Below, piece by piece: positions 1 to 64,000 of a stretch of DNA of 64,000 bases. Within the stretch, counting starts at the first letter, position 1. The number at the start of each line of letters is the position of its first letter. The notes under the pieces are model-generated. The model was not told the origin of the DNA. It made no database searches and saw only the letters and a program-made list of their open reading frames with translations. Location: IMG/VR virus record IMGVR_UViG_3300026521_000003, positions 124,001 to 188,000 of that record; one strand, given 5' to 3'. The translations under genes and the position numbers were made by a program.

Positions 1-2
1 GT

Positions 3-197
3 TTAATCGAAATTATTGCAGAAGAGGTAAAAGATGGTGGTGAAGTAAAATTTGGTTCACTATTTAAAGTTTATAAAAAACATAAAAATGCTAGAAAAGT
101 AAGAAATCCGAGAACTGGCGAAACTTTCATGAAAGAAGCTAGAGATGAACTAGGATGTAAAGTTATGAGAGAAGGTAAATACCTTATTCAAGACTAG
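3..197 (+). CDS. HU/IHF-family DNA-binding protein, 3' part (truncated by window start)
   Basis: Not in the ORF track. Frame from nt 3 reads LIEIIAEEVKDGGEVKFGSLFKVYKKHKNARKVRNPRTGETF...*, and ARKVRNPRTGE is the HU/IHF arm motif. Confidence 0.85.
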   Translation, partial: LIEIIAEEVKDGGEVKFGSLFKVYKKHKNARKVRNPRTGETFMKEARDELGCKVMREGKYLIQD

Positions 198-205
198 GAA
201 TTAAC

Positions 206-547
206 ATGAATGTTAAAGTTGGTGGACCAAATTCGGAAATAGAAGCTGAAGCCAAAAAAAAACTTATTACTGAGAAAAGGATTAAAGAAATCCTTTCTCA
301 AAATCCTTCAAAACACGATTTAGAATCACTTAAAGTTAAAATACGGGAATTACTACAATTCTATGAACGTATAATTAAATCTATCAATCAAACTATACGT
401 ATGGTAAAATCAAAAACGCAGATGTCTTATTTAGAACAAAAGAATTATATTCAATCACAAGAGAAAGAATTATCACAGGCTAAACGTGAAAAAAGTAGAT
501 TAAGAAAATATTTAAAAATATTGAATGAAAAGTTAGATTTAATATAA
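206..547 (+). CDS. hypothetical basic coiled-coil protein
   Basis: 113-aa ORF with AGGA RBS and heptad-like K/E/L pattern. Confidence 0.6.
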   Translation: MNVKVGGPNSEIEAEAKKKLITEKRIKEILSQNPSKHDLESLKVKIRELLQFYERIIKSINQTIRMVKSKTQMSYLEQKNYIQSQEKELSQAKREKSRLRKYLKILNEKLDLI

Positions 548-550
548 ATA
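543..550 (+). promoter_or_regulatory. T4-type late promoter TATAAATA
   Basis: Exact TATAAATA upstream of the 571 ORF and the neck genes; gp55 is encoded in the window. Confidence 0.75.
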
Positions 551-570
551 AAAAGAAAAAGGAATTTTTT

Positions 571-918
571 ATGGCATATGAATATACAAGTATAACACCA
601 GGGATATTTAGTTTCACTATCCCTGGTGAAAATAAAACAGTAAAATTATTTACAGGTGATAAAATTATTGTTAAAAAACAACTCACAGGTACATACCTCA
701 AAATGTTTATTTTTAATGGAGAAGTTCCAGATGCTGATGAAGTAAAATCTAAAAAAACTAATCCGAAAGCAAAAGTAGCAGATAAAATAACATCTGTTGT
801 TGAAACTGAAGAAATTCAATCAAATGATAATATAGATATTGAACTTAGTGATAATATTAAAGATGTTGAAGAAAAACCAACTCCTAAAAGAAGAGGGAGA
901 AAGAAAAAAGAATCATAG
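571..918 (+). CDS. hypothetical late protein with basic tail (PKRRGRKKK)
   Basis: 115-aa ORF with RBS, downstream of a late promoter. Confidence 0.6.
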   Translation: MAYEYTSITPGIFSFTIPGENKTVKLFTGDKIIVKKQLTGTYLKMFIFNGEVPDADEVKSKKTNPKAKVADKITSVVETEEIQSNDNIDIELSDNIKDVEEKPTPKRRGRKKKES

Positions 919-939
919 TGGCTCTTTATTAAAAATATT

Positions 940-1614
940 ATGACAAAAGATTTCTTAAAACAATATATATTATCTATGTTAGGAGCATCACAAACTGATG
1001 TTGAATTATCTGATGAAGATTTAGATATGTCGATATATCATGCTATAAATTATTATGGACATAATTCATCTGAGGCATGGAATGAAGAATGGGTAGTTAT
1101 ACCACTAAAAGCGGGTGAAAATTATCATGAAATAGATGATTCAATAGATTTCATTATAAGTATGAATGCTATGGCTGGACAACAAGGAGTATCATTAATC
1201 CCAGAAACTGTCGGTAAGGCTTATGAAAATGCTATGTTAGCTATGAATAATCAAGATAACGATTTACAACGAGTAATTAATCCTGTATCCACAAGGATAT
1301 TATACAGAGATAATAAAAGATTTATACAAACAGATTTTGCCCCGACATCGGATTTGAATGTAGCTGCAAAAGTTATGAGATATAAAGATTTAGCACCAAT
1401 ATATTCTGATCCTTGGGTACAAAAATATGCTTTAGCTCAAGCAAAATTTACACTAGGCAATATTCGTAGTAAATATTCTAGTGTATCTGCACCTCAGGAT
1501 ATGTCAATGAATGGTTCAGATTTAATTTCACAAGCTCAAACAGAAATTGAAAAATTAGAGCAAGAGTTATTTGATAAATCAGTTATTATGAATGGTGGTA
1601 TTTATATCGGCTAG
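940..1614 (+). CDS. gp13: neck protein (T4 gp13-like head-tail adaptor)
   Basis: N-terminal LKQYILSMLGA...VEL and C-terminal WVQKYALAQAKFTLGNIRSKY...MNGSDLISQAQTEIEKLEQEL match the gp13 family; followed by gp14/gp15-like genes. Confidence 0.85.
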   Translation: MTKDFLKQYILSMLGASQTDVELSDEDLDMSIYHAINYYGHNSSEAWNEEWVVIPLKAGENYHEIDDSIDFIISMNAMAGQQGVSLIPETVGKAYENAMLAMNNQDNDLQRVINPVSTRILYRDNKRFIQTDFAPTSDLNVAAKVMRYKDLAPIYSDPWVQKYALAQAKFTLGNIRSKYSSVSAPQDMSMNGSDLISQAQTEIEKLEQELFDKSVIMNGGIYIG

Positions 1615-1669
1615 TTTATAAATTTATTGAATAATGAATAAATATATATGAAATAATGGAGATAAATTT

Positions 1670-2419
1670 ATGACTAGAACTGATTTTTTAAATGAAATAT
1701 TACCTACATCATATACTATAAAAGGTTCATTATCTGAATCGGGACCAAATTCTAGAAAGGTATATAATAATAAACCTAAAGATGTATCTTTTATTAAACG
1801 TATTGCAAGAGAAAAAATACATCTTGATGGTGCACCGATCTTATATTTTCCAATTGACCCAACTTCAAATGATTTATTACAGTCTTTAGATTTCGATAAT
1901 AGTTTAAAAGATCATACTCATCTAACATTAGGAAAACCATTAGAAATGGTTGCAACATGGACACCACAAGAATACCAAAACGATTTATCTAAATGGGGAG
2001 TTATGATGCCAGCCGGTTCTGATCACCAACTATATATTCATGTAACTGATTTAGAAGAAATTTTAAAACGTAAACCTCTAGTTGGTGATATAATTGAAAC
2101 TGTTATGGATCGAACGAGATTTAAAGTAGCCGATGTATTCTATGGGCATTCTAATTTATGGGAGAATATATTTTGTATGGTAACATTAAGTAAAGTTACT
2201 TATGATAATTATACTTCACAATTAGATCAATATGATGAATCATACAAAGATACATATACAAAATTGGAAAGTGTTTTAGATGTTATGGATGGTACAGAAC
2301 ATCATGAATCTAATGCGGAAATACAAAAAGAAAAAACAAAAACTGATAGTCATAATAATAGTAAACCTAGAAAAAAATCTATTGATACTGCATTAGATAT
2401 AATGACTATGACATTATAA
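1670..2419 (+). CDS. gp14: neck/head-closure protein (T4 gp14-like)
   Basis: G.PILYFP, DLSKWG and P.VGDII motifs; lies between gp13 and gp15 homologues. Confidence 0.7.
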   Translation: MTRTDFLNEILPTSYTIKGSLSESGPNSRKVYNNKPKDVSFIKRIAREKIHLDGAPILYFPIDPTSNDLLQSLDFDNSLKDHTHLTLGKPLEMVATWTPQEYQNDLSKWGVMMPAGSDHQLYIHVTDLEEILKRKPLVGDIIETVMDRTRFKVADVFYGHSNLWENIFCMVTLSKVTYDNYTSQLDQYDESYKDTYTKLESVLDVMDGTEHHESNAEIQKEKTKTDSHNNSKPRKKSIDTALDIMTMTL

Positions 2420-2434
2420 AAGGAATAGTAAATT

Positions 2435-5182
2435 ATGAATCATAACTTTTATTATGAAGGTCGACAAATAAAAAATTATTTAATTGGGTTTGCAAGTATA
2501 TTTTCTGAAATACCTTATAAAAATCGAAAGGGCAAATTGGAAAGTGTGCCAATTCATTATGGTTCTCCATCAGATATAATATCATATTTAGAAATGAATG
2601 TAGATAATGATGAAACTCATAATAGAAATAGATTAAAAGATATATCTGTACCTTTATTTTCATTTCGTATGACATCGATGGAGCAAAATCTAGAACGTAG
2701 AAGAGCTCCACTCGATTCTATTGCTGTAGATTTACGTCCATTAGGATATGGAACCGGGTATGTAGCTATGAAACCATCACCATTTAAATTTACTTTTGAA
2801 TTATTGTTATGGGCGAGTAGTGATTATCAGGCGTTTGAAATAGTTGAACAAATAGTACCATATTTTAATACCCCTCAACAAGTAACAATAGAGCCCCTTC
2901 CTAGATGTCCGGTTTCAACAACAGAAGTTTTTTTAGAAAGTTTAGATATTGATACTGAGCCAGACTCTCAAAAATATTCTGCATTAGTAACAATGAATTT
3001 CAATCTAAATGGATGGTTATTATCACAACCAAGAATTTGGTCAACAAATATGCAGTTTGAATTATCTATGTTGGATAAAGAGAATATTACTCAAGGGGTC
3101 GATTTAAATGACTCTGATTATTCTATTGGACATGAGATAATTGATAATAATAGTAGAAATACCAATACAAATACTCAAAAAGAAACTACTATCGAATCAT
3201 TTATAAAAAGTTCTAATTTAAATGAATTATATTCTGAGACATTAGATATGATTAAAATATTAAAAGCAGAGGGTTATATTAGTGATGATGGTCATATTTT
3301 AACAACTGATAATATTACTATTTTTTATAAGGGTAAAGAAAAAAACCTTTCTATCGAATATATAAATTGGTTAATAGATGAAAACGAAGATCTTGAATAT
3401 CTATATGATAATTTTAATATGCAAGAAAAATTATTAGCTCAAGATTTAAAAGCTGATAATTTAGTACTTGATACTATGATTTATGATAAAAGTGAAACTG
3501 TTGAAATATATTTAAAATTGCTAGATAATAATTTAGTAACAATGGGATTTAATTTAACGGATGTACAAATAACAAATTCTGAGAAATTAAATATTTTTGG
3601 TACACCTAGAATTGATATTGATGATGCATTAAATAGAATGAAGTTATATTATAGTGTACTTAGTAATTTAAAAGTAAAAAAAGAAACTATATTATCTAAT
3701 ATTGATAGTACAATTAAACCGTCATTTATTAAATTTGATTTGCCAAATGATTTTGAAATTGATGAAAGATTAAAAAAGTATGATACTAAGTTAGTTATTA
3801 ATGATATATATACGACTATTAATGATGATTTAAGTATTGATTTAACTCTTGAAACAGAATTAGATCTTAGACTTTGTTATATAGAAAATAATGAATTGGT
3901 TGAATTAGAATATGATACAAAATTTAATTTTAGTCCACCGATTGGTACTATGAATGTTTATGCTATAATATCAAATGAATCAAATTATATCTTTGGTGGT
4001 TTATTATATGATCCATCGGATAGTTTATTTTCTAATGAGAAATATTTTATTAATGGTCAAAAAGTTCCATTGGAATTAAGTAATGATATACAAAATGTAG
4101 TTAATATAGAAAAAGTATTAAATTCTTCATTTAAAGAGATAGATAAATTTATTATTGCTATATTGATATTTAATAAATTGAAAAATAATATTGATGATAT
4201 TAATGATTTAGAAAATGATCAATTATTTAAAATCGCCAGCAAAAAATACAATATTACGAAGTATGAAATTGTTGAATTTGCAAATATCTTATATTCATTG
4301 AATAAGGAATTAAGTGATAATATTGATTTGATTAGTGTTCCATCAAATTTGCCAATTTCAACCGATGAATTTAACAATAAACAAATTAATATAGCACCAG
4401 ATTTATCTATGGTATTGGCACTAGATAAAAATAATAAGCCTATATACGATGTTAATAATGACGGTTTTATAAATAAAACCGATTTAGAAATATTGGGATC
4501 TGAGGTTGATAATATTGACTCATATGATTATGAATTGAAATATGGTGTATGGTATAAACGATTTAATATTGATAATATAACAGAAGAAAAAATACTTAAA
4601 ATATCACAAAACATTAAAACAATTTATTATTTAACTGAAAAAAACGATATGACGGAATTAAAATTATATTTAGAATTAAAAGATCAGGGATTAGTATCAG
4701 AGCAATATTCTATAATTTCTACGGAAAAAAATTTAAAAAAATTAAAAGCCTTAGGTTATAATATAGAAGAATTAGAAGATAAACTTCTTTTTATGCGAAT
4801 GTTTATAGATGCAGTAAAAAATATAATGATTGATGACCGAGATTTTATATTGTATCAAGTTCCAGAAATGAATGAAGATAGTAAGTCAATGTTATATCGA
4901 ACTGAAGGTTTGGATATTGATAGTATTGTTTTAGGTAAATTTATTGAAAAATATTTTCAATTATTAGATGATTATGACCAACGTATAATGGACGACATTC
5001 TATTTAGACAATTATTATCAAAAGATATGGGTGTGTATTATAATGCTGCATATGAATTTAATCTTGTGTGGGTAGATATAGTAAAAACGGATTTTTTTAA
5101 AAATAGTTTACAAGTAAAAACTCCAAGATTGGATGAAATTTTACCATATGTAAAAGAAAAAATAGATGAAATCCTAAAATAG
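2435..5182 (+). CDS. gp15: tail terminator/sheath stabiliser (T4 gp15-like N-terminal ~200 aa) with ~700-aa C-terminal extension
   Basis: FYYEGRQIKNYLIGFASIFSEI...VPIHYG...P.PFKFTFEL...QAFEIVEQIVPYFN is gp15-like; the remainder is unassigned. Confidence 0.8.
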   Translation: MNHNFYYEGRQIKNYLIGFASIFSEIPYKNRKGKLESVPIHYGSPSDIISYLEMNVDNDETHNRNRLKDISVPLFSFRMTSMEQNLERRRAPLDSIAVDLRPLGYGTGYVAMKPSPFKFTFELLLWASSDYQAFEIVEQIVPYFNTPQQVTIEPLPRCPVSTTEVFLESLDIDTEPDSQKYSALVTMNFNLNGWLLSQPRIWSTNMQFELSMLDKENITQGVDLNDSDYSIGHEIIDNNSRNTNTNTQKETTIESFIKSSNLNELYSETLDMIKILKAEGYISDDGHILTTDNITIFYKGKEKNLSIEYINWLIDENEDLEYLYDNFNMQEKLLAQDLKADNLVLDTMIYDKSETVEIYLKLLDNNLVTMGFNLTDVQITNSEKLNIFGTPRIDIDDALNRMKLYYSVLSNLKVKKETILSNIDSTIKPSFIKFDLPNDFEIDERLKKYDTKLVINDIYTTINDDLSIDLTLETELDLRLCYIENNELVELEYDTKFNFSPPIGTMNVYAIISNESNYIFGGLLYDPSDSLFSNEKYFINGQKVPLELSNDIQNVVNIEKVLNSSFKEIDKFIIAILIFNKLKNNIDDINDLENDQLFKIASKKYNITKYEIVEFANILYSLNKELSDNIDLISVPSNLPISTDEFNNKQINIAPDLSMVLALDKNNKPIYDVNNDGFINKTDLEILGSEVDNIDSYDYELKYGVWYKRFNIDNITEEKILKISQNIKTIYYLTEKNDMTELKLYLELKDQGLVSEQYSIISTEKNLKKLKALGYNIEELEDKLLFMRMFIDAVKNIMIDDRDFILYQVPEMNEDSKSMLYRTEGLDIDSIVLGKFIEKYFQLLDDYDQRIMDDILFRQLLSKDMGVYYNAAYEFNLVWVDIVKTDFFKNSLQVKTPRLDEILPYVKEKIDEILK

Positions 5183-5211
5183 AAATAAATAAAATAAAAA
5201 AGGAGATTAAT

Positions 5212-5409
5212 ATGAGAATTTCAAAATTATTTGAATCAGCACCTAGAAAGAAAGGAAAAACTACTGCTAATGATGTAAGAGTGTGGTTAGATAAAATAAA
5301 TAATGGTGAAGCTACTGAAGAAGATATACAATTATATGATGATTTAAAAAGCATATCACGAAAATTAGGTGGAAAAACAACAGTAATAGAAATACTTAAA
5401 GCGATTTAA
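5212..5409 (+). CDS. small late protein, putative head-internal protein
   Basis: AATAAATA and AGGAG upstream; leader MRISKLFE|S. Confidence 0.6.
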   Translation: MRISKLFESAPRKKGKTTANDVRVWLDKINNGEATEEDIQLYDDLKSISRKLGGKTTVIEILKAI

Positions 5410-5433
5410 TATAGGGATATTTATCCCTATATT
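5408..5433. terminator. bidirectional intrinsic terminator
   Basis: aatatagggat-attt-atccctatatt inverted repeat between convergent genes. Confidence 0.7.
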
Positions 5434-5441
5434 ATTATTTA

Positions 5442-6146
5442 TTAAAATATTTTACCTAATAAGACTCTCGATAAATCTTCAAGTTTATATAAACTTACAT
5501 CTTCAAACCAATGTATATTAACACCAGAGCCTTTTAAAAATTCTAACGATTTGAAATATGCATCTCTACGTTTATTTAAAATATCTATATCTAAAGTATC
5601 ATTAGAGTCTACTAAACCATTTTCAATATCTATTTCTGTTCTTTCAATTATTATCTCATTTGGTAAATCAAGAAATATAATATCTGTCGGCATTTTTATA
5701 AATTTATTTGTATTGAGTGCAACTTTTATAAATTCTAGATCGGTTCTACTATTATTATAAAATGCTTGGTATGCTAATGTAGATATAAAATAACGATCAA
5801 ATAGATAATTCGCCTCATCAATTATATTAGTATTTACAATTTGGTTATTGTTGTTAGTAGTTTCATTAATAAGTTTAGTATTTAAAAATAATTCATTCAT
5901 CCAATAGTGACTCATTTCGGATAAAAAATTAGGAGTGTTTACTATTGATAAATCTGGATTTGATGAATTTAATTCATTTCTAATTATAGCTCCAATAGGG
6001 GTAGATGCATTTGGGAATGAAAACCTATTTAATTTTTTCCCATTTGTTCCTTGCATTTGATTCCATACCATTTCAAACGAATCACAAAATGAGGATTTTC
6101 CAGTTTTATCAAGACCTTCAACGGCTATAATTTTATTAATTATCAT
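5442..6146 (-). CDS. tmk: thymidylate (dTMP) kinase
   Basis: P-loop AVEGLDKTGKSS, FP...TPIG..IR, DRYFISTLAYQ, P.DIIFLD. Confidence 0.9.
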   Translation of the reverse strand: MIINKIIAVEGLDKTGKSSFCDSFEMVWNQMQGTNGKKLNRFSFPNASTPIGAIIRNELNSSNPDLSIVNTPNFLSEMSHYWMNELFLNTKLINETTNNNNQIVNTNIIDEANYLFDRYFISTLAYQAFYNNSRTDLEFIKVALNTNKFIKMPTDIIFLDLPNEIIIERTEIDIENGLVDSNDTLDIDILNKRRDAYFKSLEFLKGSGVNIHWFEDVSLYKLEDLSRVLLGKIF

Positions 6147-6240
6147 AATTTAATACCTTTTTATTTTATTTATTTTTTATTTTACAATTTTGTCTAAATA
6201 AAGAATAAATAAAGATAATTAATAAAAACGGAGATTTAAA

Positions 6241-6867
6241 ATGTCTAGACTAATTAATATTCTGAATAAGAATAAAATGATAAAATTAAAAGAAGCCGAT
6301 GAAGAAGCTCCGGCTGAAAATACTGATGAATTAACTTTGGATGATACTTCAGCTGATACTAAAGATCCTGGAGCAGGTGAGGCTCCAGTTGAAGGTACGG
6401 AAGAAGTTCAAGATGATACTACTGAAGATGAAGAAACATCAACTAATGATGAAAAAGACAATATGGATGACGTTCCAACAGAAGAAAAAGATGATATGAA
6501 TACACCCACAGAAGACATTGATAAAGCCATTGAAGAAATGATAGGTATGACGGAAATTCAACATACATCTAGTTCAACGATAATTGATTTTGAGGATGGG
6601 GGACAAGTAATGTTTGTTCATCCAATGGTATCATTAAAAAGTGAAACATTGAATGAAATAATTAAATTGATTATGAAAGACATAACAAAGACTTATGCCT
6701 CAAATAAAGATGAAATAACAGGAAAAGATCTAAATAAAACGAGATATTGGAAAAGTTTGAGTACTCTTATTGAAACTATGGTTAGAAGTCAATTAACAAA
6801 AAGTGATAATATGAATGGTTTGATTGATGAAATTAAACAAGTATTTAAAGTTTTAGAAGTAAAATAA
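6241..6867 (+). CDS. acidic late protein, putative head/prohead-associated
   Basis: AATAAATA upstream, leader ending LKE|A, D/E-rich low-complexity N half. Confidence 0.55.
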   Translation: MSRLINILNKNKMIKLKEADEEAPAENTDELTLDDTSADTKDPGAGEAPVEGTEEVQDDTTEDEETSTNDEKDNMDDVPTEEKDDMNTPTEDIDKAIEEMIGMTEIQHTSSSTIIDFEDGGQVMFVHPMVSLKSETLNEIIKLIMKDITKTYASNKDEITGKDLNKTRYWKSLSTLIETMVRSQLTKSDNMNGLIDEIKQVFKVLEVK

Positions 6868-6876
6868 TAGGATATA

Positions 6877-9117
6877 ATGATGGCTCAACCTTTGATGATT
6901 CAATCAATAGTGACTGATAATAGGATAACTGCAAAATTTTCTGATAACGAATTGCCTAAATATGCAAGGCATGGGGAGTTATATGTTGTTAATGGGATAT
7001 TATACATTTATGTTGATTTAGATAATACCGGTTCAGATATTGGACAATGGTTTCCTATGACATATGAAAAAGAAATTGTTATGTATGTTGAAGCTGAAGA
7101 AAAGAATATTTGGTCATTTCCTATATCATTTTATACTCATAATATACATGTTATTGTATATGATCAAAATGACCGAGTATATACTTCTAATTTTGATTAT
7201 GTTATTAAAAATGGTATAATGACTTTAACTTTTAATGAATTAATATCAGGGAAAGTCTATATTATTATGGATAAAGGATTTGATTGGATTGATTCATCAT
7301 TAATTGTTGCTGATAGAAAATTTGCTATAACATCCGATGAAAATAATTTTTATTATATTGAAGTAAACACCGAAAATTTATCTATTGATAAAAATGGTAA
7401 AATTATTATTAAAAACGATTTATCTGTAAATGGTAATTTAGATATTAATGGTGATTTAAATATTACTGGTGATTTAAAAATAATGGGTGAAAACATTGAA
7501 ATAGAATCTTCAACATTAACTGTTGCTGATAATATAATAACCTTAAATAATGGATTCGTGGGTTCTCCTTTTCAGAATACAGGGATAGAAGTAGATCGTG
7601 GTAGTTTGGGTAAATTAAATATTTTAACATTTAATGAAACGATGGATTATGTGGAGATCCCAGTTATAGATAATGAAGGACTTATTAATCAAGAAGAAGT
7701 AGCTACTAAACCGTTTGTAAATAACTCAATAATGATTGAAACAACTAGAGCACAATCTGCTGAAATTATATTACAAACAAATATTGATAACGAAATTACA
7801 AGGGCACAATCTACTGAAAGTACATTACAAACAAATATTGATGATGAAGTAAATAGAGCACAATCTGCTGAAAGTACATTACAAACAAATATTGATAATG
7901 AAATTACAAGAGCACAATCTGCTGAAAGTACATTACAAACAAATATTGATAATGAAATTACAAGAGCACAATCTGCTGAAACTGTATTACAAACAAAAAT
8001 AGATGATGAAGTTAATAGAGCTATTATAGTAGAAGGTGATATTAATAATTTACAAACTAACTCTAAATCAAATTTGGTTTCTGCTATAAATGAAAACGTT
8101 GAAAGTATTAACATTGAAAAAGGACGTATTGATTCAATCTTATCAGCTAGTGAAGCTGATAAAGATTCATTTGCAGAGATAGTAACGTTGATAAATTCGG
8201 TTGATATTGAAAATGATAATGTTTTCGCTAATTATGTTTTAGTTAATGATGAACGTAGTGCTAATATTGAACAAGCAATATTAGATGAAACTACTAGAGC
8301 ACAATCTACCGAAAGTACATTACAAACAAATATTGATAACGAAGTAAATAGAGCAACTGCAGTTGAGGATAACTTAAATATATTGGTTTCTGATTTATCA
8401 GCAAATCTAGAAACAAATTTTCTCAACAAGTCAACATCAGTCGAACAGATTATAAATCCTAATTTAAAATTAGATGGTTCAATACTGACATGGTCCTTAT
8501 CAACAGAATGGTTTTATTATTCTATAAATGAAAATTTGACTACTATTAACATTAATAGTAGTACAAATATAAACGAATATGTTTATACTATGGATGCTAT
8601 TGAGACTATTAAATTTAATAAAACAGGTCAGATATGGTCATCATTATATGGTAATTTAGAAGATTATTTTTTAGGTATTAATGATCAGTCTAAAGACAGT
8701 TTATTAATTAATGGTTTAAGCGATACACAATTTGTAAGAAGTGACATAGATTATACTATGAATGCAAATTATCATATATTAAAAGATTTAACCGTAGATG
8801 GTACACTTACAGCCGGAACAATAATTGAAACTTCATCTATTAAATATAAAGAAAATGTAAAATTGATAAAATCACCATTAGAAATTGTATCTAAATTAGA
8901 TGGAGTTCGATACGTATGGAAAGATACAAAAAAAGATGATATTGGTTTTATTGCTGAAGATGTTAATTTAGTACTTCCTGAGTTAGTTCAAATTAACGAT
9001 GGAGAAATTGAAGGAATGAATTATTCAAAAATAACTGCTGTTTTAGTTGAGGCTATAAAAGAACAACAAAAACAAATTACAGAATTAATGAATGAGGTAA
9101 AAAAATTAAAAGGATAA
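6877..9117 (+). CDS. tail fibre protein with C-terminal intramolecular chaperone (peptidase S74-type)
   Basis: 18-aa coiled-coil repeats; C-terminal ETSSIKYKENV...LDGVRYVWK...IGFIAEDV..VLPELV...MNYSKITAVLVEAIKEQ. Confidence 0.85.
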   Translation: MMAQPLMIQSIVTDNRITAKFSDNELPKYARHGELYVVNGILYIYVDLDNTGSDIGQWFPMTYEKEIVMYVEAEEKNIWSFPISFYTHNIHVIVYDQNDRVYTSNFDYVIKNGIMTLTFNELISGKVYIIMDKGFDWIDSSLIVADRKFAITSDENNFYYIEVNTENLSIDKNGKIIIKNDLSVNGNLDINGDLNITGDLKIMGENIEIESSTLTVADNIITLNNGFVGSPFQNTGIEVDRGSLGKLNILTFNETMDYVEIPVIDNEGLINQEEVATKPFVNNSIMIETTRAQSAEIILQTNIDNEITRAQSTESTLQTNIDDEVNRAQSAESTLQTNIDNEITRAQSAESTLQTNIDNEITRAQSAETVLQTKIDDEVNRAIIVEGDINNLQTNSKSNLVSAINENVESINIEKGRIDSILSASEADKDSFAEIVTLINSVDIENDNVFANYVLVNDERSANIEQAILDETTRAQSTESTLQTNIDNEVNRATAVEDNLNILVSDLSANLETNFLNKSTSVEQIINPNLKLDGSILTWSLSTEWFYYSINENLTTININSSTNINEYVYTMDAIETIKFNKTGQIWSSLYGNLEDYFLGINDQSKDSLLINGLSDTQFVRSDIDYTMNANYHILKDLTVDGTLTAGTIIETSSIKYKENVKLIKSPLEIVSKLDGVRYVWKDTKKDDIGFIAEDVNLVLPELVQINDGEIEGMNYSKITAVLVEAIKEQQKQITELMNEVKKLKG
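7735..8020 (+). repeat. 54-bp tandem repeat encoding E(I/V)(T/N)RAQS(A/T)ESTLQTNID(N/D)
   Basis: About 5 consecutive near-identical units, with a further copy near 8285-8360. Confidence 0.9.
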
Positions 9118-9120
9118 TAA

Positions 9121-10131
9121 ATGTTTTCGTTACCTATATACCCAGATCTTGAACCAACGTATATTAGAGAAGAATTTATCCCTTTTTTGAAAAAATATAA
9201 ATCAATAATATATGATTTATATTTTACAGTACGTATACCTCCTTTTGAACAAGATGCAATGGGTACCATATTTAGTAAAGAAGATATACCATCATTAATT
9301 TCTAATGCTTTAATTATTCAAAATGAAACAAAAATACCTATTTCAGCTGTATTCAATAATATTTTTATATCTCCATCGGAGAAAAATTTAGATATTTTTA
9401 TTAAACATTTTACACCACTATATAATTTTGGGGTCAGATCAATAACAATTCCTTTTACATCATGGCTTATGTTTGATAAATTGCAGAATTCTTTCCCTGA
9501 ATTATATATAAAAAATACAGTTTTACAAAGTGTATCCGAACCAAGAGAAGTTTACAATCTAGCGATAAATGGATTTGATTATATTAATTTAGACCGAAAT
9601 TTATTACGTAATCAAAATAAACTTAAAATTATAGATAAAGCTAGAAAAGCTGCAGAATCAAAATTAGGAAAGCCTATCAAACTTAGTATTTTATTTAATG
9701 AGAACTGTATAGGTAATTGTCCTATACAGAACGAACATTATTTATATAATTCTCATAATAATATTAATAACCAACCATATACTTTTTTTAAATCATCTAT
9801 GAGTAAAATTAGTTGTCTTGAATGGGAAAAGAAATCTCCAGAGTTACTATTAAAAAAAGCATCAGTTATAAATGATGAGAAATTTATGAATGGTTTAGAT
9901 ATGATTGATGTATTTAAACTACATGGTCGTGAATCTAAAAATGTTTTTTTAAATAGTTTAAATATAATTAAGTCTACATATGATAAAACTGAAATAATAG
10001 ATGAATTATATTACACTCGTATTAAATATAATATAAAAGATATTGATTATAATCTATGGGTAGAAAAAGTAAAAAATTGTAACTTTGATTGTTGGGATTG
10101 TACTTATTGTGAGGATTTATTTAAAAAATAA
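9121..10131 (+). CDS. U32-family (peptidase-like/Fe-S hydroxylase-like) protein
   Basis: GFDYINLDRNL, NENCIGNCP, FKLHGRE and C-terminal CNFDCWDCTYC. Confidence 0.75.
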   Translation: MFSLPIYPDLEPTYIREEFIPFLKKYKSIIYDLYFTVRIPPFEQDAMGTIFSKEDIPSLISNALIIQNETKIPISAVFNNIFISPSEKNLDIFIKHFTPLYNFGVRSITIPFTSWLMFDKLQNSFPELYIKNTVLQSVSEPREVYNLAINGFDYINLDRNLLRNQNKLKIIDKARKAAESKLGKPIKLSILFNENCIGNCPIQNEHYLYNSHNNINNQPYTFFKSSMSKISCLEWEKKSPELLLKKASVINDEKFMNGLDMIDVFKLHGRESKNVFLNSLNIIKSTYDKTEIIDELYYTRIKYNIKDIDYNLWVEKVKNCNFDCWDCTYCEDLFKK

Positions 10132-10132
10132 T

Positions 10133-10759
10133 ATGAATATAGAATCAATCCATACTATTAGTAATAAAAATATACTTCCTAATACTATATATCAAATAGA
10201 AGGACTAACCAGTTTTAAAACCCAAAATATATTGGCTGAATTAGCAAGAAACAAGAATGTATTAGAAATAGGTAGTTTATATGGTGCAACTACTCTAGCA
10301 TTAGCATATTATGCAAAAGAAATTACAACCGTAGATAATTGGTCTGATACTGAAATTTTACCAATAAAAAACAATATTAAAATAAAAAAAAATGTAATAA
10401 ATAAGACATATGATATATTTAAAAATAATACAAAATCTGTTGATAATATTAATTTGATTATTGGTAATATTTTTTCAAAAACTGTTTGGTCTAAATTAAG
10501 ATTAAGAAAATTTGAGTTGATATTTTATGATGGACCACATGCGGTCAAAGATATTATACAGTTTATAAACTTATATGCGTTTTTATTTAAGAAAGATACT
10601 ATATTAATTTTTGATGATTATAATTTTGATACGGTTCAAGAGGGATTAAAATATGGGTTTGAATCTATAAATATAGAAATAGATAAAACAATTAAAATAG
10701 AAACTGAAGGTGAAAGTAAAGATGAAATATGGAATGGTATTGCGATTTTCCAATTTTAA
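10133..10759 (+). CDS. class I SAM-dependent methyltransferase (Methyltransf_24-like)
   Basis: VLEIGSLYGATT, TTVDNW, ELIFYDGPH, ILIFDDY; start moved to ATG 10133 just after the upstream stop. Confidence 0.85.
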   Translation: MNIESIHTISNKNILPNTIYQIEGLTSFKTQNILAELARNKNVLEIGSLYGATTLALAYYAKEITTVDNWSDTEILPIKNNIKIKKNVINKTYDIFKNNTKSVDNINLIIGNIFSKTVWSKLRLRKFELIFYDGPHAVKDIIQFINLYAFLFKKDTILIFDDYNFDTVQEGLKYGFESINIEIDKTIKIETEGESKDEIWNGIAIFQF

Positions 10760-10770
10760 AAGGGGTTTAG

Positions 10771-11841
10771 ATGGCTGATTTGATAAACATAGAAACTGTT
10801 GATGGTCAAGAAGTAATTGATTCTAATGCTCAAGTTAATTATGATGCAATATCTAATATCCCTCCATCTTTAGTTGATACTAGTACTCATAATCATGATA
10901 ATGAATACATGAGTAAGAATACTATTGAAGATGAATTTACACGTATAATGAATAAAGTAGCATCTTTAACAAAGGCATTAACCATTAGACCTTTAAAAAC
11001 GAAAGGTTTTTTAAACGGTGGTTATAAAAGTGGTTATGTTTATGCACAAAGAGTCCAACGGTTTAATACTGTTACTGAAACTGGAGTTGAAATTGGACAA
11101 ATAGGTACAGTTGCATCGTATTATACACCTGGTGCTTCATCGGAATTGAAAGGTTATTATTTTGGTGATGCTAATAGTAGTACAACTGCTGGAGATCATT
11201 CTAGAACTGGAAGAGATTTAGATAAAATTACATATTTAACTGAGGTAGAAGAATATGTAGGAAATATAACATTACATAATACAAAATCAACAATTTATAA
11301 TATATATTCGCAATCTAAAATATTTTTATCGAATGATGGAGCTGGATGGTCTAAATTATCTGTTATAACGGATACCATTGATAGTGTTTCATCAACACTT
11401 AATGGGTATGGAATGGGTAGACAAGGGTTATCTTCAGAAACGTTTGGATATGTGGTTCAAATAGGTAATTATGAAAGAACTTCATTAAAATTTGATTATT
11501 TAACAAATATAACAGATATAGGTACCACACAACAGATTAGACAACAACCTGCTGGACTTTCAAAAGATAAAGATAAAGGATATTGGATTGATTATGGTAC
11601 TGCTAATAATTGGCGAGTAGATATGTTAAATAATAGTGTGTCCAATATTGTCTGTTTTACAGAGGGATTTGGTGAAAGTAATGCGTTAGGGTCTGAGAAA
11701 GAAGGATTTATGATGGGTGGTTATGATGGTGCGCAGCACGGGAAGGTTCAAAAAATGGTATGGGAAACAGAGACTGCTAGTAATGTATTAGGTGGATCAT
11801 TAGCAATACCACAATCATCAGCTGGAATGGCAGAATCATAA
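10771..11841 (+). CDS. virion fibre/receptor-binding protein with HxH module and kelch-like beta-propeller
   Basis: HNHDNEY motif, short coiled coil, then blades such as KGFLNGGY, KGYYFGD, FGYVVQ, KGYWID and EGFMMGGY. Confidence 0.65.
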   Translation: MADLINIETVDGQEVIDSNAQVNYDAISNIPPSLVDTSTHNHDNEYMSKNTIEDEFTRIMNKVASLTKALTIRPLKTKGFLNGGYKSGYVYAQRVQRFNTVTETGVEIGQIGTVASYYTPGASSELKGYYFGDANSSTTAGDHSRTGRDLDKITYLTEVEEYVGNITLHNTKSTIYNIYSQSKIFLSNDGAGWSKLSVITDTIDSVSSTLNGYGMGRQGLSSETFGYVVQIGNYERTSLKFDYLTNITDIGTTQQIRQQPAGLSKDKDKGYWIDYGTANNWRVDMLNNSVSNIVCFTEGFGESNALGSEKEGFMMGGYDGAQHGKVQKMVWETETASNVLGGSLAIPQSSAGMAES

Positions 11842-11852
11842 GGTAATAAATA

Positions 11853-12839
11853 ATGGCAAAATTAAATCAACTTAAAGTAGATAATAATAATATATTTGAT
11901 ATTAACAATAGGATAGATTGGACAAGATTTAAAAATACACCATCGACATTAGTAAGTGCTTCGGGACATAATCATGATGATTTGTATTACAAATCATCAG
12001 TAGTTAATGATAAATTTAAATTGGAAGAGGATAAGATTGATTTGCTTGAAAAACGTATTGAAGTATTATCCTATAAAACAGATATAATGATGGCGGGTGG
12101 ATTTTTAAATGATACTAAAATTCATAACTATAATTTTTCAACTGAAGTAACTAATGAAATATCTACAAATACTAATATGATAAGTATTAATACACCTGGT
12201 ATTTCATCAAAAGAATTTGGTTATTTTACTAATAAAGATAAAATGATTGATAAATTTTATCATTTTACATTGGTAATTGAATCAATCCTGCAATCAAATA
12301 TTGAACCAAAAGCATCATTAATAGATTTTGCTGTTCAAAGTTTAGGATTTATTACGGATGGTATTGGGTGGAATAAACTCAATCAATTACTAGATATATG
12401 GGAAACTAAAAATGATAATCCAGTTGATGTGTCTGGACGTACATTTTTATCATCTAGTGTTACTGGATATTGTAAAGGATCGGATCTAGGTATGGTAAAA
12501 GAATTAACATATACAACGGAAGTATTAAAAGAATTATCAGAGATAAGAACAATCGGAATAACAACAGGACTTAATAAAAGTTCAAATTTAGGATATTGGA
12601 TTTCAAAGATAAACGGTAATTATGAACATAATTATCTAACAGAAAGCTTTAGATCGATAAATATTTTTATAGATGATATGGATAATTCATCAACCTCAAC
12701 AACTGAATTTTTTGGTATGATTGTAGCAGGAGGAATAGATGGTAATTTAACTAATAAATTGATGTGGTCTACTCTTTCAATTACGCAATCTATATCTCTT
12801 TCTTTAAATAAGAGTGGAGCTAGTTCAATAGAACTATAA
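11853..12839 (+). CDS. paralogue of the 10771 propeller fibre protein
   Basis: Shared N-terminal module (IDW..FKNTPSTLV..SGHNHDDLYY) and degenerate G(Y/F) blades. Confidence 0.6.
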   Translation: MAKLNQLKVDNNNIFDINNRIDWTRFKNTPSTLVSASGHNHDDLYYKSSVVNDKFKLEEDKIDLLEKRIEVLSYKTDIMMAGGFLNDTKIHNYNFSTEVTNEISTNTNMISINTPGISSKEFGYFTNKDKMIDKFYHFTLVIESILQSNIEPKASLIDFAVQSLGFITDGIGWNKLNQLLDIWETKNDNPVDVSGRTFLSSSVTGYCKGSDLGMVKELTYTTEVLKELSEIRTIGITTGLNKSSNLGYWISKINGNYEHNYLTESFRSINIFIDDMDNSSTSTTEFFGMIVAGGIDGNLTNKLMWSTLSITQSISLSLNKSGASSIEL

Positions 12840-12856
12840 TAAAACTGGAGAATATA

Positions 12857-13078
12857 ATGGATGTATTAAAACTAGAAATTAATAAACAAACGATATTGGA
12901 TGAAGCTAATAATATAGACTGGAGTAAGGTAAAAAACACACCTTCGATAATTATTACTAGTAATACTCATACTCATGATGATAGATATTATCGTCAAAGT
13001 GATGTTGATAGTAGAATAAATTCACTAAGTCTAGCTATAGCAGATTTAGAAGAAAAAATAAATAACTTAGGAGTATAA
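12857..13078 (+). CDS. headless mini-paralogue of the 10771/11853 N-terminal module
   Basis: IDWSKVKNTPSIIITSNTHTHDDRYY followed only by a coiled coil. Confidence 0.65.
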   Translation: MDVLKLEINKQTILDEANNIDWSKVKNTPSIIITSNTHTHDDRYYRQSDVDSRINSLSLAIADLEEKINNLGV

Positions 13079-13080
13079 AC

Positions 13081-13767
13081 ATGATAGTTCCAGAAATAGA
13101 TTACCCAATAATTAATAATATTAAAGATAAAAAAATTGTAATATATACGGCTAATAAAGTGGGTGAATTTCCACATAATTTTACCAAATCATTTATCCCT
13201 AGTAGTATTCCTATAAAATTAGATTGGTATGTTGGGTACACAAATATTATGTTGGATGATTTTAATATGATAGAAATACCATTAGATATTGCTAGGGGTT
13301 TACAATCGTTTAATATTATTAACCATTCAAAAAAAAGATATGATCAATATAATAGACCAAATCCGAATAATGAAAAAAAAGAAATAATTATGACTGAAGA
13401 TGAGATATATCTACAAGTAAAAGCTAAAAAATTTCTAATAGAGAAAGAAATTATCCGTATTTTTAATAAAAAAATTGATAGTTTATACAATCAATACGGA
13501 CGAGAATCTGATTCATGGGAGATACAATATTCAGAAGCTATTGAATACAAAAATGGAAATAATGACACCCCATTTATAGATATTTTATCTTCAAAACGAA
13601 ATATTAGTAAAGAATTATTAATTGAAAAAATTATTGCAAAAAATAAAGAATTTAAACAAAAATTTGCTAAAATTATTGCCGAAAAACATACGCTTGAAGA
13701 TAAATTGAAAAATATGAATACAGATACATTACTAAATTTATTTATTGATGAAAATATTGTAAAATAA
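13081..13767 (+). CDS. putative tail-fibre assembly/chaperone-like protein
   Basis: ESDSWEIQYSEAIEY...TPFIDILSSKRNISKELLIEKII resembles the E..SW..Q..EA...TP.L..LA..R motif of fibre-associated phage proteins. Confidence 0.55.
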   Translation: MIVPEIDYPIINNIKDKKIVIYTANKVGEFPHNFTKSFIPSSIPIKLDWYVGYTNIMLDDFNMIEIPLDIARGLQSFNIINHSKKRYDQYNRPNPNNEKKEIIMTEDEIYLQVKAKKFLIEKEIIRIFNKKIDSLYNQYGRESDSWEIQYSEAIEYKNGNNDTPFIDILSSKRNISKELLIEKIIAKNKEFKQKFAKIIAEKHTLEDKLKNMNTDTLLNLFIDENIVK

Positions 13768-13793
13768 TTTAAAAATTATGAGGTAATATATCT

Positions 13794-14477
13794 ATGTCTA
13801 AATATCAAAATGAAATCAAAGAACTTATTGACATGCAGCCCACAACAATGTCCAAATATCAAATTGATAATTTTGTTATTAATGAAAAAATGACAGACTA
13901 TAAGATTCTAAAACAAATATTATTAGAATTAGGAACTCGATATAATGCTTATGAAGATATACTGATAGATTGTGAAATTTTAGAATTGGAAATAAAAAAA
14001 TCTGAAAAAGAATATATCGAAATTAAAGATGATATAACTAAAAAAATTAAAAAATTAGAAATTCAGAAACAAAAAAATAATTTAAGACGTATGAAAAAAA
14101 CTATAAAAAATCATGAATATGAAATTGCTATTTTTGAAGAAAATTATAAAAAAATTAAAGATAATTATGAATCACCAAAATTACTTTTGCAAGATGAAAC
14201 TGGAGAAGAAATATATTGGGTTAATAAGTTTATAAAAGAAGCTCAAATTGATATAATGACTAGTGGACGTATTGGTAAAGGTGTCTTAGACGCTATTCTT
14301 ATGCTTCCAGAAAAATTACAAGAAATAATAGTAAATAATGCAATTGCTCAAGCTGCCAATTCTAATTCATATATAGGTTTCAATGAAACAGAAATTATTG
14401 AAGGTATTAAATCTTCTAAAAAAGTTTCGTTGATGTTGAATACCTTAATAGGTGAGAAAAAAGATAAGGTGGATTAA
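13794..14477 (+). CDS. conserved phage coiled-coil protein
   Basis: 227-aa ORF, MSKYQIDNFV...KQILLEL...YWV.KF.KEAQIDIM..GRIG.G.LD; last gene of the fibre cassette. Confidence 0.55.
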   Translation: MSKYQNEIKELIDMQPTTMSKYQIDNFVINEKMTDYKILKQILLELGTRYNAYEDILIDCEILELEIKKSEKEYIEIKDDITKKIKKLEIQKQKNNLRRMKKTIKNHEYEIAIFEENYKKIKDNYESPKLLLQDETGEEIYWVNKFIKEAQIDIMTSGRIGKGVLDAILMLPEKLQEIIVNNAIAQAANSNSYIGFNETEIIEGIKSSKKVSLMLNTLIGEKKDKVD

Positions 14478-15223
14478 TGGGTTTTGATTTTAATAATTCA
14501 TCTGGAGAATCATTTGGTAATATAGAAGATGTTTTTTTTAAAAAAGACGGAAAATCTATTATAGATTCTACATCTTCTAATAATTCAGAAAAGATTAATT
14601 TGAATGAACTAAAACAATCTATTCATGAAAAAAGTATGCAACATCATAATAATGCTTCTGGGACAACAATAACGATTTCTAAGGAAATTTTAGATTTAGA
14701 TGAAGATAAAATTATTCAATTATCGCCATTAGAAGAACGTAGGATGAATATTTCGTCAGTACGTAATAAATCGTTTATTAATATAAATGATGGTTCGGAA
14801 ATTACTATTATTGAAAAAACACAAATGTATAATGGTGTAAATTTATATACTGCTAAACAAGAAAATGGTGAAATGATAACATATCCTCGTAGTATGTTTG
14901 TTGGTTCTACAAAGCAATTTGTACCAAAAGAATTTTATATTCGTGAAGCTGAAAGGGTTTTGGAGGATACAATAGTAAAACACTATAATAATATTAAAGT
15001 TTTATTAGAAAAACAAGAATTATTAGAAGAAACCCCTGATAGTAAATATTTAGAACTAATGTTGTCGGAACCATTATCAATAGGCTCTATGGTTGTACCC
15101 GATAAAGTTCAAATTCCCGTTAAAAGGATTTTTGATATGGAATACAAAATAATGTTTTTAGAGAATGTTATTTGTTTAGATAATAAAATAGCATCATTAT
15201 TGTTTATTGATATTTGGTTCTAA
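14477..15223 (+). CDS. hypothetical protein
   Basis: 248-aa ORF with TAATG translational coupling to the upstream gene. Confidence 0.6.
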   Translation: MGFDFNNSSGESFGNIEDVFFKKDGKSIIDSTSSNNSEKINLNELKQSIHEKSMQHHNNASGTTITISKEILDLDEDKIIQLSPLEERRMNISSVRNKSFININDGSEITIIEKTQMYNGVNLYTAKQENGEMITYPRSMFVGSTKQFVPKEFYIREAERVLEDTIVKHYNNIKVLLEKQELLEETPDSKYLELMLSEPLSIGSMVVPDKVQIPVKRIFDMEYKIMFLENVICLDNKIASLLFIDIWF

Positions 15224-15382
15224 ATTATTATTAATTAAATAGTTTGTTAGATCACGTATGAATACAGAATTATTTGATGTGATAGGTATATCTCTAGGTA
15301 AAGTTTCTTTATCTAAAAAATCTAAAACATCAGATATTTCAAAATGATCGGTTTTTTTAATAGAGAATAATTTTCTATTCAT
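15197..15382 (-). CDS. small hypothetical protein (probable start MNRKLFS)
   Basis: Short ORF downstream of 15426..15671; start uncertain. Confidence 0.3.
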   Translation of the reverse strand: MNRKLFSIKKTDHFEISDVLDFLDKETLPRDIPITSNNSVFIRDLTNYLINNNLEPNINKQ

Positions 15383-15425
15383 TTCAATTTTTCTTAATTC
15401 TAATTGATCTAACATAAATAAAATC

Positions 15426-15671
15426 CTACATACTTTTAAAATTGAATGAAAATGATAAATCATCACTTTCTATATTTTTTTCATCTTTTAATTCTGATTC
15501 AATTAATTTTTTAATTTTTTCAGCTCTCATCTTTTTAACAATAGTTTCATTTATTTTTGCTAATGTTTCTTCACTATAATTCGCAGTAGGTATATTTGGA
15601 TTTTCATCAAAACTCATACTTATTACTTCATCATTTACACTATCAAATGGTATTTTTTTTAGTTCTGCCAT
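15426..15671 (-). CDS. small late hypothetical protein
   Basis: AGGAG RBS and a perfect late promoter upstream. Confidence 0.65.
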   Translation of the reverse strand: MAELKKIPFDSVNDEVISMSFDENPNIPTANYSEETLAKINETIVKKMRAEKIKKLIESELKDEKNIESDDLSFSFNFKSM

Positions 15672-15691
15672 TTTTTAACTCCTTCTATTTT

Positions 15692-15704
15692 AATAGTATT
15701 TATA
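15692..15704 (-). promoter_or_regulatory. late promoter TATAAATACTATT
   Basis: Minus strand reads TATAAATACTATT, the extended T4 late-promoter consensus. Confidence 0.85.
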
Positions 15705-15713
15705 TCAAAAAAA

Positions 15714-15721
15714 TGTAAAAT
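15714..15721 (+). promoter_or_regulatory. TGTAAAAT promoter-like motif (pre-replicative class)
   Basis: TGTA(A/T)AAT precedes ten non-structural transcription units (see findings). Confidence 0.6.
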
Positions 15722-15752
15722 AACTAAAAATATAATATAAGGATAAAAAATA

Positions 15753-17558
15753 ATGGGTATGACACAAGAACAAGAAGAATTTTCTAAAACACGAGACACC
15801 CATATATTGGCATTAGCATCAGCTGGAGCAGGAAAAACTCATACTTTAATCCATTTTATTCATGATAAAATTAAAAGTGGATTACGTCCAAATCAAATAA
15901 TTTCATTTTCATTTACTCGTAAAGCTGCAAATGAATTGAAAGATAGAGTTAATAGTCATTTTAAAGGTATGGATTTTGATTTTAAATATATATCAACTAT
16001 ACATTCATTTTGTTGGAATGAAATTATTAAACCATTTTATAATGAAATTGGTTATTCATCAATACCAACCATTGTACATGAATTTCCAGATGAATTTATG
16101 GAAAAAGAATACAAAGAACATGGTAAAAAACAAGATAGAGCTGGATTTAATCGAAAATTTATGGATGTAGTTTCTAAAGATTTACAAGAAGAAGATTTTA
16201 CGGCTCCAGAGACAGTACGATTATTACAATATCTTGTCGGTCATAATTTAACTATGTTTGATTTTATGATTCATTTAGCTAATTTTGTATTAAAAGAAGA
16301 GCCAGGTAAAGTACAAAAACATATAGGTACAATAGGATATGTTATAACTGATGAAGCACAAGATTTAAATCCGGCACAATATAAATTTACCAAGTTATTG
16401 CAGTCAGTTTTTAGTAATGAAAATAATAGTGTAAATCTAGTAAAAGTTGGCGATTTTAAACAATCAATATATGGTTTTAGAGGCAGTGATCCTAGAATAA
16501 TAAATACTTTTGTTGATGAATTTAATCCTGTTGTTAAAATATTATCTTATAATTTTAGGAGTGCTCCAGAAATTGTAGATTTAGCTAATGAAATTGCTGA
16601 AACTATTGATTTAGGAAATGATGCACTTAATGAATCAAAATATGCACAACATGGGTCTAGTATATCTGAAGGAGAAGTATATAATATATATGATGTTGAA
16701 GAATTTATTGATGAGCTGAAATTAATTGAAAAACCATTAGAACAAACTTGTATTTTAGCTAGAACTAATATGGTTATAAAATCATTAGCTAAGATTTTAG
16801 GAAAATTAGAAATACCGTATTATCTACATACTGAATTTGATATATTAAAGAGATCAGAAGTAAAATTTTTAATGAGTATGTTGAGTATTGTAAGTCATGG
16901 GTATAATAAAGCTATAGTTTTAGATATTATTAAAGCTGCAAAAGGTGGGATACCTATGAAAGTTGCTGCTTCAATTAATAAATGTGATAATATGCAAATG
17001 GTTGGAAGAATGTTTCAAGATATTAAAAAGATACCAGAAATTATAAAAATTTACAATGATTTAGAAAAAGGAGCATTTAATGCGGCAATACCTAAAATAG
17101 CAAAGCTTATGGAAAATTCAAAAAAATCATCTGAACAAATACAACAGTCTTTAGAACGTTTTTATCGTGACCTAAATACTGTTAAAACAACTGAAGGACT
17201 AGATTCTTGGATGGAAGCATTAGAAGAATTATTATTTGAAGCTCAATTTTTAGAAGAAAAACAGCAAGGGAAAGTACAGTTAATGACGGTTCATAAAAGT
17301 AAAGGGTTGCAATGGGATAATGTTATTTTTATTTATGATTTCAGTTTATTAGAACAGGTAGAAAATGATTTTTATGATTTGGAAGAAGAGAAACGTGTAG
17401 TATATACAGCTGTAACTAGACCAACAACCAATTTAGTTATATGGGATTTAGAACAACAGATGATTAGTAGCTATTTTACAAAAGGGTCATTATTAAAAAT
17501 GATTGAAAATGCTCTAAAAAAAGGTATTTTAGATATAGAGGATTTTTCAAAATATTAA
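15753..17558 (+). CDS. uvrD: UvrD/Rep/PcrA superfamily-1 DNA helicase
   Basis: ASAGAGKT, FTRKAANEL, STIHSF, DEAQD, VGDFKQSIYGFRG, NFRS, MTVHKSKGLQWD, VYTAVTR. Confidence 0.95.
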   Translation: MGMTQEQEEFSKTRDTHILALASAGAGKTHTLIHFIHDKIKSGLRPNQIISFSFTRKAANELKDRVNSHFKGMDFDFKYISTIHSFCWNEIIKPFYNEIGYSSIPTIVHEFPDEFMEKEYKEHGKKQDRAGFNRKFMDVVSKDLQEEDFTAPETVRLLQYLVGHNLTMFDFMIHLANFVLKEEPGKVQKHIGTIGYVITDEAQDLNPAQYKFTKLLQSVFSNENNSVNLVKVGDFKQSIYGFRGSDPRIINTFVDEFNPVVKILSYNFRSAPEIVDLANEIAETIDLGNDALNESKYAQHGSSISEGEVYNIYDVEEFIDELKLIEKPLEQTCILARTNMVIKSLAKILGKLEIPYYLHTEFDILKRSEVKFLMSMLSIVSHGYNKAIVLDIIKAAKGGIPMKVAASINKCDNMQMVGRMFQDIKKIPEIIKIYNDLEKGAFNAAIPKIAKLMENSKKSSEQIQQSLERFYRDLNTVKTTEGLDSWMEALEELLFEAQFLEEKQQGKVQLMTVHKSKGLQWDNVIFIYDFSLLEQVENDFYDLEEEKRVVYTAVTRPTTNLVIWDLEQQMISSYFTKGSLLKMIENALKKGILDIEDFSKY

Positions 17559-17580
17559 TTTAAATTCGATAAATAAATTT

Positions 17581-17958
17581 ATGATTGATATAAAAAAAAT
17601 TAAAAAAGATGATGTTGTTTGGTGTGTTTCACAATCATTAGATCAAATGATATATCCTATAAAAGCTAAATTTTTAGATATAGAATCTCCTATATCTAAT
17701 AAATTAATTCTTGTAAAATATAATAATAAAACATTATGCTACCCATCACATTTATTATTTGAAACTAAATTAGACGCTAAAGTTTATGGCTCAATAAATT
17801 TTATGAAATTATATTATAGTTTTGATCCATTTTTCATTTCAGAAAATATTGATGAAGAAATTTTAAAAGAGGCATCATTTTTAGTAAATAAGTTTGAAAA
17901 AAATAATCCTTCAAAATTTTTATATTATTGGATGGGAAATGTACCAAATAGATTCTAA
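17581..17958 (+). CDS. hypothetical protein, paralogue of next gene
   Basis: Shares W..., V.Y.N, (T/S)K(L/I)DA and NNP..(F/L)L.Y pattern with the 17939 ORF. Confidence 0.6.
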   Translation: MIDIKKIKKDDVVWCVSQSLDQMIYPIKAKFLDIESPISNKLILVKYNNKTLCYPSHLLFETKLDAKVYGSINFMKLYYSFDPFFISENIDEEILKEASFLVNKFEKNNPSKFLYYWMGNVPNRF

Positions 17959-18274
17959 AATGTGGAGTATTATTTATAAATTTGATACTCCAAAATTGGT
18001 AACTATTAAAGATATAATTACAACTAAAAATAGTCTAAAATATAAAGTTGAATATAAAAATAGATTGTTTGAAATTTTAAATATGGATATGTATCCATCA
18101 AAAATAGATGCTGATATATTTTGGGCAATTACGATGCAAGAAGAATTTAAATATACACAAAAACACCCGACTTTATTTATGACAGATGAATTTGAAATTG
18201 CAGTAAGAAAAGCAGATAAAATAATATTATATTATGCTGAAAATAATCCAGATATTTTATTAAAGTATTTTTAA
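17939..18274 (+). CDS. hypothetical protein, paralogue of previous gene
   Basis: Probable start MYQIDSK after GGGA. Confidence 0.6.
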   Translation: MYQIDSKMWSIIYKFDTPKLVTIKDIITTKNSLKYKVEYKNRLFEILNMDMYPSKIDADIFWAITMQEEFKYTQKHPTLFMTDEFEIAVRKADKIILYYAENNPDILLKYF

Positions 18275-18471
18275 GATATTACTACTTTGAATTCTCTACC
18301 TGGATAATGATCTTCATTTTTATAAAACTCACATTTAAAACTTCTTTCAGAAACTCTAAAACTGAATTGTTTTTTTGCACTTTTAAAAATTGAACAACCA
18401 TCAAAATGGTCACAACATATACACGCATAGTAAGTACAAGACTTTTCATTTAATATTGTATTTAATTTCAT
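18271..18471 (-). CDS. small Cys-rich late protein with MKLNTILNE leader
   Basis: TATAAATA on the minus strand at 18495-18502; CTYYACICCDHFDGC...C putative metal site. Confidence 0.6.
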   Translation of the reverse strand: MKLNTILNEKSCTYYACICCDHFDGCSIFKSAKKQFSFRVSERSFKCEFYKNEDHYPGREFKVVIS

Positions 18472-18543
18472 AGGACCCCCTTATAAATTTATATTATTTA
18501 TATAAAAAATGTAAAATATACTAAAATCTTATAAAGGTGAAAT

Positions 18544-19050
18544 ATGGATGAGTTAGCTCCAGGTCTAATATATCTTAATGATTTAAATAAATTGGTGTAT
18601 TCAAATTCCTATATTATAAATTCTGGAAGTAAATTGAGTTCAATTTCTAATGATTTGGGGGTGTATGCTGAGTATATTTCAGATGATGATAGAGATTTAT
18701 TATATGCTAAGTCTATTGGGGTTAAAGTTTTTAATGAGGTAGTAAATGAGTTTGATTATTCACTTATATCTGATATTGATACAGATATAGAAATCGAGAA
18801 GTTGAAAAAACAATTTTCTGAGTTAAGTGAATTAATTGAAGAAGAATATACTTATATTAAGTTATCAGAACATAATATACTTTTATTAAAAATGGCTTTT
18901 ATACTTAAAAAACATTTGGATTCATTAAATACATCGGTTTATTTAATGCGTGGATCTGGAGTAGCATCATTTATATTTTATTTAATAGGTTTAAATAAAG
19001 TTAATCCTATTAAATTTGGATTAGATTATAAAAATTTTTGGAATAATTAA
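18544..19050 (+). CDS. DNA polymerase III alpha (DnaE)-like fragment
   Basis: MRGSGVASFIFYLIGLNKVNPIKFGL matches the DnaE GRGS.AGS.V.Y.LGIT.VDP..Y.L motif; only 168 aa. Confidence 0.7.
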   Translation: MDELAPGLIYLNDLNKLVYSNSYIINSGSKLSSISNDLGVYAEYISDDDRDLLYAKSIGVKVFNEVVNEFDYSLISDIDTDIEIEKLKKQFSELSELIEEEYTYIKLSEHNILLLKMAFILKKHLDSLNTSVYLMRGSGVASFIFYLIGLNKVNPIKFGLDYKNFWNN

Positions 19051-19667
19051 TGGAGAATAAAATGGAAGAACAAACATCAACAGAACAAGTTAAGAAAAAA
19101 GGTCGACCTAAATCGGAACACTATGTTAAAGAAAGTGAATTAAGAGATGAAATTGCAATAGCTCAACAAAATGCTATAAAGGCTATTGATGAAATTACTA
19201 AAGAGTGGGATAAAAAAATTGAAAATGCATCTACGGAACCTGAAAAAGAGGCATTACGAATTGAAAAAGAAAAAGCTTTAGATAGAGCGAAGACTAAAAC
19301 GTACTGTACTCCAAGGTTAGGAGAAATTGTTGTTCTTACGGTAGATAGAGTTGGTACACAAACAAAGTTTAGACATTATACTTATTTAGATGATATGAAA
19401 GCTGAAGCTATTTATCAATCAATTAGAGGTATTATAAAATTTAATTTGGATAAAACGAATGATGCAGGACAAAAAAGTTCATCATTTTCTTACCTTACAC
19501 AAATTATTACAAATGCATTTAGACAGATATTAAAAAAAGAGAAAAAAAATCGAGAGATTAAAGATCAAGCAATTGAAATGGCGTTAGATCAACATAGTGA
19601 TATTGATGTTGATTTTGAATCTATAAAAAGAAAGAAAGATCGTTTAGATATAGCACATAGAGATTAA
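19050..19667 (+). CDS. gp55: late-transcription sigma factor (T4 gp55-like)
   Basis: HYVKESEL...LGEIV...KFRHYTYLDDMKAEAI...KFN...SFSYLTQIITNAFRQILKKEKK; many TATAAATA promoters in the window. Confidence 0.9.
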   Translation: MENKMEEQTSTEQVKKKGRPKSEHYVKESELRDEIAIAQQNAIKAIDEITKEWDKKIENASTEPEKEALRIEKEKALDRAKTKTYCTPRLGEIVVLTVDRVGTQTKFRHYTYLDDMKAEAIYQSIRGIIKFNLDKTNDAGQKSSSFSYLTQIITNAFRQILKKEKKNREIKDQAIEMALDQHSDIDVDFESIKRKKDRLDIAHRD

Positions 19668-19738
19668 TTTTTAATTTAATTTTAATTTTAATTTTTGTAT
19701 AATATATAGAAATAAATAAAAAAAGAAGGGTTTACCAC

Positions 19739-20470
19739 ATGACATATTTTGAATTTTTAGATGATATCATAGAAAATTTTAGAGTTTCTAAAATGATTGA
19801 GATTGTTAAAATTGAACAAGACGTAGAGGAAAATGAATTGCTTGCTGTTGCATATGAGGCAACAAGAAGTTTAATTGTAGTTGCAAATTATAAAGAAAGA
19901 CCTGATATTGATATGCCTCAAATTCAAGGTTTTTCACAATTAGATTTTGTCAAACAAATTATTAATATTGAAAAAAATGCTAAGAAAAGTTCTGTTAAAT
20001 TTAAAGAAAATGATGAATTAGCAGTTGAAACTATTTTTAAAATGGATGCTGCAACTATTAAAAATAAAAATGTTGCAAAATCGCTTCTACCTGAAACCCC
20101 TAAAAAACTTTCAGGATTTAAACCTGATATTGAAGTGGAATTAACATCAGATGACATTTCATCTATTGTCACTCATTTAAGTCTTAATATTTTTAATGCT
20201 AGTATATTTTTAACAAAATCATCAAAGGGTAAGTTAAGCTTTAAACTTACAAATGATGTGGATACTGTTGATTATGATACTGATTTTGATGTTGAAGATG
20301 GTATCTTAGAAGAACCATTTAAAATCGATTTAGAGAGATTACTTGCTATTTTAAGAGTTGGTAAAGAAGGTGTTAAGATTGCTATTTCTGAAGGTCAGAA
20401 TCTTGCAAGAATAATCAAAGAAGATGATAAAGCAGAATATAAATATTTCATGATTAAAAAAGCATCATAA
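19739..20470 (+). CDS. probable sliding clamp (gp45/PCNA-like)
   Basis: 243 aa, acidic, alternating beta/alpha pattern ending YKYFMIK, next to gp55; inferred from size and context. Confidence 0.5.
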   Translation: MTYFEFLDDIIENFRVSKMIEIVKIEQDVEENELLAVAYEATRSLIVVANYKERPDIDMPQIQGFSQLDFVKQIINIEKNAKKSSVKFKENDELAVETIFKMDAATIKNKNVAKSLLPETPKKLSGFKPDIEVELTSDDISSIVTHLSLNIFNASIFLTKSSKGKLSFKLTNDVDTVDYDTDFDVEDGILEEPFKIDLERLLAILRVGKEGVKIAISEGQNLARIIKEDDKAEYKYFMIKKAS

Positions 20471-20479
20471 AAAAACAAT

Positions 20480-20511
20480 CTCCCTATATAAATATAAGAA
20501 AGTATAGGGAG
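20480..20511 (+). promoter_or_regulatory. late promoter inside an RBS-sequestering hairpin
   Basis: ctccctata (20480-88) pairs with tatagggag (20503-11, the RBS of 20521); TATAAATA at 20487-94. Confidence 0.7.
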
Positions 20512-20520
20512 TATTAAATT

Positions 20521-21135
20521 ATGATAAATGAAATATATAATATTGATGAAATTCTGTTAGAAATTAATCTAGAAGATTATAATGATCAGGATATTAATGA
20601 TATTATAAATTATATATTATTAGAAGATGTTGATACATCAACATTACTTACCGAAATCCCCCAAATTATATCAAAGAAAAGAATTTTTGATGGTCAATTT
20701 AATTATTCATTTGACCCAATATTAAATGAGAGTAATATACTATTAATTGAGATAGTTTCTCCAATAATAGAAAAATATATACCTCAACACATATATAGAA
20801 GTTTTACTAATTTACATGTAAAATATATAGTATCGGAAATATTAAATGTAGATATTTCTACTGCTACAAATATTGAATATATTAAGCAAAAAATAACTGA
20901 AGTATTTTTATCTGGTGATATTAAGATTCCTATACAATCATTACGCTCCGAACCAATTGCTAATGATGTAATTAAATACGGTTTATTCGCACCAGTATTA
21001 TTCAAACTTATAAGTTTAGATAATTTAAATACTGCAAAAACTCTTAATGATTTGATCCAACCAATTAATGATGACATATATTCAATTAATATTGTATCGA
21101 GATTATTACAATTTAAAAAGGATTCTAAATGCTAA
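20521..21135 (+). CDS. hypothetical late protein
   Basis: 204-aa ORF behind a late promoter. Confidence 0.6.
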   Translation: MINEIYNIDEILLEINLEDYNDQDINDIINYILLEDVDTSTLLTEIPQIISKKRIFDGQFNYSFDPILNESNILLIEIVSPIIEKYIPQHIYRSFTNLHVKYIVSEILNVDISTATNIEYIKQKITEVFLSGDIKIPIQSLRSEPIANDVIKYGLFAPVLFKLISLDNLNTAKTLNDLIQPINDDIYSINIVSRLLQFKKDSKC

Positions 21136-21746
21136 CAGAAGAATTACGTATATTAGCCGGTTTACAAGAATCAAAAGAGATAGTAAATCCTTTACCAGAA
21201 ATAATTAAAAATGAAGAAAATAATAGTAAAATAATTAAATTGCGTAAAGAAAATGAGCAAAAAACAGTATTAGGTCATTTTCAAATATTTGAAGATAAAT
21301 TTAATAATCTATCTAATATAATGCACCGATTTGATAATTTAATAAAAAATAAAGATGTATTTATGGATGGTTTGATTGATAATAATTATCAATATTTACA
21401 GCAAGCTATTGAAATTATGATAAATGAATCTACTGAAGTTTTTATAATGTTTATAGAAAATAATAAAAATGATTTGATAAAAGAATTTGACATGATTGAT
21501 AATATCAAAGTAAACATAGATGAATCAAAGCTTAAGGATTTTTTTGTAGCTTCAGATTTAAATAAGACATTATATAAAGATATTTTATTAAAAGAAAAAA
21601 AAGATAATATCGGCATTGAATATGGTGATCATATTTTAATATTGAATGATAATTTAGCAATTATAAAAAAAAATAATAAACGATTTTATTTTAAATTAAC
21701 AGAGCAAGAAATTTTATATATGGTAGATAATAATATTTTACTATAA
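21129..21746 (+). CDS. hypothetical late protein
   Basis: 205 aa; N-terminal LRILAGLQE. Confidence 0.6.
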   Translation: MLTEELRILAGLQESKEIVNPLPEIIKNEENNSKIIKLRKENEQKTVLGHFQIFEDKFNNLSNIMHRFDNLIKNKDVFMDGLIDNNYQYLQQAIEIMINESTEVFIMFIENNKNDLIKEFDMIDNIKVNIDESKLKDFFVASDLNKTLYKDILLKEKKDNIGIEYGDHILILNDNLAIIKKNNKRFYFKLTEQEILYMVDNNILL

Positions 21747-21796
21747 AAAATTTTTTAATATAAATAACAATAATAATTAAAATAGAAGGAAAAAAA

Positions 21797-22360
21797 ATGA
21801 ACGTAACACGTTATATAAAAGAATTATCTCTATTGGAAGAATCTGAAAGAAAATCATATATTGCTCATTTGGAAATAAAAAATTATGGTTCGAATGAATT
21901 GACTGAAACTGAAATGTGGATATTGACAAATGCCAGTCAAAATGCAGAGTATCTTAATGATAAATTAAAAGAAGCCGAAGAGTTATCATTGGATCTAGAA
22001 GCACCAGAAGAAACAGAAGAAAAAGTAACTATTGAACCCGATTTGACTGTGGATGATAATGAAAGTAATGATGAAGAACTAAGTTTAGATATACCATCAG
22101 AATCAGAACCAACAACTGAAATAGACTCTAATAATGACAATGATACAGAATTAAGTTTAGATGTTTCTGATGAAGAATCAAATCAGCCAGATGAAGTAAG
22201 TACAGATAAAGACGCATCTGAGAAAAAAGAAATTGAAACATCAAAAGAAGGGATAGGCATTCTACCTTTATTAGGTGAAATTCAAGAAAAATTAGCAAAT
22301 GGGAAACCATCGGAAGTTGAATTAGCAGCACTTAAAGCGTTAAAGAAATTAGTAGGATAG
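21797..22360 (+). CDS. acidic late protein, putative head-associated
   Basis: TATAAATA at 21759-66; ELSLD repeated three times in a D/E-rich linker. Confidence 0.6.
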   Translation: MNVTRYIKELSLLEESERKSYIAHLEIKNYGSNELTETEMWILTNASQNAEYLNDKLKEAEELSLDLEAPEETEEKVTIEPDLTVDDNESNDEELSLDIPSESEPTTEIDSNNDNDTELSLDVSDEESNQPDEVSTDKDASEKKEIETSKEGIGILPLLGEIQEKLANGKPSEVELAALKALKKLVG

Positions 22361-22366
22361 AATATT

Positions 22367-22906
22367 TTAAATATATGATTTAATATAGTCTAGAATTGGT
22401 TCTATATTATTTTCTGAACTAACAAATGATTTATACTTGATTTTATTTTGGAATAGTTGGTATTTAATTAAATTGTCTATGTGTATTGATTCCTCTAAAT
22501 TTTGAATTCTGCCAGATTGTTCATAATTTATTTCTGGATTGCGTTCTAAATAGATATTGATATTTTCAGATGCACTAAACCATTTTAATATCGCAGCTTT
22601 AGTTTTATCTTTGTCTGAAGTATTATCAGGGTTAATCATATTATATACTAAACCATGTAATAAACATCCATCAGTTATAATGAAGTCGGTCTTATTATTT
22701 AATGCTTGAATTAGTTTATTTTGATAATATGATACATGGTATTGATTATTTAATAGGTCAAATTCTTCAGTCCATACTAATTGTTTTGCATATTCTGGCA
22801 CAATTTCACAATTCATTCCAGCCATTTTCATATTTGCAAAAATCAATGATGTCATTACAGATTTACCAACCCCAGGACCGGCTATAAAATTAATAACTTT
22901 ACTCAT
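22367..22906 (-). CDS. P-loop NTPase/nucleotide kinase (AAA_28/NadR-like)
   Basis: VINFIAGPGVGKS, EIVPEYAK, FIITDG, GRIQ. Confidence 0.8.
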   Translation of the reverse strand: MSKVINFIAGPGVGKSVMTSLIFANMKMAGMNCEIVPEYAKQLVWTEEFDLLNNQYHVSYYQNKLIQALNNKTDFIITDGCLLHGLVYNMINPDNTSDKDKTKAAILKWFSASENINIYLERNPEINYEQSGRIQNLEESIHIDNLIKYQLFQNKIKYKSFVSSENNIEPILDYIKSYI

Positions 22907-23017
22907 GTATTATACCCTGATATTTTTAAAATTATTATACATTTTTTTAAAAAAATTGTTACTATAATCTTTAAAATAAAAGTATAAATAAAGATAAATT
23001 AACTTAATGGAGCCAAT

Positions 23018-25180
23018 ATGATTAAGATTGAAACGTTAGAAAATTCAAAATATAAATTTGGATACCCATATAATGATTCAATAGATGTTTTTTTTGAAAG
23101 TCTACCTGAAAGTTTTATAAATGTTTATAATTTAACTGATGATGAAATAACTCTTATGCATGAATTTAAAAATAAAGTATTAGAATTAGATAGATCATTA
23201 TTTAAAAGTCTTTTAGAAATTAACTCCTTTATATTTGAATTTAATAATGTTGGAAAAGTTTTACAAGATGATTATGATGAACTTATGAATGATTATAATG
23301 CATTATTAGTTGAATTAGATAATTTACGTATAGAATTTGATCAAGTAGTTAAAACTTTTGATGATTACTCTAATACAATCTCACAATTTAATGATGATAT
23401 TGTGAAATTAGATGAGTTGGTATTATATTATTCGAGTAAACTAGTTGATAATACATATGTGTATAATAACGATTATATTGATAAAACTACATCAGATTTA
23501 ATGGTAATTGATGATGTGATCGATCAATCTAATCAAGAATATTTATATTATAAAGATAAACTTAAAATTACTATTGATGAAATGATTTCAAAACTTTCAA
23601 ATTTAGGTGACTATGATTTTTACCAAGTAAGTTTAAAGACTTCATACGAAGAATGGCTCAAAAGACCTGAGGATTATTATAAACAATTAGTAGTGTATTT
23701 TAAAGAAGAGTATGATTCGATATGGACTTATGGCAGTAGTCTTATGTATGATGAACATTTAGAGTACGTTAATATTTCTAAAGCATTAGTCGAGGAAACA
23801 TATTATATAATGCGTGGCCATTTATTTAAAAATTATTCCTTTAAAATTGAGAAAGATATAAAACTTTATTCATTAGAATGGTTAGAAAACCATGAAACGT
23901 TTGAATATGATGAATTTACAATTGCAATAGAGAAAAAGAAAAAAGAAATTATAGAATCTAAATTGATAGAAATTGAAAATATTATAGCATCTTCATCTTT
24001 TGCATTAAACTCTGTTATTTCAAAAGAGGATATGGATGTATATTATTTATATAAAGAAATAGTATTAGAGAAACGAAAATACATATATCTTCACATTGAT
24101 AATATTACAGATGATGTGCTTGAAAATTATAATCTGCGTATTGAAGAGTTATATCCGACATATTTAAAAGTTGAAAATAAGCTTAATCAATCAACCTATT
24201 GGATTTATTATTATGACTTAGAACAATATAAATTTATACGTGATGATTTACAACGTCAAATAACTCTTTCAGATCTAATAATTAGTCAAGAAGCTCAACA
24301 AACTTTAAATAATAATGAAGAATATGTTTCAAAAATTAATTTTTATACTTTAGAAAAAGATTCATTATTATTAAAAATAGATGATTTAATAGAATTGAAA
24401 GATAAGGTTGAAATTGAAAAAAATGTATATGGTGATGAAATAACAATAAAAGAATCAAAATTATTTGAAATGTTGGAAAAGAAAGAAGAATTAGTGGATA
24501 GTTATAAAAATTATTTTATGACTAGATTAGATTTTTATATTAATAATATCATACAACGTGATATAGATATTTATACTATTATTGCAGAAGGATTTAATCT
24601 GTCATATGTATTGCAGTTGGATGAATTAGATAGTACAATCCCTAATAATATTTCATGGTATGATAAAGATAATAAAGATAAATTATTTGGATATTATTAT
24701 TATATACTTGATACGTTAAAAAATAATTTAAGTGATCAATGGGAAGTAGAATTTAATCATGAAATTTATATTAATGAGTATATTAAAATTATGAATGATT
24801 ATCTAAATATAGTCATGCTTGAATATTTTGCTTGGAGTAATAAGTTTTTATTAGATGAAACATTTGATAATGAATTGAACTTAAATATAGATGTCTATGA
24901 AACTAAACTAATTAGTATATTTAAGGAATTATCAGAGAAAGCATTTAAATATAAGGTTAATATTATGGTTAAAAAAGATATGTTTGATTATGAAATTGAA
25001 CAAGTTTTTTACATTGATAATACATTAGGTGATATTGAAAGTATTAACAAAATTTTTAAAGGTATATTGGATAATATTCGATATATACTAGTATTAAAAA
25101 ATAGTGAATATGGATCTTTAATAGATAAGATTGAAGAAAATATAGAAATTAATAAAATATGGGATCAAATTGGGGTGTAA
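23018..25180 (+). CDS. large acidic coiled-coil late protein
   Basis: 720 aa; TATAAATA at 22983-90. Confidence 0.7.
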   Translation: MIKIETLENSKYKFGYPYNDSIDVFFESLPESFINVYNLTDDEITLMHEFKNKVLELDRSLFKSLLEINSFIFEFNNVGKVLQDDYDELMNDYNALLVELDNLRIEFDQVVKTFDDYSNTISQFNDDIVKLDELVLYYSSKLVDNTYVYNNDYIDKTTSDLMVIDDVIDQSNQEYLYYKDKLKITIDEMISKLSNLGDYDFYQVSLKTSYEEWLKRPEDYYKQLVVYFKEEYDSIWTYGSSLMYDEHLEYVNISKALVEETYYIMRGHLFKNYSFKIEKDIKLYSLEWLENHETFEYDEFTIAIEKKKKEIIESKLIEIENIIASSSFALNSVISKEDMDVYYLYKEIVLEKRKYIYLHIDNITDDVLENYNLRIEELYPTYLKVENKLNQSTYWIYYYDLEQYKFIRDDLQRQITLSDLIISQEAQQTLNNNEEYVSKINFYTLEKDSLLLKIDDLIELKDKVEIEKNVYGDEITIKESKLFEMLEKKEELVDSYKNYFMTRLDFYINNIIQRDIDIYTIIAEGFNLSYVLQLDELDSTIPNNISWYDKDNKDKLFGYYYYILDTLKNNLSDQWEVEFNHEIYINEYIKIMNDYLNIVMLEYFAWSNKFLLDETFDNELNLNIDVYETKLISIFKELSEKAFKYKVNIMVKKDMFDYEIEQVFYIDNTLGDIESINKIFKGILDNIRYILVLKNSEYGSLIDKIEENIEINKIWDQIGV

Positions 25181-25182
25181 CA

Positions 25183-28100
25183 ATGTTTGAAGAGAAATTT
25201 AATGATTTAGTAATTGGTATCAACGCTTTTATTATAAAGACAAAAAAAACTTTAGGTTTTGAAACACTTGAAGAAAAAATCGATTTTTATCATAATTTGG
25301 TTGATGAATTTAATTTTTATACTTTACTTATAAGTGAGCTAGGTAATGAAGTAGATAAAGATAAATATATAGATATTTATTCATCTTTAACTGATTATAA
25401 AGAAGATCTAAATAATGCATTCGATAGTATTAAAGATAACCCAATTATCAAGGCTTATATCGAAGATTTAAATAATGATATTATAACAAAAGGATTATAT
25501 TCTGAAATATACAATTATGAACGAAGTCTAGTAAATATACCATTACGTAAAATAGATATTGAGTATATTCAAAGAGTAATGGATGTCGTTAATAATTATA
25601 ATATTGAACTATTTGAATTTTATAAAAATAATCCATATAATATTGATGAAAGTCTAGATTTAGTAATTCCAGAAAAAGTAGAATGTATAGACAAGAATGA
25701 TTTTACGAATAAAATATATAATTATTTACTCGAATTATTTAATATTTATAAAATCCAGAACAAATTATTATTGGAAGAATTAGAGGTTCAAGAAAAAAAT
25801 ATTGATGAATTGCTAATTGAAACTAATACGATACTTCGGGATTATAATAATAATAAAGAAATATATGAATATGGTATGACCTCAGAAGAATATTATAATG
25901 CTGCTAATACACGTATAGATATATTAAATGGGTATATTTCTAGATTAATAAACTTAGAAATTGAAAGATTTTATAATAAATATATTTCATTTGAATTATT
26001 ACAAACTCAAATAAAAAGCTTAATATCATATTATACAGATAATAGTTTATATAAAGAATTTTTAAATAAAATTAAATTTAACAATCTCTTAGAAGAATTA
26101 CAGTCGGTGCTAACATTAATTGAAGATGGTAAAATTAATATTGACAAAAATTATATAGTTGACAATATTAACTTAAAGGATATTACATTAGAAATTGTTG
26201 AATTATCATCCATATTGAAACAAAAAATTTATTATGTTGAAAATATTAATATTACTGGTGTACCATTACTTAAAGAGTTTGAGTTTTATCAATCTTCAGA
26301 CTTTCTAGAAAGTATTAAAAAATACTATTATAATTTAGTTAATAATACTATATCAAATAATTCTCAATTAACAGTATATGAAATAGGTGATAATACTATT
26401 GATGATGTCCGTAATGAGTTCTTAAATTTATATGCTAATTATAAAAAAATGGTTTCATTTCCTATTCAATATATGACTTTATATCAGATCGAAGATTACG
26501 TAGATGATATTATCAAAACACAAGAAGAATTAAAAAAAATAGCTACTATATTTTATAATTCTGCAATATTGACTTCGCCTCCAACTTATAAAACAAGTAT
26601 TGAAAATCAATTTAATCTTTTTTTAGATGAGATAAAAGAAGATTTAATAAATGTATCTAACATAAAAAATTCAAAATCTCTCGATAGTTTAGATGAAAAC
26701 TATGAAAGTGCGAATATAATAATGGATAAAATTCAAAATAATTTAAGTGTATTAGACAATATTATAACTTTATCTGATAAAACTATTCTTCTAGGTTATA
26801 AAGATTTTATATATGATAAATTAATAAGTAAGATTAATATCATATATACAAAGCTAATTCAATTTTATAACAACAAACAATATATAGAACTTATTGAATA
26901 CTATAATATTGAATATAAGAAAAATCTAATAGATTTTAATTTTATGTATAGCCTGGAAAATTATAGTGATTTATTATCGAATATTATTGATGATGAACAA
27001 AACGTAGATAAATTATTTATGGAAGAACAAATATCTAAAAAAAATGATAGCTCTATGGAATATATACGGGCATTTTTAATTTCGCTAATAGAAGAAGAAA
27101 AATATAAAACTATAAGAGTAGAAATCTATAAAAGTCTTGATAATTTATATAGTTATTTTATTGATGATAATATTTATGATTTGACATTTTTAAACAATGA
27201 AAAAAAGCTTAAAAAACTCTATTTAGATAATATCTTAATAAAGGAGAATTATATTTATTGGTATGATCGAATTATCAATGTTATGGATCGATTTAATCAT
27301 ATTGACAAAACTTTATTTAGTAGTAGTCTATTAGATTCTAAAGTAATAGAGTTTAATTCATATACATTGTTAGAACAAATAGAAAATCTAGTTATGAATC
27401 AATATAGAATTATTGCGGACATTAATAGAATGTTACAAGAAGGAATATCTAGTACTTATGATGAAAGTATTGAAAATAGTATTGAAATTATTGATAAATT
27501 CAATATTAAATTTATAGAGGATTTTAATGAATATCAAAAATTGGTTGAAAATATTGAAAAATTAGAAGCAAGTTTTAAGATAGATTTGGAATTTAATACT
27601 AAATTATTAAAAGTCAAAGAAGAATGGGATAATTTAATTGAAATGAATAATATAAGAGATATAATCCCAGTCTCGTATGGTGATATAGACATTATAACAG
27701 GTAATATTCCTTTTAATGTTGAATTTAGTGCTAGACCAGAAATTATAGAATTTAATAATGATGATGTAGTAGAAACGACTTTTAAATGGTATATTGACGG
27801 TAATGTTATAGAAGGAGATAAAATAAATTATACCTTTTATAGAGAAGATAATTATAAAATTGAGTGTGAAATGAATTATCCCGATGGACGTATTTCTACT
27901 CGAAGGATTGAATTAGAATTAGGTGGACCAACAAATTCACAGATTGTTAAAGAATCAAGTTTATTATATAATCCTATAAAAAATATCAACCAACCAAAAC
28001 TAACTTATTTTGATATAGAATTAAATATGCAGCGTACTATACCACTCATTATAGATGGTGACATAGCTCCTATGATTGATGAAGGGAATATTAAAATAGC

Positions 28101-29574
28101 TTTAGATGACAATGGTTTATTGGATAATAAAGTAGGTTATATTATAATGGGTTATGAAGGAGTAATATTTGCAGGTCAAGAGTTTGATACAACTCAAATA
28201 TTTTCTGATGATTTTGAATTTCCTAATGATAATGAATTTTTATTTGATTTTCATGTTAGTGATCCTATTGTAGGTAAGTCATATTTAACAATTAAAAACT
28301 CTAGATTAGTAGAATTTATGGTTAAATTATCACCTGAGAGAATTAACTCGGTTTATGAGATAGATGATGCATCAATATTCTTGGATCATAGTATGGAAGA
28401 AACCGAAATAATCAATGGTGATTTAATTCTTATGAAGAATATTTCTGGTAGATATATGGTTTTTGAGATTATTGAGATAAATGAAAGTACTAATATAGAG
28501 TTAGAAGAATTTTACTTCGAGATGAATTTTAAGTTTTATGTTAATATTGCTATAAATGAATATGAACGTTCAACGTTTAAACCGTTAAGTACTAATTATG
28601 TTGTGCCTACATTAATTTTTGAGTTAGATTCTAAAGAAATATTTACATCTCTTATTTCTAGACTCAAAAAGATAGAATCACTTAAATTAGAATTAGATAC
28701 AAATAATGATTATGAAACGGTAATAAACATACATAATGAAATAGAATTATTAGAAAATGAAAACAAAAGCTTTTTTATTTTTGAAGAATTAAATCATATT
28801 ATGATGAATATTAATCAACTTAATGATAGTATGAAATATTTTAATTCATGTATTATAGATGAAAATAATGTTGATGATTGTATCAATATTGAGGAATATA
28901 CTTCTAAGTATAGAAATGAAATTGATACTTGTCTTACTTTTGAACAATTAGTAAATAGTATAACTAGTGTAGAATTTAAGGATAATATGATACATAAAAA
29001 AATTATATTATCTTACTATCAAGAAGAATATGAATTGTTATCATTGTTAATAGATACTTTTAGTTATAATAATTTTAATATTTCATATTTTAAAGAAAAA
29101 CTTAGTAATATTTTATCTAATAATATATATTTTGAAAATGAAAATGATTATAATTTATTTATATGTGAAGTAGTTGAATTGATACGTAAAAGAATGTATA
29201 AACTTAAATTAATTATTAATATGCTTATAATGAGTGTCGACAATGATATAATTCTTACAACACCATATTTACGTTATTCGCTTGATACAAATGGTAATAT
29301 TATTTCGTATGAAGAAGATAATATGTATTTATTCTATAAAAAAATAGAATTAAACTATGGGTATGAAAATTTAAAATTGGAAGAAGGCGAAAAATTAATA
29401 GATTCCCTTAGTGATATAGTTTCAAAATCTAAGAATCTTTTTGGTAAAGGACTTTCAGAAGATGAAGAAGATAATTTATCCAATTATATCAGTACTTTAG
29501 AAGATCTTTTAATAACTGAATATGATAATTTTTTTATGATTCCATATTGGATAGATTATTTAAATCAAAAATAA
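25183..29574 (+). CDS. very large late protein with a PKD/Ig-like domain
   Basis: ~1460 aa (start moved to ATG 25183 after GGGGTG); GNIPFNVEFSA...FKWYIDG...INYTF...YKIEC is PKD-like. Confidence 0.65.
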   Translation: MFEEKFNDLVIGINAFIIKTKKTLGFETLEEKIDFYHNLVDEFNFYTLLISELGNEVDKDKYIDIYSSLTDYKEDLNNAFDSIKDNPIIKAYIEDLNNDIITKGLYSEIYNYERSLVNIPLRKIDIEYIQRVMDVVNNYNIELFEFYKNNPYNIDESLDLVIPEKVECIDKNDFTNKIYNYLLELFNIYKIQNKLLLEELEVQEKNIDELLIETNTILRDYNNNKEIYEYGMTSEEYYNAANTRIDILNGYISRLINLEIERFYNKYISFELLQTQIKSLISYYTDNSLYKEFLNKIKFNNLLEELQSVLTLIEDGKINIDKNYIVDNINLKDITLEIVELSSILKQKIYYVENINITGVPLLKEFEFYQSSDFLESIKKYYYNLVNNTISNNSQLTVYEIGDNTIDDVRNEFLNLYANYKKMVSFPIQYMTLYQIEDYVDDIIKTQEELKKIATIFYNSAILTSPPTYKTSIENQFNLFLDEIKEDLINVSNIKNSKSLDSLDENYESANIIMDKIQNNLSVLDNIITLSDKTILLGYKDFIYDKLISKINIIYTKLIQFYNNKQYIELIEYYNIEYKKNLIDFNFMYSLENYSDLLSNIIDDEQNVDKLFMEEQISKKNDSSMEYIRAFLISLIEEEKYKTIRVEIYKSLDNLYSYFIDDNIYDLTFLNNEKKLKKLYLDNILIKENYIYWYDRIINVMDRFNHIDKTLFSSSLLDSKVIEFNSYTLLEQIENLVMNQYRIIADINRMLQEGISSTYDESIENSIEIIDKFNIKFIEDFNEYQKLVENIEKLEASFKIDLEFNTKLLKVKEEWDNLIEMNNIRDIIPVSYGDIDIITGNIPFNVEFSARPEIIEFNNDDVVETTFKWYIDGNVIEGDKINYTFYREDNYKIECEMNYPDGRISTRRIELELGGPTNSQIVKESSLLYNPIKNINQPKLTYFDIELNMQRTIPLIIDGDIAPMIDEGNIKIALDDNGLLDNKVGYIIMGYEGVIFAGQEFDTTQIFSDDFEFPNDNEFLFDFHVSDPIVGKSYLTIKNSRLVEFMVKLSPERINSVYEIDDASIFLDHSMEETEIINGDLILMKNISGRYMVFEIIEINESTNIELEEFYFEMNFKFYVNIAINEYERSTFKPLSTNYVVPTLIFELDSKEIFTSLISRLKKIESLKLELDTNNDYETVINIHNEIELLENENKSFFIFEELNHIMMNINQLNDSMKYFNSCIIDENNVDDCINIEEYTSKYRNEIDTCLTFEQLVNSITSVEFKDNMIHKKIILSYYQEEYELLSLLIDTFSYNNFNISYFKEKLSNILSNNIYFENENDYNLFICEVVELIRKRMYKLKLIINMLIMSVDNDIILTTPYLRYSLDTNGNIISYEEDNMYLFYKKIELNYGYENLKLEEGEKLIDSLSDIVSKSKNLFGKGLSEDEEDNLSNYISTLEDLLITEYDNFFMIPYWIDYLNQK

Positions 29575-29643
29575 TAAAAAATATCTAAATTGTGAATAAA
29601 TAAGATAAAATTAAGATAAAATTCTTTAGAATAGGAGAAAATA

Positions 29644-30012
29644 ATGGGTCGATTAACAGATTTATTGTCAGCTAATAACGTAGTTGAAAATAAAATAAAG
29701 ACGAATAAAATAACTACTAAGTTAGATACTAATACGATAACTGAAAGTGAAACAAGTACCATAGGAACTCTAACAGTTGATGAATATCAAATGGTTAAAG
29801 ATTCTATAAAACAAATTGATATGAATAATAAAACAAGACGAGAAATTATAATAGGTATGTATGGAAGTATTACCAATCCTAAAACTAATAAAAGGTTTGT
29901 TATCCCTATGCTTTCATATCAAGATGAAGACTATATATATCAATATGCAAAGTATATGAAAACATTAATTAATAGACCTGAAGAGTTTACAAAAGTAATG
30001 GAAATGGAGTAG
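29644..30012 (+). CDS. hypothetical late protein, first gene of the AAA/vWA operon
   Basis: AATAAATA near 29595 and AGGAG RBS. Confidence 0.6.
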   Translation: MGRLTDLLSANNVVENKIKTNKITTKLDTNTITESETSTIGTLTVDEYQMVKDSIKQIDMNNKTRREIIIGMYGSITNPKTNKRFVIPMLSYQDEDYIYQYAKYMKTLINRPEEFTKVMEME

Positions 30013-30015
30013 GAA

Positions 30016-33000
30016 ATGAATAAATTGAAATCTATAATATTAACAGAAGCATCATTAAATGATAAAATAACATCTAGAGCAAAAATAACGTATGATGCAT
30101 TAATAGCAATAATTTTAGCAACTGATGATGGTAAAATCACAGATAAAAATAAAAAAGAAATAGCTGATGAATTAGATATTACTATTCCTACATTAGAACG
30201 GTATATCAAACAAGCAGTCACAAATAAATTTATTAGTTCATCTGGAGAGGTTCTTGACAAATATAAAAAGGAATCTACTGGTAAAGTAAAAGCATCGGGT
30301 AAAGTATCTCAAGCATTAAATGCGAGAGTTAAAAAATTTAAAGCACCAAAAGTTTCTTCTAATAATTTATTTTCTGAACAAGTATTTAAAATGTTATCAT
30401 TAATGGATGGTCAAGCAGCACAGGCAGGTGTTAAAAACTCATTAATGTTGACAGGAGATCCTGGAACTGGAAAAACTTCATTTATTCGTAATTTCGCTAA
30501 ATTATTAGGATTACCTCTTATTCCAATAGAGGCACCTCATATTACAGAAGAACATATTATAAATATACCATTTATGATTATTAGAGGTAATAAAGTAAAA
30601 AAAGAAAATGCTATTATTGAAACTGCTGGAAAAGCAAATTTGGATGATAAACAAGAATTTGATATTGTTCAAGCAGAATCAAATCTAGTCACTAAATTAA
30701 AAGCTATGAAGAATCTTAAACTAAAAGATCAACAACATATTGCATCAATAGCTAGTGATAAAAATTTAAGACCTATATACTTAAATTATAAATCATTAAT
30801 TGATTCAATTAGAGATAGTTACCATTGTATTTTATTTTTAGATGAATATTATAGAAATGATAATATGAAAATCAGAAATATTCTTAGAAATATTTTAAAT
30901 GGGCGAATAGGTAATGATAAAATACCAAAAGGGACATTTATTGTTTATGCATCAAATATGGAAGATGATGGTGTTGAAGATATTCCTATGAATAACGATT
31001 TTGCAGAAATGGAATTTAAAACTCCTGATAGAGAACAATGGTTTAAATATATATTAAATAAATATGAAGAGAATTCAGGAAATGATTATCCTGGTGTAAA
31101 ACTGCAACCAGAAGTTTTTAATAAATTTTATGACGTATTAGAGCAATCAGATTTATCATATGAAGATGCTACAGCAGAAGTTAGAAATTCTCCAAGAAGA
31201 TGGGAGCAAATATTATTATATGTTAATGCATCTTTACCGGTATCAAATATTAAAGAAGCTAGAACATTAATGTCAAATTTACAAGTTAATTTTAGAAATT
31301 ATACTGAAGAAACTGTTTCAAATTTATATCCTAAATTTGAAAAAATGGTAGTTGGATTAATTAAAGAAACTTCAGGAATTGAATTTGATGGACGACCAAC
31401 TAATCAAGTTGATTGGAAAGATACTCTCCAACAACAATTAGAAGTTAAAATTAAATTAGATGGACAAAGTGATTCTGAGAAAGAGGTTAGACAATACGTG
31501 CCTGTTGTTTCGGGTGAACCTGGTATTGGTAAAACGGCGCATATGAGAACGGTAGCTGATGATTTAGATCTCCATTTTATTCATATTGATGTATCGACAT
31601 TAACTAGAGAATCAACTACCGGTATTCCTAAAGCAAGTCAAGCAACAGATATTGATGGTAATCCAGAATTTGATCAAAATGGTAATCCTGTTATGACCAC
31701 AGAATTTTCAAAACCTGAATTGTTAGATTTGATTGAGAAAAAAATGCAAGAAGAATTAGCTGAAGATGAAATGTTTCCAGAAGATCAAAGAAAAAAAGGT
31801 AAAGGTAAATATAGATTTTTATTATTATTTGATGAATTAACAAGAGCAGATGCACAAGTCTTCAATGCTATTAGAAAATTATTATTAGAGAAATCATTTA
31901 ATGAACAATATGATTTACCAAAATCAATTATGACTGTTGGTGCTCTCAATCCAGTTGATAATGGAGCAGAAGAATTAACAAAACATATGAGAGATGTATT
32001 GGATATTATTCCATCTAGAGCATCATGGGCTAAAACAGAATCATACTTATTGAGTGAAGAACGTCCTGTTGGATTAGAAGAAGTTATGGGGTTTGATTTA
32101 AATACTGCAACAGTTGGAGCATTAAAAGGTTTACTACAACAATATCAATCTAAAGATGAAGATTGGAGAGGTAATCCAGTTTCAAAAGAAGAGCGATTAT
32201 TCAATTTACGAGATGGGTCAAATATAATTTATATTTCGCCAAGAGAAATTACGGATATTGTTACTATGACTAATGCTAATATCGTTAATAGATTAACAAA
32301 AGTTGGATTAAAAAGTTTTTCAAATGAAGTTCAATCTGAAGAAGTAGATGGTATGAGTGATGATGAATTTATGCAACTTATGATGCAACAAGCTGAAAAC
32401 CCAGATAGTGTAAAGGAAAAAATTGCTCAAGATAAGGGTATTTTTAATTTAAGAAATAGGTATAGTGAAGAAGATTACGATGTGTTTATAAGAGCTATGA
32501 TTAATGAATTTCGGGAAGCGTGGGCTTCAAAATTAACTTTTATTTGTAAAAAAATGGATATTGATGCGGCAAACGTTTTATCATTAACAACAGGTTTTAT
32601 ATCTACAAATAGTGTAGTATATGATCAATATGAGGCTATTAAAACATTAGTTGTGGATGATGTTAAAAATATTGAAGAAATGTTCGATGCTTATTGGGAT
32701 AATCCAGAAGAATTATATGATTCACCGCATTTTGATAATTATTTAACTGTAAACTTTACAGCTCCTCAAAAATTTACACAAGAAATAACAGATTATTTAA
32801 GTGATAAATTGGTGGAAATTGAACAAGATACTAGTACGGATATGGTAACTGTTGAATCTGAAAATGGACCTGTTGAAATTCCTAAAAATATAGCTAAGAA
32901 GATGGAATTATTTTATAAGTATATTTTATATACAAAGTCAATATTAAAAGTTTTAACTGATAAAAGTGAATATGCAGGGAAAGTAAAAGAGGCTCAAAGA

Positions 33001-33183
33001 ACGGGTCAATATCTAAGTAATCTTCATATCGCATTACAAATGCATGGTAAAGATTTTATGTCTAAAAGTGGATTATTACCATATGTATTAAATAAAAATC
33101 TTGATGCTGATATGGTTAAGAAAGTATCGGAAGCAGGAAATGAAATTAGAACAATGTTAAGTAATTTTGGTATTAAAGGTTAA
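30016..33183 (+). CDS. tandem MoxR-like AAA+ ATPase (two AAA modules) with N-terminal HTH
   Basis: HTH KKEIADELDITIPTLERYIK. Module 1: GDPGTGKT / ILFLDEYYR / VYASN / SPRRWE. Module 2: GEPGIGKT / LLLFDELTR / VGALN / SPREI. Confidence 0.85.
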   Translation: MNKLKSIILTEASLNDKITSRAKITYDALIAIILATDDGKITDKNKKEIADELDITIPTLERYIKQAVTNKFISSSGEVLDKYKKESTGKVKASGKVSQALNARVKKFKAPKVSSNNLFSEQVFKMLSLMDGQAAQAGVKNSLMLTGDPGTGKTSFIRNFAKLLGLPLIPIEAPHITEEHIINIPFMIIRGNKVKKENAIIETAGKANLDDKQEFDIVQAESNLVTKLKAMKNLKLKDQQHIASIASDKNLRPIYLNYKSLIDSIRDSYHCILFLDEYYRNDNMKIRNILRNILNGRIGNDKIPKGTFIVYASNMEDDGVEDIPMNNDFAEMEFKTPDREQWFKYILNKYEENSGNDYPGVKLQPEVFNKFYDVLEQSDLSYEDATAEVRNSPRRWEQILLYVNASLPVSNIKEARTLMSNLQVNFRNYTEETVSNLYPKFEKMVVGLIKETSGIEFDGRPTNQVDWKDTLQQQLEVKIKLDGQSDSEKEVRQYVPVVSGEPGIGKTAHMRTVADDLDLHFIHIDVSTLTRESTTGIPKASQATDIDGNPEFDQNGNPVMTTEFSKPELLDLIEKKMQEELAEDEMFPEDQRKKGKGKYRFLLLFDELTRADAQVFNAIRKLLLEKSFNEQYDLPKSIMTVGALNPVDNGAEELTKHMRDVLDIIPSRASWAKTESYLLSEERPVGLEEVMGFDLNTATVGALKGLLQQYQSKDEDWRGNPVSKEERLFNLRDGSNIIYISPREITDIVTMTNANIVNRLTKVGLKSFSNEVQSEEVDGMSDDEFMQLMMQQAENPDSVKEKIAQDKGIFNLRNRYSEEDYDVFIRAMINEFREAWASKLTFICKKMDIDAANVLSLTTGFISTNSVVYDQYEAIKTLVVDDVKNIEEMFDAYWDNPEELYDSPHFDNYLTVNFTAPQKFTQEITDYLSDKLVEIEQDTSTDMVTVESENGPVEIPKNIAKKMELFYKYILYTKSILKVLTDKSEYAGKVKEAQRTGQYLSNLHIALQMHGKDFMSKSGLLPYVLNKNLDADMVKKVSEAGNEIRTMLSNFGIKG

Positions 33184-33188
33184 ATGAA

Positions 33189-35378
33189 ATGAATTTTTTA
33201 GAAGATATAGAAAATCTAGCTTCAATATATTTAAATGAAGCGGGTTTGAATTATAAACATAAAAAAAAGGGTGAAACCCCCTTTGAAAAAACTGATGGGA
33301 CTGAATTTCATATTCAAACCATACTTGAAAAATTTGCAGAAGCTAATAAAATTACTAAGCAGGAAGCACAACAATATTTTGATTTAAAAAAACAAGAAGC
33401 TATAGATAATATGAAAAAATCTATGAAAATTAATGGTACTATGATTGATAATATTGGTGAGAGTATTGCATTTGAAATGTTGGAATCTATCGAAATAGAA
33501 GATATTAAATTTAATAAACGTACTTTCTTAGATTTATTTGAAAAGGTAAAATATGAAGTGCCAGAATTTTACCCTCTTTCAAATTCATTTGAACCTAGAC
33601 GAATAGAACCAAAAATTGTTTTTGTACCAGATCCATTGTCTCCAGAATATGCTAGTGTAGGTACAGCTGCATGTACACCAACTGCAACATTAATATTTAA
33701 TGTTCCTTTTTTAGAAAATCTTATGAAATTTTCAAATATAAAAGGTCTTAAAGCTAATCCAAATTTTTTACATGGTCAAAAGTATGTATCACAAGGTGGA
33801 GATATTCCTGATGAATATCTGTATTGTGAATTTGTTTTATTACATGAAATTATGCATTATGCTAATGGAGATTTCTTTTTTGAAAAAGCTTTCAATTTAA
33901 ATGGGAAATTAGTCAATTATGTCGGAGATTTCATAACTAATTATAATTTGGTTAAAAGTGGTTATGCTCAATTACCGATAGGTTTATTTAATGATGAAAT
34001 TAATTATGATCGTTATAATTCATATCAAGAAATGTACAATGTAGTTGAAGAAGAAATGAAACGATTATCTGATGAAGAAAAAGAAAAAATGATGGATCAG
34101 TTAGATCAATTAGGTGATGAAATGCCGGATGAGGGAGAAGGTGCAGATCCTGAAAATAAGAATGGACAACCTCAAGATGGACAACCTCAAGATGGACAAC
34201 CTCAAGATGGACAACCTCAAGATGGACAACCTCAAGATGGACAACCTCAAGATGGACAACCTCAAGATGGACAAAATGGTTCTGGAGATGGTGAAAAATC
34301 AGATGATAAACAAGATGGACAAAATGGTTCTGGAGATGGTGAAAAATCAGATGATAAACAAGATGGACAAAATGGTTCTGGAGATGGTGAAAAATCAAAA
34401 GAAGAGTTAGATAAAGAAGCTCAAGAAGCTGAAAAAAGAGCAAAAGAAAGAGAAGAGGCAGAAAATGAAGGTAAAACTTCTGGAACAGTTCCAAAAAGTA
34501 TTGATGATGCCATTAAACAAAATCAACAAATGCAACAAAAAGGTCAAGAAGACTTAGGACGAGAAACAAAACCCGGAATGAATAAAGATGGTATGCAACC
34601 CGGTGATATATCAAATATTATGAAAGGTAATAATAATGGAGGACCGTTAAGTGCTGATGGAAATCCATATGCTCTTCCTGAAAGACAATATAAACCAAAG
34701 TTAAATTGGAAACAAATGCTTAAGAAAATGATACCTAGTGGTACTGATAAAGACGAAACTTATACGAAACCATCGAGACGAACAACTTCATCGATGGTAT
34801 CTATAGCTCAAACAGGTTCTGGTGTTGTTAAACCAGGAATTAAAGAAAATCCTTCAGATAAGAAAGGTTTATGTTTTGTATTGGATGAATCTGGTTCTAC
34901 AATGGGTGCAATTGGTGAAATGAAATCAGCTATCCTAAAACTTATGGAGAAAAATGCAAAACAACTTAATGGTATTATGTATATTATTAAGTTTTCAAAT
35001 GATGTACATTTATTTAAAGTAGATGTTAAAAAGAAAAAATATGGTCGAGTAACAAATATCCAAGAGTTTATTAAAACTGGTAAATCGGATATTAAATGTA
35101 CTAAAAATGCATTGGAATTATTTAAATCTACTTATGGTGGTGGAACAAATTTAAATAGTAAAATTGCTAATATTGTTATTAAAATGAAAACACAATTAAA
35201 TTTTAATACTGTTATATTTAGTGATACAGATATAGCATATGGTGATAATGCTCAAACACTTAAACGTATGTATAAACAATTAGGACCAAAAGCATTTGCT
35301 TTAATAGGTACTGATCTTGAAGATTATAAAGCTTTTGTTAAACTTTTAGGCGACAAAAAAAATATTACTCACTTTTAA
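33189..35378 (+). CDS. HEXXH metallopeptidase-like + acidic repeat linker + vWA (MIDAS) protein (DUF2201-like)
   Basis: TAAC...LIFNVPF, FVLLHEIMH, D..TN, LNWKQML...TYTKPSRR, FVLDESGST, GGGT, VIFSDTD. Confidence 0.85.
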   Translation: MNFLEDIENLASIYLNEAGLNYKHKKKGETPFEKTDGTEFHIQTILEKFAEANKITKQEAQQYFDLKKQEAIDNMKKSMKINGTMIDNIGESIAFEMLESIEIEDIKFNKRTFLDLFEKVKYEVPEFYPLSNSFEPRRIEPKIVFVPDPLSPEYASVGTAACTPTATLIFNVPFLENLMKFSNIKGLKANPNFLHGQKYVSQGGDIPDEYLYCEFVLLHEIMHYANGDFFFEKAFNLNGKLVNYVGDFITNYNLVKSGYAQLPIGLFNDEINYDRYNSYQEMYNVVEEEMKRLSDEEKEKMMDQLDQLGDEMPDEGEGADPENKNGQPQDGQPQDGQPQDGQPQDGQPQDGQPQDGQPQDGQNGSGDGEKSDDKQDGQNGSGDGEKSDDKQDGQNGSGDGEKSKEELDKEAQEAEKRAKEREEAENEGKTSGTVPKSIDDAIKQNQQMQQKGQEDLGRETKPGMNKDGMQPGDISNIMKGNNNGGPLSADGNPYALPERQYKPKLNWKQMLKKMIPSGTDKDETYTKPSRRTTSSMVSIAQTGSGVVKPGIKENPSDKKGLCFVLDESGSTMGAIGEMKSAILKLMEKNAKQLNGIMYIIKFSNDVHLFKVDVKKKKYGRVTNIQEFIKTGKSDIKCTKNALELFKSTYGGGTNLNSKIANIVIKMKTQLNFNTVIFSDTDIAYGDNAQTLKRMYKQLGPKAFALIGTDLEDYKAFVKLLGDKKNITHF
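34164..34397 (+). repeat. coding tandem repeats: 7 x 15 bp (GQPQD), then ~2.7 x 48 bp (GQNGSGDGEKSDDKQD)
   Basis: Perfect ggacaacctcaagat units followed by perfect 48-bp units. Confidence 0.95.
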
Positions 35379-35407
35379 AATATGCTTTCTAGATAAGAAA
35401 GCATATT
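35379..35407 (+). terminator. intrinsic terminator-like hairpin
   Basis: aatatgctttct-agata-agaaagcatatt immediately after the vWA gene. Confidence 0.7.
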
Positions 35408-35456
35408 ATCCACGATATACACTTATCAGACTTTTTGTAAAATAGTTAATATTAAT

Positions 35457-35478
35457 TTAAGTATTAATTTAATATAAT
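35457..35478 (+). promoter_or_regulatory. TTAAG-N11-TATAAT host-sigma70-type promoter
   Basis: Same spacing recurs at 54497, 55915 and 58910. Confidence 0.6.
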
Positions 35479-35505
35479 AACTAAGAAAAGAAACAAGGAG
35501 TTTTA

Positions 35506-35814
35506 GTGGGTGCAATTTCAACACAAACAGAATCAAAAACAAAAACTAAAATCAAAAAACCTAGTAAATATGCTGTATATATATTGAATGATGATTATAC
35601 ACCATGGAATTTTGTAGTATCTACGCTTGTTAAAATATTTAATAAAAGTGAAGAAGAAGCAAATAATTTGACATCGAGTGTTCATAATTCTGGTGAAGGT
35701 TTATGTGGTATTTATACTAAAGAAATAGCAGAATCTAAGGTTGCAGCATCTACTGAATATGCTAAAATTAATAAACAACCTCTTAGAACAACAATGCGTA
35801 TTGTTGAAGATTAA
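35506..35814 (+). CDS. clpS: ATP-dependent Clp protease adaptor ClpS
   Basis: PSKYAVYILNDDYTPWNFVV...VHNSGEGLCGIYTKEIAESKV...PLR; directly upstream of clpA. Confidence 0.95.
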   Translation: MGAISTQTESKTKTKIKKPSKYAVYILNDDYTPWNFVVSTLVKIFNKSEEEANNLTSSVHNSGEGLCGIYTKEIAESKVAASTEYAKINKQPLRTTMRIVED

Positions 35815-35828
35815 AAAGGAAAAAATCA

Positions 35829-38132
35829 ATGATTAAATTATTAAGTGAAGAAGTAGAAAATATTATTAATGTTGCATGGGAAGATGCCGCTAAACGTAAA
35901 CAGGAATATTTATTATTAGAAAATATTTTATTTAGTGCATTGGATAATAAAGAAGTTCAAGATATTATGCATGATTTGGATGTTGAATGGAAAGATTTAA
36001 AAGCTAAATTGGATTCTTTTTTAGAAACAGAAATTGAAAAAGTTGACAATGTACAACATCCTAAGCAAACGATAATGTTTAAGAAGATTCTTCAGCATTT
36101 GATATTTCATTCTCAAAATAGTGGTAAGATTGCTCAAGTCGAAGACCTACTTATTGCGATGTTTAATGAGCCAGAAACTACAGCCGTTTATCTTATGAGT
36201 GAATTCGGTATTGATGAATATGCTCTTAAAGAATTAGCAACAGAAATTCGTCATCCTGAAGATATGGATGAAGATGACGAAGATGAAGATGTAGTTCAAC
36301 CACGTAATAGTAGATCTAAGAAGAAAAAGAAATCTGCATTAGAACAATATGCTATGAATATTACGGATATGGCAAAAGAAGGTAAAATCGACCCTGTTAT
36401 TGGGAGAGATGAAGAGACAGATAGGGTTATTCAAATTCTTTGTAGAAAAAAGAAAAATAATCCACTACTTGTCGGTGAAGCTGGTGTTGGTAAAACAGCA
36501 TGTGTTGAAAAATTAGCATTAGATATTGTGAATGATGATGTCCCTTCTCAAATAAAAGATTGGCAAATTTTTTCTATAGACATTACCGCTATGATTGCAG
36601 GAGCTAAATTTAGAGGTGATTTTGAAAAGAGATTACAAGATATTTTAACTGAGTTAGAAGAAAAAGATAAATGTATTGCATTTTTTGATGAATTCCATAC
36701 AATGTTTGGTCTTGGAGCTAATAGTTCAAATCAATTAGATGCTACTAATATTCTTAAACCTGCTATGATGAATGGTAAAATTAAAATCATGGGTGCTACA
36801 ACATATGAAGAAGCTAAGAATACTGTTGATAAAAATAAACCTATGGCTAGAAGATTTCAAAAAGTAGATATTTTAGAACCTGATGAGGAAACAACATTTA
36901 AAATTTTAAAAGGTTTAAAAAATACATTTGAAGAATATCATAATGTTAGTTACTCTGATAAGATTTTAAAACAGATAGTTTCATTAAGTGGTAAACATTT
37001 AGTAGACAATCATTTTCCAGATAAAGCGATAGATATTGTTGATGAAGTCGGCTCTGTTATAAAATTAGCTACTCAAACAGAAGAAAGAGTTGCAATCAAA
37101 GAAAAAGATATTACTGATTTAATTTCAAGTAAAGCAAGAGTACCAGTAACTATTGAAGATGGTGATGATAAATTAGGATTAGAAAATCTTGAAACTAATA
37201 TCAAAGCTAAATTATATGGTCAGGATCATGCTGTATCAGAAATAGCCGAAAAAGTTATGTTAGCAAGAGCAGGATTAAATGAACCAGGGAAACCTATGGG
37301 AGCATTTATGCTTGCTGGTCCAAGTGGTGTAGGTAAAACAGAATTAGCAAGACAGTTGTCTGAACAATTAGGAAACCTTAAACTACTGCGTTATGATATG
37401 TCTGAATTTATGGAAGAAACTGGTGTAGCTAAACTTACAGGATCTGCTCAAGGGTATGTAGGATATGAAGAAGGAGGAAGATTGATTAATGATATTAAAA
37501 AGCATCCTCATTCTATTCTTTTATTGGATGAATTTGAAAAATCACATCCAAAAATTCAGAATACATTCCTTCAAATTTTAGAAGAAGCAGAATTATCTAG
37601 TTCTGATGGTACAAAAGCCGATTTTAGAAATGTATTTATTTTATTCACTACTAATGCGGGAAGTAAAGTTAGTAAAACTGTTGGTTTTGGTGGTAATGCA
37701 GGTAAATCAAAATCTATAGCAGCTATTGAAAAAGCATTTTCTCCTGAATTTAGAAATAGATTAGATGGTGTAATTCAATTCAATCCATTGGGTGATGAAC
37801 AAGTATTTAAAGTAGCTGAAAAAATACTTAATGAGATAAGAGATCAACTTAAAACTAAAAATGTACAACTTACAGTTACAAAATCAGCAAAACAAGTTAT
37901 GGCTGATAAAGGCTTTGATCCAACTATGGGTGCTCGTCCTATGAAGAGAGTTATTCAAGATCTTATTAAGAAACCAGTAGCAAAAGAAATAGTATTAGGT
38001 AAATTAAAAGATGGTGGTCGAGTTAAGGTTGATACTGATAAAGATGGTGAAATCATTTTAAAATTTACATCTCAAGAAGAATTAAATGTTAAAAAAGATA
38101 AAAAAGAGATTGTTTCTGATAAGGTGGAATAA
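35829..38132 (+). CDS. clpA: ClpA AAA+ unfoldase
   Basis: DPVIGRD, KKKNNPLLVGEAGVGKT, AGAKFRGDFEKRL, FPDKAID, GPSGVGKTELA, DMSEFME, GYVGYEEGG, VGF loop, FSPEFRNRLD, GARPM; no M domain. Confidence 0.95.
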   Translation: MIKLLSEEVENIINVAWEDAAKRKQEYLLLENILFSALDNKEVQDIMHDLDVEWKDLKAKLDSFLETEIEKVDNVQHPKQTIMFKKILQHLIFHSQNSGKIAQVEDLLIAMFNEPETTAVYLMSEFGIDEYALKELATEIRHPEDMDEDDEDEDVVQPRNSRSKKKKKSALEQYAMNITDMAKEGKIDPVIGRDEETDRVIQILCRKKKNNPLLVGEAGVGKTACVEKLALDIVNDDVPSQIKDWQIFSIDITAMIAGAKFRGDFEKRLQDILTELEEKDKCIAFFDEFHTMFGLGANSSNQLDATNILKPAMMNGKIKIMGATTYEEAKNTVDKNKPMARRFQKVDILEPDEETTFKILKGLKNTFEEYHNVSYSDKILKQIVSLSGKHLVDNHFPDKAIDIVDEVGSVIKLATQTEERVAIKEKDITDLISSKARVPVTIEDGDDKLGLENLETNIKAKLYGQDHAVSEIAEKVMLARAGLNEPGKPMGAFMLAGPSGVGKTELARQLSEQLGNLKLLRYDMSEFMEETGVAKLTGSAQGYVGYEEGGRLINDIKKHPHSILLLDEFEKSHPKIQNTFLQILEEAELSSSDGTKADFRNVFILFTTNAGSKVSKTVGFGGNAGKSKSIAAIEKAFSPEFRNRLDGVIQFNPLGDEQVFKVAEKILNEIRDQLKTKNVQLTVTKSAKQVMADKGFDPTMGARPMKRVIQDLIKKPVAKEIVLGKLKDGGRVKVDTDKDGEIILKFTSQEELNVKKDKKEIVSDKVE

Positions 38133-38135
38133 ATT

Positions 38136-38441
38136 ATGCCATATTTAATTTTAATAATGATTGGACTGATAATCTTATGGTTATTGATTGGGTTTTCATT
38201 AAAGAGAAAAAAAGAAGTTACGTTCTCTGACGAATTTTATGATCAGGTTGATTATTTTAAGCTTGATGGTAATGAGGTTGTTGCTGTTATGATTAACAAT
38301 GATAAAAAAATAGTATATAATAGTCGACGATCGAGTGCTGCTCAAGAATATTTTGATTCTATTCAAGAAAACTATAAGAAATGGTTGAGTAAAAATTCTA
38401 AATCTAAAGATAATTTAGATGGTGTAGTAAAATTTAGTTAG
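38136..38441 (+). CDS. small membrane-anchored protein
   Basis: N-terminal hydrophobic helix followed by KRKK. Confidence 0.65.
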   Translation: MPYLILIMIGLIILWLLIGFSLKRKKEVTFSDEFYDQVDYFKLDGNEVVAVMINNDKKIVYNSRRSSAAQEYFDSIQENYKKWLSKNSKSKDNLDGVVKFS

Positions 38442-38445
38442 GTTT

Positions 38446-38470
38446 TGATAGTGGATTAACTCCACTATCA
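38446..38470. terminator. bidirectional terminator
   Basis: tgatagtgga-ttaac-tccactatca between convergent genes. Confidence 0.75.
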
Positions 38471-38476
38471 GAGAAA

Positions 38477-38920
38477 TTACATATCTTCTTCAGTTTCTGC
38501 AAACTCAGAAATACCTTCAATATCAGCTAATGCTTTCTTTAGGAAATTCTTTTTATTTCCGGCAGCTCTTAAAAGTTTATCTTTTCCACCATGTGCTTTA
38601 ACTAATAATTCCATATAATCAATAGTTTCTTTAGTTAAATTACCTTTTAATAATTTTCTAAATGCCATAATATCACCACTCATAAATGCACTAATAATTT
38701 GATTTCTAGCTTCAACAACTTTATCATCTTTTAAGTTACTTAATGCTTTTTTAGCTTGCATTTTTGAAACTTTACCTTTACCAGTAATTACTTTGAATGC
38801 TTTACTTCTATCTTTTTTATATTTTGTTGCGATTTTTTCTTTTGATGCTTCACTTAAAACTTCATCAGTCTCAACAGTATTTAACTTTTCAACTTCATTT
38901 AGAATGTCCATTAATTTCAT
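38477..38920 (-). CDS. basic late protein, putative head-internal protein
   Basis: TATAAATA on the minus strand at 38954-61; leader MKLMDILNE...VLSE|A; Lys-rich body. Confidence 0.65.
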   Translation of the reverse strand: MKLMDILNEVEKLNTVETDEVLSEASKEKIATKYKKDRSKAFKVITGKGKVSKMQAKKALSNLKDDKVVEARNQIISAFMSGDIMAFRKLLKGNLTKETIDYMELLVKAHGGKDKLLRAAGNKKNFLKKALADIEGISEFAETEEDM

Positions 38921-39036
38921 ATTCTAACTCCTATTAGGTATTATAATTTATTTTATTTATACTAAAAATTAAATTTAATATAGTTATTTGATGCAAAACT
39001 ATAAAAAAATATAAATAAAAGAAAAAAGGAGGAATC

Positions 39037-39432
39037 ATGCAATCATTAACATTTGAAATGATAGGAGCAAGACCACCGGTAGAACTACTAGATAGTGAAG
39101 AAGTTAGAGTACGTTTAAATAATATTGGGTATTTAGATCCATCTATTATTATACGTACGGATAATACTGTTGCTTTAAATATTGATAAAAATGTTTATAC
39201 TATAACATCAAATTTGATTTTAGATTCCGAACAATTATTAGTTAATGGATCAACGATTTTATTGAGTAAAGATAATTTTGGTATTCAAGAATTATTAGTA
39301 AATGTAGAAACAAGTGCCGATCCAGGTTATATTGAAGTTATAAACTATGTATCTGATAATAAAATAATTACCTTAGATACGGATGAATATGATGGTAAAG
39401 AAGTTTTTATAAAATATTTAACGATTCGATAA
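39037..39432 (+). CDS. late virion-associated hypothetical protein
   Basis: TATAAATA at 39010-17 and GGAGG RBS. Confidence 0.6.
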   Translation: MQSLTFEMIGARPPVELLDSEEVRVRLNNIGYLDPSIIIRTDNTVALNIDKNVYTITSNLILDSEQLLVNGSTILLSKDNFGIQELLVNVETSADPGYIEVINYVSDNKIITLDTDEYDGKEVFIKYLTIR

Positions 39433-39536
39433 AAAATACTTAATACCCCAAAAAAATTAATATATTGATATAAATATAAAGTGAGGAGAGATTATCTCCA
39501 ACAAACTTTATAATTAAAAACACACGGGGGTTTTAC

Positions 39537-42500
39537 ATGACACATTTTATTCAATTGCCTAACAAAACGGTTTCTTTATTAGACCAAGAGTTGGCATTAA
39601 AAAATGGAAATATTGCGTTTGAATTTGGTGGTACTGAAAAAGTACTTGTTACTGAAGAAGCACTACAAACAGCAATAGCAGGGATGTCTGCACCGATTAC
39701 TGTTGCAACTAAAGCCGATTTAGATGCATTGACAAATAATGATGTAATGACACATCAGAGAATTTTTGTACAAGATGATGGTGATGGTAAATGGGCATAC
39801 TATATGATTACAGATGTTACAGGAACAGTCCCAGCATATATTAAGGTATCTGACGAAGATATTTTTGGGGCTTTATTTTCTGATGATGTAACAGCACAAA
39901 TATCTAAAATCGGAGATTTAGCTAATTTAAATACTGGTATTTCTGTTAATTTGACAGATCCTACAACAATTATTGAAGCTATTAACGAAGTTTATGCTCA
40001 ACATTTAGCTCTTAACACAAGAGTTGGTGATAATGCTGATTTAACTACTACTGAAAAGGGTACTATTGTAGGTGCTATCAATGAATTGGTTGTAAATATC
40101 TCTTCTAATGATGGTGATATTTTAACAATCCAAAACAATATTGGTGATTTAACTACTATCAACTTAACAGAAGCTGTTGATAAAGCTTCAATCGTTGCGG
40201 CAATCAACAAGGTTATTGCAGTTCAAAATACTAAATTAGATGCAGAAGATGTTGTTCCTATCATAGTTTCATATACAGGTCTTTTAACTGAATTAACAAC
40301 AACTAACCAAAATTCTTTAGTAGAAGCAATTAATGAAATTGTTGCTGATGTTCAAGCTAATGAAGATGCTACAATTGCTGTTACTGGTGATTTAGCTAAT
40401 TTAGTTACTACTGATAAAACTAATTTAGTTGCTGCAATTAATGAGGTTCAAGGAAATGTTGTTACTGAAACTAATAGAGCTACTGGAGCTGAAGCTACAT
40501 TACAATCTAATATTGATGCTGAGGTTGCTAGAGCAACAACTGCTGAAAATACATTACAAACTAATTTAGATACTGAAGCTGCTACAAGAGCTGCTAATGA
40601 TGGTGATTTAACTACTTTAACTACTGATGTTAAATCTAATTTAGTTAATGCTATTAATGAAGTTGATGCTAATACTGATGCAGAGGCTGCAAGAGCAATA
40701 GCTGCTGAAACACAATTAACAACTGATTTAAATAATGAAGTAACTGCAAGAACTGCTGCTGATACTGCGATTCAAGCTGAGTTAGATGCTACACAAGTTG
40801 CTGCTGGATTGGGTGAAGATGGAAGTTATACAGCTGATGCTACAACAAATTATATAGCGACTGCAACAACTTTAACTGGAGCTGATAAATTATTAGATGC
40901 ACAAACTAAAGTAAATGCTGATGCAATCGCTGCTGAAACTACAAGAGCGACAACTGCTGAAACTACATTACAATCAAATATTGATACTGTATCTGCAGAC
41001 TTAGCTACAGAAACAACCGATAGAATAACAGCTGATAATGCTTTAAGTGATAGAATCGATTCATTAGAATCTGATGTAGATGGCGCAACAGGTGATTTAG
41101 CCGATTTAACTACTGATGCAAAAGACACTTTAGTTGATGCAATCAATGAAGTTGATGCACATGCTGATAAAAATGCGGCTGATTTAGCTACTGAAACTAC
41201 AAGAGCCACTGCTGCTGAAACAACTCTTCAAACTAACTTAGATAATGAAACTGCTAGAGCACAAGCTGCTGAAGCAACTTTAACAACTGATTTAGCAAAT
41301 GAAGTAACTAGAGCAACAGCTGCTGAACAAGCTAATACTGATGCGATTACTACTGAAACTACAAGAGCCACTGCTGCTGAAACAACTCTTCAAACTAACT
41401 TAGATAATGAAACTGCTAGAGCACAAGCTGCTGAAGCTAATTTACAATCTAATATTGATGCTGAAGCTGCTACTAGAGCAACTAATGATGGTTCATTAAC
41501 ATTCGATGAAAGTTTAAATACTACTACTACTGTTGAAAATGAAGATGGTACAACTTCTGAAGTTGTAACAACTCCAAGTGATTTAACTGATGCTATTAAT
41601 AAAGAAAATGCTAGAGCTAAAACTGTTGAAGCTGCTATTCAAGCTGATGTTGATGCTAATGAAGCTGCTATAACAGCAACTACTGATACATTAAGAAGTG
41701 ATTTAGATGCTGAAATTGCTAGAGCTACTACTGCTGAGCAAACTTTAGATACTAAAATTGATACAGCTGTTTCTAACTTAGTTGATGGTGCTCCAGAATT
41801 ATTAGATACTTTAAATGAACTGGCTCAAGCAATCAACAATGACGAAAATTTCTCTGTAACTGTTGCTAATGATATAGCTAACGCTAAATCTGAGTTAAGA
41901 GGTGCTGCATCTGAAGCTATGGATACAATGAAAGAAATTGAAGATGCTTTCAATGCTGAAAAAGCTGCAAGAGATGCAAGAGATGCTGAACAAGAACAAG
42001 CACTTACTGATGAAGTAACTAGAGCAACAACAGCAGAAGCTACATTACAAGCTAATATCGATGATTTAGCAGCAGAAGTAGAAAGTGGTAATGATGGATT
42101 ACAAACTGAAGTAGATGCTATTGAAAGTAATGTTGGGTTAAACGCTGATGGTTCTTATACTGCAGATACAGCAACAAATTATATTGGTACTGCTTATTCA
42201 GTAAGAAATGAAACTAAATTATTAGATACACAAGTTAAAGCTAATGCTGATGCAATTACTGCTGAAACTACAAGAGCTACTGATGCTGAAGCAACTTTAA
42301 CAAATGATTTAGCAAATGAAGTTACAAGAGCAACTACTGCTGAAACTACATTACAATCAAACATTGATACTGTTAGCGCAAATTTAGCTACTGAAACTAC
42401 TGCTAGAACGGATGCAGATACAGTTCTTCAAACTAATATTGATTCTGAAGCTGCTACTAGATTAGCTGCTGATAATGCATTAGATGCTAGAATTACTACT

Positions 42501-43817
42501 GTTGAAGATCAAGTTAATGGAAATATTGGTGATTTAAATACATTAACTACTGATGATAAAACTAATTTAGTTGCTGCAATTAATGAAGTTGATGCTCATA
42601 CAGACACAAATGCTGCAGGTTTAGCTACTGAAATTACAGCTAGACAAGACGCTATAACTAATGAAGCTACTTTAAGAGCTAATGCTGATACTCAATTAAC
42701 TAATGATATAGCTGCTGAAACTACAAGAGCGACATCTGCTGAAGCGGCAAATACAGCGGCGATTGCGACTGAAACTACAAGAGCAACTACTGCTGAAGGT
42801 AATTTAGGTTTTAATGCTGTATTAACTGTTGATGATGGTGAAGGTGGTACTAGATTAGCTGGAAACTTAACTGAAGCAATTAATGCTGAAGTTGCTAGAG
42901 CAACTGCTGCTAATACAAATACTAATAACGATTTATCTGCTGAAATTACTAGAGCTACTGCTGCTGAAGCAACTCTACAAAGTAATATTGATAATGAAGC
43001 AACAAGAGCACAAGCTGCTGAAGCTACATTAACTAATGATTTAGCAAGCGAAGTAACTAGAGCTACTGCTGCTGAAGCAACTTTACAAACTAATTTAGAT
43101 AATGAAACTACAAGAGCAACTACTGCTGAAAGCACACTTCAATCTAATATTGATGCAGAAGCATTAACTAGAAGTACTAATGATGGTTCATTAATTTTCA
43201 ACTCGCCATTAGCAGATGCTACTAATTTAACAGATGCTATTAATGCTGAATTATTAAGAGCAACTACTGCTGAAGCTGCTAATACTACTGCTATCAATAA
43301 TGAAAATACAAGAGCAACTGCTGCTGAGACTGTATTAACTGATAATTTAAATACAGAAATTGCTAGAGCTACAGCAGCAGAACAAGCTAATGCTGATGCA
43401 ATCGCTGCTTTAGATGGTGCAACAGATGCAAAAATAGGAGATTTAACAACTCTTACTACTGATGCTCAAAATACTGTTGTTGCTGCTATTAATGAAGTTA
43501 ATGCTGAAACTGATGCTAATACAAATCAAGTATCAGTTATTAAAGCATTTATTAATGATATGCTAAGTAAATCTGGAAAAACAGTTGATGCGATTGAGTT
43601 AGTTGCTAATACTGAGTATTCAATCGATATTTCTGATTTAGCTTCTACAAATGTTGCTGTAACAGTTTATTCTGTTAATGGTACCATTTTGAGTCAAGAA
43701 TACGGTATGTTTATTGATATTGATACTGCTAATGCGATTGTAAAAATCACTTCTTCAATAGATGTTACTGTTAAAGCTGTTATTGCTTCTGATATTTCAG
43801 GATTAACAATAGCGTAA
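39537..43817 (+). CDS. long coiled-coil tail fibre protein
   Basis: Dozens of E.TRAT.AE.TLQ.N.D 18-aa repeats, GDL..LTT..K.NLV.AINE knots and the fibre motif LVDGAPELLDTLNELAQAINND; TATAAATA at 39469-76. Confidence 0.85.
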   Translation: MTHFIQLPNKTVSLLDQELALKNGNIAFEFGGTEKVLVTEEALQTAIAGMSAPITVATKADLDALTNNDVMTHQRIFVQDDGDGKWAYYMITDVTGTVPAYIKVSDEDIFGALFSDDVTAQISKIGDLANLNTGISVNLTDPTTIIEAINEVYAQHLALNTRVGDNADLTTTEKGTIVGAINELVVNISSNDGDILTIQNNIGDLTTINLTEAVDKASIVAAINKVIAVQNTKLDAEDVVPIIVSYTGLLTELTTTNQNSLVEAINEIVADVQANEDATIAVTGDLANLVTTDKTNLVAAINEVQGNVVTETNRATGAEATLQSNIDAEVARATTAENTLQTNLDTEAATRAANDGDLTTLTTDVKSNLVNAINEVDANTDAEAARAIAAETQLTTDLNNEVTARTAADTAIQAELDATQVAAGLGEDGSYTADATTNYIATATTLTGADKLLDAQTKVNADAIAAETTRATTAETTLQSNIDTVSADLATETTDRITADNALSDRIDSLESDVDGATGDLADLTTDAKDTLVDAINEVDAHADKNAADLATETTRATAAETTLQTNLDNETARAQAAEATLTTDLANEVTRATAAEQANTDAITTETTRATAAETTLQTNLDNETARAQAAEANLQSNIDAEAATRATNDGSLTFDESLNTTTTVENEDGTTSEVVTTPSDLTDAINKENARAKTVEAAIQADVDANEAAITATTDTLRSDLDAEIARATTAEQTLDTKIDTAVSNLVDGAPELLDTLNELAQAINNDENFSVTVANDIANAKSELRGAASEAMDTMKEIEDAFNAEKAARDARDAEQEQALTDEVTRATTAEATLQANIDDLAAEVESGNDGLQTEVDAIESNVGLNADGSYTADTATNYIGTAYSVRNETKLLDTQVKANADAITAETTRATDAEATLTNDLANEVTRATTAETTLQSNIDTVSANLATETTARTDADTVLQTNIDSEAATRLAADNALDARITTVEDQVNGNIGDLNTLTTDDKTNLVAAINEVDAHTDTNAAGLATEITARQDAITNEATLRANADTQLTNDIAAETTRATSAEAANTAAIATETTRATTAEGNLGFNAVLTVDDGEGGTRLAGNLTEAINAEVARATAANTNTNNDLSAEITRATAAEATLQSNIDNEATRAQAAEATLTNDLASEVTRATAAEATLQTNLDNETTRATTAESTLQSNIDAEALTRSTNDGSLIFNSPLADATNLTDAINAELLRATTAEAANTTAINNENTRATAAETVLTDNLNTEIARATAAEQANADAIAALDGATDAKIGDLTTLTTDAQNTVVAAINEVNAETDANTNQVSVIKAFINDMLSKSGKTVDAIELVANTEYSIDISDLASTNVAVTVYSVNGTILSQEYGMFIDIDTANAIVKITSSIDVTVKAVIASDISGLTIA
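41188..41437 (+). repeat. 88-bp exact direct repeat (41188-41275 / 41350-41437) inside the fibre gene
   Basis: Copies are offset by 162 bp, i.e. 3 x 54-bp repeat units. Confidence 0.85.
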
Positions 43818-43826
43818 GCTTACTTT

Positions 43827-43853
43827 TTCTAACCGAGTAAAACTCGGTTAGAA
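43827..43853 (+). terminator. intrinsic terminator
   Basis: Perfect 12-bp stem ttctaaccgagt-aaa-actcggttagaa followed by tttt. Confidence 0.8.
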
Positions 43854-43878
43854 TTTTAAATTTAAAGGAAATAAATTA

Positions 43879-44988
43879 ATGCAAGTTATAGAAGTAAAAC
43901 AAACAGATATTATAAATGATATACCAAATAATGTTATAGTTTTTAATAAAGAAACTCAATCATATTTTAAAAAAGACCAGTCGGTTATATTGACTGATAA
44001 TTTGACATTTAGAGATGCTATCTTGAATGAATATGCTAGCTGGGCAAGGTTTAGAGAAAAAGAGTTAGAGAGTGACTTTATTAAATACTATGATACCAAT
44101 GATAAAGAAAAGATTCTGAATGTTTTTAATGAAGACGATAAAATTATAGCTTTAGCGGAAGCTAGAAAACTAGAATTTGATACCACCCACATTTATTCTA
44201 ATATAAATGATGATATAAAAAATATATTTGAACAAAATAGACTAATAATTGATGATTTATACCTAACTCAATTTAATAAAGTAATATACGTAGATCAAAC
44301 CATAGGTTTAGATACTAATGGTGGTAGTATCGATTATCCTGTAAAAACTATACGTAGAGCGGAATCAATGATTATTGAAAAAACCGCTATAGTTTTAATG
44401 CATGGTATCTATGATATAACAAAAGGTAATACTAGATCGAATAAAAGATATTGTATCTCTGGCTTAGCAAGTAATATTGATAGCAATAATAATATTTTAT
44501 CAGTTGAATATATTAATATCGGTGCGATAGGTGATGTTATACTAATGGTTGATACAGATGGATTAGACTATGAATCAAGAGATTTATCGTTTGTTAATGG
44601 TATTATGAATGAAAATTCAAAAGCTATTGGTATTATATTTAAAATGCTTGATAAAAATAAAGAAAGCAACTATTCTGTAAGTATTGTGAGAAATTCAGAA
44701 GGATTTCAATTAATAGATTGTGTTTGTGATTTGGATGTTATGAATGGTAGTGTCGTGTATAATAAAACTGAGAATATCATTTCGGTAAAATTTATTAATA
44801 CTATTATAAATTATAAAAAAGCCTTAAATGGTGAGCAATATGATAGACCATATAGAGGTATATATGAACTTGAAAATTCTTTTATTAATAATGATCTTAA
44901 AATAAAAATTGATACGTATGATTCAAAACCTATGGATATAAATGGTAATGTATCAATGCTACAAAATTTAAATTTACGCAATTTTTAA
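43879..44988 (+). CDS. virion-associated protein with beta-helix-like (pectin-lyase fold) start motif
   Basis: VIYVDQTIGLDTNGGSIDYPVKTIRRA matches the YV....G.D.N.GS...P.KTI..A motif. Confidence 0.55.
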   Translation: MQVIEVKQTDIINDIPNNVIVFNKETQSYFKKDQSVILTDNLTFRDAILNEYASWARFREKELESDFIKYYDTNDKEKILNVFNEDDKIIALAEARKLEFDTTHIYSNINDDIKNIFEQNRLIIDDLYLTQFNKVIYVDQTIGLDTNGGSIDYPVKTIRRAESMIIEKTAIVLMHGIYDITKGNTRSNKRYCISGLASNIDSNNNILSVEYINIGAIGDVILMVDTDGLDYESRDLSFVNGIMNENSKAIGIIFKMLDKNKESNYSVSIVRNSEGFQLIDCVCDLDVMNGSVVYNKTENIISVKFINTIINYKKALNGEQYDRPYRGIYELENSFINNDLKIKIDTYDSKPMDINGNVSMLQNLNLRNF

Positions 44989-45093
44989 AAAAATACAATA
45001 TATCAGTTTAAATAATTTTTTCTCTTTTTTGAATAAATAAATAGAAAGTTAATTATGTGAACAAATAGTTTACAATAAAGGGAGAGTAAAATT

Positions 45094-48000
45094 ATGGCGA
45101 TTTTAAAAAGAAGTAAACAATCGATTGTTGGATTAGATGTTCAATTAGCAAATATTGAAACAAATATAACTAATAATCTAACCAATCTTAATGCTGAAAT
45201 TACAAGAGCACAAAATGCAGAAGGTGTAATAAACAATAATCTTAATAGTGTTACGGCTACAGTTAATATATTAAATGCTGATAGTACTACTGTGGGATCA
45301 GTTGATAAAAAAATAATCGACGCCACTTCAGAGTTAATGACCGCTACAAATACATATACTAAGGTGGAAGTTGATAATATTGTATCAACAAAACTTGATA
45401 GTTCATTGGTGTTAAGTACTGTTTCATCGGGTAATTTGATTGTAACCCAAACAGAATTAAATTTAAAAGCTAATTCGTCGGATGTTTATAGTAAATCTGA
45501 GATGGATACTAATTTAGATGGTAAAGCTGATGCATCATCAACTTATACGAAAACAGAAGTTGATAGTATAGCGGCTAATTTAGCTAATACATCTGATGTT
45601 TACACTAAAACAGAAACAGATAATCTAATTGCACCAAAAGCCAATTCATCCGATGTTTATACTAAAACAGAAGTTGATTCTAGTTTAGCTAATAAAGTAA
45701 ATACCACCGATACTATAACTGCAATTTCATCAACAAATAAAATAGCGACTCAAACAGAATTAGATTTAAAAGCTAATTCATCCGATGTTTATACTAAACC
45801 GGAAGTTGATTCTAGTTTAAGTGGTAAGATTAATACTACTGATACAGTTACGGGGATATCATCTACTAATAAGGTAGTAACTGAAGCTGAACTTTCAACT
45901 AAAGCTAATACTACTGATGTTTACACCCAAACACAGATTAATGATGCTTTAGCATTGAAACTGAATTCGACAGATGGTGGAAAAATTGGACCTTCACTTA
46001 AAGTTGTTGATGAAACTAATATTGCAGATACAAAAATATTATCGTATGATGCAGCTAGTGGTAATATAGTATATGTTGATAAGCCATCTTCTGGTGATTC
46101 TATTGATGATGGTACTATAACTAGTACTACTACTTGGAGTTCATCAAAAATTAAAACAGAATTAGATTTAAAAGCAGATGCGGATAATGTTTATACTAAA
46201 ACAGAAGTTGATACATCTATTTCTGCAGCAAGTCAAGGGATAAAATATGCTGTTGCTGATATAGATGCATTGAATGCTTTAACAGATATGGAACAAGATG
46301 ATCAAGCATTGGTTGAATCGGATAGATATGTCTATAAATATGATGCTACAGATGGTTGGGTTCAATTCTATGCAATGGATGCTACACATAATCACGATGA
46401 TTTATATTACACTAAATCAGAAGCCGATACATTTTTAGGAACAAAACTGAATTCGACAGATGGTGGAAAAATTGGACCCTCACTTAAAGTTGTTGATGAA
46501 ACTAATATTGCAGATACAAAAATATTATCGTATGATGCAGCTAGTGGTAATATAGTATATGTTGATAAGCCGGCAGATGGTCTTCCAGGAGAGGATGGGG
46601 CTGATGGTACATTGGCTGATGATTCTGTTGTATCTACAAGCACTACATGGACATCTAGTAAAATTGATAGTGAATTAAGTTTAAAAGCTGATGCAGCAGA
46701 AACATATACTAAGACAGAAGTTGATGATATTGCTTTAACAAAGGTTAATGTAGGAGATGTATTAAGTGAAATTTCAACATCAAACAAAGTTGTTACTCAA
46801 ACAGATATTGCAGGCAAAGCAGATGCAACAAATGTTTATACTACTTCAGAAATAGATTCATTAGCATTATCAAAAGTGAATACCAGCGATGTGTTATCAT
46901 CTATTACTGATAGTAATAAAGTTGTTACTCAAACAGATATTGCAGGTAAAGCGGATGCAACAAACGTATATACTAAGTCGGAAAGCGATAGTAATTTATC
47001 ATTAAAGGCTAATACATCAGATGTATATACAAAATCAGAAATAGATTCTAGTTTAGCTGGTAAATTAAATACTACGGATAGTGTTACTTCTGTTTCGGAT
47101 ACTAATAAATTAGTTACAGAATCAGAAATAACTAGTTTTGCTAATTCTGCGGATGTTTATACTAAATCAGAAGTTGATGCTATCGTTTTACCGAAATTTG
47201 ATGATGCTGTAGCTTTAACTAGTGTTTCAACAAGTAATAAGTTAGTAACTGAAACGGAATTATCAACAAAAGTTAATACTACTGATATTAAAACATCAAC
47301 ATCGTCTACTAATAAAATTGTAACAGAATCAGATGTAACCGCTGCAATAGATGCAAATAATGCTACACTATCACAAGCCCCAATTATTGCTGTAGATAGA
47401 CCTATATTATCTACACAATCTGCGAACGATCTTGATTATGTGTTTTCTTTCCCTTTAAGCAAAACACCACACGGTTTAATTGCAGTAAATGATGAAATTA
47501 CTATTTATGATTATGATGGTTCTGGACAATCGATAGTATTTGAAAATGTTTCTCTTTTTTCTGATAAACATGGTGAAATCGCAGTAACGTTAGCAAGTAC
47601 ATCAGATGAAGATGATTATGCAGGAAAAACAATTAAAGTATGTTATTTAACAACTGAAACAACAGTTACTCCAGGAACAGATGAAGCGCACCCAATTATA
47701 ATTAATACTAATGTTGAATTTGAATCACAAGGTTCGGGAACAACAAATTATTCGATTGATTTTTCACAAGGTAACTATTATATGGTACAATTTGACGTAA
47801 CAGAAGATGCTGATGGTAATGGTACTGATTGGAATCCAAAAGTTTCAGTAGTATTAGATACTTCACATTCTGCTAATGGTGGATTTCATTCTTCTAATTC
47901 AACTGATTATGAAGCAAATCTTTATTTAAATGATGACGATTACGCTGCTTTAGATAAAAAATCTATTGCATGGCCAGGAACTAGTGATGAAGCTCAGTAC

Positions 48001-48111
48001 ATTCAGTATAATTGGACAATGGCTATTGAAGCAGATGCAAATGATTCTACAGGAAATATTTATATTTTATCATTCACTCAAGGTGATTCTGTTGGTGGTG
48101 GAGCACTATAA
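45094..48111 (+). CDS. tail fibre protein with KA(N/D)..DVYTK.EVD repeats
   Basis: Many KAN.SDVYTK.E.D repeats, TTWSSSKI and HNHDDLYYTK motifs, distinct C-terminal domain. Confidence 0.8.
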   Translation: MAILKRSKQSIVGLDVQLANIETNITNNLTNLNAEITRAQNAEGVINNNLNSVTATVNILNADSTTVGSVDKKIIDATSELMTATNTYTKVEVDNIVSTKLDSSLVLSTVSSGNLIVTQTELNLKANSSDVYSKSEMDTNLDGKADASSTYTKTEVDSIAANLANTSDVYTKTETDNLIAPKANSSDVYTKTEVDSSLANKVNTTDTITAISSTNKIATQTELDLKANSSDVYTKPEVDSSLSGKINTTDTVTGISSTNKVVTEAELSTKANTTDVYTQTQINDALALKLNSTDGGKIGPSLKVVDETNIADTKILSYDAASGNIVYVDKPSSGDSIDDGTITSTTTWSSSKIKTELDLKADADNVYTKTEVDTSISAASQGIKYAVADIDALNALTDMEQDDQALVESDRYVYKYDATDGWVQFYAMDATHNHDDLYYTKSEADTFLGTKLNSTDGGKIGPSLKVVDETNIADTKILSYDAASGNIVYVDKPADGLPGEDGADGTLADDSVVSTSTTWTSSKIDSELSLKADAAETYTKTEVDDIALTKVNVGDVLSEISTSNKVVTQTDIAGKADATNVYTTSEIDSLALSKVNTSDVLSSITDSNKVVTQTDIAGKADATNVYTKSESDSNLSLKANTSDVYTKSEIDSSLAGKLNTTDSVTSVSDTNKLVTESEITSFANSADVYTKSEVDAIVLPKFDDAVALTSVSTSNKLVTETELSTKVNTTDIKTSTSSTNKIVTESDVTAAIDANNATLSQAPIIAVDRPILSTQSANDLDYVFSFPLSKTPHGLIAVNDEITIYDYDGSGQSIVFENVSLFSDKHGEIAVTLASTSDEDDYAGKTIKVCYLTTETTVTPGTDEAHPIIINTNVEFESQGSGTTNYSIDFSQGNYYMVQFDVTEDADGNGTDWNPKVSVVLDTSHSANGGFHSSNSTDYEANLYLNDDDYAALDKKSIAWPGTSDEAQYIQYNWTMAIEADANDSTGNIYILSFTQGDSVGGGAL
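45958..46571 (+). repeat. 128-bp direct repeat (45958-46085 / 46444-46571)
   Basis: Both copies encode KLNSTDGGKIGPSLKVVDETNIADTKILSYDAASGNIVYVDKP; one synonymous mismatch seen (cct/ccc). Confidence 0.9.
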
Positions 48112-48118
48112 TATAGAT

Positions 48119-48138
48119 GAGAGATTATAAAATCTCTC
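48119..48138 (+). terminator. terminator-like hairpin
   Basis: gagagatt-ataa-aatctctc after the fibre gene. Confidence 0.6.
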
Positions 48139-48172
48139 TCTATTTTAGTATAAATAAAATAAAGGAGTTAAC

Positions 48173-48520
48173 ATGGCACGACAAAAAACTATAAAAGTTA
48201 AATCATCGTTTGAAAAACAAAATAAACATTCAGAATTTAAATTGGATTTTAATAAAACAAATAAATATAAAATTGTTTTTGAAGATGGTTACTATGCTAC
48301 AATAACTGACCATACAGAGCATATTTTGAATGATGATGATGTCGAAGCTGTTTTATATTCTCCAGAAGGTAAGAAAAAACTAATAAATTGGGTGTCGGCA
48401 AAAGCTGATGAAGCTCAATTTATTGCATATAATTGGTTTATGCAAATTCAGTTATTAAAAAATAATATTTATTCATTAACATTTTATCGTGGTAAAAGTG
48501 TTGGTGGTGGTGTTTTATAA
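48173..48520 (+). CDS. stand-alone paralogue of the 45094 fibre C-terminal domain
   Basis: DEAQFIAYNWFM...NIYSLTFYRGKSVGGGVL versus DEAQYIQYNWTM...NIYILSFTQGDSVGGGAL; own TATAAATA at 48149-56. Confidence 0.75.
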   Translation: MARQKTIKVKSSFEKQNKHSEFKLDFNKTNKYKIVFEDGYYATITDHTEHILNDDDVEAVLYSPEGKKKLINWVSAKADEAQFIAYNWFMQIQLLKNNIYSLTFYRGKSVGGGVL

Positions 48521-48529
48521 GGAGTTATA

Positions 48530-48988
48530 ATGGCATTAATAAAAGAAGAATGGATTATACGGAAAACTTCGACTGTTAGTATTGATGCGGCTAATAGTTA
48601 TATTCGAGATCAATTAGACAACAAACAGGATGCAGAGGAAAATATAAGTTCGTCTGGTGATTATATTGATAATTTTTTCGCAGATCTATTTGATTCGAGG
48701 GATGGGTCGTTATATCGTATTTATTCGGTTGGTGCAACAAATAATTCTGCCGTAATTGATGGAGACGCAGATAACGGAGATTCATATTTTAATGTTGTTT
48801 TGACAGCAGACGTAATTACAGAGATTGAAAACTCTGGAACTTTCTTAAAAACAAGCGACGCTTCAGTAACTTATGCTACTAAAGATGAAATCCCTGATTT
48901 AACAAATTATAGAGTGGAATCAGAGATTGTACAAATTGTAGATGATAAAATTGGTGCAATTCAAATAGATGAAGTTATAATAGGATAG
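48530..48988 (+). CDS. virion structural protein (fibre cluster)
   Basis: Late operon context; TYATKDEIPDL fibre-like motif. Confidence 0.55.
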   Translation: MALIKEEWIIRKTSTVSIDAANSYIRDQLDNKQDAEENISSSGDYIDNFFADLFDSRDGSLYRIYSVGATNNSAVIDGDADNGDSYFNVVLTADVITEIENSGTFLKTSDASVTYATKDEIPDLTNYRVESEIVQIVDDKIGAIQIDEVIIG

Positions 48989-48992
48989 AATA

Positions 48993-49970
48993 ATGGCTAT
49001 AAAAACAATTAATGGTATATTAAAATCAGATAGTGCTAAAACAGCTGATGAATTCAATTCAGATATTTTAAACGCGTGTAATAATGCAGAGAGTTTAGAT
49101 ACGGCTAATAACTATGTGGGTTTAGTATTTAATCTTAAAGATAAAAGAATAGATTTTGTTCCTAGTGATTCTGTTAGTACTGATTTTAGTGTTAATTCTA
49201 CTACCATTGTGGATGGTAGTTCTGGTACAAATATAGAAGATGCTTATGTAAGAACGGAAGCTACACCAATTTCTGTTGGTGGTGTAACAACAGGAACAAC
49301 GTTTGATGGAACAGTTGCAGATGCATTGGATAAAGTTTTATATCCATATGTTCAACCAACATTTTCTTCATTTTATTTATCATCACAACTTACATCATTA
49401 GAAGTAGGAGATAAAATTTCGGGTGGTAGTAGAACATTTACATGGGCTACAACTACTTCTGAAAATATATCAAGTAATTCAATTAAAATTACGTTGGATT
49501 CAACAATTTTATTAGAAAATGTTGCAGATAGTGGCTCTGCAACAATAGATATTGGTTCTGATATTATTAATACAAGTGCAACATCAAATTACTTCTATAT
49601 TTATGCAACTGATACTCAAGGAGATACTATAAGTCGAATATTTGCAGTTTATTGGAAGTGGCGTTTATATTATGGTTCATCTGCATTAGAAGTAATTGAT
49701 GAAAATAATGTAAAAACACTACAAAATAGCTTTTTATATACCACAGAGAATTACACTTATGCAACTCCAGCTGAAAATTTTAAATGGATTTGTTATCCAG
49801 TATCTTTTGGATTAGCTAGTAAATTTACAGATATTGATACTGGATTTAGTGTAGCTATGGAAAGTCCACAAACGGTATCAATAACGAATGATTTTGGTGT
49901 TACAACGGATTATTATTGTTATCGTACTACTAATAGTCTGACTGGCGCAGTTAATATCAAAATAGGTTAA
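48993..49970 (+). CDS. virion structural protein (fibre cluster)
   Basis: SVGGVTTGTTFDGTVADALDKVLYPYVQPTF; Ser/Thr-rich, predicted beta-rich. Confidence 0.6.
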   Translation: MAIKTINGILKSDSAKTADEFNSDILNACNNAESLDTANNYVGLVFNLKDKRIDFVPSDSVSTDFSVNSTTIVDGSSGTNIEDAYVRTEATPISVGGVTTGTTFDGTVADALDKVLYPYVQPTFSSFYLSSQLTSLEVGDKISGGSRTFTWATTTSENISSNSIKITLDSTILLENVADSGSATIDIGSDIINTSATSNYFYIYATDTQGDTISRIFAVYWKWRLYYGSSALEVIDENNVKTLQNSFLYTTENYTYATPAENFKWICYPVSFGLASKFTDIDTGFSVAMESPQTVSITNDFGVTTDYYCYRTTNSLTGAVNIKIG

Positions 49971-49984
49971 AGGGGAGATATAAT

Positions 49985-50779
49985 ATGGCATCATATAGCG
50001 GTACAATAGTTTTATCTGGTATGATAAGTCCAACGGATACGTTAGACCAATATCCAACACATGAAGATATTTTAGGGAAAGGTGGTTATAGTACAGTATT
50101 AGATCTTACTGCTAGAGATAACATTACATCATTGCGACGTAAAAGTGGAATGATGGTATATGTTGAATCAGAAGATATGATTTATATATTAAAAGGGGGT
50201 ATAGATAATACTAATTGGACTGAATTTAGTGCATCATCTACATCTTCAACCGATGAATTGTTGATTACTACTATACCAGTCACAAATATTATTAATACTA
50301 TATTTTCAGGTGTGACAATACCGGATGGTGAAATATTATATGTGCGTGGTAATGAGGGAGAGATTGATACTACTATTTATTCTGGTACTTTATCGACAGT
50401 ATTAATCAATAATAATTACAATGATTTTATTATTGTTTTTGATGGAACTAGTTCATCGGTTTATGTAAACAGTAAGGTCGATGAATCACATGTACAGATA
50501 GCAATTAATGAATATCCAAAAAATTATGATGTAATTGATTTAAGTGTAAATTCTATTTCAGCTAATATTACATCACTTTTATCTACTAGTTATACTGATG
50601 CAGTGCAGGTATTTTCTTATGAAGGTATAATCTCAACATTAGAACGAGAGGATAATAGTTTTACTGCTTTAAATAAGAATAAAGAATTTGTAGTTATGTA
50701 TGATGGTCAGACTTTTTCAGCTTATAAAAAGCAGAAAGTTACTATTGCGGATCTACAAAATAAAAAAGTAATAATATAG
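49985..50779 (+). CDS. virion structural protein with fibre-associated N-terminal domain
   Basis: YPTH...GKGGY..V.DLTARDNI...RRKSGMMVYV...Y.L...NW. Confidence 0.6.
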   Translation: MASYSGTIVLSGMISPTDTLDQYPTHEDILGKGGYSTVLDLTARDNITSLRRKSGMMVYVESEDMIYILKGGIDNTNWTEFSASSTSSTDELLITTIPVTNIINTIFSGVTIPDGEILYVRGNEGEIDTTIYSGTLSTVLINNNYNDFIIVFDGTSSSVYVNSKVDESHVQIAINEYPKNYDVIDLSVNSISANITSLLSTSYTDAVQVFSYEGIISTLEREDNSFTALNKNKEFVVMYDGQTFSAYKKQKVTIADLQNKKVII

Positions 50780-50792
50780 AGAGGAAATATTA

Positions 50793-51458
50793 ATGGGTTT
50801 GGTGAAAAAAAATAAATTACATAATCCTCAAATTATATCTGATACACCACCCGTATCAATTACTTCTGATGATATCGGTAGATTATGGGTTGATAAGACA
50901 ACTAATACTATGTCGATTGCAATAGGTAGTAAAGTTGATGGATCTCCAGAATTACGAAATATTTTAGATTCAAACGATTTAACTAATATAGATGATAGTT
51001 TTTATAAAGGTATATCAGAAGAATTTGTTGATATAGTTTTACAAGTTTCTGGTGATAAACATTTCGATAACGGTTATGATTTTTTTAGTGATCCGGTTTT
51101 CTTAGAAAATTCAAATCAGGATTTAGATGATTATTATTCATTTTTTTATAAAGAAGTTGTAGACTCAACTTCAAATGGATATATACGTTCAATTTCAACC
51201 ATAGATGGAGTAAAGCATGTTCGAGCTGCAAATGGAAATGATTCATATTTATATGATGATAATACTATAAGTCATGTTAAATATTCTAAAATTATATTAA
51301 CATTAAAAGTTAAAGATGTAATAGGTATTACTTTTGATAATAAAGATATTTTAGAATCTGGATTTGAATTACAGTCAGATAAACAGACAATATTAATTTA
51401 TGCAGATCCAGAAGGTTTTTTTATAAATAAAAGGGTTAAAGTGAAATATATAATATAA
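50793..51458 (+). CDS. virion structural protein
   Basis: DTPP...DIGRLWVDKTT fibre-base-like motif; late operon. Confidence 0.55.
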   Translation: MGLVKKNKLHNPQIISDTPPVSITSDDIGRLWVDKTTNTMSIAIGSKVDGSPELRNILDSNDLTNIDDSFYKGISEEFVDIVLQVSGDKHFDNGYDFFSDPVFLENSNQDLDDYYSFFYKEVVDSTSNGYIRSISTIDGVKHVRAANGNDSYLYDDNTISHVKYSKIILTLKVKDVIGITFDNKDILESGFELQSDKQTILIYADPEGFFINKRVKVKYII

Positions 51459-51469
51459 AAGGTTGTATT

Positions 51470-51937
51470 GTGAAAATTGAAAAAGATACCATAATGGGTC
51501 AAGTTCTTCATCAAGTTAATGAAGATAAAAAAAATGCAAATATTATTGAAAAAATACATAACCTTATTAATTCGATTGAAGAAGAAGAATATGAGTTTAA
51601 TGATCAATTATGGACTTCATCAGATCTAATAGTTACAGATAAAAAAAATATAAGTTCTAATGATGAATTAATCATAATAACTGAATATGCTTATGAATTT
51701 AGTTGGTTGGTATATAAATTAAATGCAATATATTGTCCAAATAGAGTAACATCCAATAGATTATTTACTACTATCGGTTTTTTATTTGATATTTATATGG
51801 ATAAATATGAGGACATTATGATTGTTCTTAAAATGGTTATATTGGTATCGCTAGTTTGGTTGCACCCAGACCATATAGGACAAGATAAATTTTTAGTACA
51901 TCCGATTGATTTACCAAATTTTGGAAAGGAATTTTAA
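51470..51937 (+). CDS. hypothetical protein
   Basis: 155-aa ORF with hydrophobic C-terminal part. Confidence 0.5.
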   Translation: MKIEKDTIMGQVLHQVNEDKKNANIIEKIHNLINSIEEEEYEFNDQLWTSSDLIVTDKKNISSNDELIIITEYAYEFSWLVYKLNAIYCPNRVTSNRLFTTIGFLFDIYMDKYEDIMIVLKMVILVSLVWLHPDHIGQDKFLVHPIDLPNFGKEF

Positions 51938-52695
51938 AATTTAGAAAAAATATAAATAAATTCTGGTTTCCAATTAAGAATACTTATTCTTTTAGTAATT
52001 TCAAAATCGCCAATTATATTTGTTAATACATCTATAGCATCTTGGTCTTCTCTAATATCATCATCAGTTACCTTATCAAAATCTATATAATCGATAATTT
52101 TATCAAATATACTTTCTGAATTATCTGCAGCTAAATTTAAAAGTATATTATATTTTTCATCTAATGGTAATGACTTCTCTATTTCTAATTCTTTAGATAA
52201 TCCATTTATATCTATAAACTCTTTATAGACCATTAATAAATCTTTTGAGTCATCACTATATAGATTATCTTCTAAGTTTGATCTATGAAATTCTTTAGCT
52301 GTAGCCATCAACATATCGTAATTATATAATTCAAACAGTTCTCCATTTACTTCATATGTTACAGGGTCATCATAAGTAACATTTTCTTCTTTTATTTCAT
52401 TGAATGGTACTAATGTGAATTGGCGTAAAGCCTCAGCCATCTGTAAATTATCAAATAATAAATTTGCTAATTCTAATGTTGCAGTCTCAATATCTAATGA
52501 TTTAGACATTAACACATCTTCATTTATAGTATATTCAGACTGAAAAAACATATCTCGAGCAATAGTAAAATCTTCAATAATTTTACCTAAATTAGTATTC
52601 CATAATTCTAATCTATAACCTTTATAACGTAAAACCTCATCCTCAAATAATACATTTTTTAATTTTAAATACTCTAAATCAATTTCAATATTCAT
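51934..52695 (-). CDS. acidic late hypothetical protein
   Basis: TATAAATA on the minus strand at 52718-25 and GGAG RBS. Confidence 0.6.
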   Translation of the reverse strand: MNIEIDLEYLKLKNVLFEDEVLRYKGYRLELWNTNLGKIIEDFTIARDMFFQSEYTINEDVLMSKSLDIETATLELANLLFDNLQMAEALRQFTLVPFNEIKEENVTYDDPVTYEVNGELFELYNYDMLMATAKEFHRSNLEDNLYSDDSKDLLMVYKEFIDINGLSKELEIEKSLPLDEKYNILLNLAADNSESIFDKIIDYIDFDKVTDDDIREDQDAIDVLTNIIGDFEITKRISILNWKPEFIYIFSKF

Positions 52696-52789
52696 AACAT
52701 CTCCAATTTATATAGTATATTTATAGATTTAAAAATAATTTTTCTAAAAAATGTAAAATAGTATATAATAAATGATATAAGGAAAATGA

Positions 52790-54421
52790 ATGGCAGATAA
52801 AAATTATTCAGCTAGTGATATTAAAGTATTAAGTGATCGCGAACATGTTCGTTTAAGAACAGCAATTTACTTAGGTAGTACTGAGGAGACATCATATGAA
52901 GTGCCAATTTTTGAAAAAGATGATATAAAAATTAAGCAGAAATTTTTCATACCTGCAATTTATAAAGCATTTAATGAAATTTCAGATAATGCAATAGATG
53001 AATTGACTCAGCTTGCTAAAAAAGATAAAAAAATATCTTTTGCTCATGATACTATAAAAAATAGATTTAAAGTCTGTGATAATGGTCGAGGTGTACCTAT
53101 TGATATGCACCCTCAAACTGGTAAATATACACCTGAAACCGTTTTTACAGAATTAAGATCTGGTAGAAACTTTGATGATGATGCTAAGGATTCTGGGGTA
53201 ATTGGTACAAATGGGGTAGGTTCATCATGTGTTGCTATGTTATCTGAAGAGTTTTTAGTCCAAATTAAAAGAGATGGTAAGTTTTATGAACAAATGTATA
53301 GAGATGGTACAGCATCAATAGATGAACCAGCAATTAATAATTATAAAGGTAGAGATTCTGGAACGTGTATTGAATTTAAAATTGATACTGCATTACCTCA
53401 ATTTACTACAACGAAAATGGATCCGGAACTAATTCAAAATAGAGTTGTTGAGATTGCACTTAATAATCCACAATTAGATTTATCATATGTTAGAAAACAG
53501 TTAGATGAAGATGGAGAAGAAGAACAAATTCAAGCACATTATGCTTTTAAAGGTGGTATGTTAGAATATGTCAAGCGTGTTTCTGAAAGATTTTTTGAAT
53601 TTAAGTATGACCATGACGAATTTACAGCCAGATACTATGTAATTCTTGACAAATATCAAGGAATAGATGAAAAAATATTCGTATATGTTAATTCATCATT
53701 ACTTTATGAAGGTGGTACAGCTGCACATATGTTTTTTAATACGTTCTTTTCTAGTGTGAATGATGGTTTAAAAAGAGAAATTAAAAAACGTAAAATTGAT
53801 TTAAATAAAAATGATGTTAAACAAAACCTTTTAGTTGTTGCTGATGTTAAGATGAAAAATCCAAGATATGATAATCAATCAAAAACTAGATTAATTTCAC
53901 AAGAGATTAAAAAACATATTGATAAAATGATTGGTGATCAAATTTCAAAATTTTTATCAATTAATAAACAATGGATAGAAGAAATTCTTGATAGAGCCGA
54001 ATTTAGACAACGTATTGCTGATATGGCTGAAGTTAAGAAAAAACAAAAGAAGAAAAAAGGTAAATTGGCAAAACTAATCGATTGTTATACAAAGGATAGA
54101 AGCCAAGCAACAATCGCATTCTCAGAAGGAGATTGTATTGACTCTAACACTAAAATTCATTATGAAGGTGGCATTAAACCAATCAAAGATATTTTAGTTG
54201 GTGAAAAAGTTTTAACTCATGATGGTACTTATCAATTTGTTATTGCTAATAATTCAGTTGAGAAAGAAGAATATATTATTGAATTTGGAGATGAAAAAAT
54301 ATCATTTTCTAAAAACCATAAGCATCCTATTTTCAATACTGAAACTGGAGAGGTAGAGGTAATCGAAACTTATCTTATTAATCCAGAAGTACATAAATTA
54401 CTTAGAAAGAAAGGGTTATAA
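52790..54421 (+). CDS. gp39: type II topoisomerase ATPase subunit (gp39/GyrB-like), N-extein fused to N-terminal half-intein
   Basis: EHVRLR..IYLGS, EISDNAIDE, DNGRGVP, SGRNFDD, GTNGVGSS, SGTCIEF, NQSKTRL, KLIDC, FSEGD, then intein sequence. Confidence 0.92.
   Translation: MADKNYSASDIKVLSDREHVRLRTAIYLGSTEETSYEVPIFEKDDIKIKQKFFIPAIYKAFNEISDNAIDELTQLAKKDKKISFAHDTIKNRFKVCDNGRGVPIDMHPQTGKYTPETVFTELRSGRNFDDDAKDSGVIGTNGVGSSCVAMLSEEFLVQIKRDGKFYEQMYRDGTASIDEPAINNYKGRDSGTCIEFKIDTALPQFTTTKMDPELIQNRVVEIALNNPQLDLSYVRKQLDEDGEEEQIQAHYAFKGGMLEYVKRVSERFFEFKYDHDEFTARYYVILDKYQGIDEKIFVYVNSSLLYEGGTAAHMFFNTFFSSVNDGLKREIKKRKIDLNKNDVKQNLLVVADVKMKNPRYDNQSKTRLISQEIKKHIDKMIGDQISKFLSINKQWIEEILDRAEFRQRIADMAEVKKKQKKKKGKLAKLIDCYTKDRSQATIAFSEGDCIDSNTKIHYEGGIKPIKDILVGEKVLTHDGTYQFVIANNSVEKEEYIIEFGDEKISFSKNHKHPIFNTETGEVEVIETYLINPEVHKLLRKKGL
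54134..54418 (+). mobile_element. N-terminal half of a split intein (95 aa)
   Basis: Block A CIDSNTKI directly after EGD; IKDILVGEKVLTHDG; block B FSKNHKHP; no block F/G (HN) before the stop. Confidence 0.85.
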
Positions 54422-54432
54422 AAACTCTTTCT
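54408..54432 (+). terminator. hairpin overlapping the topoisomerase/intein stop
   Basis: agaaagggtt-ataaa-aactctttct. Confidence 0.5.
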
Positions 54433-54537
54433 CAACCATCTTAAACTCTCATATTATCTTTTCTAATAAACAATCTGAATTCTTTTTAATATATATTTAA
54501 GTTAAATTATAATATAATAATGATAAAGGGTTTTATT

Positions 54538-54738
54538 ATGAAAAAAGAAATTATCATTGAACAATTAAAAAATATAAAAAAGTCAATTGAACAGTCCGCA
54601 AAAGAAGCTGAAAAAGGGTGGTCTAGAGCTTCATGTTATCCAGAAGAAAATGCATATTGTTCTGGTTTAGATAGAGGTATTGAAATATCCTTATATGCCA
54701 TAGATGACCTTATTGATGAACTGAATGAGGACTATTAA
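54538..54738 (+). CDS. small early hypothetical protein
   Basis: TTAAG-N11-TATAAT at 54497-54518; AAGGG RBS before ATG 54538. Confidence 0.6.
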   Translation: MKKEIIIEQLKNIKKSIEQSAKEAEKGWSRASCYPEENAYCSGLDRGIEISLYAIDDLIDELNEDY

Positions 54739-55044
54739 ATGAGTAAACAAATAATTCCATATGGCAATCCAAAAAAATATTTAATATACTCTAGTATTTC
54801 TGATGATATTATAGTGTATGATGCAACAGATGATGAAATTATTGAATATTTTGCACAAGAAGCTGCAGAAAGAGCTAGAGAACAAGCTATGAGTGTATTA
54901 GAAAAATTAGATAATGGCACAAAACCTTATTTTCAGTTTACAAAAACAATAGATGAAGTATTTGAGACTATTGAAATGATACATGGGAAACGAGTATTAA
55001 ATGAAAGAAAAATAGAATTAGGACTTCAAGATGAAAAAGAATAG
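54739..55044 (+). CDS. hypothetical protein
   Basis: 101-aa ORF with GAGGA RBS. Confidence 0.6.
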   Translation: MSKQIIPYGNPKKYLIYSSISDDIIVYDATDDEIIEYFAQEAAERAREQAMSVLEKLDNGTKPYFQFTKTIDEVFETIEMIHGKRVLNERKIELGLQDEKE

Positions 55045-55912
55045 AGGAAATAAATCTAAAATAAAATTAGCCAAAGAGGCTAAATTTAAACCAAAAAGAT
55101 GGCAAGATAGTCATAATAGTTCTAAACAATTATGTTTGGTGTGCTTTAAAGCATATAAAGATACCCCCATATGTTGTAATGTGCAAACCTATAATATTGG
55201 AACTAGAGCTAGACCTCCAAAAGTAAGAGCTTCAAAAAATGAATGGAAAAAATTTATTGATATGTTTATTCACGGTGGTAGAAGTAGAAATAAATTTCAA
55301 CTTAAACAAGTTATAGAACTAAGAAAAAAATATAATCTTAGTACATTTGAAGATGAAAAACAATTAGAGAAATTGGAAAATTATATAGAAAATGATTTAA
55401 TAACTTCTTTAGATATTAAACGACATGAAGCTATACATATTAAACCATCCCAAAGCTTTTTTGATGATATTATTGCAGCAGCCGAAAAATTTAAACAGCT
55501 CCATTTACGTACAGAAATAAATGGGCAACAAGTTTATGTTGTACCTATTTTAGCATCTGATGATTATAATCATTATTTACCATCTGATTCACAACATTTT
55601 AAGATAAAGAAGGCAAGAACGAGAGTAATTACATCTGAAAATGGTCGTAGAGAATTAAATTTACAAATTATGACGAATAATACAAAAGAATTAATACCGG
55701 TTAATTACAGACCTAATTCTAAATACGCTTATCGACAAAATTTCTTCATTTTTGAAGAAAAATTGAATGCTATAGCATTTCAACAAATATTTCTAGAAAT
55801 GCTTTCAGAAATAAAAGAGACTAAAAATTTAGACTATTTTAAAGAATTATTATTGTATCAGGATATTGGTTTTGATAAAGTTTTAAAAAAAGCCCCAGAG
55901 TTATTAATTTAA
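55031..55912 (+). CDS. hypothetical protein with N-terminal Cys cluster
   Basis: CLVC...CC...IGTRARPPK...W; ends APELLI. Confidence 0.6.
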   Translation: MKKNRGNKSKIKLAKEAKFKPKRWQDSHNSSKQLCLVCFKAYKDTPICCNVQTYNIGTRARPPKVRASKNEWKKFIDMFIHGGRSRNKFQLKQVIELRKKYNLSTFEDEKQLEKLENYIENDLITSLDIKRHEAIHIKPSQSFFDDIIAAAEKFKQLHLRTEINGQQVYVVPILASDDYNHYLPSDSQHFKIKKARTRVITSENGRRELNLQIMTNNTKELIPVNYRPNSKYAYRQNFFIFEEKLNAIAFQQIFLEMLSEIKETKNLDYFKELLLYQDIGFDKVLKKAPELLI

Positions 55913-55962
55913 ATTTAAGTTGACTTAGTATAAAATATAGAAAAAAATAAAAGGTATATAAA

Positions 55963-56901
55963 ATGCAATTAAGTAATACTATTAAACAACGATTTGTAAA
56001 AGATTGGAAATTACCCTTTCATGTAGTTCAGGAACCTATGTTCAGCTATATGATTAATGAGGTGGATACTCATTTTAAATCAAAAGATAAACTTAAACTG
56101 TTAGAAGATGTTGTCGACGCATTAGGTAGTGAAGAAGCATTTTTTTCTGAGTCAAATAGAGTAAAAAATGATATAATTCAAAATATACAATCTACTCCAG
56201 TTTATAAACAATTACAAGATGATAAACTTACTAAATATGATATAGAACCGAATGGTATTAAGCAGAAAGATATTTATACGATGGAGAATGTTAATAGAAC
56301 ATTTATTTCATTGGATTTAGTTAAAGCTAACTTTAATGTTATGAAAATGTATGATAGTTCTTTAACGTTAGGGTATCAAACTTATGATGAATTAGTATCT
56401 AGTGTAACTGATTTTGACTATTTTAAAAAGTCTAAGTATTTACGCCAAGTAATATTTGGTAATATGTTGCCTAAAAAACAACAAAAATTACAAAAATGGG
56501 TTATGAGACAACTTGTCGAAATGCTAAATAAAGATATAGGTATTGATATGAATGATTTTGTATCAGCTAGTGCCGATGAAGTATTATTTGCTATTGATCC
56601 AAAAGATGCCGATAAATTTGTTGGTATGATTGAAAGAAAATTAAAAAGTAATGATAATACATCGGATTTTGCAGCATGGGTTCGAGTTGAGGCTTTCACA
56701 TTAAAATCAATAGGTAATAAGAAATTTTTTGTTAAAGAGTTTTTAGATAGTACTATTGAATTTAAGGGTATCCCAAGTTTTTTATTTATGCAAGTGTATA
56801 AACGATTTGTAAATAAAGAAGTTATAAAAATGGATAAAATGTTTTTTCACGAAGGTTATTTAGCTAGCTTTGAACAGGGAGTTTTTGATGAATCTAGTTA
56901 A
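55963..56901 (+). CDS. conserved hypothetical protein, possible polymerase/nucleotidyltransferase palm-like fold
   Basis: ISLDLVKANF...SKYLRQVIFG...SADEVLF...EFKG; promoter at 55915-36. Confidence 0.45.
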   Translation: MQLSNTIKQRFVKDWKLPFHVVQEPMFSYMINEVDTHFKSKDKLKLLEDVVDALGSEEAFFSESNRVKNDIIQNIQSTPVYKQLQDDKLTKYDIEPNGIKQKDIYTMENVNRTFISLDLVKANFNVMKMYDSSLTLGYQTYDELVSSVTDFDYFKKSKYLRQVIFGNMLPKKQQKLQKWVMRQLVEMLNKDIGIDMNDFVSASADEVLFAIDPKDADKFVGMIERKLKSNDNTSDFAAWVRVEAFTLKSIGNKKFFVKEFLDSTIEFKGIPSFLFMQVYKRFVNKEVIKMDKMFFHEGYLASFEQGVFDESS

Positions 56902-57112
56902 GTTTGGTAGTTTTTTTGGGTTTCAACATAAATTTTGGGAATTACAAGTCTGTAATACTATGGAAACATCATGGTTTAAAGTTTCGATAGATTGGACTAG
57001 AAAAGTAGATCACGCCGGTTTTTATTTTGTATTTGAATGTTATCATTTTTTTATAAATTTTATGATTTATGATTCAAGACATTGGGATTATGATACTGAT
57101 GATTATTTATAG
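56888..57112 (+). CDS. small aromatic-rich hypothetical protein
   Basis: GGGAG RBS; DHAGF...YDSRHWD. Confidence 0.55.
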   Translation: MNLVKFGSFFGFQHKFWELQVCNTMETSWFKVSIDWTRKVDHAGFYFVFECYHFFINFMIYDSRHWDYDTDDYL

Positions 57113-57407
57113 TATTAAAGTACGTTTAACTTATATAGATGAAGAAGAAGTTACAAATATTAAAATATGTACTGAAGAAATGGATGAGTATCCTACAAAT
57201 TATGTTGATTATACTACTGAAGGTAAAGTAGATTATGATACATATGAATATAACCATTTTGCTATAAATCAATATGAACTATATAAGAAAATTTTAACGT
57301 ATAAGAAATATAATTTAGAGCATTATCTATTATATAGTCCTAATCAATATTTAAAAGGATTATTCACTCAGAATCATATAGAAACATATCCAGAATTATA
57401 TATTTAG
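57069..57407 (+). CDS. hypothetical protein ending YPELYI
   Basis: ORF track; start uncertain. Confidence 0.5.
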   Translation: MIQDIGIMILMIIYSIKVRLTYIDEEEVTNIKICTEEMDEYPTNYVDYTTEGKVDYDTYEYNHFAINQYELYKKILTYKKYNLEHYLLYSPNQYLKGLFTQNHIETYPELYI

Positions 57408-57408
57408 T

Positions 57409-57452
57409 AATTTTTTCTTTAATCTATATAAATAAAAGAAAAAGAAGGAATT
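57409..57452 (+). promoter_or_regulatory. late promoter (57427-34) within an RBS-sequestering hairpin
   Basis: aattttttcttt (57409-20) can pair with aaagaaggaatt (57441-52), including two G-U pairs. Confidence 0.55.
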
Positions 57453-57456
57453 AAAA

Positions 57457-57720
57457 ATGAAATTATCGGATATGCTAAATAACTCTGAAGAAATGGTTGA
57501 AGCTTGTAAAAAGAAAAAGAAAAAAGTTTTAAAAGAAGAAGATATGGTTATTTGTGCTAAATGTGGAGAAGAGTATAGTACGTCAGAGGATAAATGTCCA
57601 AAATGTGGTTCAATAGAAACAAAAGCAATTATGAAAGAATCGGTTGAAACATTAGTTGAAACTGAAAATGCGGCTGAAAAAGCAGAGATGGATTATTTAC
57701 TTAAATTATCTGGGATTTAG
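57457..57720 (+). CDS. small late zinc-ribbon protein
   Basis: CAKC...CPKCGS; leader MKLSDMLN; ends YLLKLSGI. Confidence 0.7.
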   Translation: MKLSDMLNNSEEMVEACKKKKKKVLKEEDMVICAKCGEEYSTSEDKCPKCGSIETKAIMKESVETLVETENAAEKAEMDYLLKLSGI

Positions 57721-57722
57721 TA

Positions 57723-57917
57723 ATGAATTTACGAGATATAAATGAAAGTATTATTAATTTATTAGAAGCTCCAACACATTTATTACGATTAAAACGTAAT
57801 AAAAAGAAAATTATGAAAGGTACAGTTGAAACGATTGATGCTTTTCTAGATGGTAAAGATATGTCAAAATATGAGATTATCTCATTAGATAATTTAGATG
57901 AAGAGAATGGGAGATAA
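57723..57917 (+). CDS. small late protein
   Basis: Leader MNLRDINE|SIINLLE|A. Confidence 0.55.
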   Translation: MNLRDINESIINLLEAPTHLLRLKRNKKKIMKGTVETIDAFLDGKDMSKYEIISLDNLDEENGR

Positions 57918-58847
57918 TTACTCCCATTTACCACTATTGATTTTAGCTTCTAAATTCTTAAATTGGTTTTTCTTAGCATCATTAACTATTAAGTCCAAAT
58001 AAGTTTCTGGTATTTCTTTATATATAGAATATGCTAACCATTGCATTTGATAGTATGCAGCACCACTTAATCTTAAATCAAAGAAATTCTTTAAACTTCT
58101 TAAATTAATACTAAACATTAAATCTACACTAAATGTATCCGCTATTACAGTACCTTTTACAACGTCACCAACATTTCTCTTAGCTTTAGAAGAAAGTAAT
58201 TTAAAACATTCATCTTCATTACCTTCAAAATTATTAAATTGATCTATTAATGATTTAGCAATGGTAAGTGAAATAAATTTTTCTTCGCCTAATATAATAT
58301 ATTGGTGTTGTAATTTATTGAAAATAGTTCCAAATTCAATTGCATTATAATCTATATCGTCTGTTACTAAAAGACCTTTAAATCGGTTCATTCTATTTAT
58401 AAAGCCACTCGCACCAAGATTGTATTTCATAACTACTAGAAACGTATTAACTAAATCGCTAAGAGTGTATCTAGTTGATTGAACTGAAAATGATGCTATT
58501 CTATGTCTAGCTAATTCTTGCAAAACACCTCTTGAAGTGTTTTTAATATTGAAATTTAGTACTACATGTTCTAATGTACTCTCATGAAAATAAGTATGTG
58601 AAAGGTCGTATAATAATTTACTTCCTTTCTCATTAACGTTTTTTTCTAAAGTTGAAAGAGTATCATTATTTTTAATATAATGGTTTTCTAATTCATCTTC
58701 TAAAGTTAGAATCTCCTGATGTTCTGATTTATCAAAACTATTATAACAAGTTCTCGCTCCAAATTCACTTACAAAGAGTGGTGTAGCGTGTAAGAGAGTA
58801 GCTCTAGGTAAACTATAATTTATACCGTATGCTGTGATTTGACTCAT
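57918..58847 (-). CDS. thyX: flavin-dependent thymidylate synthase ThyX
   Basis: ARTCY.S, HESTLEH, SRGVLQELARHRIASFSVQSTRY, INLRSLKNFFDLR. Confidence 0.95.
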   Translation of the reverse strand: MSQITAYGINYSLPRATLLHATPLFVSEFGARTCYNSFDKSEHQEILTLEDELENHYIKNNDTLSTLEKNVNEKGSKLLYDLSHTYFHESTLEHVVLNFNIKNTSRGVLQELARHRIASFSVQSTRYTLSDLVNTFLVVMKYNLGASGFINRMNRFKGLLVTDDIDYNAIEFGTIFNKLQHQYIILGEEKFISLTIAKSLIDQFNNFEGNEDECFKLLSSKAKRNVGDVVKGTVIADTFSVDLMFSINLRSLKNFFDLRLSGAAYYQMQWLAYSIYKEIPETYLDLIVNDAKKNQFKNLEAKINSGKWE

Positions 58848-58957
58848 ATATTATTCCTTTATTTTTTTATATATAATTATACAAAAATAAAAGTGAGATT
58901 AAAGGTTAATTAAGTTTTGATTTAATATAATAATAAAAAAGTTTAGGAATTTAATAT

Positions 58958-59776
58958 ATGAGTAATTTATTTCAAACCCTAGAACAGTTATCATCTGATC
59001 TTATGGAAAAATCAAAAAATGCTAGAACAAAAGCTGCAAAATTAGCCTATGAAGATTCTGCTATGTTATTATTAAATGAGATTAATAGGTTGAATAAGGA
59101 AATTGAAGAAGACCAAAAAGCTAAAATAGAAGCTCAAATGAAAAAATTTGATATTCATCATCAAGATTATACAACACTTTTATCGAGAGGCCATATTGGC
59201 ATCCCCAGTAATATTCATGCTGAAATTTCATCATTTACGGTGGGACAAAAGAAAGCAGGAGAAGTTTTTCAAAATTTAAGTGAAGATTATAAACATGATG
59301 TACTAAATCATTTAGCCGCAGATAAAGAAATGATTGAACAATTAGTAGCATACCGTCATAATTATCATTATATTACTCACACAAAAGGTCATGATGGTAT
59401 TGATGAAGATAATAATGTATATGAAGTTAAAAATAGAAAATATGTTTATAAAAAAGATAAACGTGCAAATTGTGATCTTATTTTTGATAGAATTTCAAAA
59501 GCTACTGAAAGAAAATTTCGAGAAGGGCGCCCAACAATTATAATGAATATGACTGATGGTGCAAAATTATTATTAGAAATGAAAATACGTTTTTCAGACG
59601 AATTATTAGATCTTTATAGTGAAAAAGTTGAAGCATTAAAATCATCAAAAACATCTGGATTTGCAATTCCATTTAGTGAATATAAAGATTATATTGAAGA
59701 AATAACTTATGTGTGTAATGATATTGACCAATACCATATACAAAAACAGGTATTGGATTATATAACTTTATCTTAA
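58958..59776 (+). CDS. putative PD-(D/E)xK restriction-like endonuclease
   Basis: E...KGHDGIDEDNNVYEVKNR; early-type promoter at 58910-31. Confidence 0.55.
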   Translation: MSNLFQTLEQLSSDLMEKSKNARTKAAKLAYEDSAMLLLNEINRLNKEIEEDQKAKIEAQMKKFDIHHQDYTTLLSRGHIGIPSNIHAEISSFTVGQKKAGEVFQNLSEDYKHDVLNHLAADKEMIEQLVAYRHNYHYITHTKGHDGIDEDNNVYEVKNRKYVYKKDKRANCDLIFDRISKATERKFREGRPTIIMNMTDGAKLLLEMKIRFSDELLDLYSEKVEALKSSKTSGFAIPFSEYKDYIEEITYVCNDIDQYHIQKQVLDYITLS

Positions 59777-61482
59777 GCGTTTTTAAGTCGACCAGAACCA
59801 GGTTTCATAATACCATTAGAAACAGCTACTCCAATCACAGCCTTTTTATTTTGGGGTATTTTTGTAAGAAAACTAAATTTTTCTTTAAGAGTTTTTTTAA
59901 GTGCATCAATTAAATTAGTTAGTGTTTTCACTAGATTATAATTGTGTAAAAGAATAATAATTGTTATTAAAGCCATTAGAATATGATTGCCTGTTATTTG
60001 TTCACCCAATATAGTAAATTCACCGAATGGTCTTTGATCTCTTAACCAAGGACATTGTGGTGGGCAGGTTGTAATATCTTTTGGGTGTTTAATACCTAGA
60101 TAATACCAAAATAAAGTAGGACCATATGCACTACTGAACCAATCATTTAAACTATATTTGCCTGCCATAGTTACTAAAACTGCAGTAAAATCAAAATCAT
60201 ATTTTGGGTCACCAATAAAAAACATTTGTGTCCATATATGATATGCCATTTTTGCGAGATAATATCCTAGAACCATCTTTAAACCTCTTACGGCATAAGA
60301 TAATGGTTTTTTAAGATTATCTGGAATTTTATAGCCTAATATTTCATCTTTTGTACCAGCTTCAAGTTCAGATAAAAAAGTATTAAATTCATCTATTTTT
60401 CTATCCCAATTTTTAATAAAAGCTAATTCTGTAAATGGTTTGAACATTTTTGCTTGAACCCCAGCTAATTTTTCCGACATTTTTATTGCTCCGGCTTCAA
60501 CCATCTTTTTAAGTTTATTTGCAAACGATTTCATGGCTTTCATAAAACCTTCATTTCTAAAGATCCCTACTAATTCTTTCCATCCATTTTTAAGGTTTTT
60601 AACAACTAGTTTAAACATTCCGACTGCCCATTTCCAACCTGCTGCTATCTTTTGTAATATATTATCAACAGATAGATTGCTTAGATCGACTGCTATTTGT
60701 TTAAGGGTATCTAGATTTTTTTTAATATCGGTTTTTAAATTTTGTAATAATGATTTTGAAGCTGCATCTAAATCTTCTAATCTTTTAGATTTTTCATTAA
60801 ATAGAGCAAGTTTTTCTTTTATTGTATTAATTGTTATTGCGTATGCATCTGCCTCTTCATTATCTTTTTGTGTTAGTGCTTCTTTTTCTAAGGTATCAAT
60901 CTCTTTAGTTAAACTTTCAAGTTCTTTTATTAAATTATTTTTTTCTTTTTCTTCCTCAGGAGTTAATTCTCTTGAACCAACTATACTATCCATAGCTCTT
61001 TTTGCCAATTCTTTAGCATTATCTAAAAATCCCTCATTTAAAGCTTCATTTAATAGACTATTATTTGATGACACATCTATTAACATCTCATTTAATGTCG
61101 GGTCTGTTTGAATTGTGTCTTTAATTTTTTTATCTAACTTATTAATAAATTTCTCAAATACTTTATCATTATTCAAACGTCCTTCATCATAATAATTAAT
61201 TTCATTTGAAATATGTTCAACAATGGTTTTAAAAAAAATATCATTTAATGATTCATAATATCTGTTAGATTCAAGGGTTTCATATATTAATGATAGTTTG
61301 TTATTTTCGGGTTGAGAAATTTTATATGGTACTAATGCATTAGCAATTCTTGCTATTTCAATAGCATCTTTATCAATATAATCATCTACTTTTAATTCAA
61401 TCAAATAAGTTTCAACTTCGGAACCCACATTAATAATGTCTGCTTCATTAAAAATATCCGTGAATGATTTTATTTTTGTCAT
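59773..61482 (-). CDS. late protein with coiled coil and C-terminal hydrophobic segments, putative head-internal/ejection protein
   Basis: AATAAATA upstream; leader ...IFNE|A; internal LLNEALNE|GFLD; hydrophobic MVLGYYLAKMAYHIW and ILMALITIIILL. Confidence 0.6.
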   Translation of the reverse strand: MTKIKSFTDIFNEADIINVGSEVETYLIELKVDDYIDKDAIEIARIANALVPYKISQPENNKLSLIYETLESNRYYESLNDIFFKTIVEHISNEINYYDEGRLNNDKVFEKFINKLDKKIKDTIQTDPTLNEMLIDVSSNNSLLNEALNEGFLDNAKELAKRAMDSIVGSRELTPEEEKEKNNLIKELESLTKEIDTLEKEALTQKDNEEADAYAITINTIKEKLALFNEKSKRLEDLDAASKSLLQNLKTDIKKNLDTLKQIAVDLSNLSVDNILQKIAAGWKWAVGMFKLVVKNLKNGWKELVGIFRNEGFMKAMKSFANKLKKMVEAGAIKMSEKLAGVQAKMFKPFTELAFIKNWDRKIDEFNTFLSELEAGTKDEILGYKIPDNLKKPLSYAVRGLKMVLGYYLAKMAYHIWTQMFFIGDPKYDFDFTAVLVTMAGKYSLNDWFSSAYGPTLFWYYLGIKHPKDITTCPPQCPWLRDQRPFGEFTILGEQITGNHILMALITIIILLHNYNLVKTLTNLIDALKKTLKEKFSFLTKIPQNKKAVIGVAVSNGIMKPGSGRLKNA

Positions 61483-61558
61483 AGAAGATTCCTTTTTCTT
61501 TTTATTTATTCAAAAAAATGTAAAATTAGTATATAATTAGAATAAAGAGAGTTTTAAA

Positions 61559-61858
61559 ATGAGAACAGATATTACACATTCATTTGAGGATTTTGAACGC
61601 ATAGCAGAAGATTATTTTGAATTAATCCCTCCTGATACCGATTCATTTGATTTAGAATTATGTACGTTTTGGGAGTATGAGGAATGGGATAAATTATTGA
61701 TTTTTCATTTTGATAATGAAATGGATTTAAATTTTTTCTATGATAAATTAATTGAATGTCCAAAGTATGAAGAATCTTTTGATATAGAAGATCATTTTGA
61801 AGGTGTAAATAGAAAAGTATTAACAATCACAATTGAATCAAAAAGTACAGGATTATAA
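61559..61858 (+). CDS. acidic hypothetical protein
   Basis: 99-aa ORF downstream of TGTAAAAT (61519-26). Confidence 0.55.
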   Translation: MRTDITHSFEDFERIAEDYFELIPPDTDSFDLELCTFWEYEEWDKLLIFHFDNEMDLNFFYDKLIECPKYEESFDIEDHFEGVNRKVLTITIESKSTGL

Positions 61859-62662
61859 ATGAAATTAAATAAATTATATGAAAAAATTTCGGGGTTAATA
61901 GCGTTAGAATTATATGATAGCAAAACTAGTAAAGAAGCAGTCGAGCAAGAATTTTCTAAAGAGTTTTTATTTTTAAATAATATGAATAAAGATCTATTTA
62001 AAGATTTATCTGATGATGAACAGTTTCAAGTTTTACGAATATATGATGTTCACTTTAGAATTGGTGCACCGATGATCACAGATGCAGAATATGATTTATA
62101 TGATTCTATATATAAACAAGAAACAAATGATACTACTCCAATTATGTTTGAACCTAGTGTACAAGCTTGGGAGAAGGAAAAACATACTATTGTTATGGGT
62201 TCATTGAGTAAATGCAATACTTTAGAAGAAGTAGAGAAATGGAATAATAAGCCTAATATTATTGCTAGTCATAAAGTTATATCTGAAAAACTAGATGGGA
62301 TTTCTTTAGAATTGATATACGAGAAAGGTGTATTTAAAAAAGCTATTACTAGAGGAGATGGTAAAGTCGGTGAGAATATAACTGAAAATGCTATTTATTT
62401 TGATGGTGTTGTAAAAGAATTAGGAGAAAAGCTAGATTGTGCTGTAAGAGGCGAGGTTATGATTTTAAAGGATAACCTTAATAGTATTAATACTATTCTT
62501 TTAAGAGAAGGAAAGGATGCATTAAAGAATACTAGAAATGGTGTTGCCGGTCAAGCAACTAAATTTAAAGATAGAAATGAGGAAATATTATCTCTTATAA
62601 CCTTTATTGCATATGAAATTCAAATTTTTAATATTTCTCATACAGGTGAAAATGTTCTTTAA
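61859..62662 (+). CDS. ligA: NAD+-dependent DNA ligase, N-terminal (Ia + partial adenylation) part only
   Basis: ITDAEYD, H...MGSLSK, SEKLDGISLELIY, AITRGDG.VGENIT, VRGEV, NTRNGVAG, FIAYE; stops before motif IV, OB fold and BRCT. Confidence 0.85.
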   Translation: MKLNKLYEKISGLIALELYDSKTSKEAVEQEFSKEFLFLNNMNKDLFKDLSDDEQFQVLRIYDVHFRIGAPMITDAEYDLYDSIYKQETNDTTPIMFEPSVQAWEKEKHTIVMGSLSKCNTLEEVEKWNNKPNIIASHKVISEKLDGISLELIYEKGVFKKAITRGDGKVGENITENAIYFDGVVKELGEKLDCAVRGEVMILKDNLNSINTILLREGKDALKNTRNGVAGQATKFKDRNEEILSLITFIAYEIQIFNISHTGENVL

Positions 62663-63102
62663 GTTCTTTTAAATATACTTTCTTTCGGGTCATAACCTAC
62701 GGTGGAATCATTAATCCATTGTTGGTCTGTAGCTAATCTTAATTCTAAAATTTCTGTGGTTTCAAATTCTAGATATAATAATTCCATTACAATTATAACT
62801 TCTTGTTCTAGATTACCATGTGGATATGCTTCAATTCTAAGAACTTGTACTCTAGGTTCATATTTTTCAATAACTGTCTGAATTTCAGTTTTAGCTATAT
62901 TACGAATTCTATTAATATTTTGTTCATGAATTAATCTATGAAGATTGGTACCATATTCTGGATCATAAACTCTTGAACCTTTTTCTGTTTTTAAAATATT
63001 TAAAATGGATCGTTTTATTAATTCTCTATCATGATCTACAAATCCATCAATACTAGATCCCTCAATAGGGAATAGTCTAAACATGCCTGTATATGTGCTC
63101 AT
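62659..63102 (-). CDS. gp25: baseplate wedge protein (T4 gp25-like)
   Basis: IKRSILNILKTEKGSRVYDPEYGTNL...IEKYEPRV. Confidence 0.92.
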   Translation of the reverse strand: MSTYTGMFRLFPIEGSSIDGFVDHDRELIKRSILNILKTEKGSRVYDPEYGTNLHRLIHEQNINRIRNIAKTEIQTVIEKYEPRVQVLRIEAYPHGNLEQEVIIVMELLYLEFETTEILELRLATDQQWINDSTVGYDPKESIFKRT

Positions 63103-63103
63103 T

Positions 63104-63487
63104 TTAATATCCTAATGCTTTTCTTACTGAATTCATAGAAGGTATTTTTAATTTTCTACCAAAGTAGAATCCTGTAAACGGATCTGTTATTCCATTTCGT
63201 TCGGCAATAATCCACCAAAATTTTGAATTACCATAGAATTTATATGATATTGCATCAGGTCTATTAGTGTATTTTGCATGGTCAATAGTCCATACATCAT
63301 CATCTAATTCTGCAATACTTAAATCGACTCTATGTTCCCATGTTTTACTTTTTGTTCCTGGTAACATATATGAAAATCTATTAACATCTCTTTTTGATGT
63401 ATCTTGAACTTTGAACCATTCTTGTTCTTGTTGAGGTACACTAGATCTGCTATCGTCGTATGGTCTTATAGGCATATCAAACTCCAT
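63104..63487 (-). CDS. gp53: baseplate wedge protein (T4 gp53-like, LysM fold)
   Basis: RPDAISYKFYGNSKFWWIIAERNGITDPF...KLKIP; adjacent to gp25. Confidence 0.85.
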   Translation of the reverse strand: MEFDMPIRPYDDSRSSVPQQEQEWFKVQDTSKRDVNRFSYMLPGTKSKTWEHRVDLSIAELDDDVWTIDHAKYTNRPDAISYKFYGNSKFWWIIAERNGITDPFTGFYFGRKLKIPSMNSVRKALGY

Positions 63488-63547
63488 TTAGTTATTTACT
63501 TATTTATTCAGTAAAATGTAAAATATTTGTATAAAGGGGAAAATCAT

Positions 63548-63979
63548 ATGCAAGACTATTTAAAAAATGTTTATAGAATACATATTGTTGATAGTCATTC
63601 ATTACCGATCAATTTAATATTAGAGGAAGTTTATCATTTATACGATACAACTGAAAGTGGTTATGATGGATGGTCAAGTAATGACAAGTCAAAAAAATCA
63701 TTAATTATTAGTCATCGTAATTGGGCTAATATAGCATTAATATCAAATCCAAAAAATAGATCTATATCTGAATTAATAGGGTATGGTGCTGAATTGGTTG
63801 AAAAATCTTTAGTTTATGACACGATAACAGATGCAACAATACAGATGGCTTTTATAGCTACAAAATTTGATGTAGGTGCAGATAAAATATATGATGTTAC
63901 TAATAATATTTTAAGTGCATCGGCTTATAAACAATTACTAAAAATATTTTATAATGATTTTCCTGAAAAAATTATTTAA
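63548..63979 (+). CDS. hypothetical protein ending FPEKII
   Basis: AGGGG RBS before ATG 63548; TGTAAAAT at 63517-24. Confidence 0.6.
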   Translation: MQDYLKNVYRIHIVDSHSLPINLILEEVYHLYDTTESGYDGWSSNDKSKKSLIISHRNWANIALISNPKNRSISELIGYGAELVEKSLVYDTITDATIQMAFIATKFDVGADKIYDVTNNILSASAYKQLLKIFYNDFPEKII

Positions 63980-64000
63980 GGATGAAAAATGATAAGAATT

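What the first reader, a model, noticed from the sequence alone, without database searches (positions are those of the whole stretch)
47680..48520. Free-standing, charge-reversed copy of a fibre C-terminal domain with its own late promoter
Seen: ORF 48173 aligns over its full length with the last ~140 aa of the 45094 fibre (IIINTNVEFESQ / TIKVKSSFEKQ; YSIDFSQGNYYMVQF / FKLDFNKTNKYKIVF; DEAQYIQYNW / DEAQFIAYNW; GDSVGGGAL / GKSVGGGVL). The fibre copy is Asp-rich and the free copy is Lys-rich. A terminator and a TATAAATA separate the two. Inference: the free copy could be an electrostatically complementary partner or cap for the tip, an alternative receptor-binding module, or a released receptor-blocking decoy.
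Basis: partly seen in the sequence, partly recalled or inferred. Interest (0 to 1): 0.6.

Follow-up and report, generated by a model that had tools for sequence, protein, structure and literature searches.

The report
Free-standing copy of a tail-fibre tip
A giant T4-like phage from hydrothermal-vent samples carries, right after its long tail-fibre gene, a small conserved gene that is an ancient duplicate of the fibre's own tip domain; it is most likely a fibre-tip assembly helper or cap, and the opposite electric charge seen here is not a conserved feature.

Summary
ORF 48173-48520 (115 aa) is homologous over its full length to the last ~140 aa of the 1005-aa fibre (45094-48111). BLASTP gives E 1e-14 for the C-terminal half. 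A profile built from small proteins alone hits fibre residues 870-1005 at E 1.9e-14, and a tip-only profile hits the small ORF at E 2.1e-27. These are the only two copies in the 290-kb genome.

The gene is real. Thirteen distinct lineages all keep the fibre tip plus a 104-128-aa free copy, adjacent and in the same order. dN/dS is 0.11-0.54. The duplication predates the whole clade (99/99 branch support).

A hairpin and a (T/A)ATAAATAAAA motif separate the two genes. That motif is enriched upstream of gene starts across the genome.

The charge reversal is not conserved. Orthologues of the small protein range from pI 4.75 to 9.3, while the tip is always acidic.

The tip has variable, insertion-rich loops. 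The small protein has short loops of near-constant length, which argues against a decoy or a second receptor binder.

The fold is an orphan all-beta domain with no Pfam, PHROG or PDB relative. My best reading (0.4) is an accessory in the T4 gp38 position that acts on its sister domain as assembly helper or cap.

The parts
45094..48111 (+). Long tail-fibre gene (1005 aa, pI 4.15). The shaft is built from ~44-aa repeats and is followed by two C-terminal globular domains.
   Evidence: ORF. PHROG tail-fibre families phrog_5004 (E 1.2e-41), phrog_23820 and phrog_10305. 132-nt repeat families.
47329..47673 (+). Penultimate fibre domain (about residues 746-860). It is highly conserved among orthologues and is modelled poorly as a monomer.
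   Evidence: Alignment A2. AF2 pLDDT below 60 for this part.
47674..48108 (+). Fibre C-terminal tip domain (about residues 861-1005), the sister copy of the small ORF. It is acidic (net -20) and has lineage-specific loop insertions.
   Evidence: AF2 pLDDT 80-94 over most of it.
48119..48138 (+). Terminator-like hairpin after the fibre stop codon, followed by a T-rich tail.
   Evidence: Folds at -14.5 kcal/mol, z -3.9. Hairpins of different sequence sit at the same place in L003, L006, L015 and L017.
48148..48159 (+). T4-late-promoter-like motif GTATAAATAAAA, ending 14 nt before the ATG.
   Evidence: In the whole genome, 39 of 127 TATAAATA copies lie within 60 nt upstream of a same-strand start, against ~3% of positions and 3-14% for scrambled octamers. 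The motif is conserved in the spacers of L003, L008 (AATAAATA), L010, L011 and L013.
48162..48167 (+). Shine-Dalgarno sequence AAGGAG, 5 nt before the ATG.
   Evidence: Read directly from the sequence.
48173..48520 (+). Small ORF of 115 aa, a free-standing paralogue of the fibre tip domain. Predicted as a nine-strand all-beta domain with an invariant C-terminal VGGGxL.
48530..51937 (+). Tightly packed downstream genes of 152, 325, 264, 221 and 155 aa (gaps of 9, 4, 14, 13 and 11 nt). Together with the small ORF they form one conserved gene string. The 264-aa product has tail or virion-protein PHROG hits.
   Evidence: Synteny in L003, L006, L008, L010, L011, L015 and L018.

Best explanation
The small ORF is a real, conserved late gene. 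It arose by an ancient duplication of the tail fibre's C-terminal tip domain and has since been kept as a separate protein beside that fibre.

It sits where T4 has gene 38, immediately after the distal long-fibre gene, in a gene row whose lengths (1426, 369, 1005, 115 aa) parallel T4 genes 34, 35, (36), 37, 38.

I take it to be a fibre-tip accessory protein. It would recognise its sister domain through the conserved core that both copies share. It would then help the fibre's C-terminus fold and trimerise, stay stacked on it as a non-covalent terminal cap, or do both.

Shown: homology, conservation, purifying selection, strict co-occurrence with the tip, a separate promoter-like motif, and a terminator-like hairpin in about half of the lineages. 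Inferred: physical binding to the tip and the assembly or cap role. Charge complementarity is not part of the mechanism.
For: - Full-length homology. There are only two copies in the genome.
- Conservation: twelve proteins (the window's own and 11 orthologues) of 114-116 aa at 57-74% identity, plus more distant ones of 104-128 aa.
- Co-occurrence: every locus that spans the region (13 distinct lineages) has the tip followed by the small ORF, including the distant L015, L017 and L018.
- Age of the duplication: tip and small copies are split by one branch with 99/99 support and length 1.43, so the duplication is older than the clade and both copies were kept.
- Selection: dN/dS is 0.11-0.54 (median ~0.24) for the small ORF against a median of ~0.34 for the tip.
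- Shared residues: 21 invariant columns are common to both paralogues, including FExQ, DG, W73, DE, YNW and the terminal VGGGxL. The C-terminal tail is the low-confidence part of both AF2 models, as expected for a segment ordered only in an assembly.
- Loops: constant short loops in the small protein against insertion-rich loops in the tip fit a housekeeping partner rather than a host-tracking binder.
- Position: the T4 row g34-35-36-37-38 has lengths 1289-372-221-1026-183 aa.
- Precedents for small downstream fibre chaperones that embrace or cap the tip: Pam3 gp25:gp24 at 3:3 (PMC9608196); Alteromonas A5/V22 chaperone 'caps' and a knob duplication inside the A5 fibre (PMC10579305).
Against: - There is no direct evidence of binding. 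The complex prediction could not be run.
- There is no sequence or profile similarity to T4 gp38 (hhalign probability 0.1%) or to any Pfam, PHROG or NCBIfam chaperone family.
- The fold is all-beta, unlike the helical cores of known fibre chaperones and intramolecular chaperone domains.
- The small ORF heads a string of five further genes. It is separated from the fibre by a terminator-like hairpin in five of the seven spacers folded, so it could belong functionally to the downstream genes.
- In the three most distant lineages the small protein evolves much faster than the tip (terminal branches 2.2-2.8 against 0.5-1.2).
- Expression is not shown. The metatranscriptome contigs cover the fibre and 48492-48717 but almost nothing of 48173-48491.
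Confidence: 0.4

Rival explanations
1. It is an independent virion component. The free domain would be a subunit of a second tail or baseplate appendage built with the products of the downstream genes (152, 325, 264, 221 aa). It would reuse the tip fold as a second ligand-binding or structural module and would not touch the long fibre.
For: - The small ORF is the first gene of a tightly packed, syntenic string (gaps 4-14 nt), set off from the fibre by a hairpin plus promoter motif.
- The 264-aa product hits tail or virion-protein PHROGs.
- The 325-aa product has homologues in the tail modules of unrelated phages.
- Weak structural resemblance (Z 4.0-4.7) to ~106-118-aa baseplate proteins of Pam3, Pa193, Bas63, PhiTE and XM1.
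- Polar residues shared by both paralogues could form a common ligand site.
Against: - Unrelated phages that carry the 325-aa homologue lack the domain. The small gene therefore follows the fibre tip and not the downstream genes.
- The Z scores are within noise.
- The 152-aa neighbour shows no similarity to the fibre's penultimate domain.
- A hairpin plus promoter between adjacent late genes is common here. It is also seen after the 1426-aa gene, so it does not mark a functional boundary.
Confidence: 0.25
2. It is a soluble decoy or alternative receptor binder. The free tip domain would be released at lysis, or displayed, and would bind the same host receptor as the fibre. That would mask receptors on debris or broaden host recognition.
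For: It is homologous to a fibre's distal domain and shares conserved polar residues with it. It is made from its own promoter-like site, so its amount can differ from that of the fibre.
Against: - The tip's variable loops and insertions (W/L003 about +23 aa, L011 +8, L017 +10) have no counterpart in the small protein, whose length is nearly fixed. A decoy for the same receptor should co-vary with the tip.
- The small protein is more conserved than the tip in the closer lineages (mean identity 0.71 against 0.65; lower dN/dS).
- It has no signal peptide, lipobox or hydrophobic segment (read from the sequence), so it cannot act at the envelope during infection as T5 Llp does.
Confidence: 0.08
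3. It is a decaying remnant of a tip-cassette exchange or a chance ORF with no function.
For: Fibre tips are recombination hot spots. The ORF has no known family.
Against: - It is intact in 13 lineages at 104-128 aa with dN/dS 0.11-0.54 while synonymous sites are near saturation (dS 0.6-1.5).
- It has a conserved ribosome-binding site and promoter motif.
- The duplication predates the clade.
- There are no long identical DNA tracts that would indicate a recent copy. The best are 31 nt at 81% and 57 nt at 70%.
Confidence: 0.02

Closest known systems
T4 gene 38 product (assembly catalyst of the distal long fibre gp37) and the unrelated T2/S16-type gp38 adhesin
   Same: A small gene lies immediately downstream of the ~1000-aa distal fibre gene, in a T4-like fibre gene row of parallel lengths. 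Its expected role concerns the fibre's C-terminus.
   Different: There is no sequence or profile similarity. Here the accessory is a paralogue of the fibre's own tip domain, which is not the case for either kind of gp38. The protein is smaller (115 against 183 aa).
Alteromonas phage A5/V22 tail fibre plus downstream chaperone ('transient caps'), with knob duplication in the A5 fibre (PMC10579305)
   Same: This is a marine phage fibre followed by a small cognate gene proposed to cap the distal knob, and duplication of the knob domain occurs in that system.
   Different: Those chaperones have a helical core with beta-hairpin tentacles, like intramolecular chaperone domains. They are not homologous to the knob. 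There the duplicated knob stays inside the fibre, while here the second copy is a separate gene.
Myocyanophage Pam3 fibre gp24 with chaperone gp25 (3:3 complex, cryo-EM; PMC9608196)
   Same: A small downstream protein with a beta-sandwich domain binds the fibre's distal domains and drives trimer assembly.
   Different: gp25 also has a C-terminal helical trimerisation domain and is not a copy of the fibre tip. No similarity was detected here.
C-terminal intramolecular chaperone domains (Peptidase_S74 type; T5 pb1, K1F endosialidase)
   Same: This is a C-terminal fibre domain with a possible folding role.
   Different: There is no Pfam match. The fold is all-beta, and no autoproteolytic serine motif was identified. 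The tip's variable loops look like a mature exposed domain and not a discarded chaperone.

Membership tests
T4 gp38-type fibre assembly catalyst | Sequence homology to T4 gp38 | tested here: not met
   hhalign of profile A1 against T4 gp38 gives probability 0.1%, E 0.47.
T4 gp38-type fibre assembly catalyst | Gene immediately downstream of the distal long-fibre gene | tested here: met
   The window order is 1426-369-1005-115 aa. T4 g34-35-36-37-38 are 1289-372-221-1026-183 aa. The 369-aa protein shows no similarity to gp35, so the parallel is positional only.
T4 gp38-type fibre assembly catalyst | Required for trimerisation of the fibre and absent from the virion | not testable with these tools
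Known tail-fibre assembly or chaperone families (Pfam, PHROGs, NCBIfam) | Significant profile match | tested here: not met
   Pfam gives only a sub-threshold MAP hit (17.4 bits against a cut-off of 24.3). PHROGs gives none. NCBIfam gives none.
Intramolecular chaperone domain (Peptidase_S74-like) | Helical core with beta-hairpin tentacle; Pfam match; autoproteolytic serine | tested here: not met
   No Pfam match for the fibre or the small ORF. The AF2 models are all-beta. The family features are described in PMC10579305.
Diversity-generating retroelement (variable region / template repeat pair) | Near-identical DNA repeat downstream of the target gene's 3' end, differing mainly at adenines, with a reverse transcriptase nearby | tested here: not met
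   The best DNA repeats between tip and small ORF are 31 nt at 81% and 57 nt at 70%. The two copies are 36-43% identical as proteins. No neighbouring gene has a reverse-transcriptase match.
T4-type late promoter | TATAAATA element shortly upstream of late genes | tested here: met
   The motif lies at 48149-48156. Genome-wide, 31% of copies lie within 60 nt upstream of a same-strand start, against 3-14% for scrambled octamers. The same element stands before structural-gene starts 571, 20521, 21797, 23018 and 39037. The presence of a gp55-like late sigma factor was not tested.
Intrinsic terminator | G+C-containing hairpin followed by a T run | tested here: met
   Hairpin at 48119-48138 with tail TCTATTTTAG, folding at -14.5 kcal/mol, z -3.9. 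This is a pattern match only, and termination was not shown.
T5 Llp-type receptor-blocking lipoprotein | Signal peptide with lipobox | tested here: not met
   The N-terminus is MARQKTIKVKSSFEKQ, with no hydrophobic segment or cysteine lipobox (sequence).

The most novel reading that the evidence does not exclude
The small protein is the product of a fission, or of a duplication that never fused, of a tandem tip domain. It would assemble non-covalently on its sister domain as a terminal knob. This would be a self-paralogous fibre cap or chaperone with an orphan all-beta fold, unrelated to gp38, Tfa or intramolecular-chaperone types. It could even be the true distal end of the fibre.
Probability: 0.3. 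Interest if true: 0.6.

Novelty: new variant of a known kind. Interest (0 to 1): 0.4.

Why it matters
Small genes downstream of fibre genes are usually called chaperones without evidence, and the known ones are unrelated to the fibre they serve. Here the downstream gene is a copy of the fibre's own tip, kept for the whole history of a phage clade.

If it binds its sister domain, it would show a new route by which fibre accessories arise, namely domain duplication and separation. It would also give a simple two-protein system for studying how fibre tips fold or are capped.

The domain family is tiny: 13 cluster representatives among 1.84 billion. It is confined to uncultured jumbo phages seen mainly in hydrothermal-vent, epibiont and biofilm samples, so the practical reach is limited.

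Tried and rejected
There is no verdict on binding.
- **Fold searches with the small-protein model** (pLDDT 87). Foldseek against PDB and BFVD found nothing at E <= 0.001. VIA-align wide gave a best Z of 5.8 to flavivirus E domain I, and small phage baseplate proteins scored only Z 4.0-4.7, which is within noise. ESM Atlas by shape gave TM up to 0.60 to unnamed proteins. Atlas by features gave nothing.
- **Fold search with the 260-aa fibre model** matched only the poorly modelled penultimate domain, to FAD-binding-type barrels at Z about 7. That is uninformative.
- **PDB profile search** found nothing.
- **Cultured phages** (INPHARED): no DNA or protein match.
- **IMG/VR and GTDB genomes**: no further loci.
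- **P0025** (3359 aa, 13 partial matches) is an FN3-repeat protein. I treated it as spurious strand-level similarity.
- **The 152-aa neighbour as a 'shaft without a tip'**: no similarity to the fibre.
- **T4 gp35 and gp38 homology**: none.
- **Charge complementarity**: rejected as a conserved feature.
- **Expression**: the one RNA library holding this phage has contigs on the fibre and on 48492-48717 but almost none on 48173-48491. Nine of 30 bins are empty overall, so this is inconclusive.
- **Literature searches** found no described case of a downstream paralogue of a fibre tip.
Full report
**Context.** The window is bases 124001-188000 of a 289,880-bp IMG/VR virus record, estimated 87% complete, with about 27% G+C. 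Tail-sheath-stabiliser, baseplate-wedge and long-tail-fibre PHROG hits, and a gene shared at 47% identity with T4-like cyanophages, mark it as a distant T4-like jumbo myovirus. Public runs holding the stretch are labelled hydrothermal-vent, epibiont and biofilm metagenomes. No cultured phage matches the region.

**Check of the observation.**
- ORF 48173-48520 encodes 115 aa. The fibre ORF 45094-48111 encodes 1005 aa.
- BLASTP aligns small 52-115 with fibre 945-1005 at 49% identity, E 1e-14.
- The N-terminal halves align colinearly with a score reached by 1 of 2000 shuffles.
- Orthologues make the full-length relationship plain. In fibres without the window's loop insertions, the motif TDGYYT..NINHD..HT lines up with DGYYV..TITDKTEHI of the small proteins.
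- A 19-sequence alignment has 21 invariant columns shared by both kinds of protein.
- The non-circular test is decisive. A profile of small proteins only finds the fibre (residues ~870-1005, E 1.9e-14). A profile of tips only finds the small ORF (E 2.1e-27). There are no other hits among the 775 ORFs of the genome, in agreement.
- The composition contrast is real here: small pI 9.0, net +2.8; tip pI 4.05, net -20.
- The spacer holds a hairpin at 48119-48138 with a T-rich tail (-14.5 kcal/mol, z -3.9), TATAAATA at 48149-48156 and AAGGAG before the ATG.

**Is the gene real?**
- A word search returned the window's own protein and 11 orthologues, all of 114-116 aa at 57-74% identity.
- An exhaustive profile search of 1.84 billion cluster representatives found only 13 clusters. 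These are small proteins of 104-128 aa, the C-termini of 718-995-aa fibres, a 199-aa protein (P0016) that looks like a fibre fragment, and one spurious FN3-repeat protein.
- Contexts fetched for nine proteins show one conserved order: fibre, small ORF, then genes of ~150, ~325, ~265 and ~220 aa. L017 lacks the ~325-aa gene.
- A profile scan of all fetched loci finds tip and small copy adjacent in all 13 distinct lineages.
- Pairwise dN/dS of the small ORF is 0.11-0.54 at dS 0.6-1.5. The tip gives 0.14-0.55 with a higher median.
- In a maximum-likelihood tree the 13 tips and 13 small proteins are separated by a single branch (99/99 support, length 1.43). The duplication is therefore older than the clade and both copies were retained throughout.
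- DNA similarity between the copies is limited to 31 nt at 81% and 57 nt at 70%, so there has been no recent gene conversion.

**Charge.**
- Across lineages the small protein has pI 4.75-9.3 and net charge -5.4 to +4.7. The tip has net charge -7 to -21.
- The small protein is always less acidic than the tip, but it is net positive in only eight of thirteen lineages.
- The correlation of the two charges is weak and is not corrected for phylogeny.
- In this phage 22% of proteins, and 31% of the small ones, have pI above 8.
- 'Charge-reversed' therefore describes this genome and its nearest relative. It is not a conserved property.

**Transcription signals.**
- TATAAATA is not enriched overall in this A+T-rich window (34 copies against 32 expected), but it is enriched by position.
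- Genome-wide, 39 of 127 copies lie within 60 nt upstream of a same-strand start. About 3% of positions do so, and scrambled octamers give 3-14%.
- The extended form (T/A)ATAAATAAA stands 23-37 nt before many starts, including 571, 20521, 21797, 23018, 39037 and 48173.
- It is kept in the orthologous spacers of L003, L008, L010, L011 and L013.
- L006 and L015 instead carry TTGTAAAATAA. In the window that motif precedes replication-type genes.
- Hairpins of unrelated sequence follow the fibre stop codon in five lineages and are absent in the L008/L013 group.
- A hairpin followed by a promoter motif also separates other late genes here, so this arrangement is ordinary for the phage.

**Structure.**
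- With the 19-sequence alignment, AlphaFold2 gives a confident nine-strand all-beta domain for the small protein (pLDDT 87, pTM 0.79). The loop at 50-53 and the last three residues are weak.
- The fibre's last 260 aa give a confident tip domain (most 10-residue blocks 78-94, with dips to 60-65) behind a poorly modelled penultimate domain.
- No library gives a convincing fold relative. The domain is an orphan by sequence and by available fold searches.

**What it most likely does.**
- The small gene sits where T4 has gene 38. The T4 row g34-35-36-37-38 is 1289-372-221-1026-183 aa, and the window row is 1426-369-1005-115 aa. The parallel is positional only, because neither gp35 nor gp38 is similar in sequence.
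- Known small genes in that position are fibre chaperones or tip-bound adhesins. Solved or modelled examples embrace or cap the distal knob (PMC9608196; PMC10579305).
- Three features fit an accessory that recognises conserved parts of its sister domain: strict co-inheritance with the tip, invariant residues shared by both copies, and an invariant C-terminal tail that is ordered in neither monomer model.
- The tip has lineage-specific insertions (127-150 aa). The small protein has fixed short loops, is slightly more conserved in the closer lineages (0.71 against 0.65 mean identity) and does not follow the tip's insertions. That is the pattern of a housekeeping partner, not of a second receptor binder or decoy.
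- The protein has no signal peptide or hydrophobic segment.
- I put the 'tip partner: assembly helper and/or cap' reading at 0.4. An independent tail component working with the downstream genes gets 0.25, a decoy or alternative binder 0.08, and a relic 0.02. The remainder is for roles not considered.

**Limits.**
- Expression is not shown. One metatranscriptomic library holds identical contigs on the fibre and on 48492-48717 but almost none on the body of the small ORF. Its coverage is patchy overall, and DNA carry-over cannot be excluded.
- Unrelated phages that carry a homologue of the 325-aa neighbour lack the domain. This weakly ties the small gene to the fibre tip rather than to the downstream genes, but those phages are very distant.
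- No natural variant with one copy but not the other was found.

**Verdict.** This is a new variant of the fibre-plus-downstream-accessory theme, in which the accessory is a paralogue of the fibre's own tip. Interest is moderate.

Noticed in passing
window 15700-15752, 18490-18543, 35440-35505, 52730-52789, 63470-63526: A second upstream motif, (AA)TGTAAAATA, stands 30-45 nt before replication-type genes (helicase 15753, gyrase-B-like 52790 and others). It looks like a separate, earlier promoter class. Relatives L006 and L015 carry it in front of their small ORF instead of TATAAATA.
   Followed up: partly
window 39537-48520: The gene lengths 1426-369-1005-115 aa mirror T4 genes 34-35-(36)-37-38 (1289-372-221-1026-183 aa). 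However, the 369-aa protein and the small ORF show no sequence similarity to gp35 or gp38.
   Followed up: yes
window 45347-47333; 45948-46112 and 46434-46598: The fibre shaft is built from about 132-nt (44-aa) repeats of the YTK.E.D type. It also contains a 165-nt internal duplication at 89% identity.
   Followed up: partly
window 48993-49970: The 325-aa protein two genes downstream is the best-conserved gene of the module (76% mean column identity). It has 36-45% identical homologues in the tail modules of unrelated 30-42-kb phages (L030-L032). It matches no Pfam, PHROG or NCBIfam family.
   Followed up: partly
window 48127-48159: In three DNA metagenome runs, other contigs share just these 32 nt (the 3' half of the hairpin plus TATAAATAAAA) and diverge on both sides, with a depth spike in one run. 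This could be a shared regulatory cassette among co-occurring relatives or an assembly effect.
   Followed up: no
window 48171-50350: Contigs in runs X3 and X4 join 48171 to 50350 with 10 other letters in between, skipping the small ORF and the next two and a half genes. The anchoring side is only 20 nt, so this is probably another organism or a repeat. I did not rely on it.
   Followed up: no
window 35829-38132 and 30016-33183: The phage encodes a 767-aa ClpB/Clp-like ATP-dependent protease-family protein (phrog_4871, E 1.6e-232) and a 1055-aa double AAA ATPase. The distant relative L018 has a ClpB-like gene in the same neighbourhood.
   Followed up: no
L006 12384-13913: One relative has a SegE-like GIY-YIG homing-endonuclease gene inserted between the fibre module and the gyrase-B-like gene. 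It is absent from the window.
   Followed up: no
window 45094-50779 in run X5: A biofilm metatranscriptome library holds 100%-identical contigs of this phage's fibre module. This suggests the phage was present, and possibly active, in that sample. Transcription as such is not shown.
   Followed up: partly

Follow-up and report, generated by a model that had tools for sequence, protein, structure and literature searches.

A predicted trans-splicing split intein at the Toprim EGD|SA motif of a phage topoisomerase II large subunit, with its halves encoded by two unlinked genes on opposite strands

The stretch of DNA analyzed here (the window; 64,000 nucleotides) corresponds to bases 124,001-188,000 of the 289,880-bp contig IMGVR_UViG_3300026521_000003, a mapping that was verified, and it carries a gene for the front part of a topoisomerase II large subunit, a 543-aa open reading frame (ORF) at 52790-54421 on the plus strand (176,790-178,421 (+) on the contig), hereafter the N-half. 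Its first 448 residues (52790-54133 (+)), the N-extein, comprise the GHKL ATPase, the transducer and the first Toprim motif up to EGD, as judged from Pfam, PHROG and NCBIfam matches and from alignment: HATPase_c and DNA_gyraseB are matched at residues 56-416 (Pfam), residues 3-448 align to positions 20-445 of the 661 in phrog_543 ("DNA topoisomerase II large subunit"), and the N-half covers positions 44-434 of the 641 in the NCBIfam GyrB profile PRK05644. Residue 448 closes the sequence ...IAFSEGD, and from the next residue, C449 (nucleotide 54134), the protein runs for 95 aa more before a TAA stop; contiguous relatives of ~624 aa continue at the same alignment column with EGD/EGL-SA..PLxGK..DxDxDG where the window protein has C449. 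This is the arrangement put forward in the initial annotation, namely a GyrB/gp39-like ORF that runs to AFSEGD at the conserved Toprim motif EGD|SA, switches to an intein at nucleotide 54134 and stops after 95 aa with TAA and a hairpin, and each of these elements was recovered. The TAA (54419-54421 (+)) directly follows the intein segment, at a position kept in relatives of 530-550 aa, and it is spanned by a hairpin (approximately 54408-54432 (+); 10-bp stem, 5-nt loop, -10.8 kcal/mol and z -2.4 in a folding calculation) that is not of the canonical intrinsic-terminator type, of which a terminator search detected none. Megablast against GenBank phages gave no match to the N-half gene, which therefore has no cultured close relative.

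The 95-residue tail (IntN, 54134-54418 (+)) was assigned from a profile match to gp41-1 and from its invariant residues. Its first residue is a Cys nucleophile, placed immediately after the EGD of the N-extein, and this Cys1 is followed by the remaining motifs of an N-intein: the block A pattern C....T, block N2 (GEKVLTH), block B (S59-x-x-H62), block N4 (HKLL) and a basic C-terminal tail (RKKGL), the net charge of the whole being -4. Taken as a single sequence, the tail gives weak Hint matches in Pfam (E 0.002-0.1), scores under the Pfam and NCBIfam intein thresholds, and matches the gp41-1 structure 6QAZ marginally (E 0.006). A profile built from 15 homologous N-intein tails gathered from related loci, which extends the Hint-domain comparison suggested in the initial annotation, reaches gp41-1 (6RIZ/6QAZ) at E 1e-10 over a match that spans only profile residues 4-71, followed by hedgehog Hint domains, PRP8 inteins and, weakly (E 0.1), Npu DnaE. 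C1, T6 and H62 are invariant in the 15 sequences, which come from diverse lineages, and S59 is at least 90% conserved; among nine members of the window phage's clade, C449, T476, H477, S507 and H510 are invariant, and the nearest relatives are only 46-53% identical in IntN. Block B reads S59-K-N-H62 in the window protein, with Ser where the canonical Thr would be expected, and aligns with the SEEH of gp41-1, which is likewise of the SxxH type.

The window was searched for motifs in all six frames and by tblastn with queries for Toprim, the C-half and GyrA-like proteins; neither a Toprim remainder nor a C-intein nor a GyrA-like subunit was found in it, and there is no C-half within the 9.5 kb downstream or the 52 kb upstream of the N-half that the window contains. 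The initial annotation had likewise reported neither a Toprim remainder nor a C-intein elsewhere in the window, as well as no endonuclease, which is true of the N-half ORF itself, and had predicted an unlinked ORF starting with ~30-50 aa of C-intein that ends in (H/S)N and continues with SA...PLRGK and a DxDxDG motif. IMG/VR was scanned with a degenerate 84-nt DNA pattern for such a junction (HN|SA-x7-R-x9-LxGK-xx-N), validated on fetched loci; the scan returned 51 stretches, one of which (L134) lies on the window's own contig. It contains a 410-aa ORF at contig positions 59,244-60,476 on the minus strand (L134:5530-6762), outside the window and on the same contig, that fits the prediction: a 49-aa C-intein ending in THN, then SA...PLKGK and DADPDG. 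The exact sequence of the C-intein (IntC) is MQLNEINIDEFDMVEINSVYSTNKVINMNDIQVEDNETFILENGLLTHN, ending ...LLTHN, and it is followed by SAIASFTEIRDPETQAGMPLKGKVLNV (SAIASF...), by ...PLKGK... and ...IATDADPDG..., and by a TOPRIM_C tail. Pfam finds Toprim and TOPRIM_C in this C-half, and phrog_543 matches it at profile positions 504-638; its length of 410 aa is due to a clade-specific insertion of ~175 aa.

The C-half scores 25 bits against the intein C-terminus model TIGR01443 (intein_Cterm; cut-off 15.6), and its conserved catalytic residues are D30 (the block F Asp), H48, N49 and the Ser at position +1, with the His-Asn end directly preceding that Ser in ...LLTHN|SA and with H48 and N49 invariant in 20 IntC sequences. 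A profile of these 20 sequences aligns end to end with the C-fragment chain of Npu DnaE (4LX3_B, 36 aa; E 3e-6) and also matches the C-terminus of the Spl DnaX mini-intein. In sequence profiles, a putative HINT fold is indicated by the matches of IntN to gp41-1, hedgehog, PRP8 and DnaE and by those of IntC to Npu DnaE and Spl DnaX. IntC is strongly acidic, with a net charge of -9. In an AlphaFold2 model of the C-half, the Toprim domain and the insertion are confidently placed and IntC (residues 1-49) is of low confidence (means of 41-52 over 10-residue blocks), which is what would be expected of a lone split-intein fragment; the best structural match of the model is the central domain of T4 topoisomerase II (8YO4_C, E 8e-13).

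The exteins of the two halves adjoin without gap or overlap, and in alignments the junction EGD|SA restores the EGDSA of contiguous relatives. In GyrB profile coordinates, the C-half takes up positions 405-471 and 490-630, next to 44-434 for the N-half, and the set of GHKL ATPase, transducer and Toprim (E..DxD) is complete only with both ORFs combined, giving a predicted spliced protein of 448 + 361 = 809 aa. The two genes are unlinked, as had been proposed from the N-half alone: they lie ~116.3 kb apart on one contig, the N-half on the plus strand and the C-half on the minus strand. The split point falls between the Toprim catalytic Glu (of EGD) and the DxD metal site, and since it parts the one from the other, neither half should work alone and the enzyme should be inactive until ligation. 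No GyrA/gp52-like partner subunit was found in the window or in the 11 kb around the C-half; a 1094-aa ORF beside the C-half was considered as a gp52/GyrA subunit and rejected, as it has no Pfam match and falls only into a PHROG of unknown function.

Each half is conserved as a protein in its own right. The N-half has ~59 relatives of 530-550 aa (58-82% identity, with full coverage that includes IntN) and the C-half ~57 relatives of ~410 aa (48-77% identity), drawn in both cases from independent ENA, JGI, NCBI and Logan assemblies, and because the stop and start positions are the same in independent assemblies, the arrangement is neither an assembly artefact nor the product of recent decay. 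In a second genome, GCA_029935755.1 (JAPOGX010000001.1, 496,182 bp), the N-half is found at 194,784-196,418 (+) and the C-half at 78,075-79,310 (-), 115.5 kb apart, and gene order is conserved between this genome and the window phage on both flanks of each half: the N-half sits in a block w325-w264-w221-w155-N-half...w293-w312...ThyX-like and the C-half in a block ClpP-182aa-C-half-DUF7487-1094aa. Metagenome 3300035665 has one half on each of two large contigs, L135 and L106. The DUF7487 gene, which matches PHROG homing-endonuclease families (phrog_3339, E 4.5e-24), is always immediately downstream of the C-half in the window's clade.

Taken together, we consider it probable (roughly 85%) that the topoisomerase II large subunit of this jumbo phage is made by protein trans-splicing of a gp41-1-like class-1 split intein, broken right after the Toprim EGD. 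All canonical class-1 residues are present, and from the intact catalytic residues we infer that the fragments would associate and trans-splice in the manner of the gp41-1 and DnaE split inteins. The two polypeptides would be produced from separate transcription units, and the acidic IntC and the basic tail of IntN would associate into a single HINT fold, their charges being compatible with electrostatic capture. Cys1 would then form a thioester, Ser+1 would attack this thioester and Asn49 would cyclize, with release of a contiguous 809-aa large subunit in which the EGDSA catalytic motif is restored.

The main competitor of this reading, which we regard as unlikely, is that the intein halves serve as a non-covalent docking module and that a working topoisomerase is formed without splicing. 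In T4, topoisomerase II functions with gp39 and gp60 as separate chains, held together non-covalently and without an intein, which is a precedent for docking; T4 gp39/gp60 resembles the window phage in that the large subunit is made as two polypeptides, with the split point elsewhere. Phage enzyme fragments that assemble without ligation have also been documented (PMC3045599), and another parallel is Aeh1 NrdA, whose parts are held by domains derived from a mobile element. Docking alone, however, needs none of Cys1, SxxH, the block F Asp, the His-Asn end and Ser+1, all of which are kept at only ~25-50% intein identity, and it would leave the Toprim catalytic Glu cut off from the remainder of the fold by 144 aa of unspliced HINT domain.

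Viewed from within the window, the gene does look truncated, with no partner in sight, and could be read as a decaying, non-functional remnant of a topoisomerase gene cut short by a degenerate intein. The initial annotation had held that the lack of any C-intein/Toprim ORF in the genome would speak for such a pseudogene, but the partner is present on the same contig, both ORFs are intact and full-length in dozens of relatives, some as distant as 48-58% identity, and the arrangement is kept in GCA_029935755.1, so that decay is very improbable. Still less credible is a contiguous intein gene broken by misassembly, which the initial annotation had also named and for which the origin of the sequence, a metagenome-assembled viral contig, gives some cause: an in-frame stop closes the N-half and an ATG of its own opens the C-half, the two positions agree among dozens of independent assemblies (ENA, JGI, NCBI, Logan), and synteny is conserved on both sides of each half. 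Given both ORFs, the complementarity of the exteins, the conservation and the intein motifs, we regard the element, on its sequence, as a genuine natural split intein.

The same insertion site recurs well outside this clade. After removal of false matches and duplicates, the IMG/VR scan yielded at least 35 distinct EGD|SA split-intein junctions, and in 30 of the 35 the end of an N-extein lies 0.5-2.1 kb upstream on the same strand, the two halves being adjacent in the manner of a "fractured gene" and either nearly touching or, in many cases, parted by a member of one homologous family of ORFs of 320-480 aa. Three junction groups have no N-half for at least 4.8 kb upstream (L134/L117, that is, the window phage and a near-identical contig; the clade relatives L106/L126; and L045/L100/L156), and the remaining two of the 35 were placed in neither class; the unlinked layout is particular to the window phage's clade. 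The intervening ORF family of the adjacent loci has no Pfam match, and homology between it and the DUF7487 gene is unsupported (hhalign probability 1%). By eye, one of these intervening ORFs (L118i) has a Vsr-like C-terminal motif. A length-filtered protein search, for which the Toprim piece of a contiguous relative served as query, returned many C-intein-Toprim proteins of ~240 aa with their junction at exactly this site, of the pattern M..ELVDI..NMVDI.VEDDESFIL.NGI.SHN|SA.S.. followed by the Toprim remainder; the C-half of the window phage, at 410 aa, is too long for the filter and is not in this set. In 185,579 species-representative prokaryotic genomes, a scan for HN|SA..R..LxGK..N gave three true matches, all of them phage-like split C-halves; with none of the three contiguous, these genomes lend no support to the idea that the known contiguous GyrB inteins of cells sit at EGD|SA. 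Judged from these junctions, EGD|SA is a site at which split inteins are widespread in the topoisomerase II genes of uncultured phages, usually with adjacent halves, and not one unique to the window phage.

Among known systems, the intein of the window phage is most like gp41-1, with which it shares Cys1, the SxxH block B, the terminal HN, an IntN of ~90 aa, an origin in uncultured phage and a host protein of DNA replication. The residue at +1 in gp41-1 is Ser, as in the window intein. The IntC of the window phage is longer (49 aa versus ~37 aa in gp41-1), and the host of gp41-1 is the (cyanophage-like) gp41 helicase, whereas the window intein interrupts topoisomerase II at the Toprim EGD|SA. 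gp41-1 (PDB 6QAZ/6RIZ; PMC2677866) is the closest solved relative of IntN by profile, but its two halves are neighbours, parted by an endonuclease gene, whereas those of the window phage are separated by 116 kb and lie on opposite strands. In cyanobacterial DnaE (Ssp/Npu), an essential replication enzyme, the two halves come from separate loci (PMC2677866), as they do here, and the IntC profile matches the Npu chain; unlike the window phage intein, the DnaE intein is cellular, has Cys+1 and sits in another host protein. The "fractured" hosts in Dassa et al. 2009 are gp41 helicase, IMPDH, DnaE, NrdA, NrdJ, DNA ligase and terminase, and the words topoisomerase, gyrase and GyrB are absent from that paper (PMC2677866). 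The fractured-gene arrangement that it describes is shared by 30 of the 35 EGD|SA junctions, in contrast to the window's clade, where unlinked halves go with an endonuclease-like gene that follows the C-half rather than lying between them. Bacteria and archaea have contiguous GyrB inteins (for bacteria, 33 are given in PMC4760082); those such as the Ssp GyrB mini-intein reside in the same GyrB/type IIA superfamily, whereas the window intein is split. A split PolB intein has been described in a jumbo phage (PMC6892783).

The initial annotation knew of no described natural split intein at EGD|SA, and a full-text literature search, whose coverage excludes most subscription journals, returned no description of one in any phage topoisomerase II. 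What is new is the host protein with its insertion site, the size of the family, and the stable unlinked layout on opposite strands in a phage. There are few natural split inteins, and protein ligation makes heavy use of them; the best (gp41-1, NrdJ-1 and IMPDH-1) came from uncultured phage; the present case adds a host enzyme and an insertion site, the Toprim catalytic motif of a type IIA topoisomerase, and the EGD|SA family offers dozens to hundreds of natural variants as material for orthogonality screens. To our knowledge, unlinked halves have hitherto been a hallmark of cyanobacterial DnaE; here, halves on opposite strands and 116 kb apart are maintained across diverged phage genomes, and the unlinked loci together with their adjacent "fractured" relatives at EGD|SA represent successive stages of gene breaking in one gene family.

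A broader reading, which we put forward only tentatively and think rather doubtful as a whole, is that the EGD|SA family would be a large, uncatalogued set of gp41-1-like Ser+1 split inteins with short (95 aa) and long (155-182 aa) IntN, that some phages would have a three-piece enzyme with a second split intein inside DxDxDG, and that the halves would be stably unlinked on opposite strands in the window's clade. If so, topoisomerase assembly could require two distant transcription units to be expressed together, and this would work as a post-translational timing switch, and the family could give several mutually orthogonal, fast ligation tools. As to how the halves came apart, ClpP lies a few genes upstream of the topoisomerase gene in the contiguous relative L002, and therefore, speculatively, the C-half probably marks the ancestral locus and the N-half is the part that moved.

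Directly 3' of the C-half, the gene for the 49-residue IntC and the remainder of Toprim, lies a homing-endonuclease-like gene in all of the clade genomes (4/4). The copy on the window's own contig (L134:3802-5523, minus strand) matches phrog_3339 (PHROG, E = 4.5e-24) and Pfam DUF7487 and carries repeated KYG modules; further clade copies are found at L166:7237-8511 and in the relatives L106 and L126, and the gene is diverging faster than its neighbours (35-55% identity). In many of the fractured loci, that is, other lineages in which the N- and C-halves of the EGD|SA split intein are adjacent, the gap between the two is filled by a single homologous ORF family of 320-480 aa (L043:8800-10026, L053:8703-10004, L056:8655-9968, L063:8920-10014, L091:10528-11925, L109:5241-6689, L064:9040-9999, and L118:3172-4215). 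The family has no match in Pfam and contains repeated ..KYG.. modules, and a motif near the C-terminus of the L118 member, ..DFY..VEFNGHAWH, resembles Vsr when the sequence is inspected by eye. It is probably an endonuclease targeting the EGD|SA site.

The immediate surroundings of the N-half itself are variable, because the genes that directly flank it (253 aa upstream, window 51934-52695, minus strand; 72 and 101 aa downstream, window 54520-55044) lack counterparts in L003, a related genome, despite the synteny of the wider block with that genome. The window has a G+C content of 27% and encodes myovirus-type tail genes (tail sheath stabiliser, baseplate wedge, and fibre; 2435-9117), a 767-aa ATP-dependent protease (35829-38132; phrog_4871, E = 1e-232), and an ORF (57918-58847) that shares 62% identity with a Pfam Thy1-matching homologue in the relative genome; no close cultured relative of the phage was found.

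Alignment of 15 IntN sequences (alignment A6) separates two forms at the EGD|SA site, a short one of 95-114 aa, to which the window's IntN belongs, and a long one of 155-182 aa, which includes P0072 and P0078 and has an extra C-terminal module of ~65-75 aa in which an S..H...H-like pattern recurs; L014:9485-9970 and L053:8129-8647 are examples from the alignment. The C-half carries an insertion of its own, ~175 aa long (residues ~108-280 of L134:5530-6762, minus strand; contig IMGVR_UViG_3300026521_000003, 59,244-60,476), lying within Toprim, where it separates the GL motif from IATDADPDG. The insertion is kept in ~57 relatives with the motif FHFRRxWDxRGFRK, and neither contiguous relatives nor the other split lineages have it (i.e., it is clade-specific). 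AF2 models it confidently as a beta-rich domain (pLDDT 82-92). As both a nucleophile and HN ends are absent, the insertion is not an intein.

Two phages encode their topoisomerase II large subunit in three pieces (L014:8222-11176 and L045:7777-10363), with a second split intein in the DxDxDG motif (..TDAD|C-IntN2, IntC2-..SHN|CDG..) that has Cys as its +1 residue; in L045, pieces 2 and 3 flank an ORF of 466 aa that has a methyltransferase-like NPPY motif. A second gene in L045 (5573-6352 and 6571-7242) is also interrupted by a split intein (..GGGSA|C... / ..VVHN|CTTS..); judged by eye from its sequence, it looks like IMPDH/GuaB and is similar to the fractured genes for IMPDH in Dassa 2009. Within the window, the HNH-endonuclease PHROG match of a 729-aa ORF (33189-35378) is stretched (residues 160-607 vs profile positions 48-310), and a 1055-aa ORF (30016-33183) has two AAA-ATPase matches set apart (residues 36-182 and 494-651); either ORF could contain an insertion, which might be an intein.
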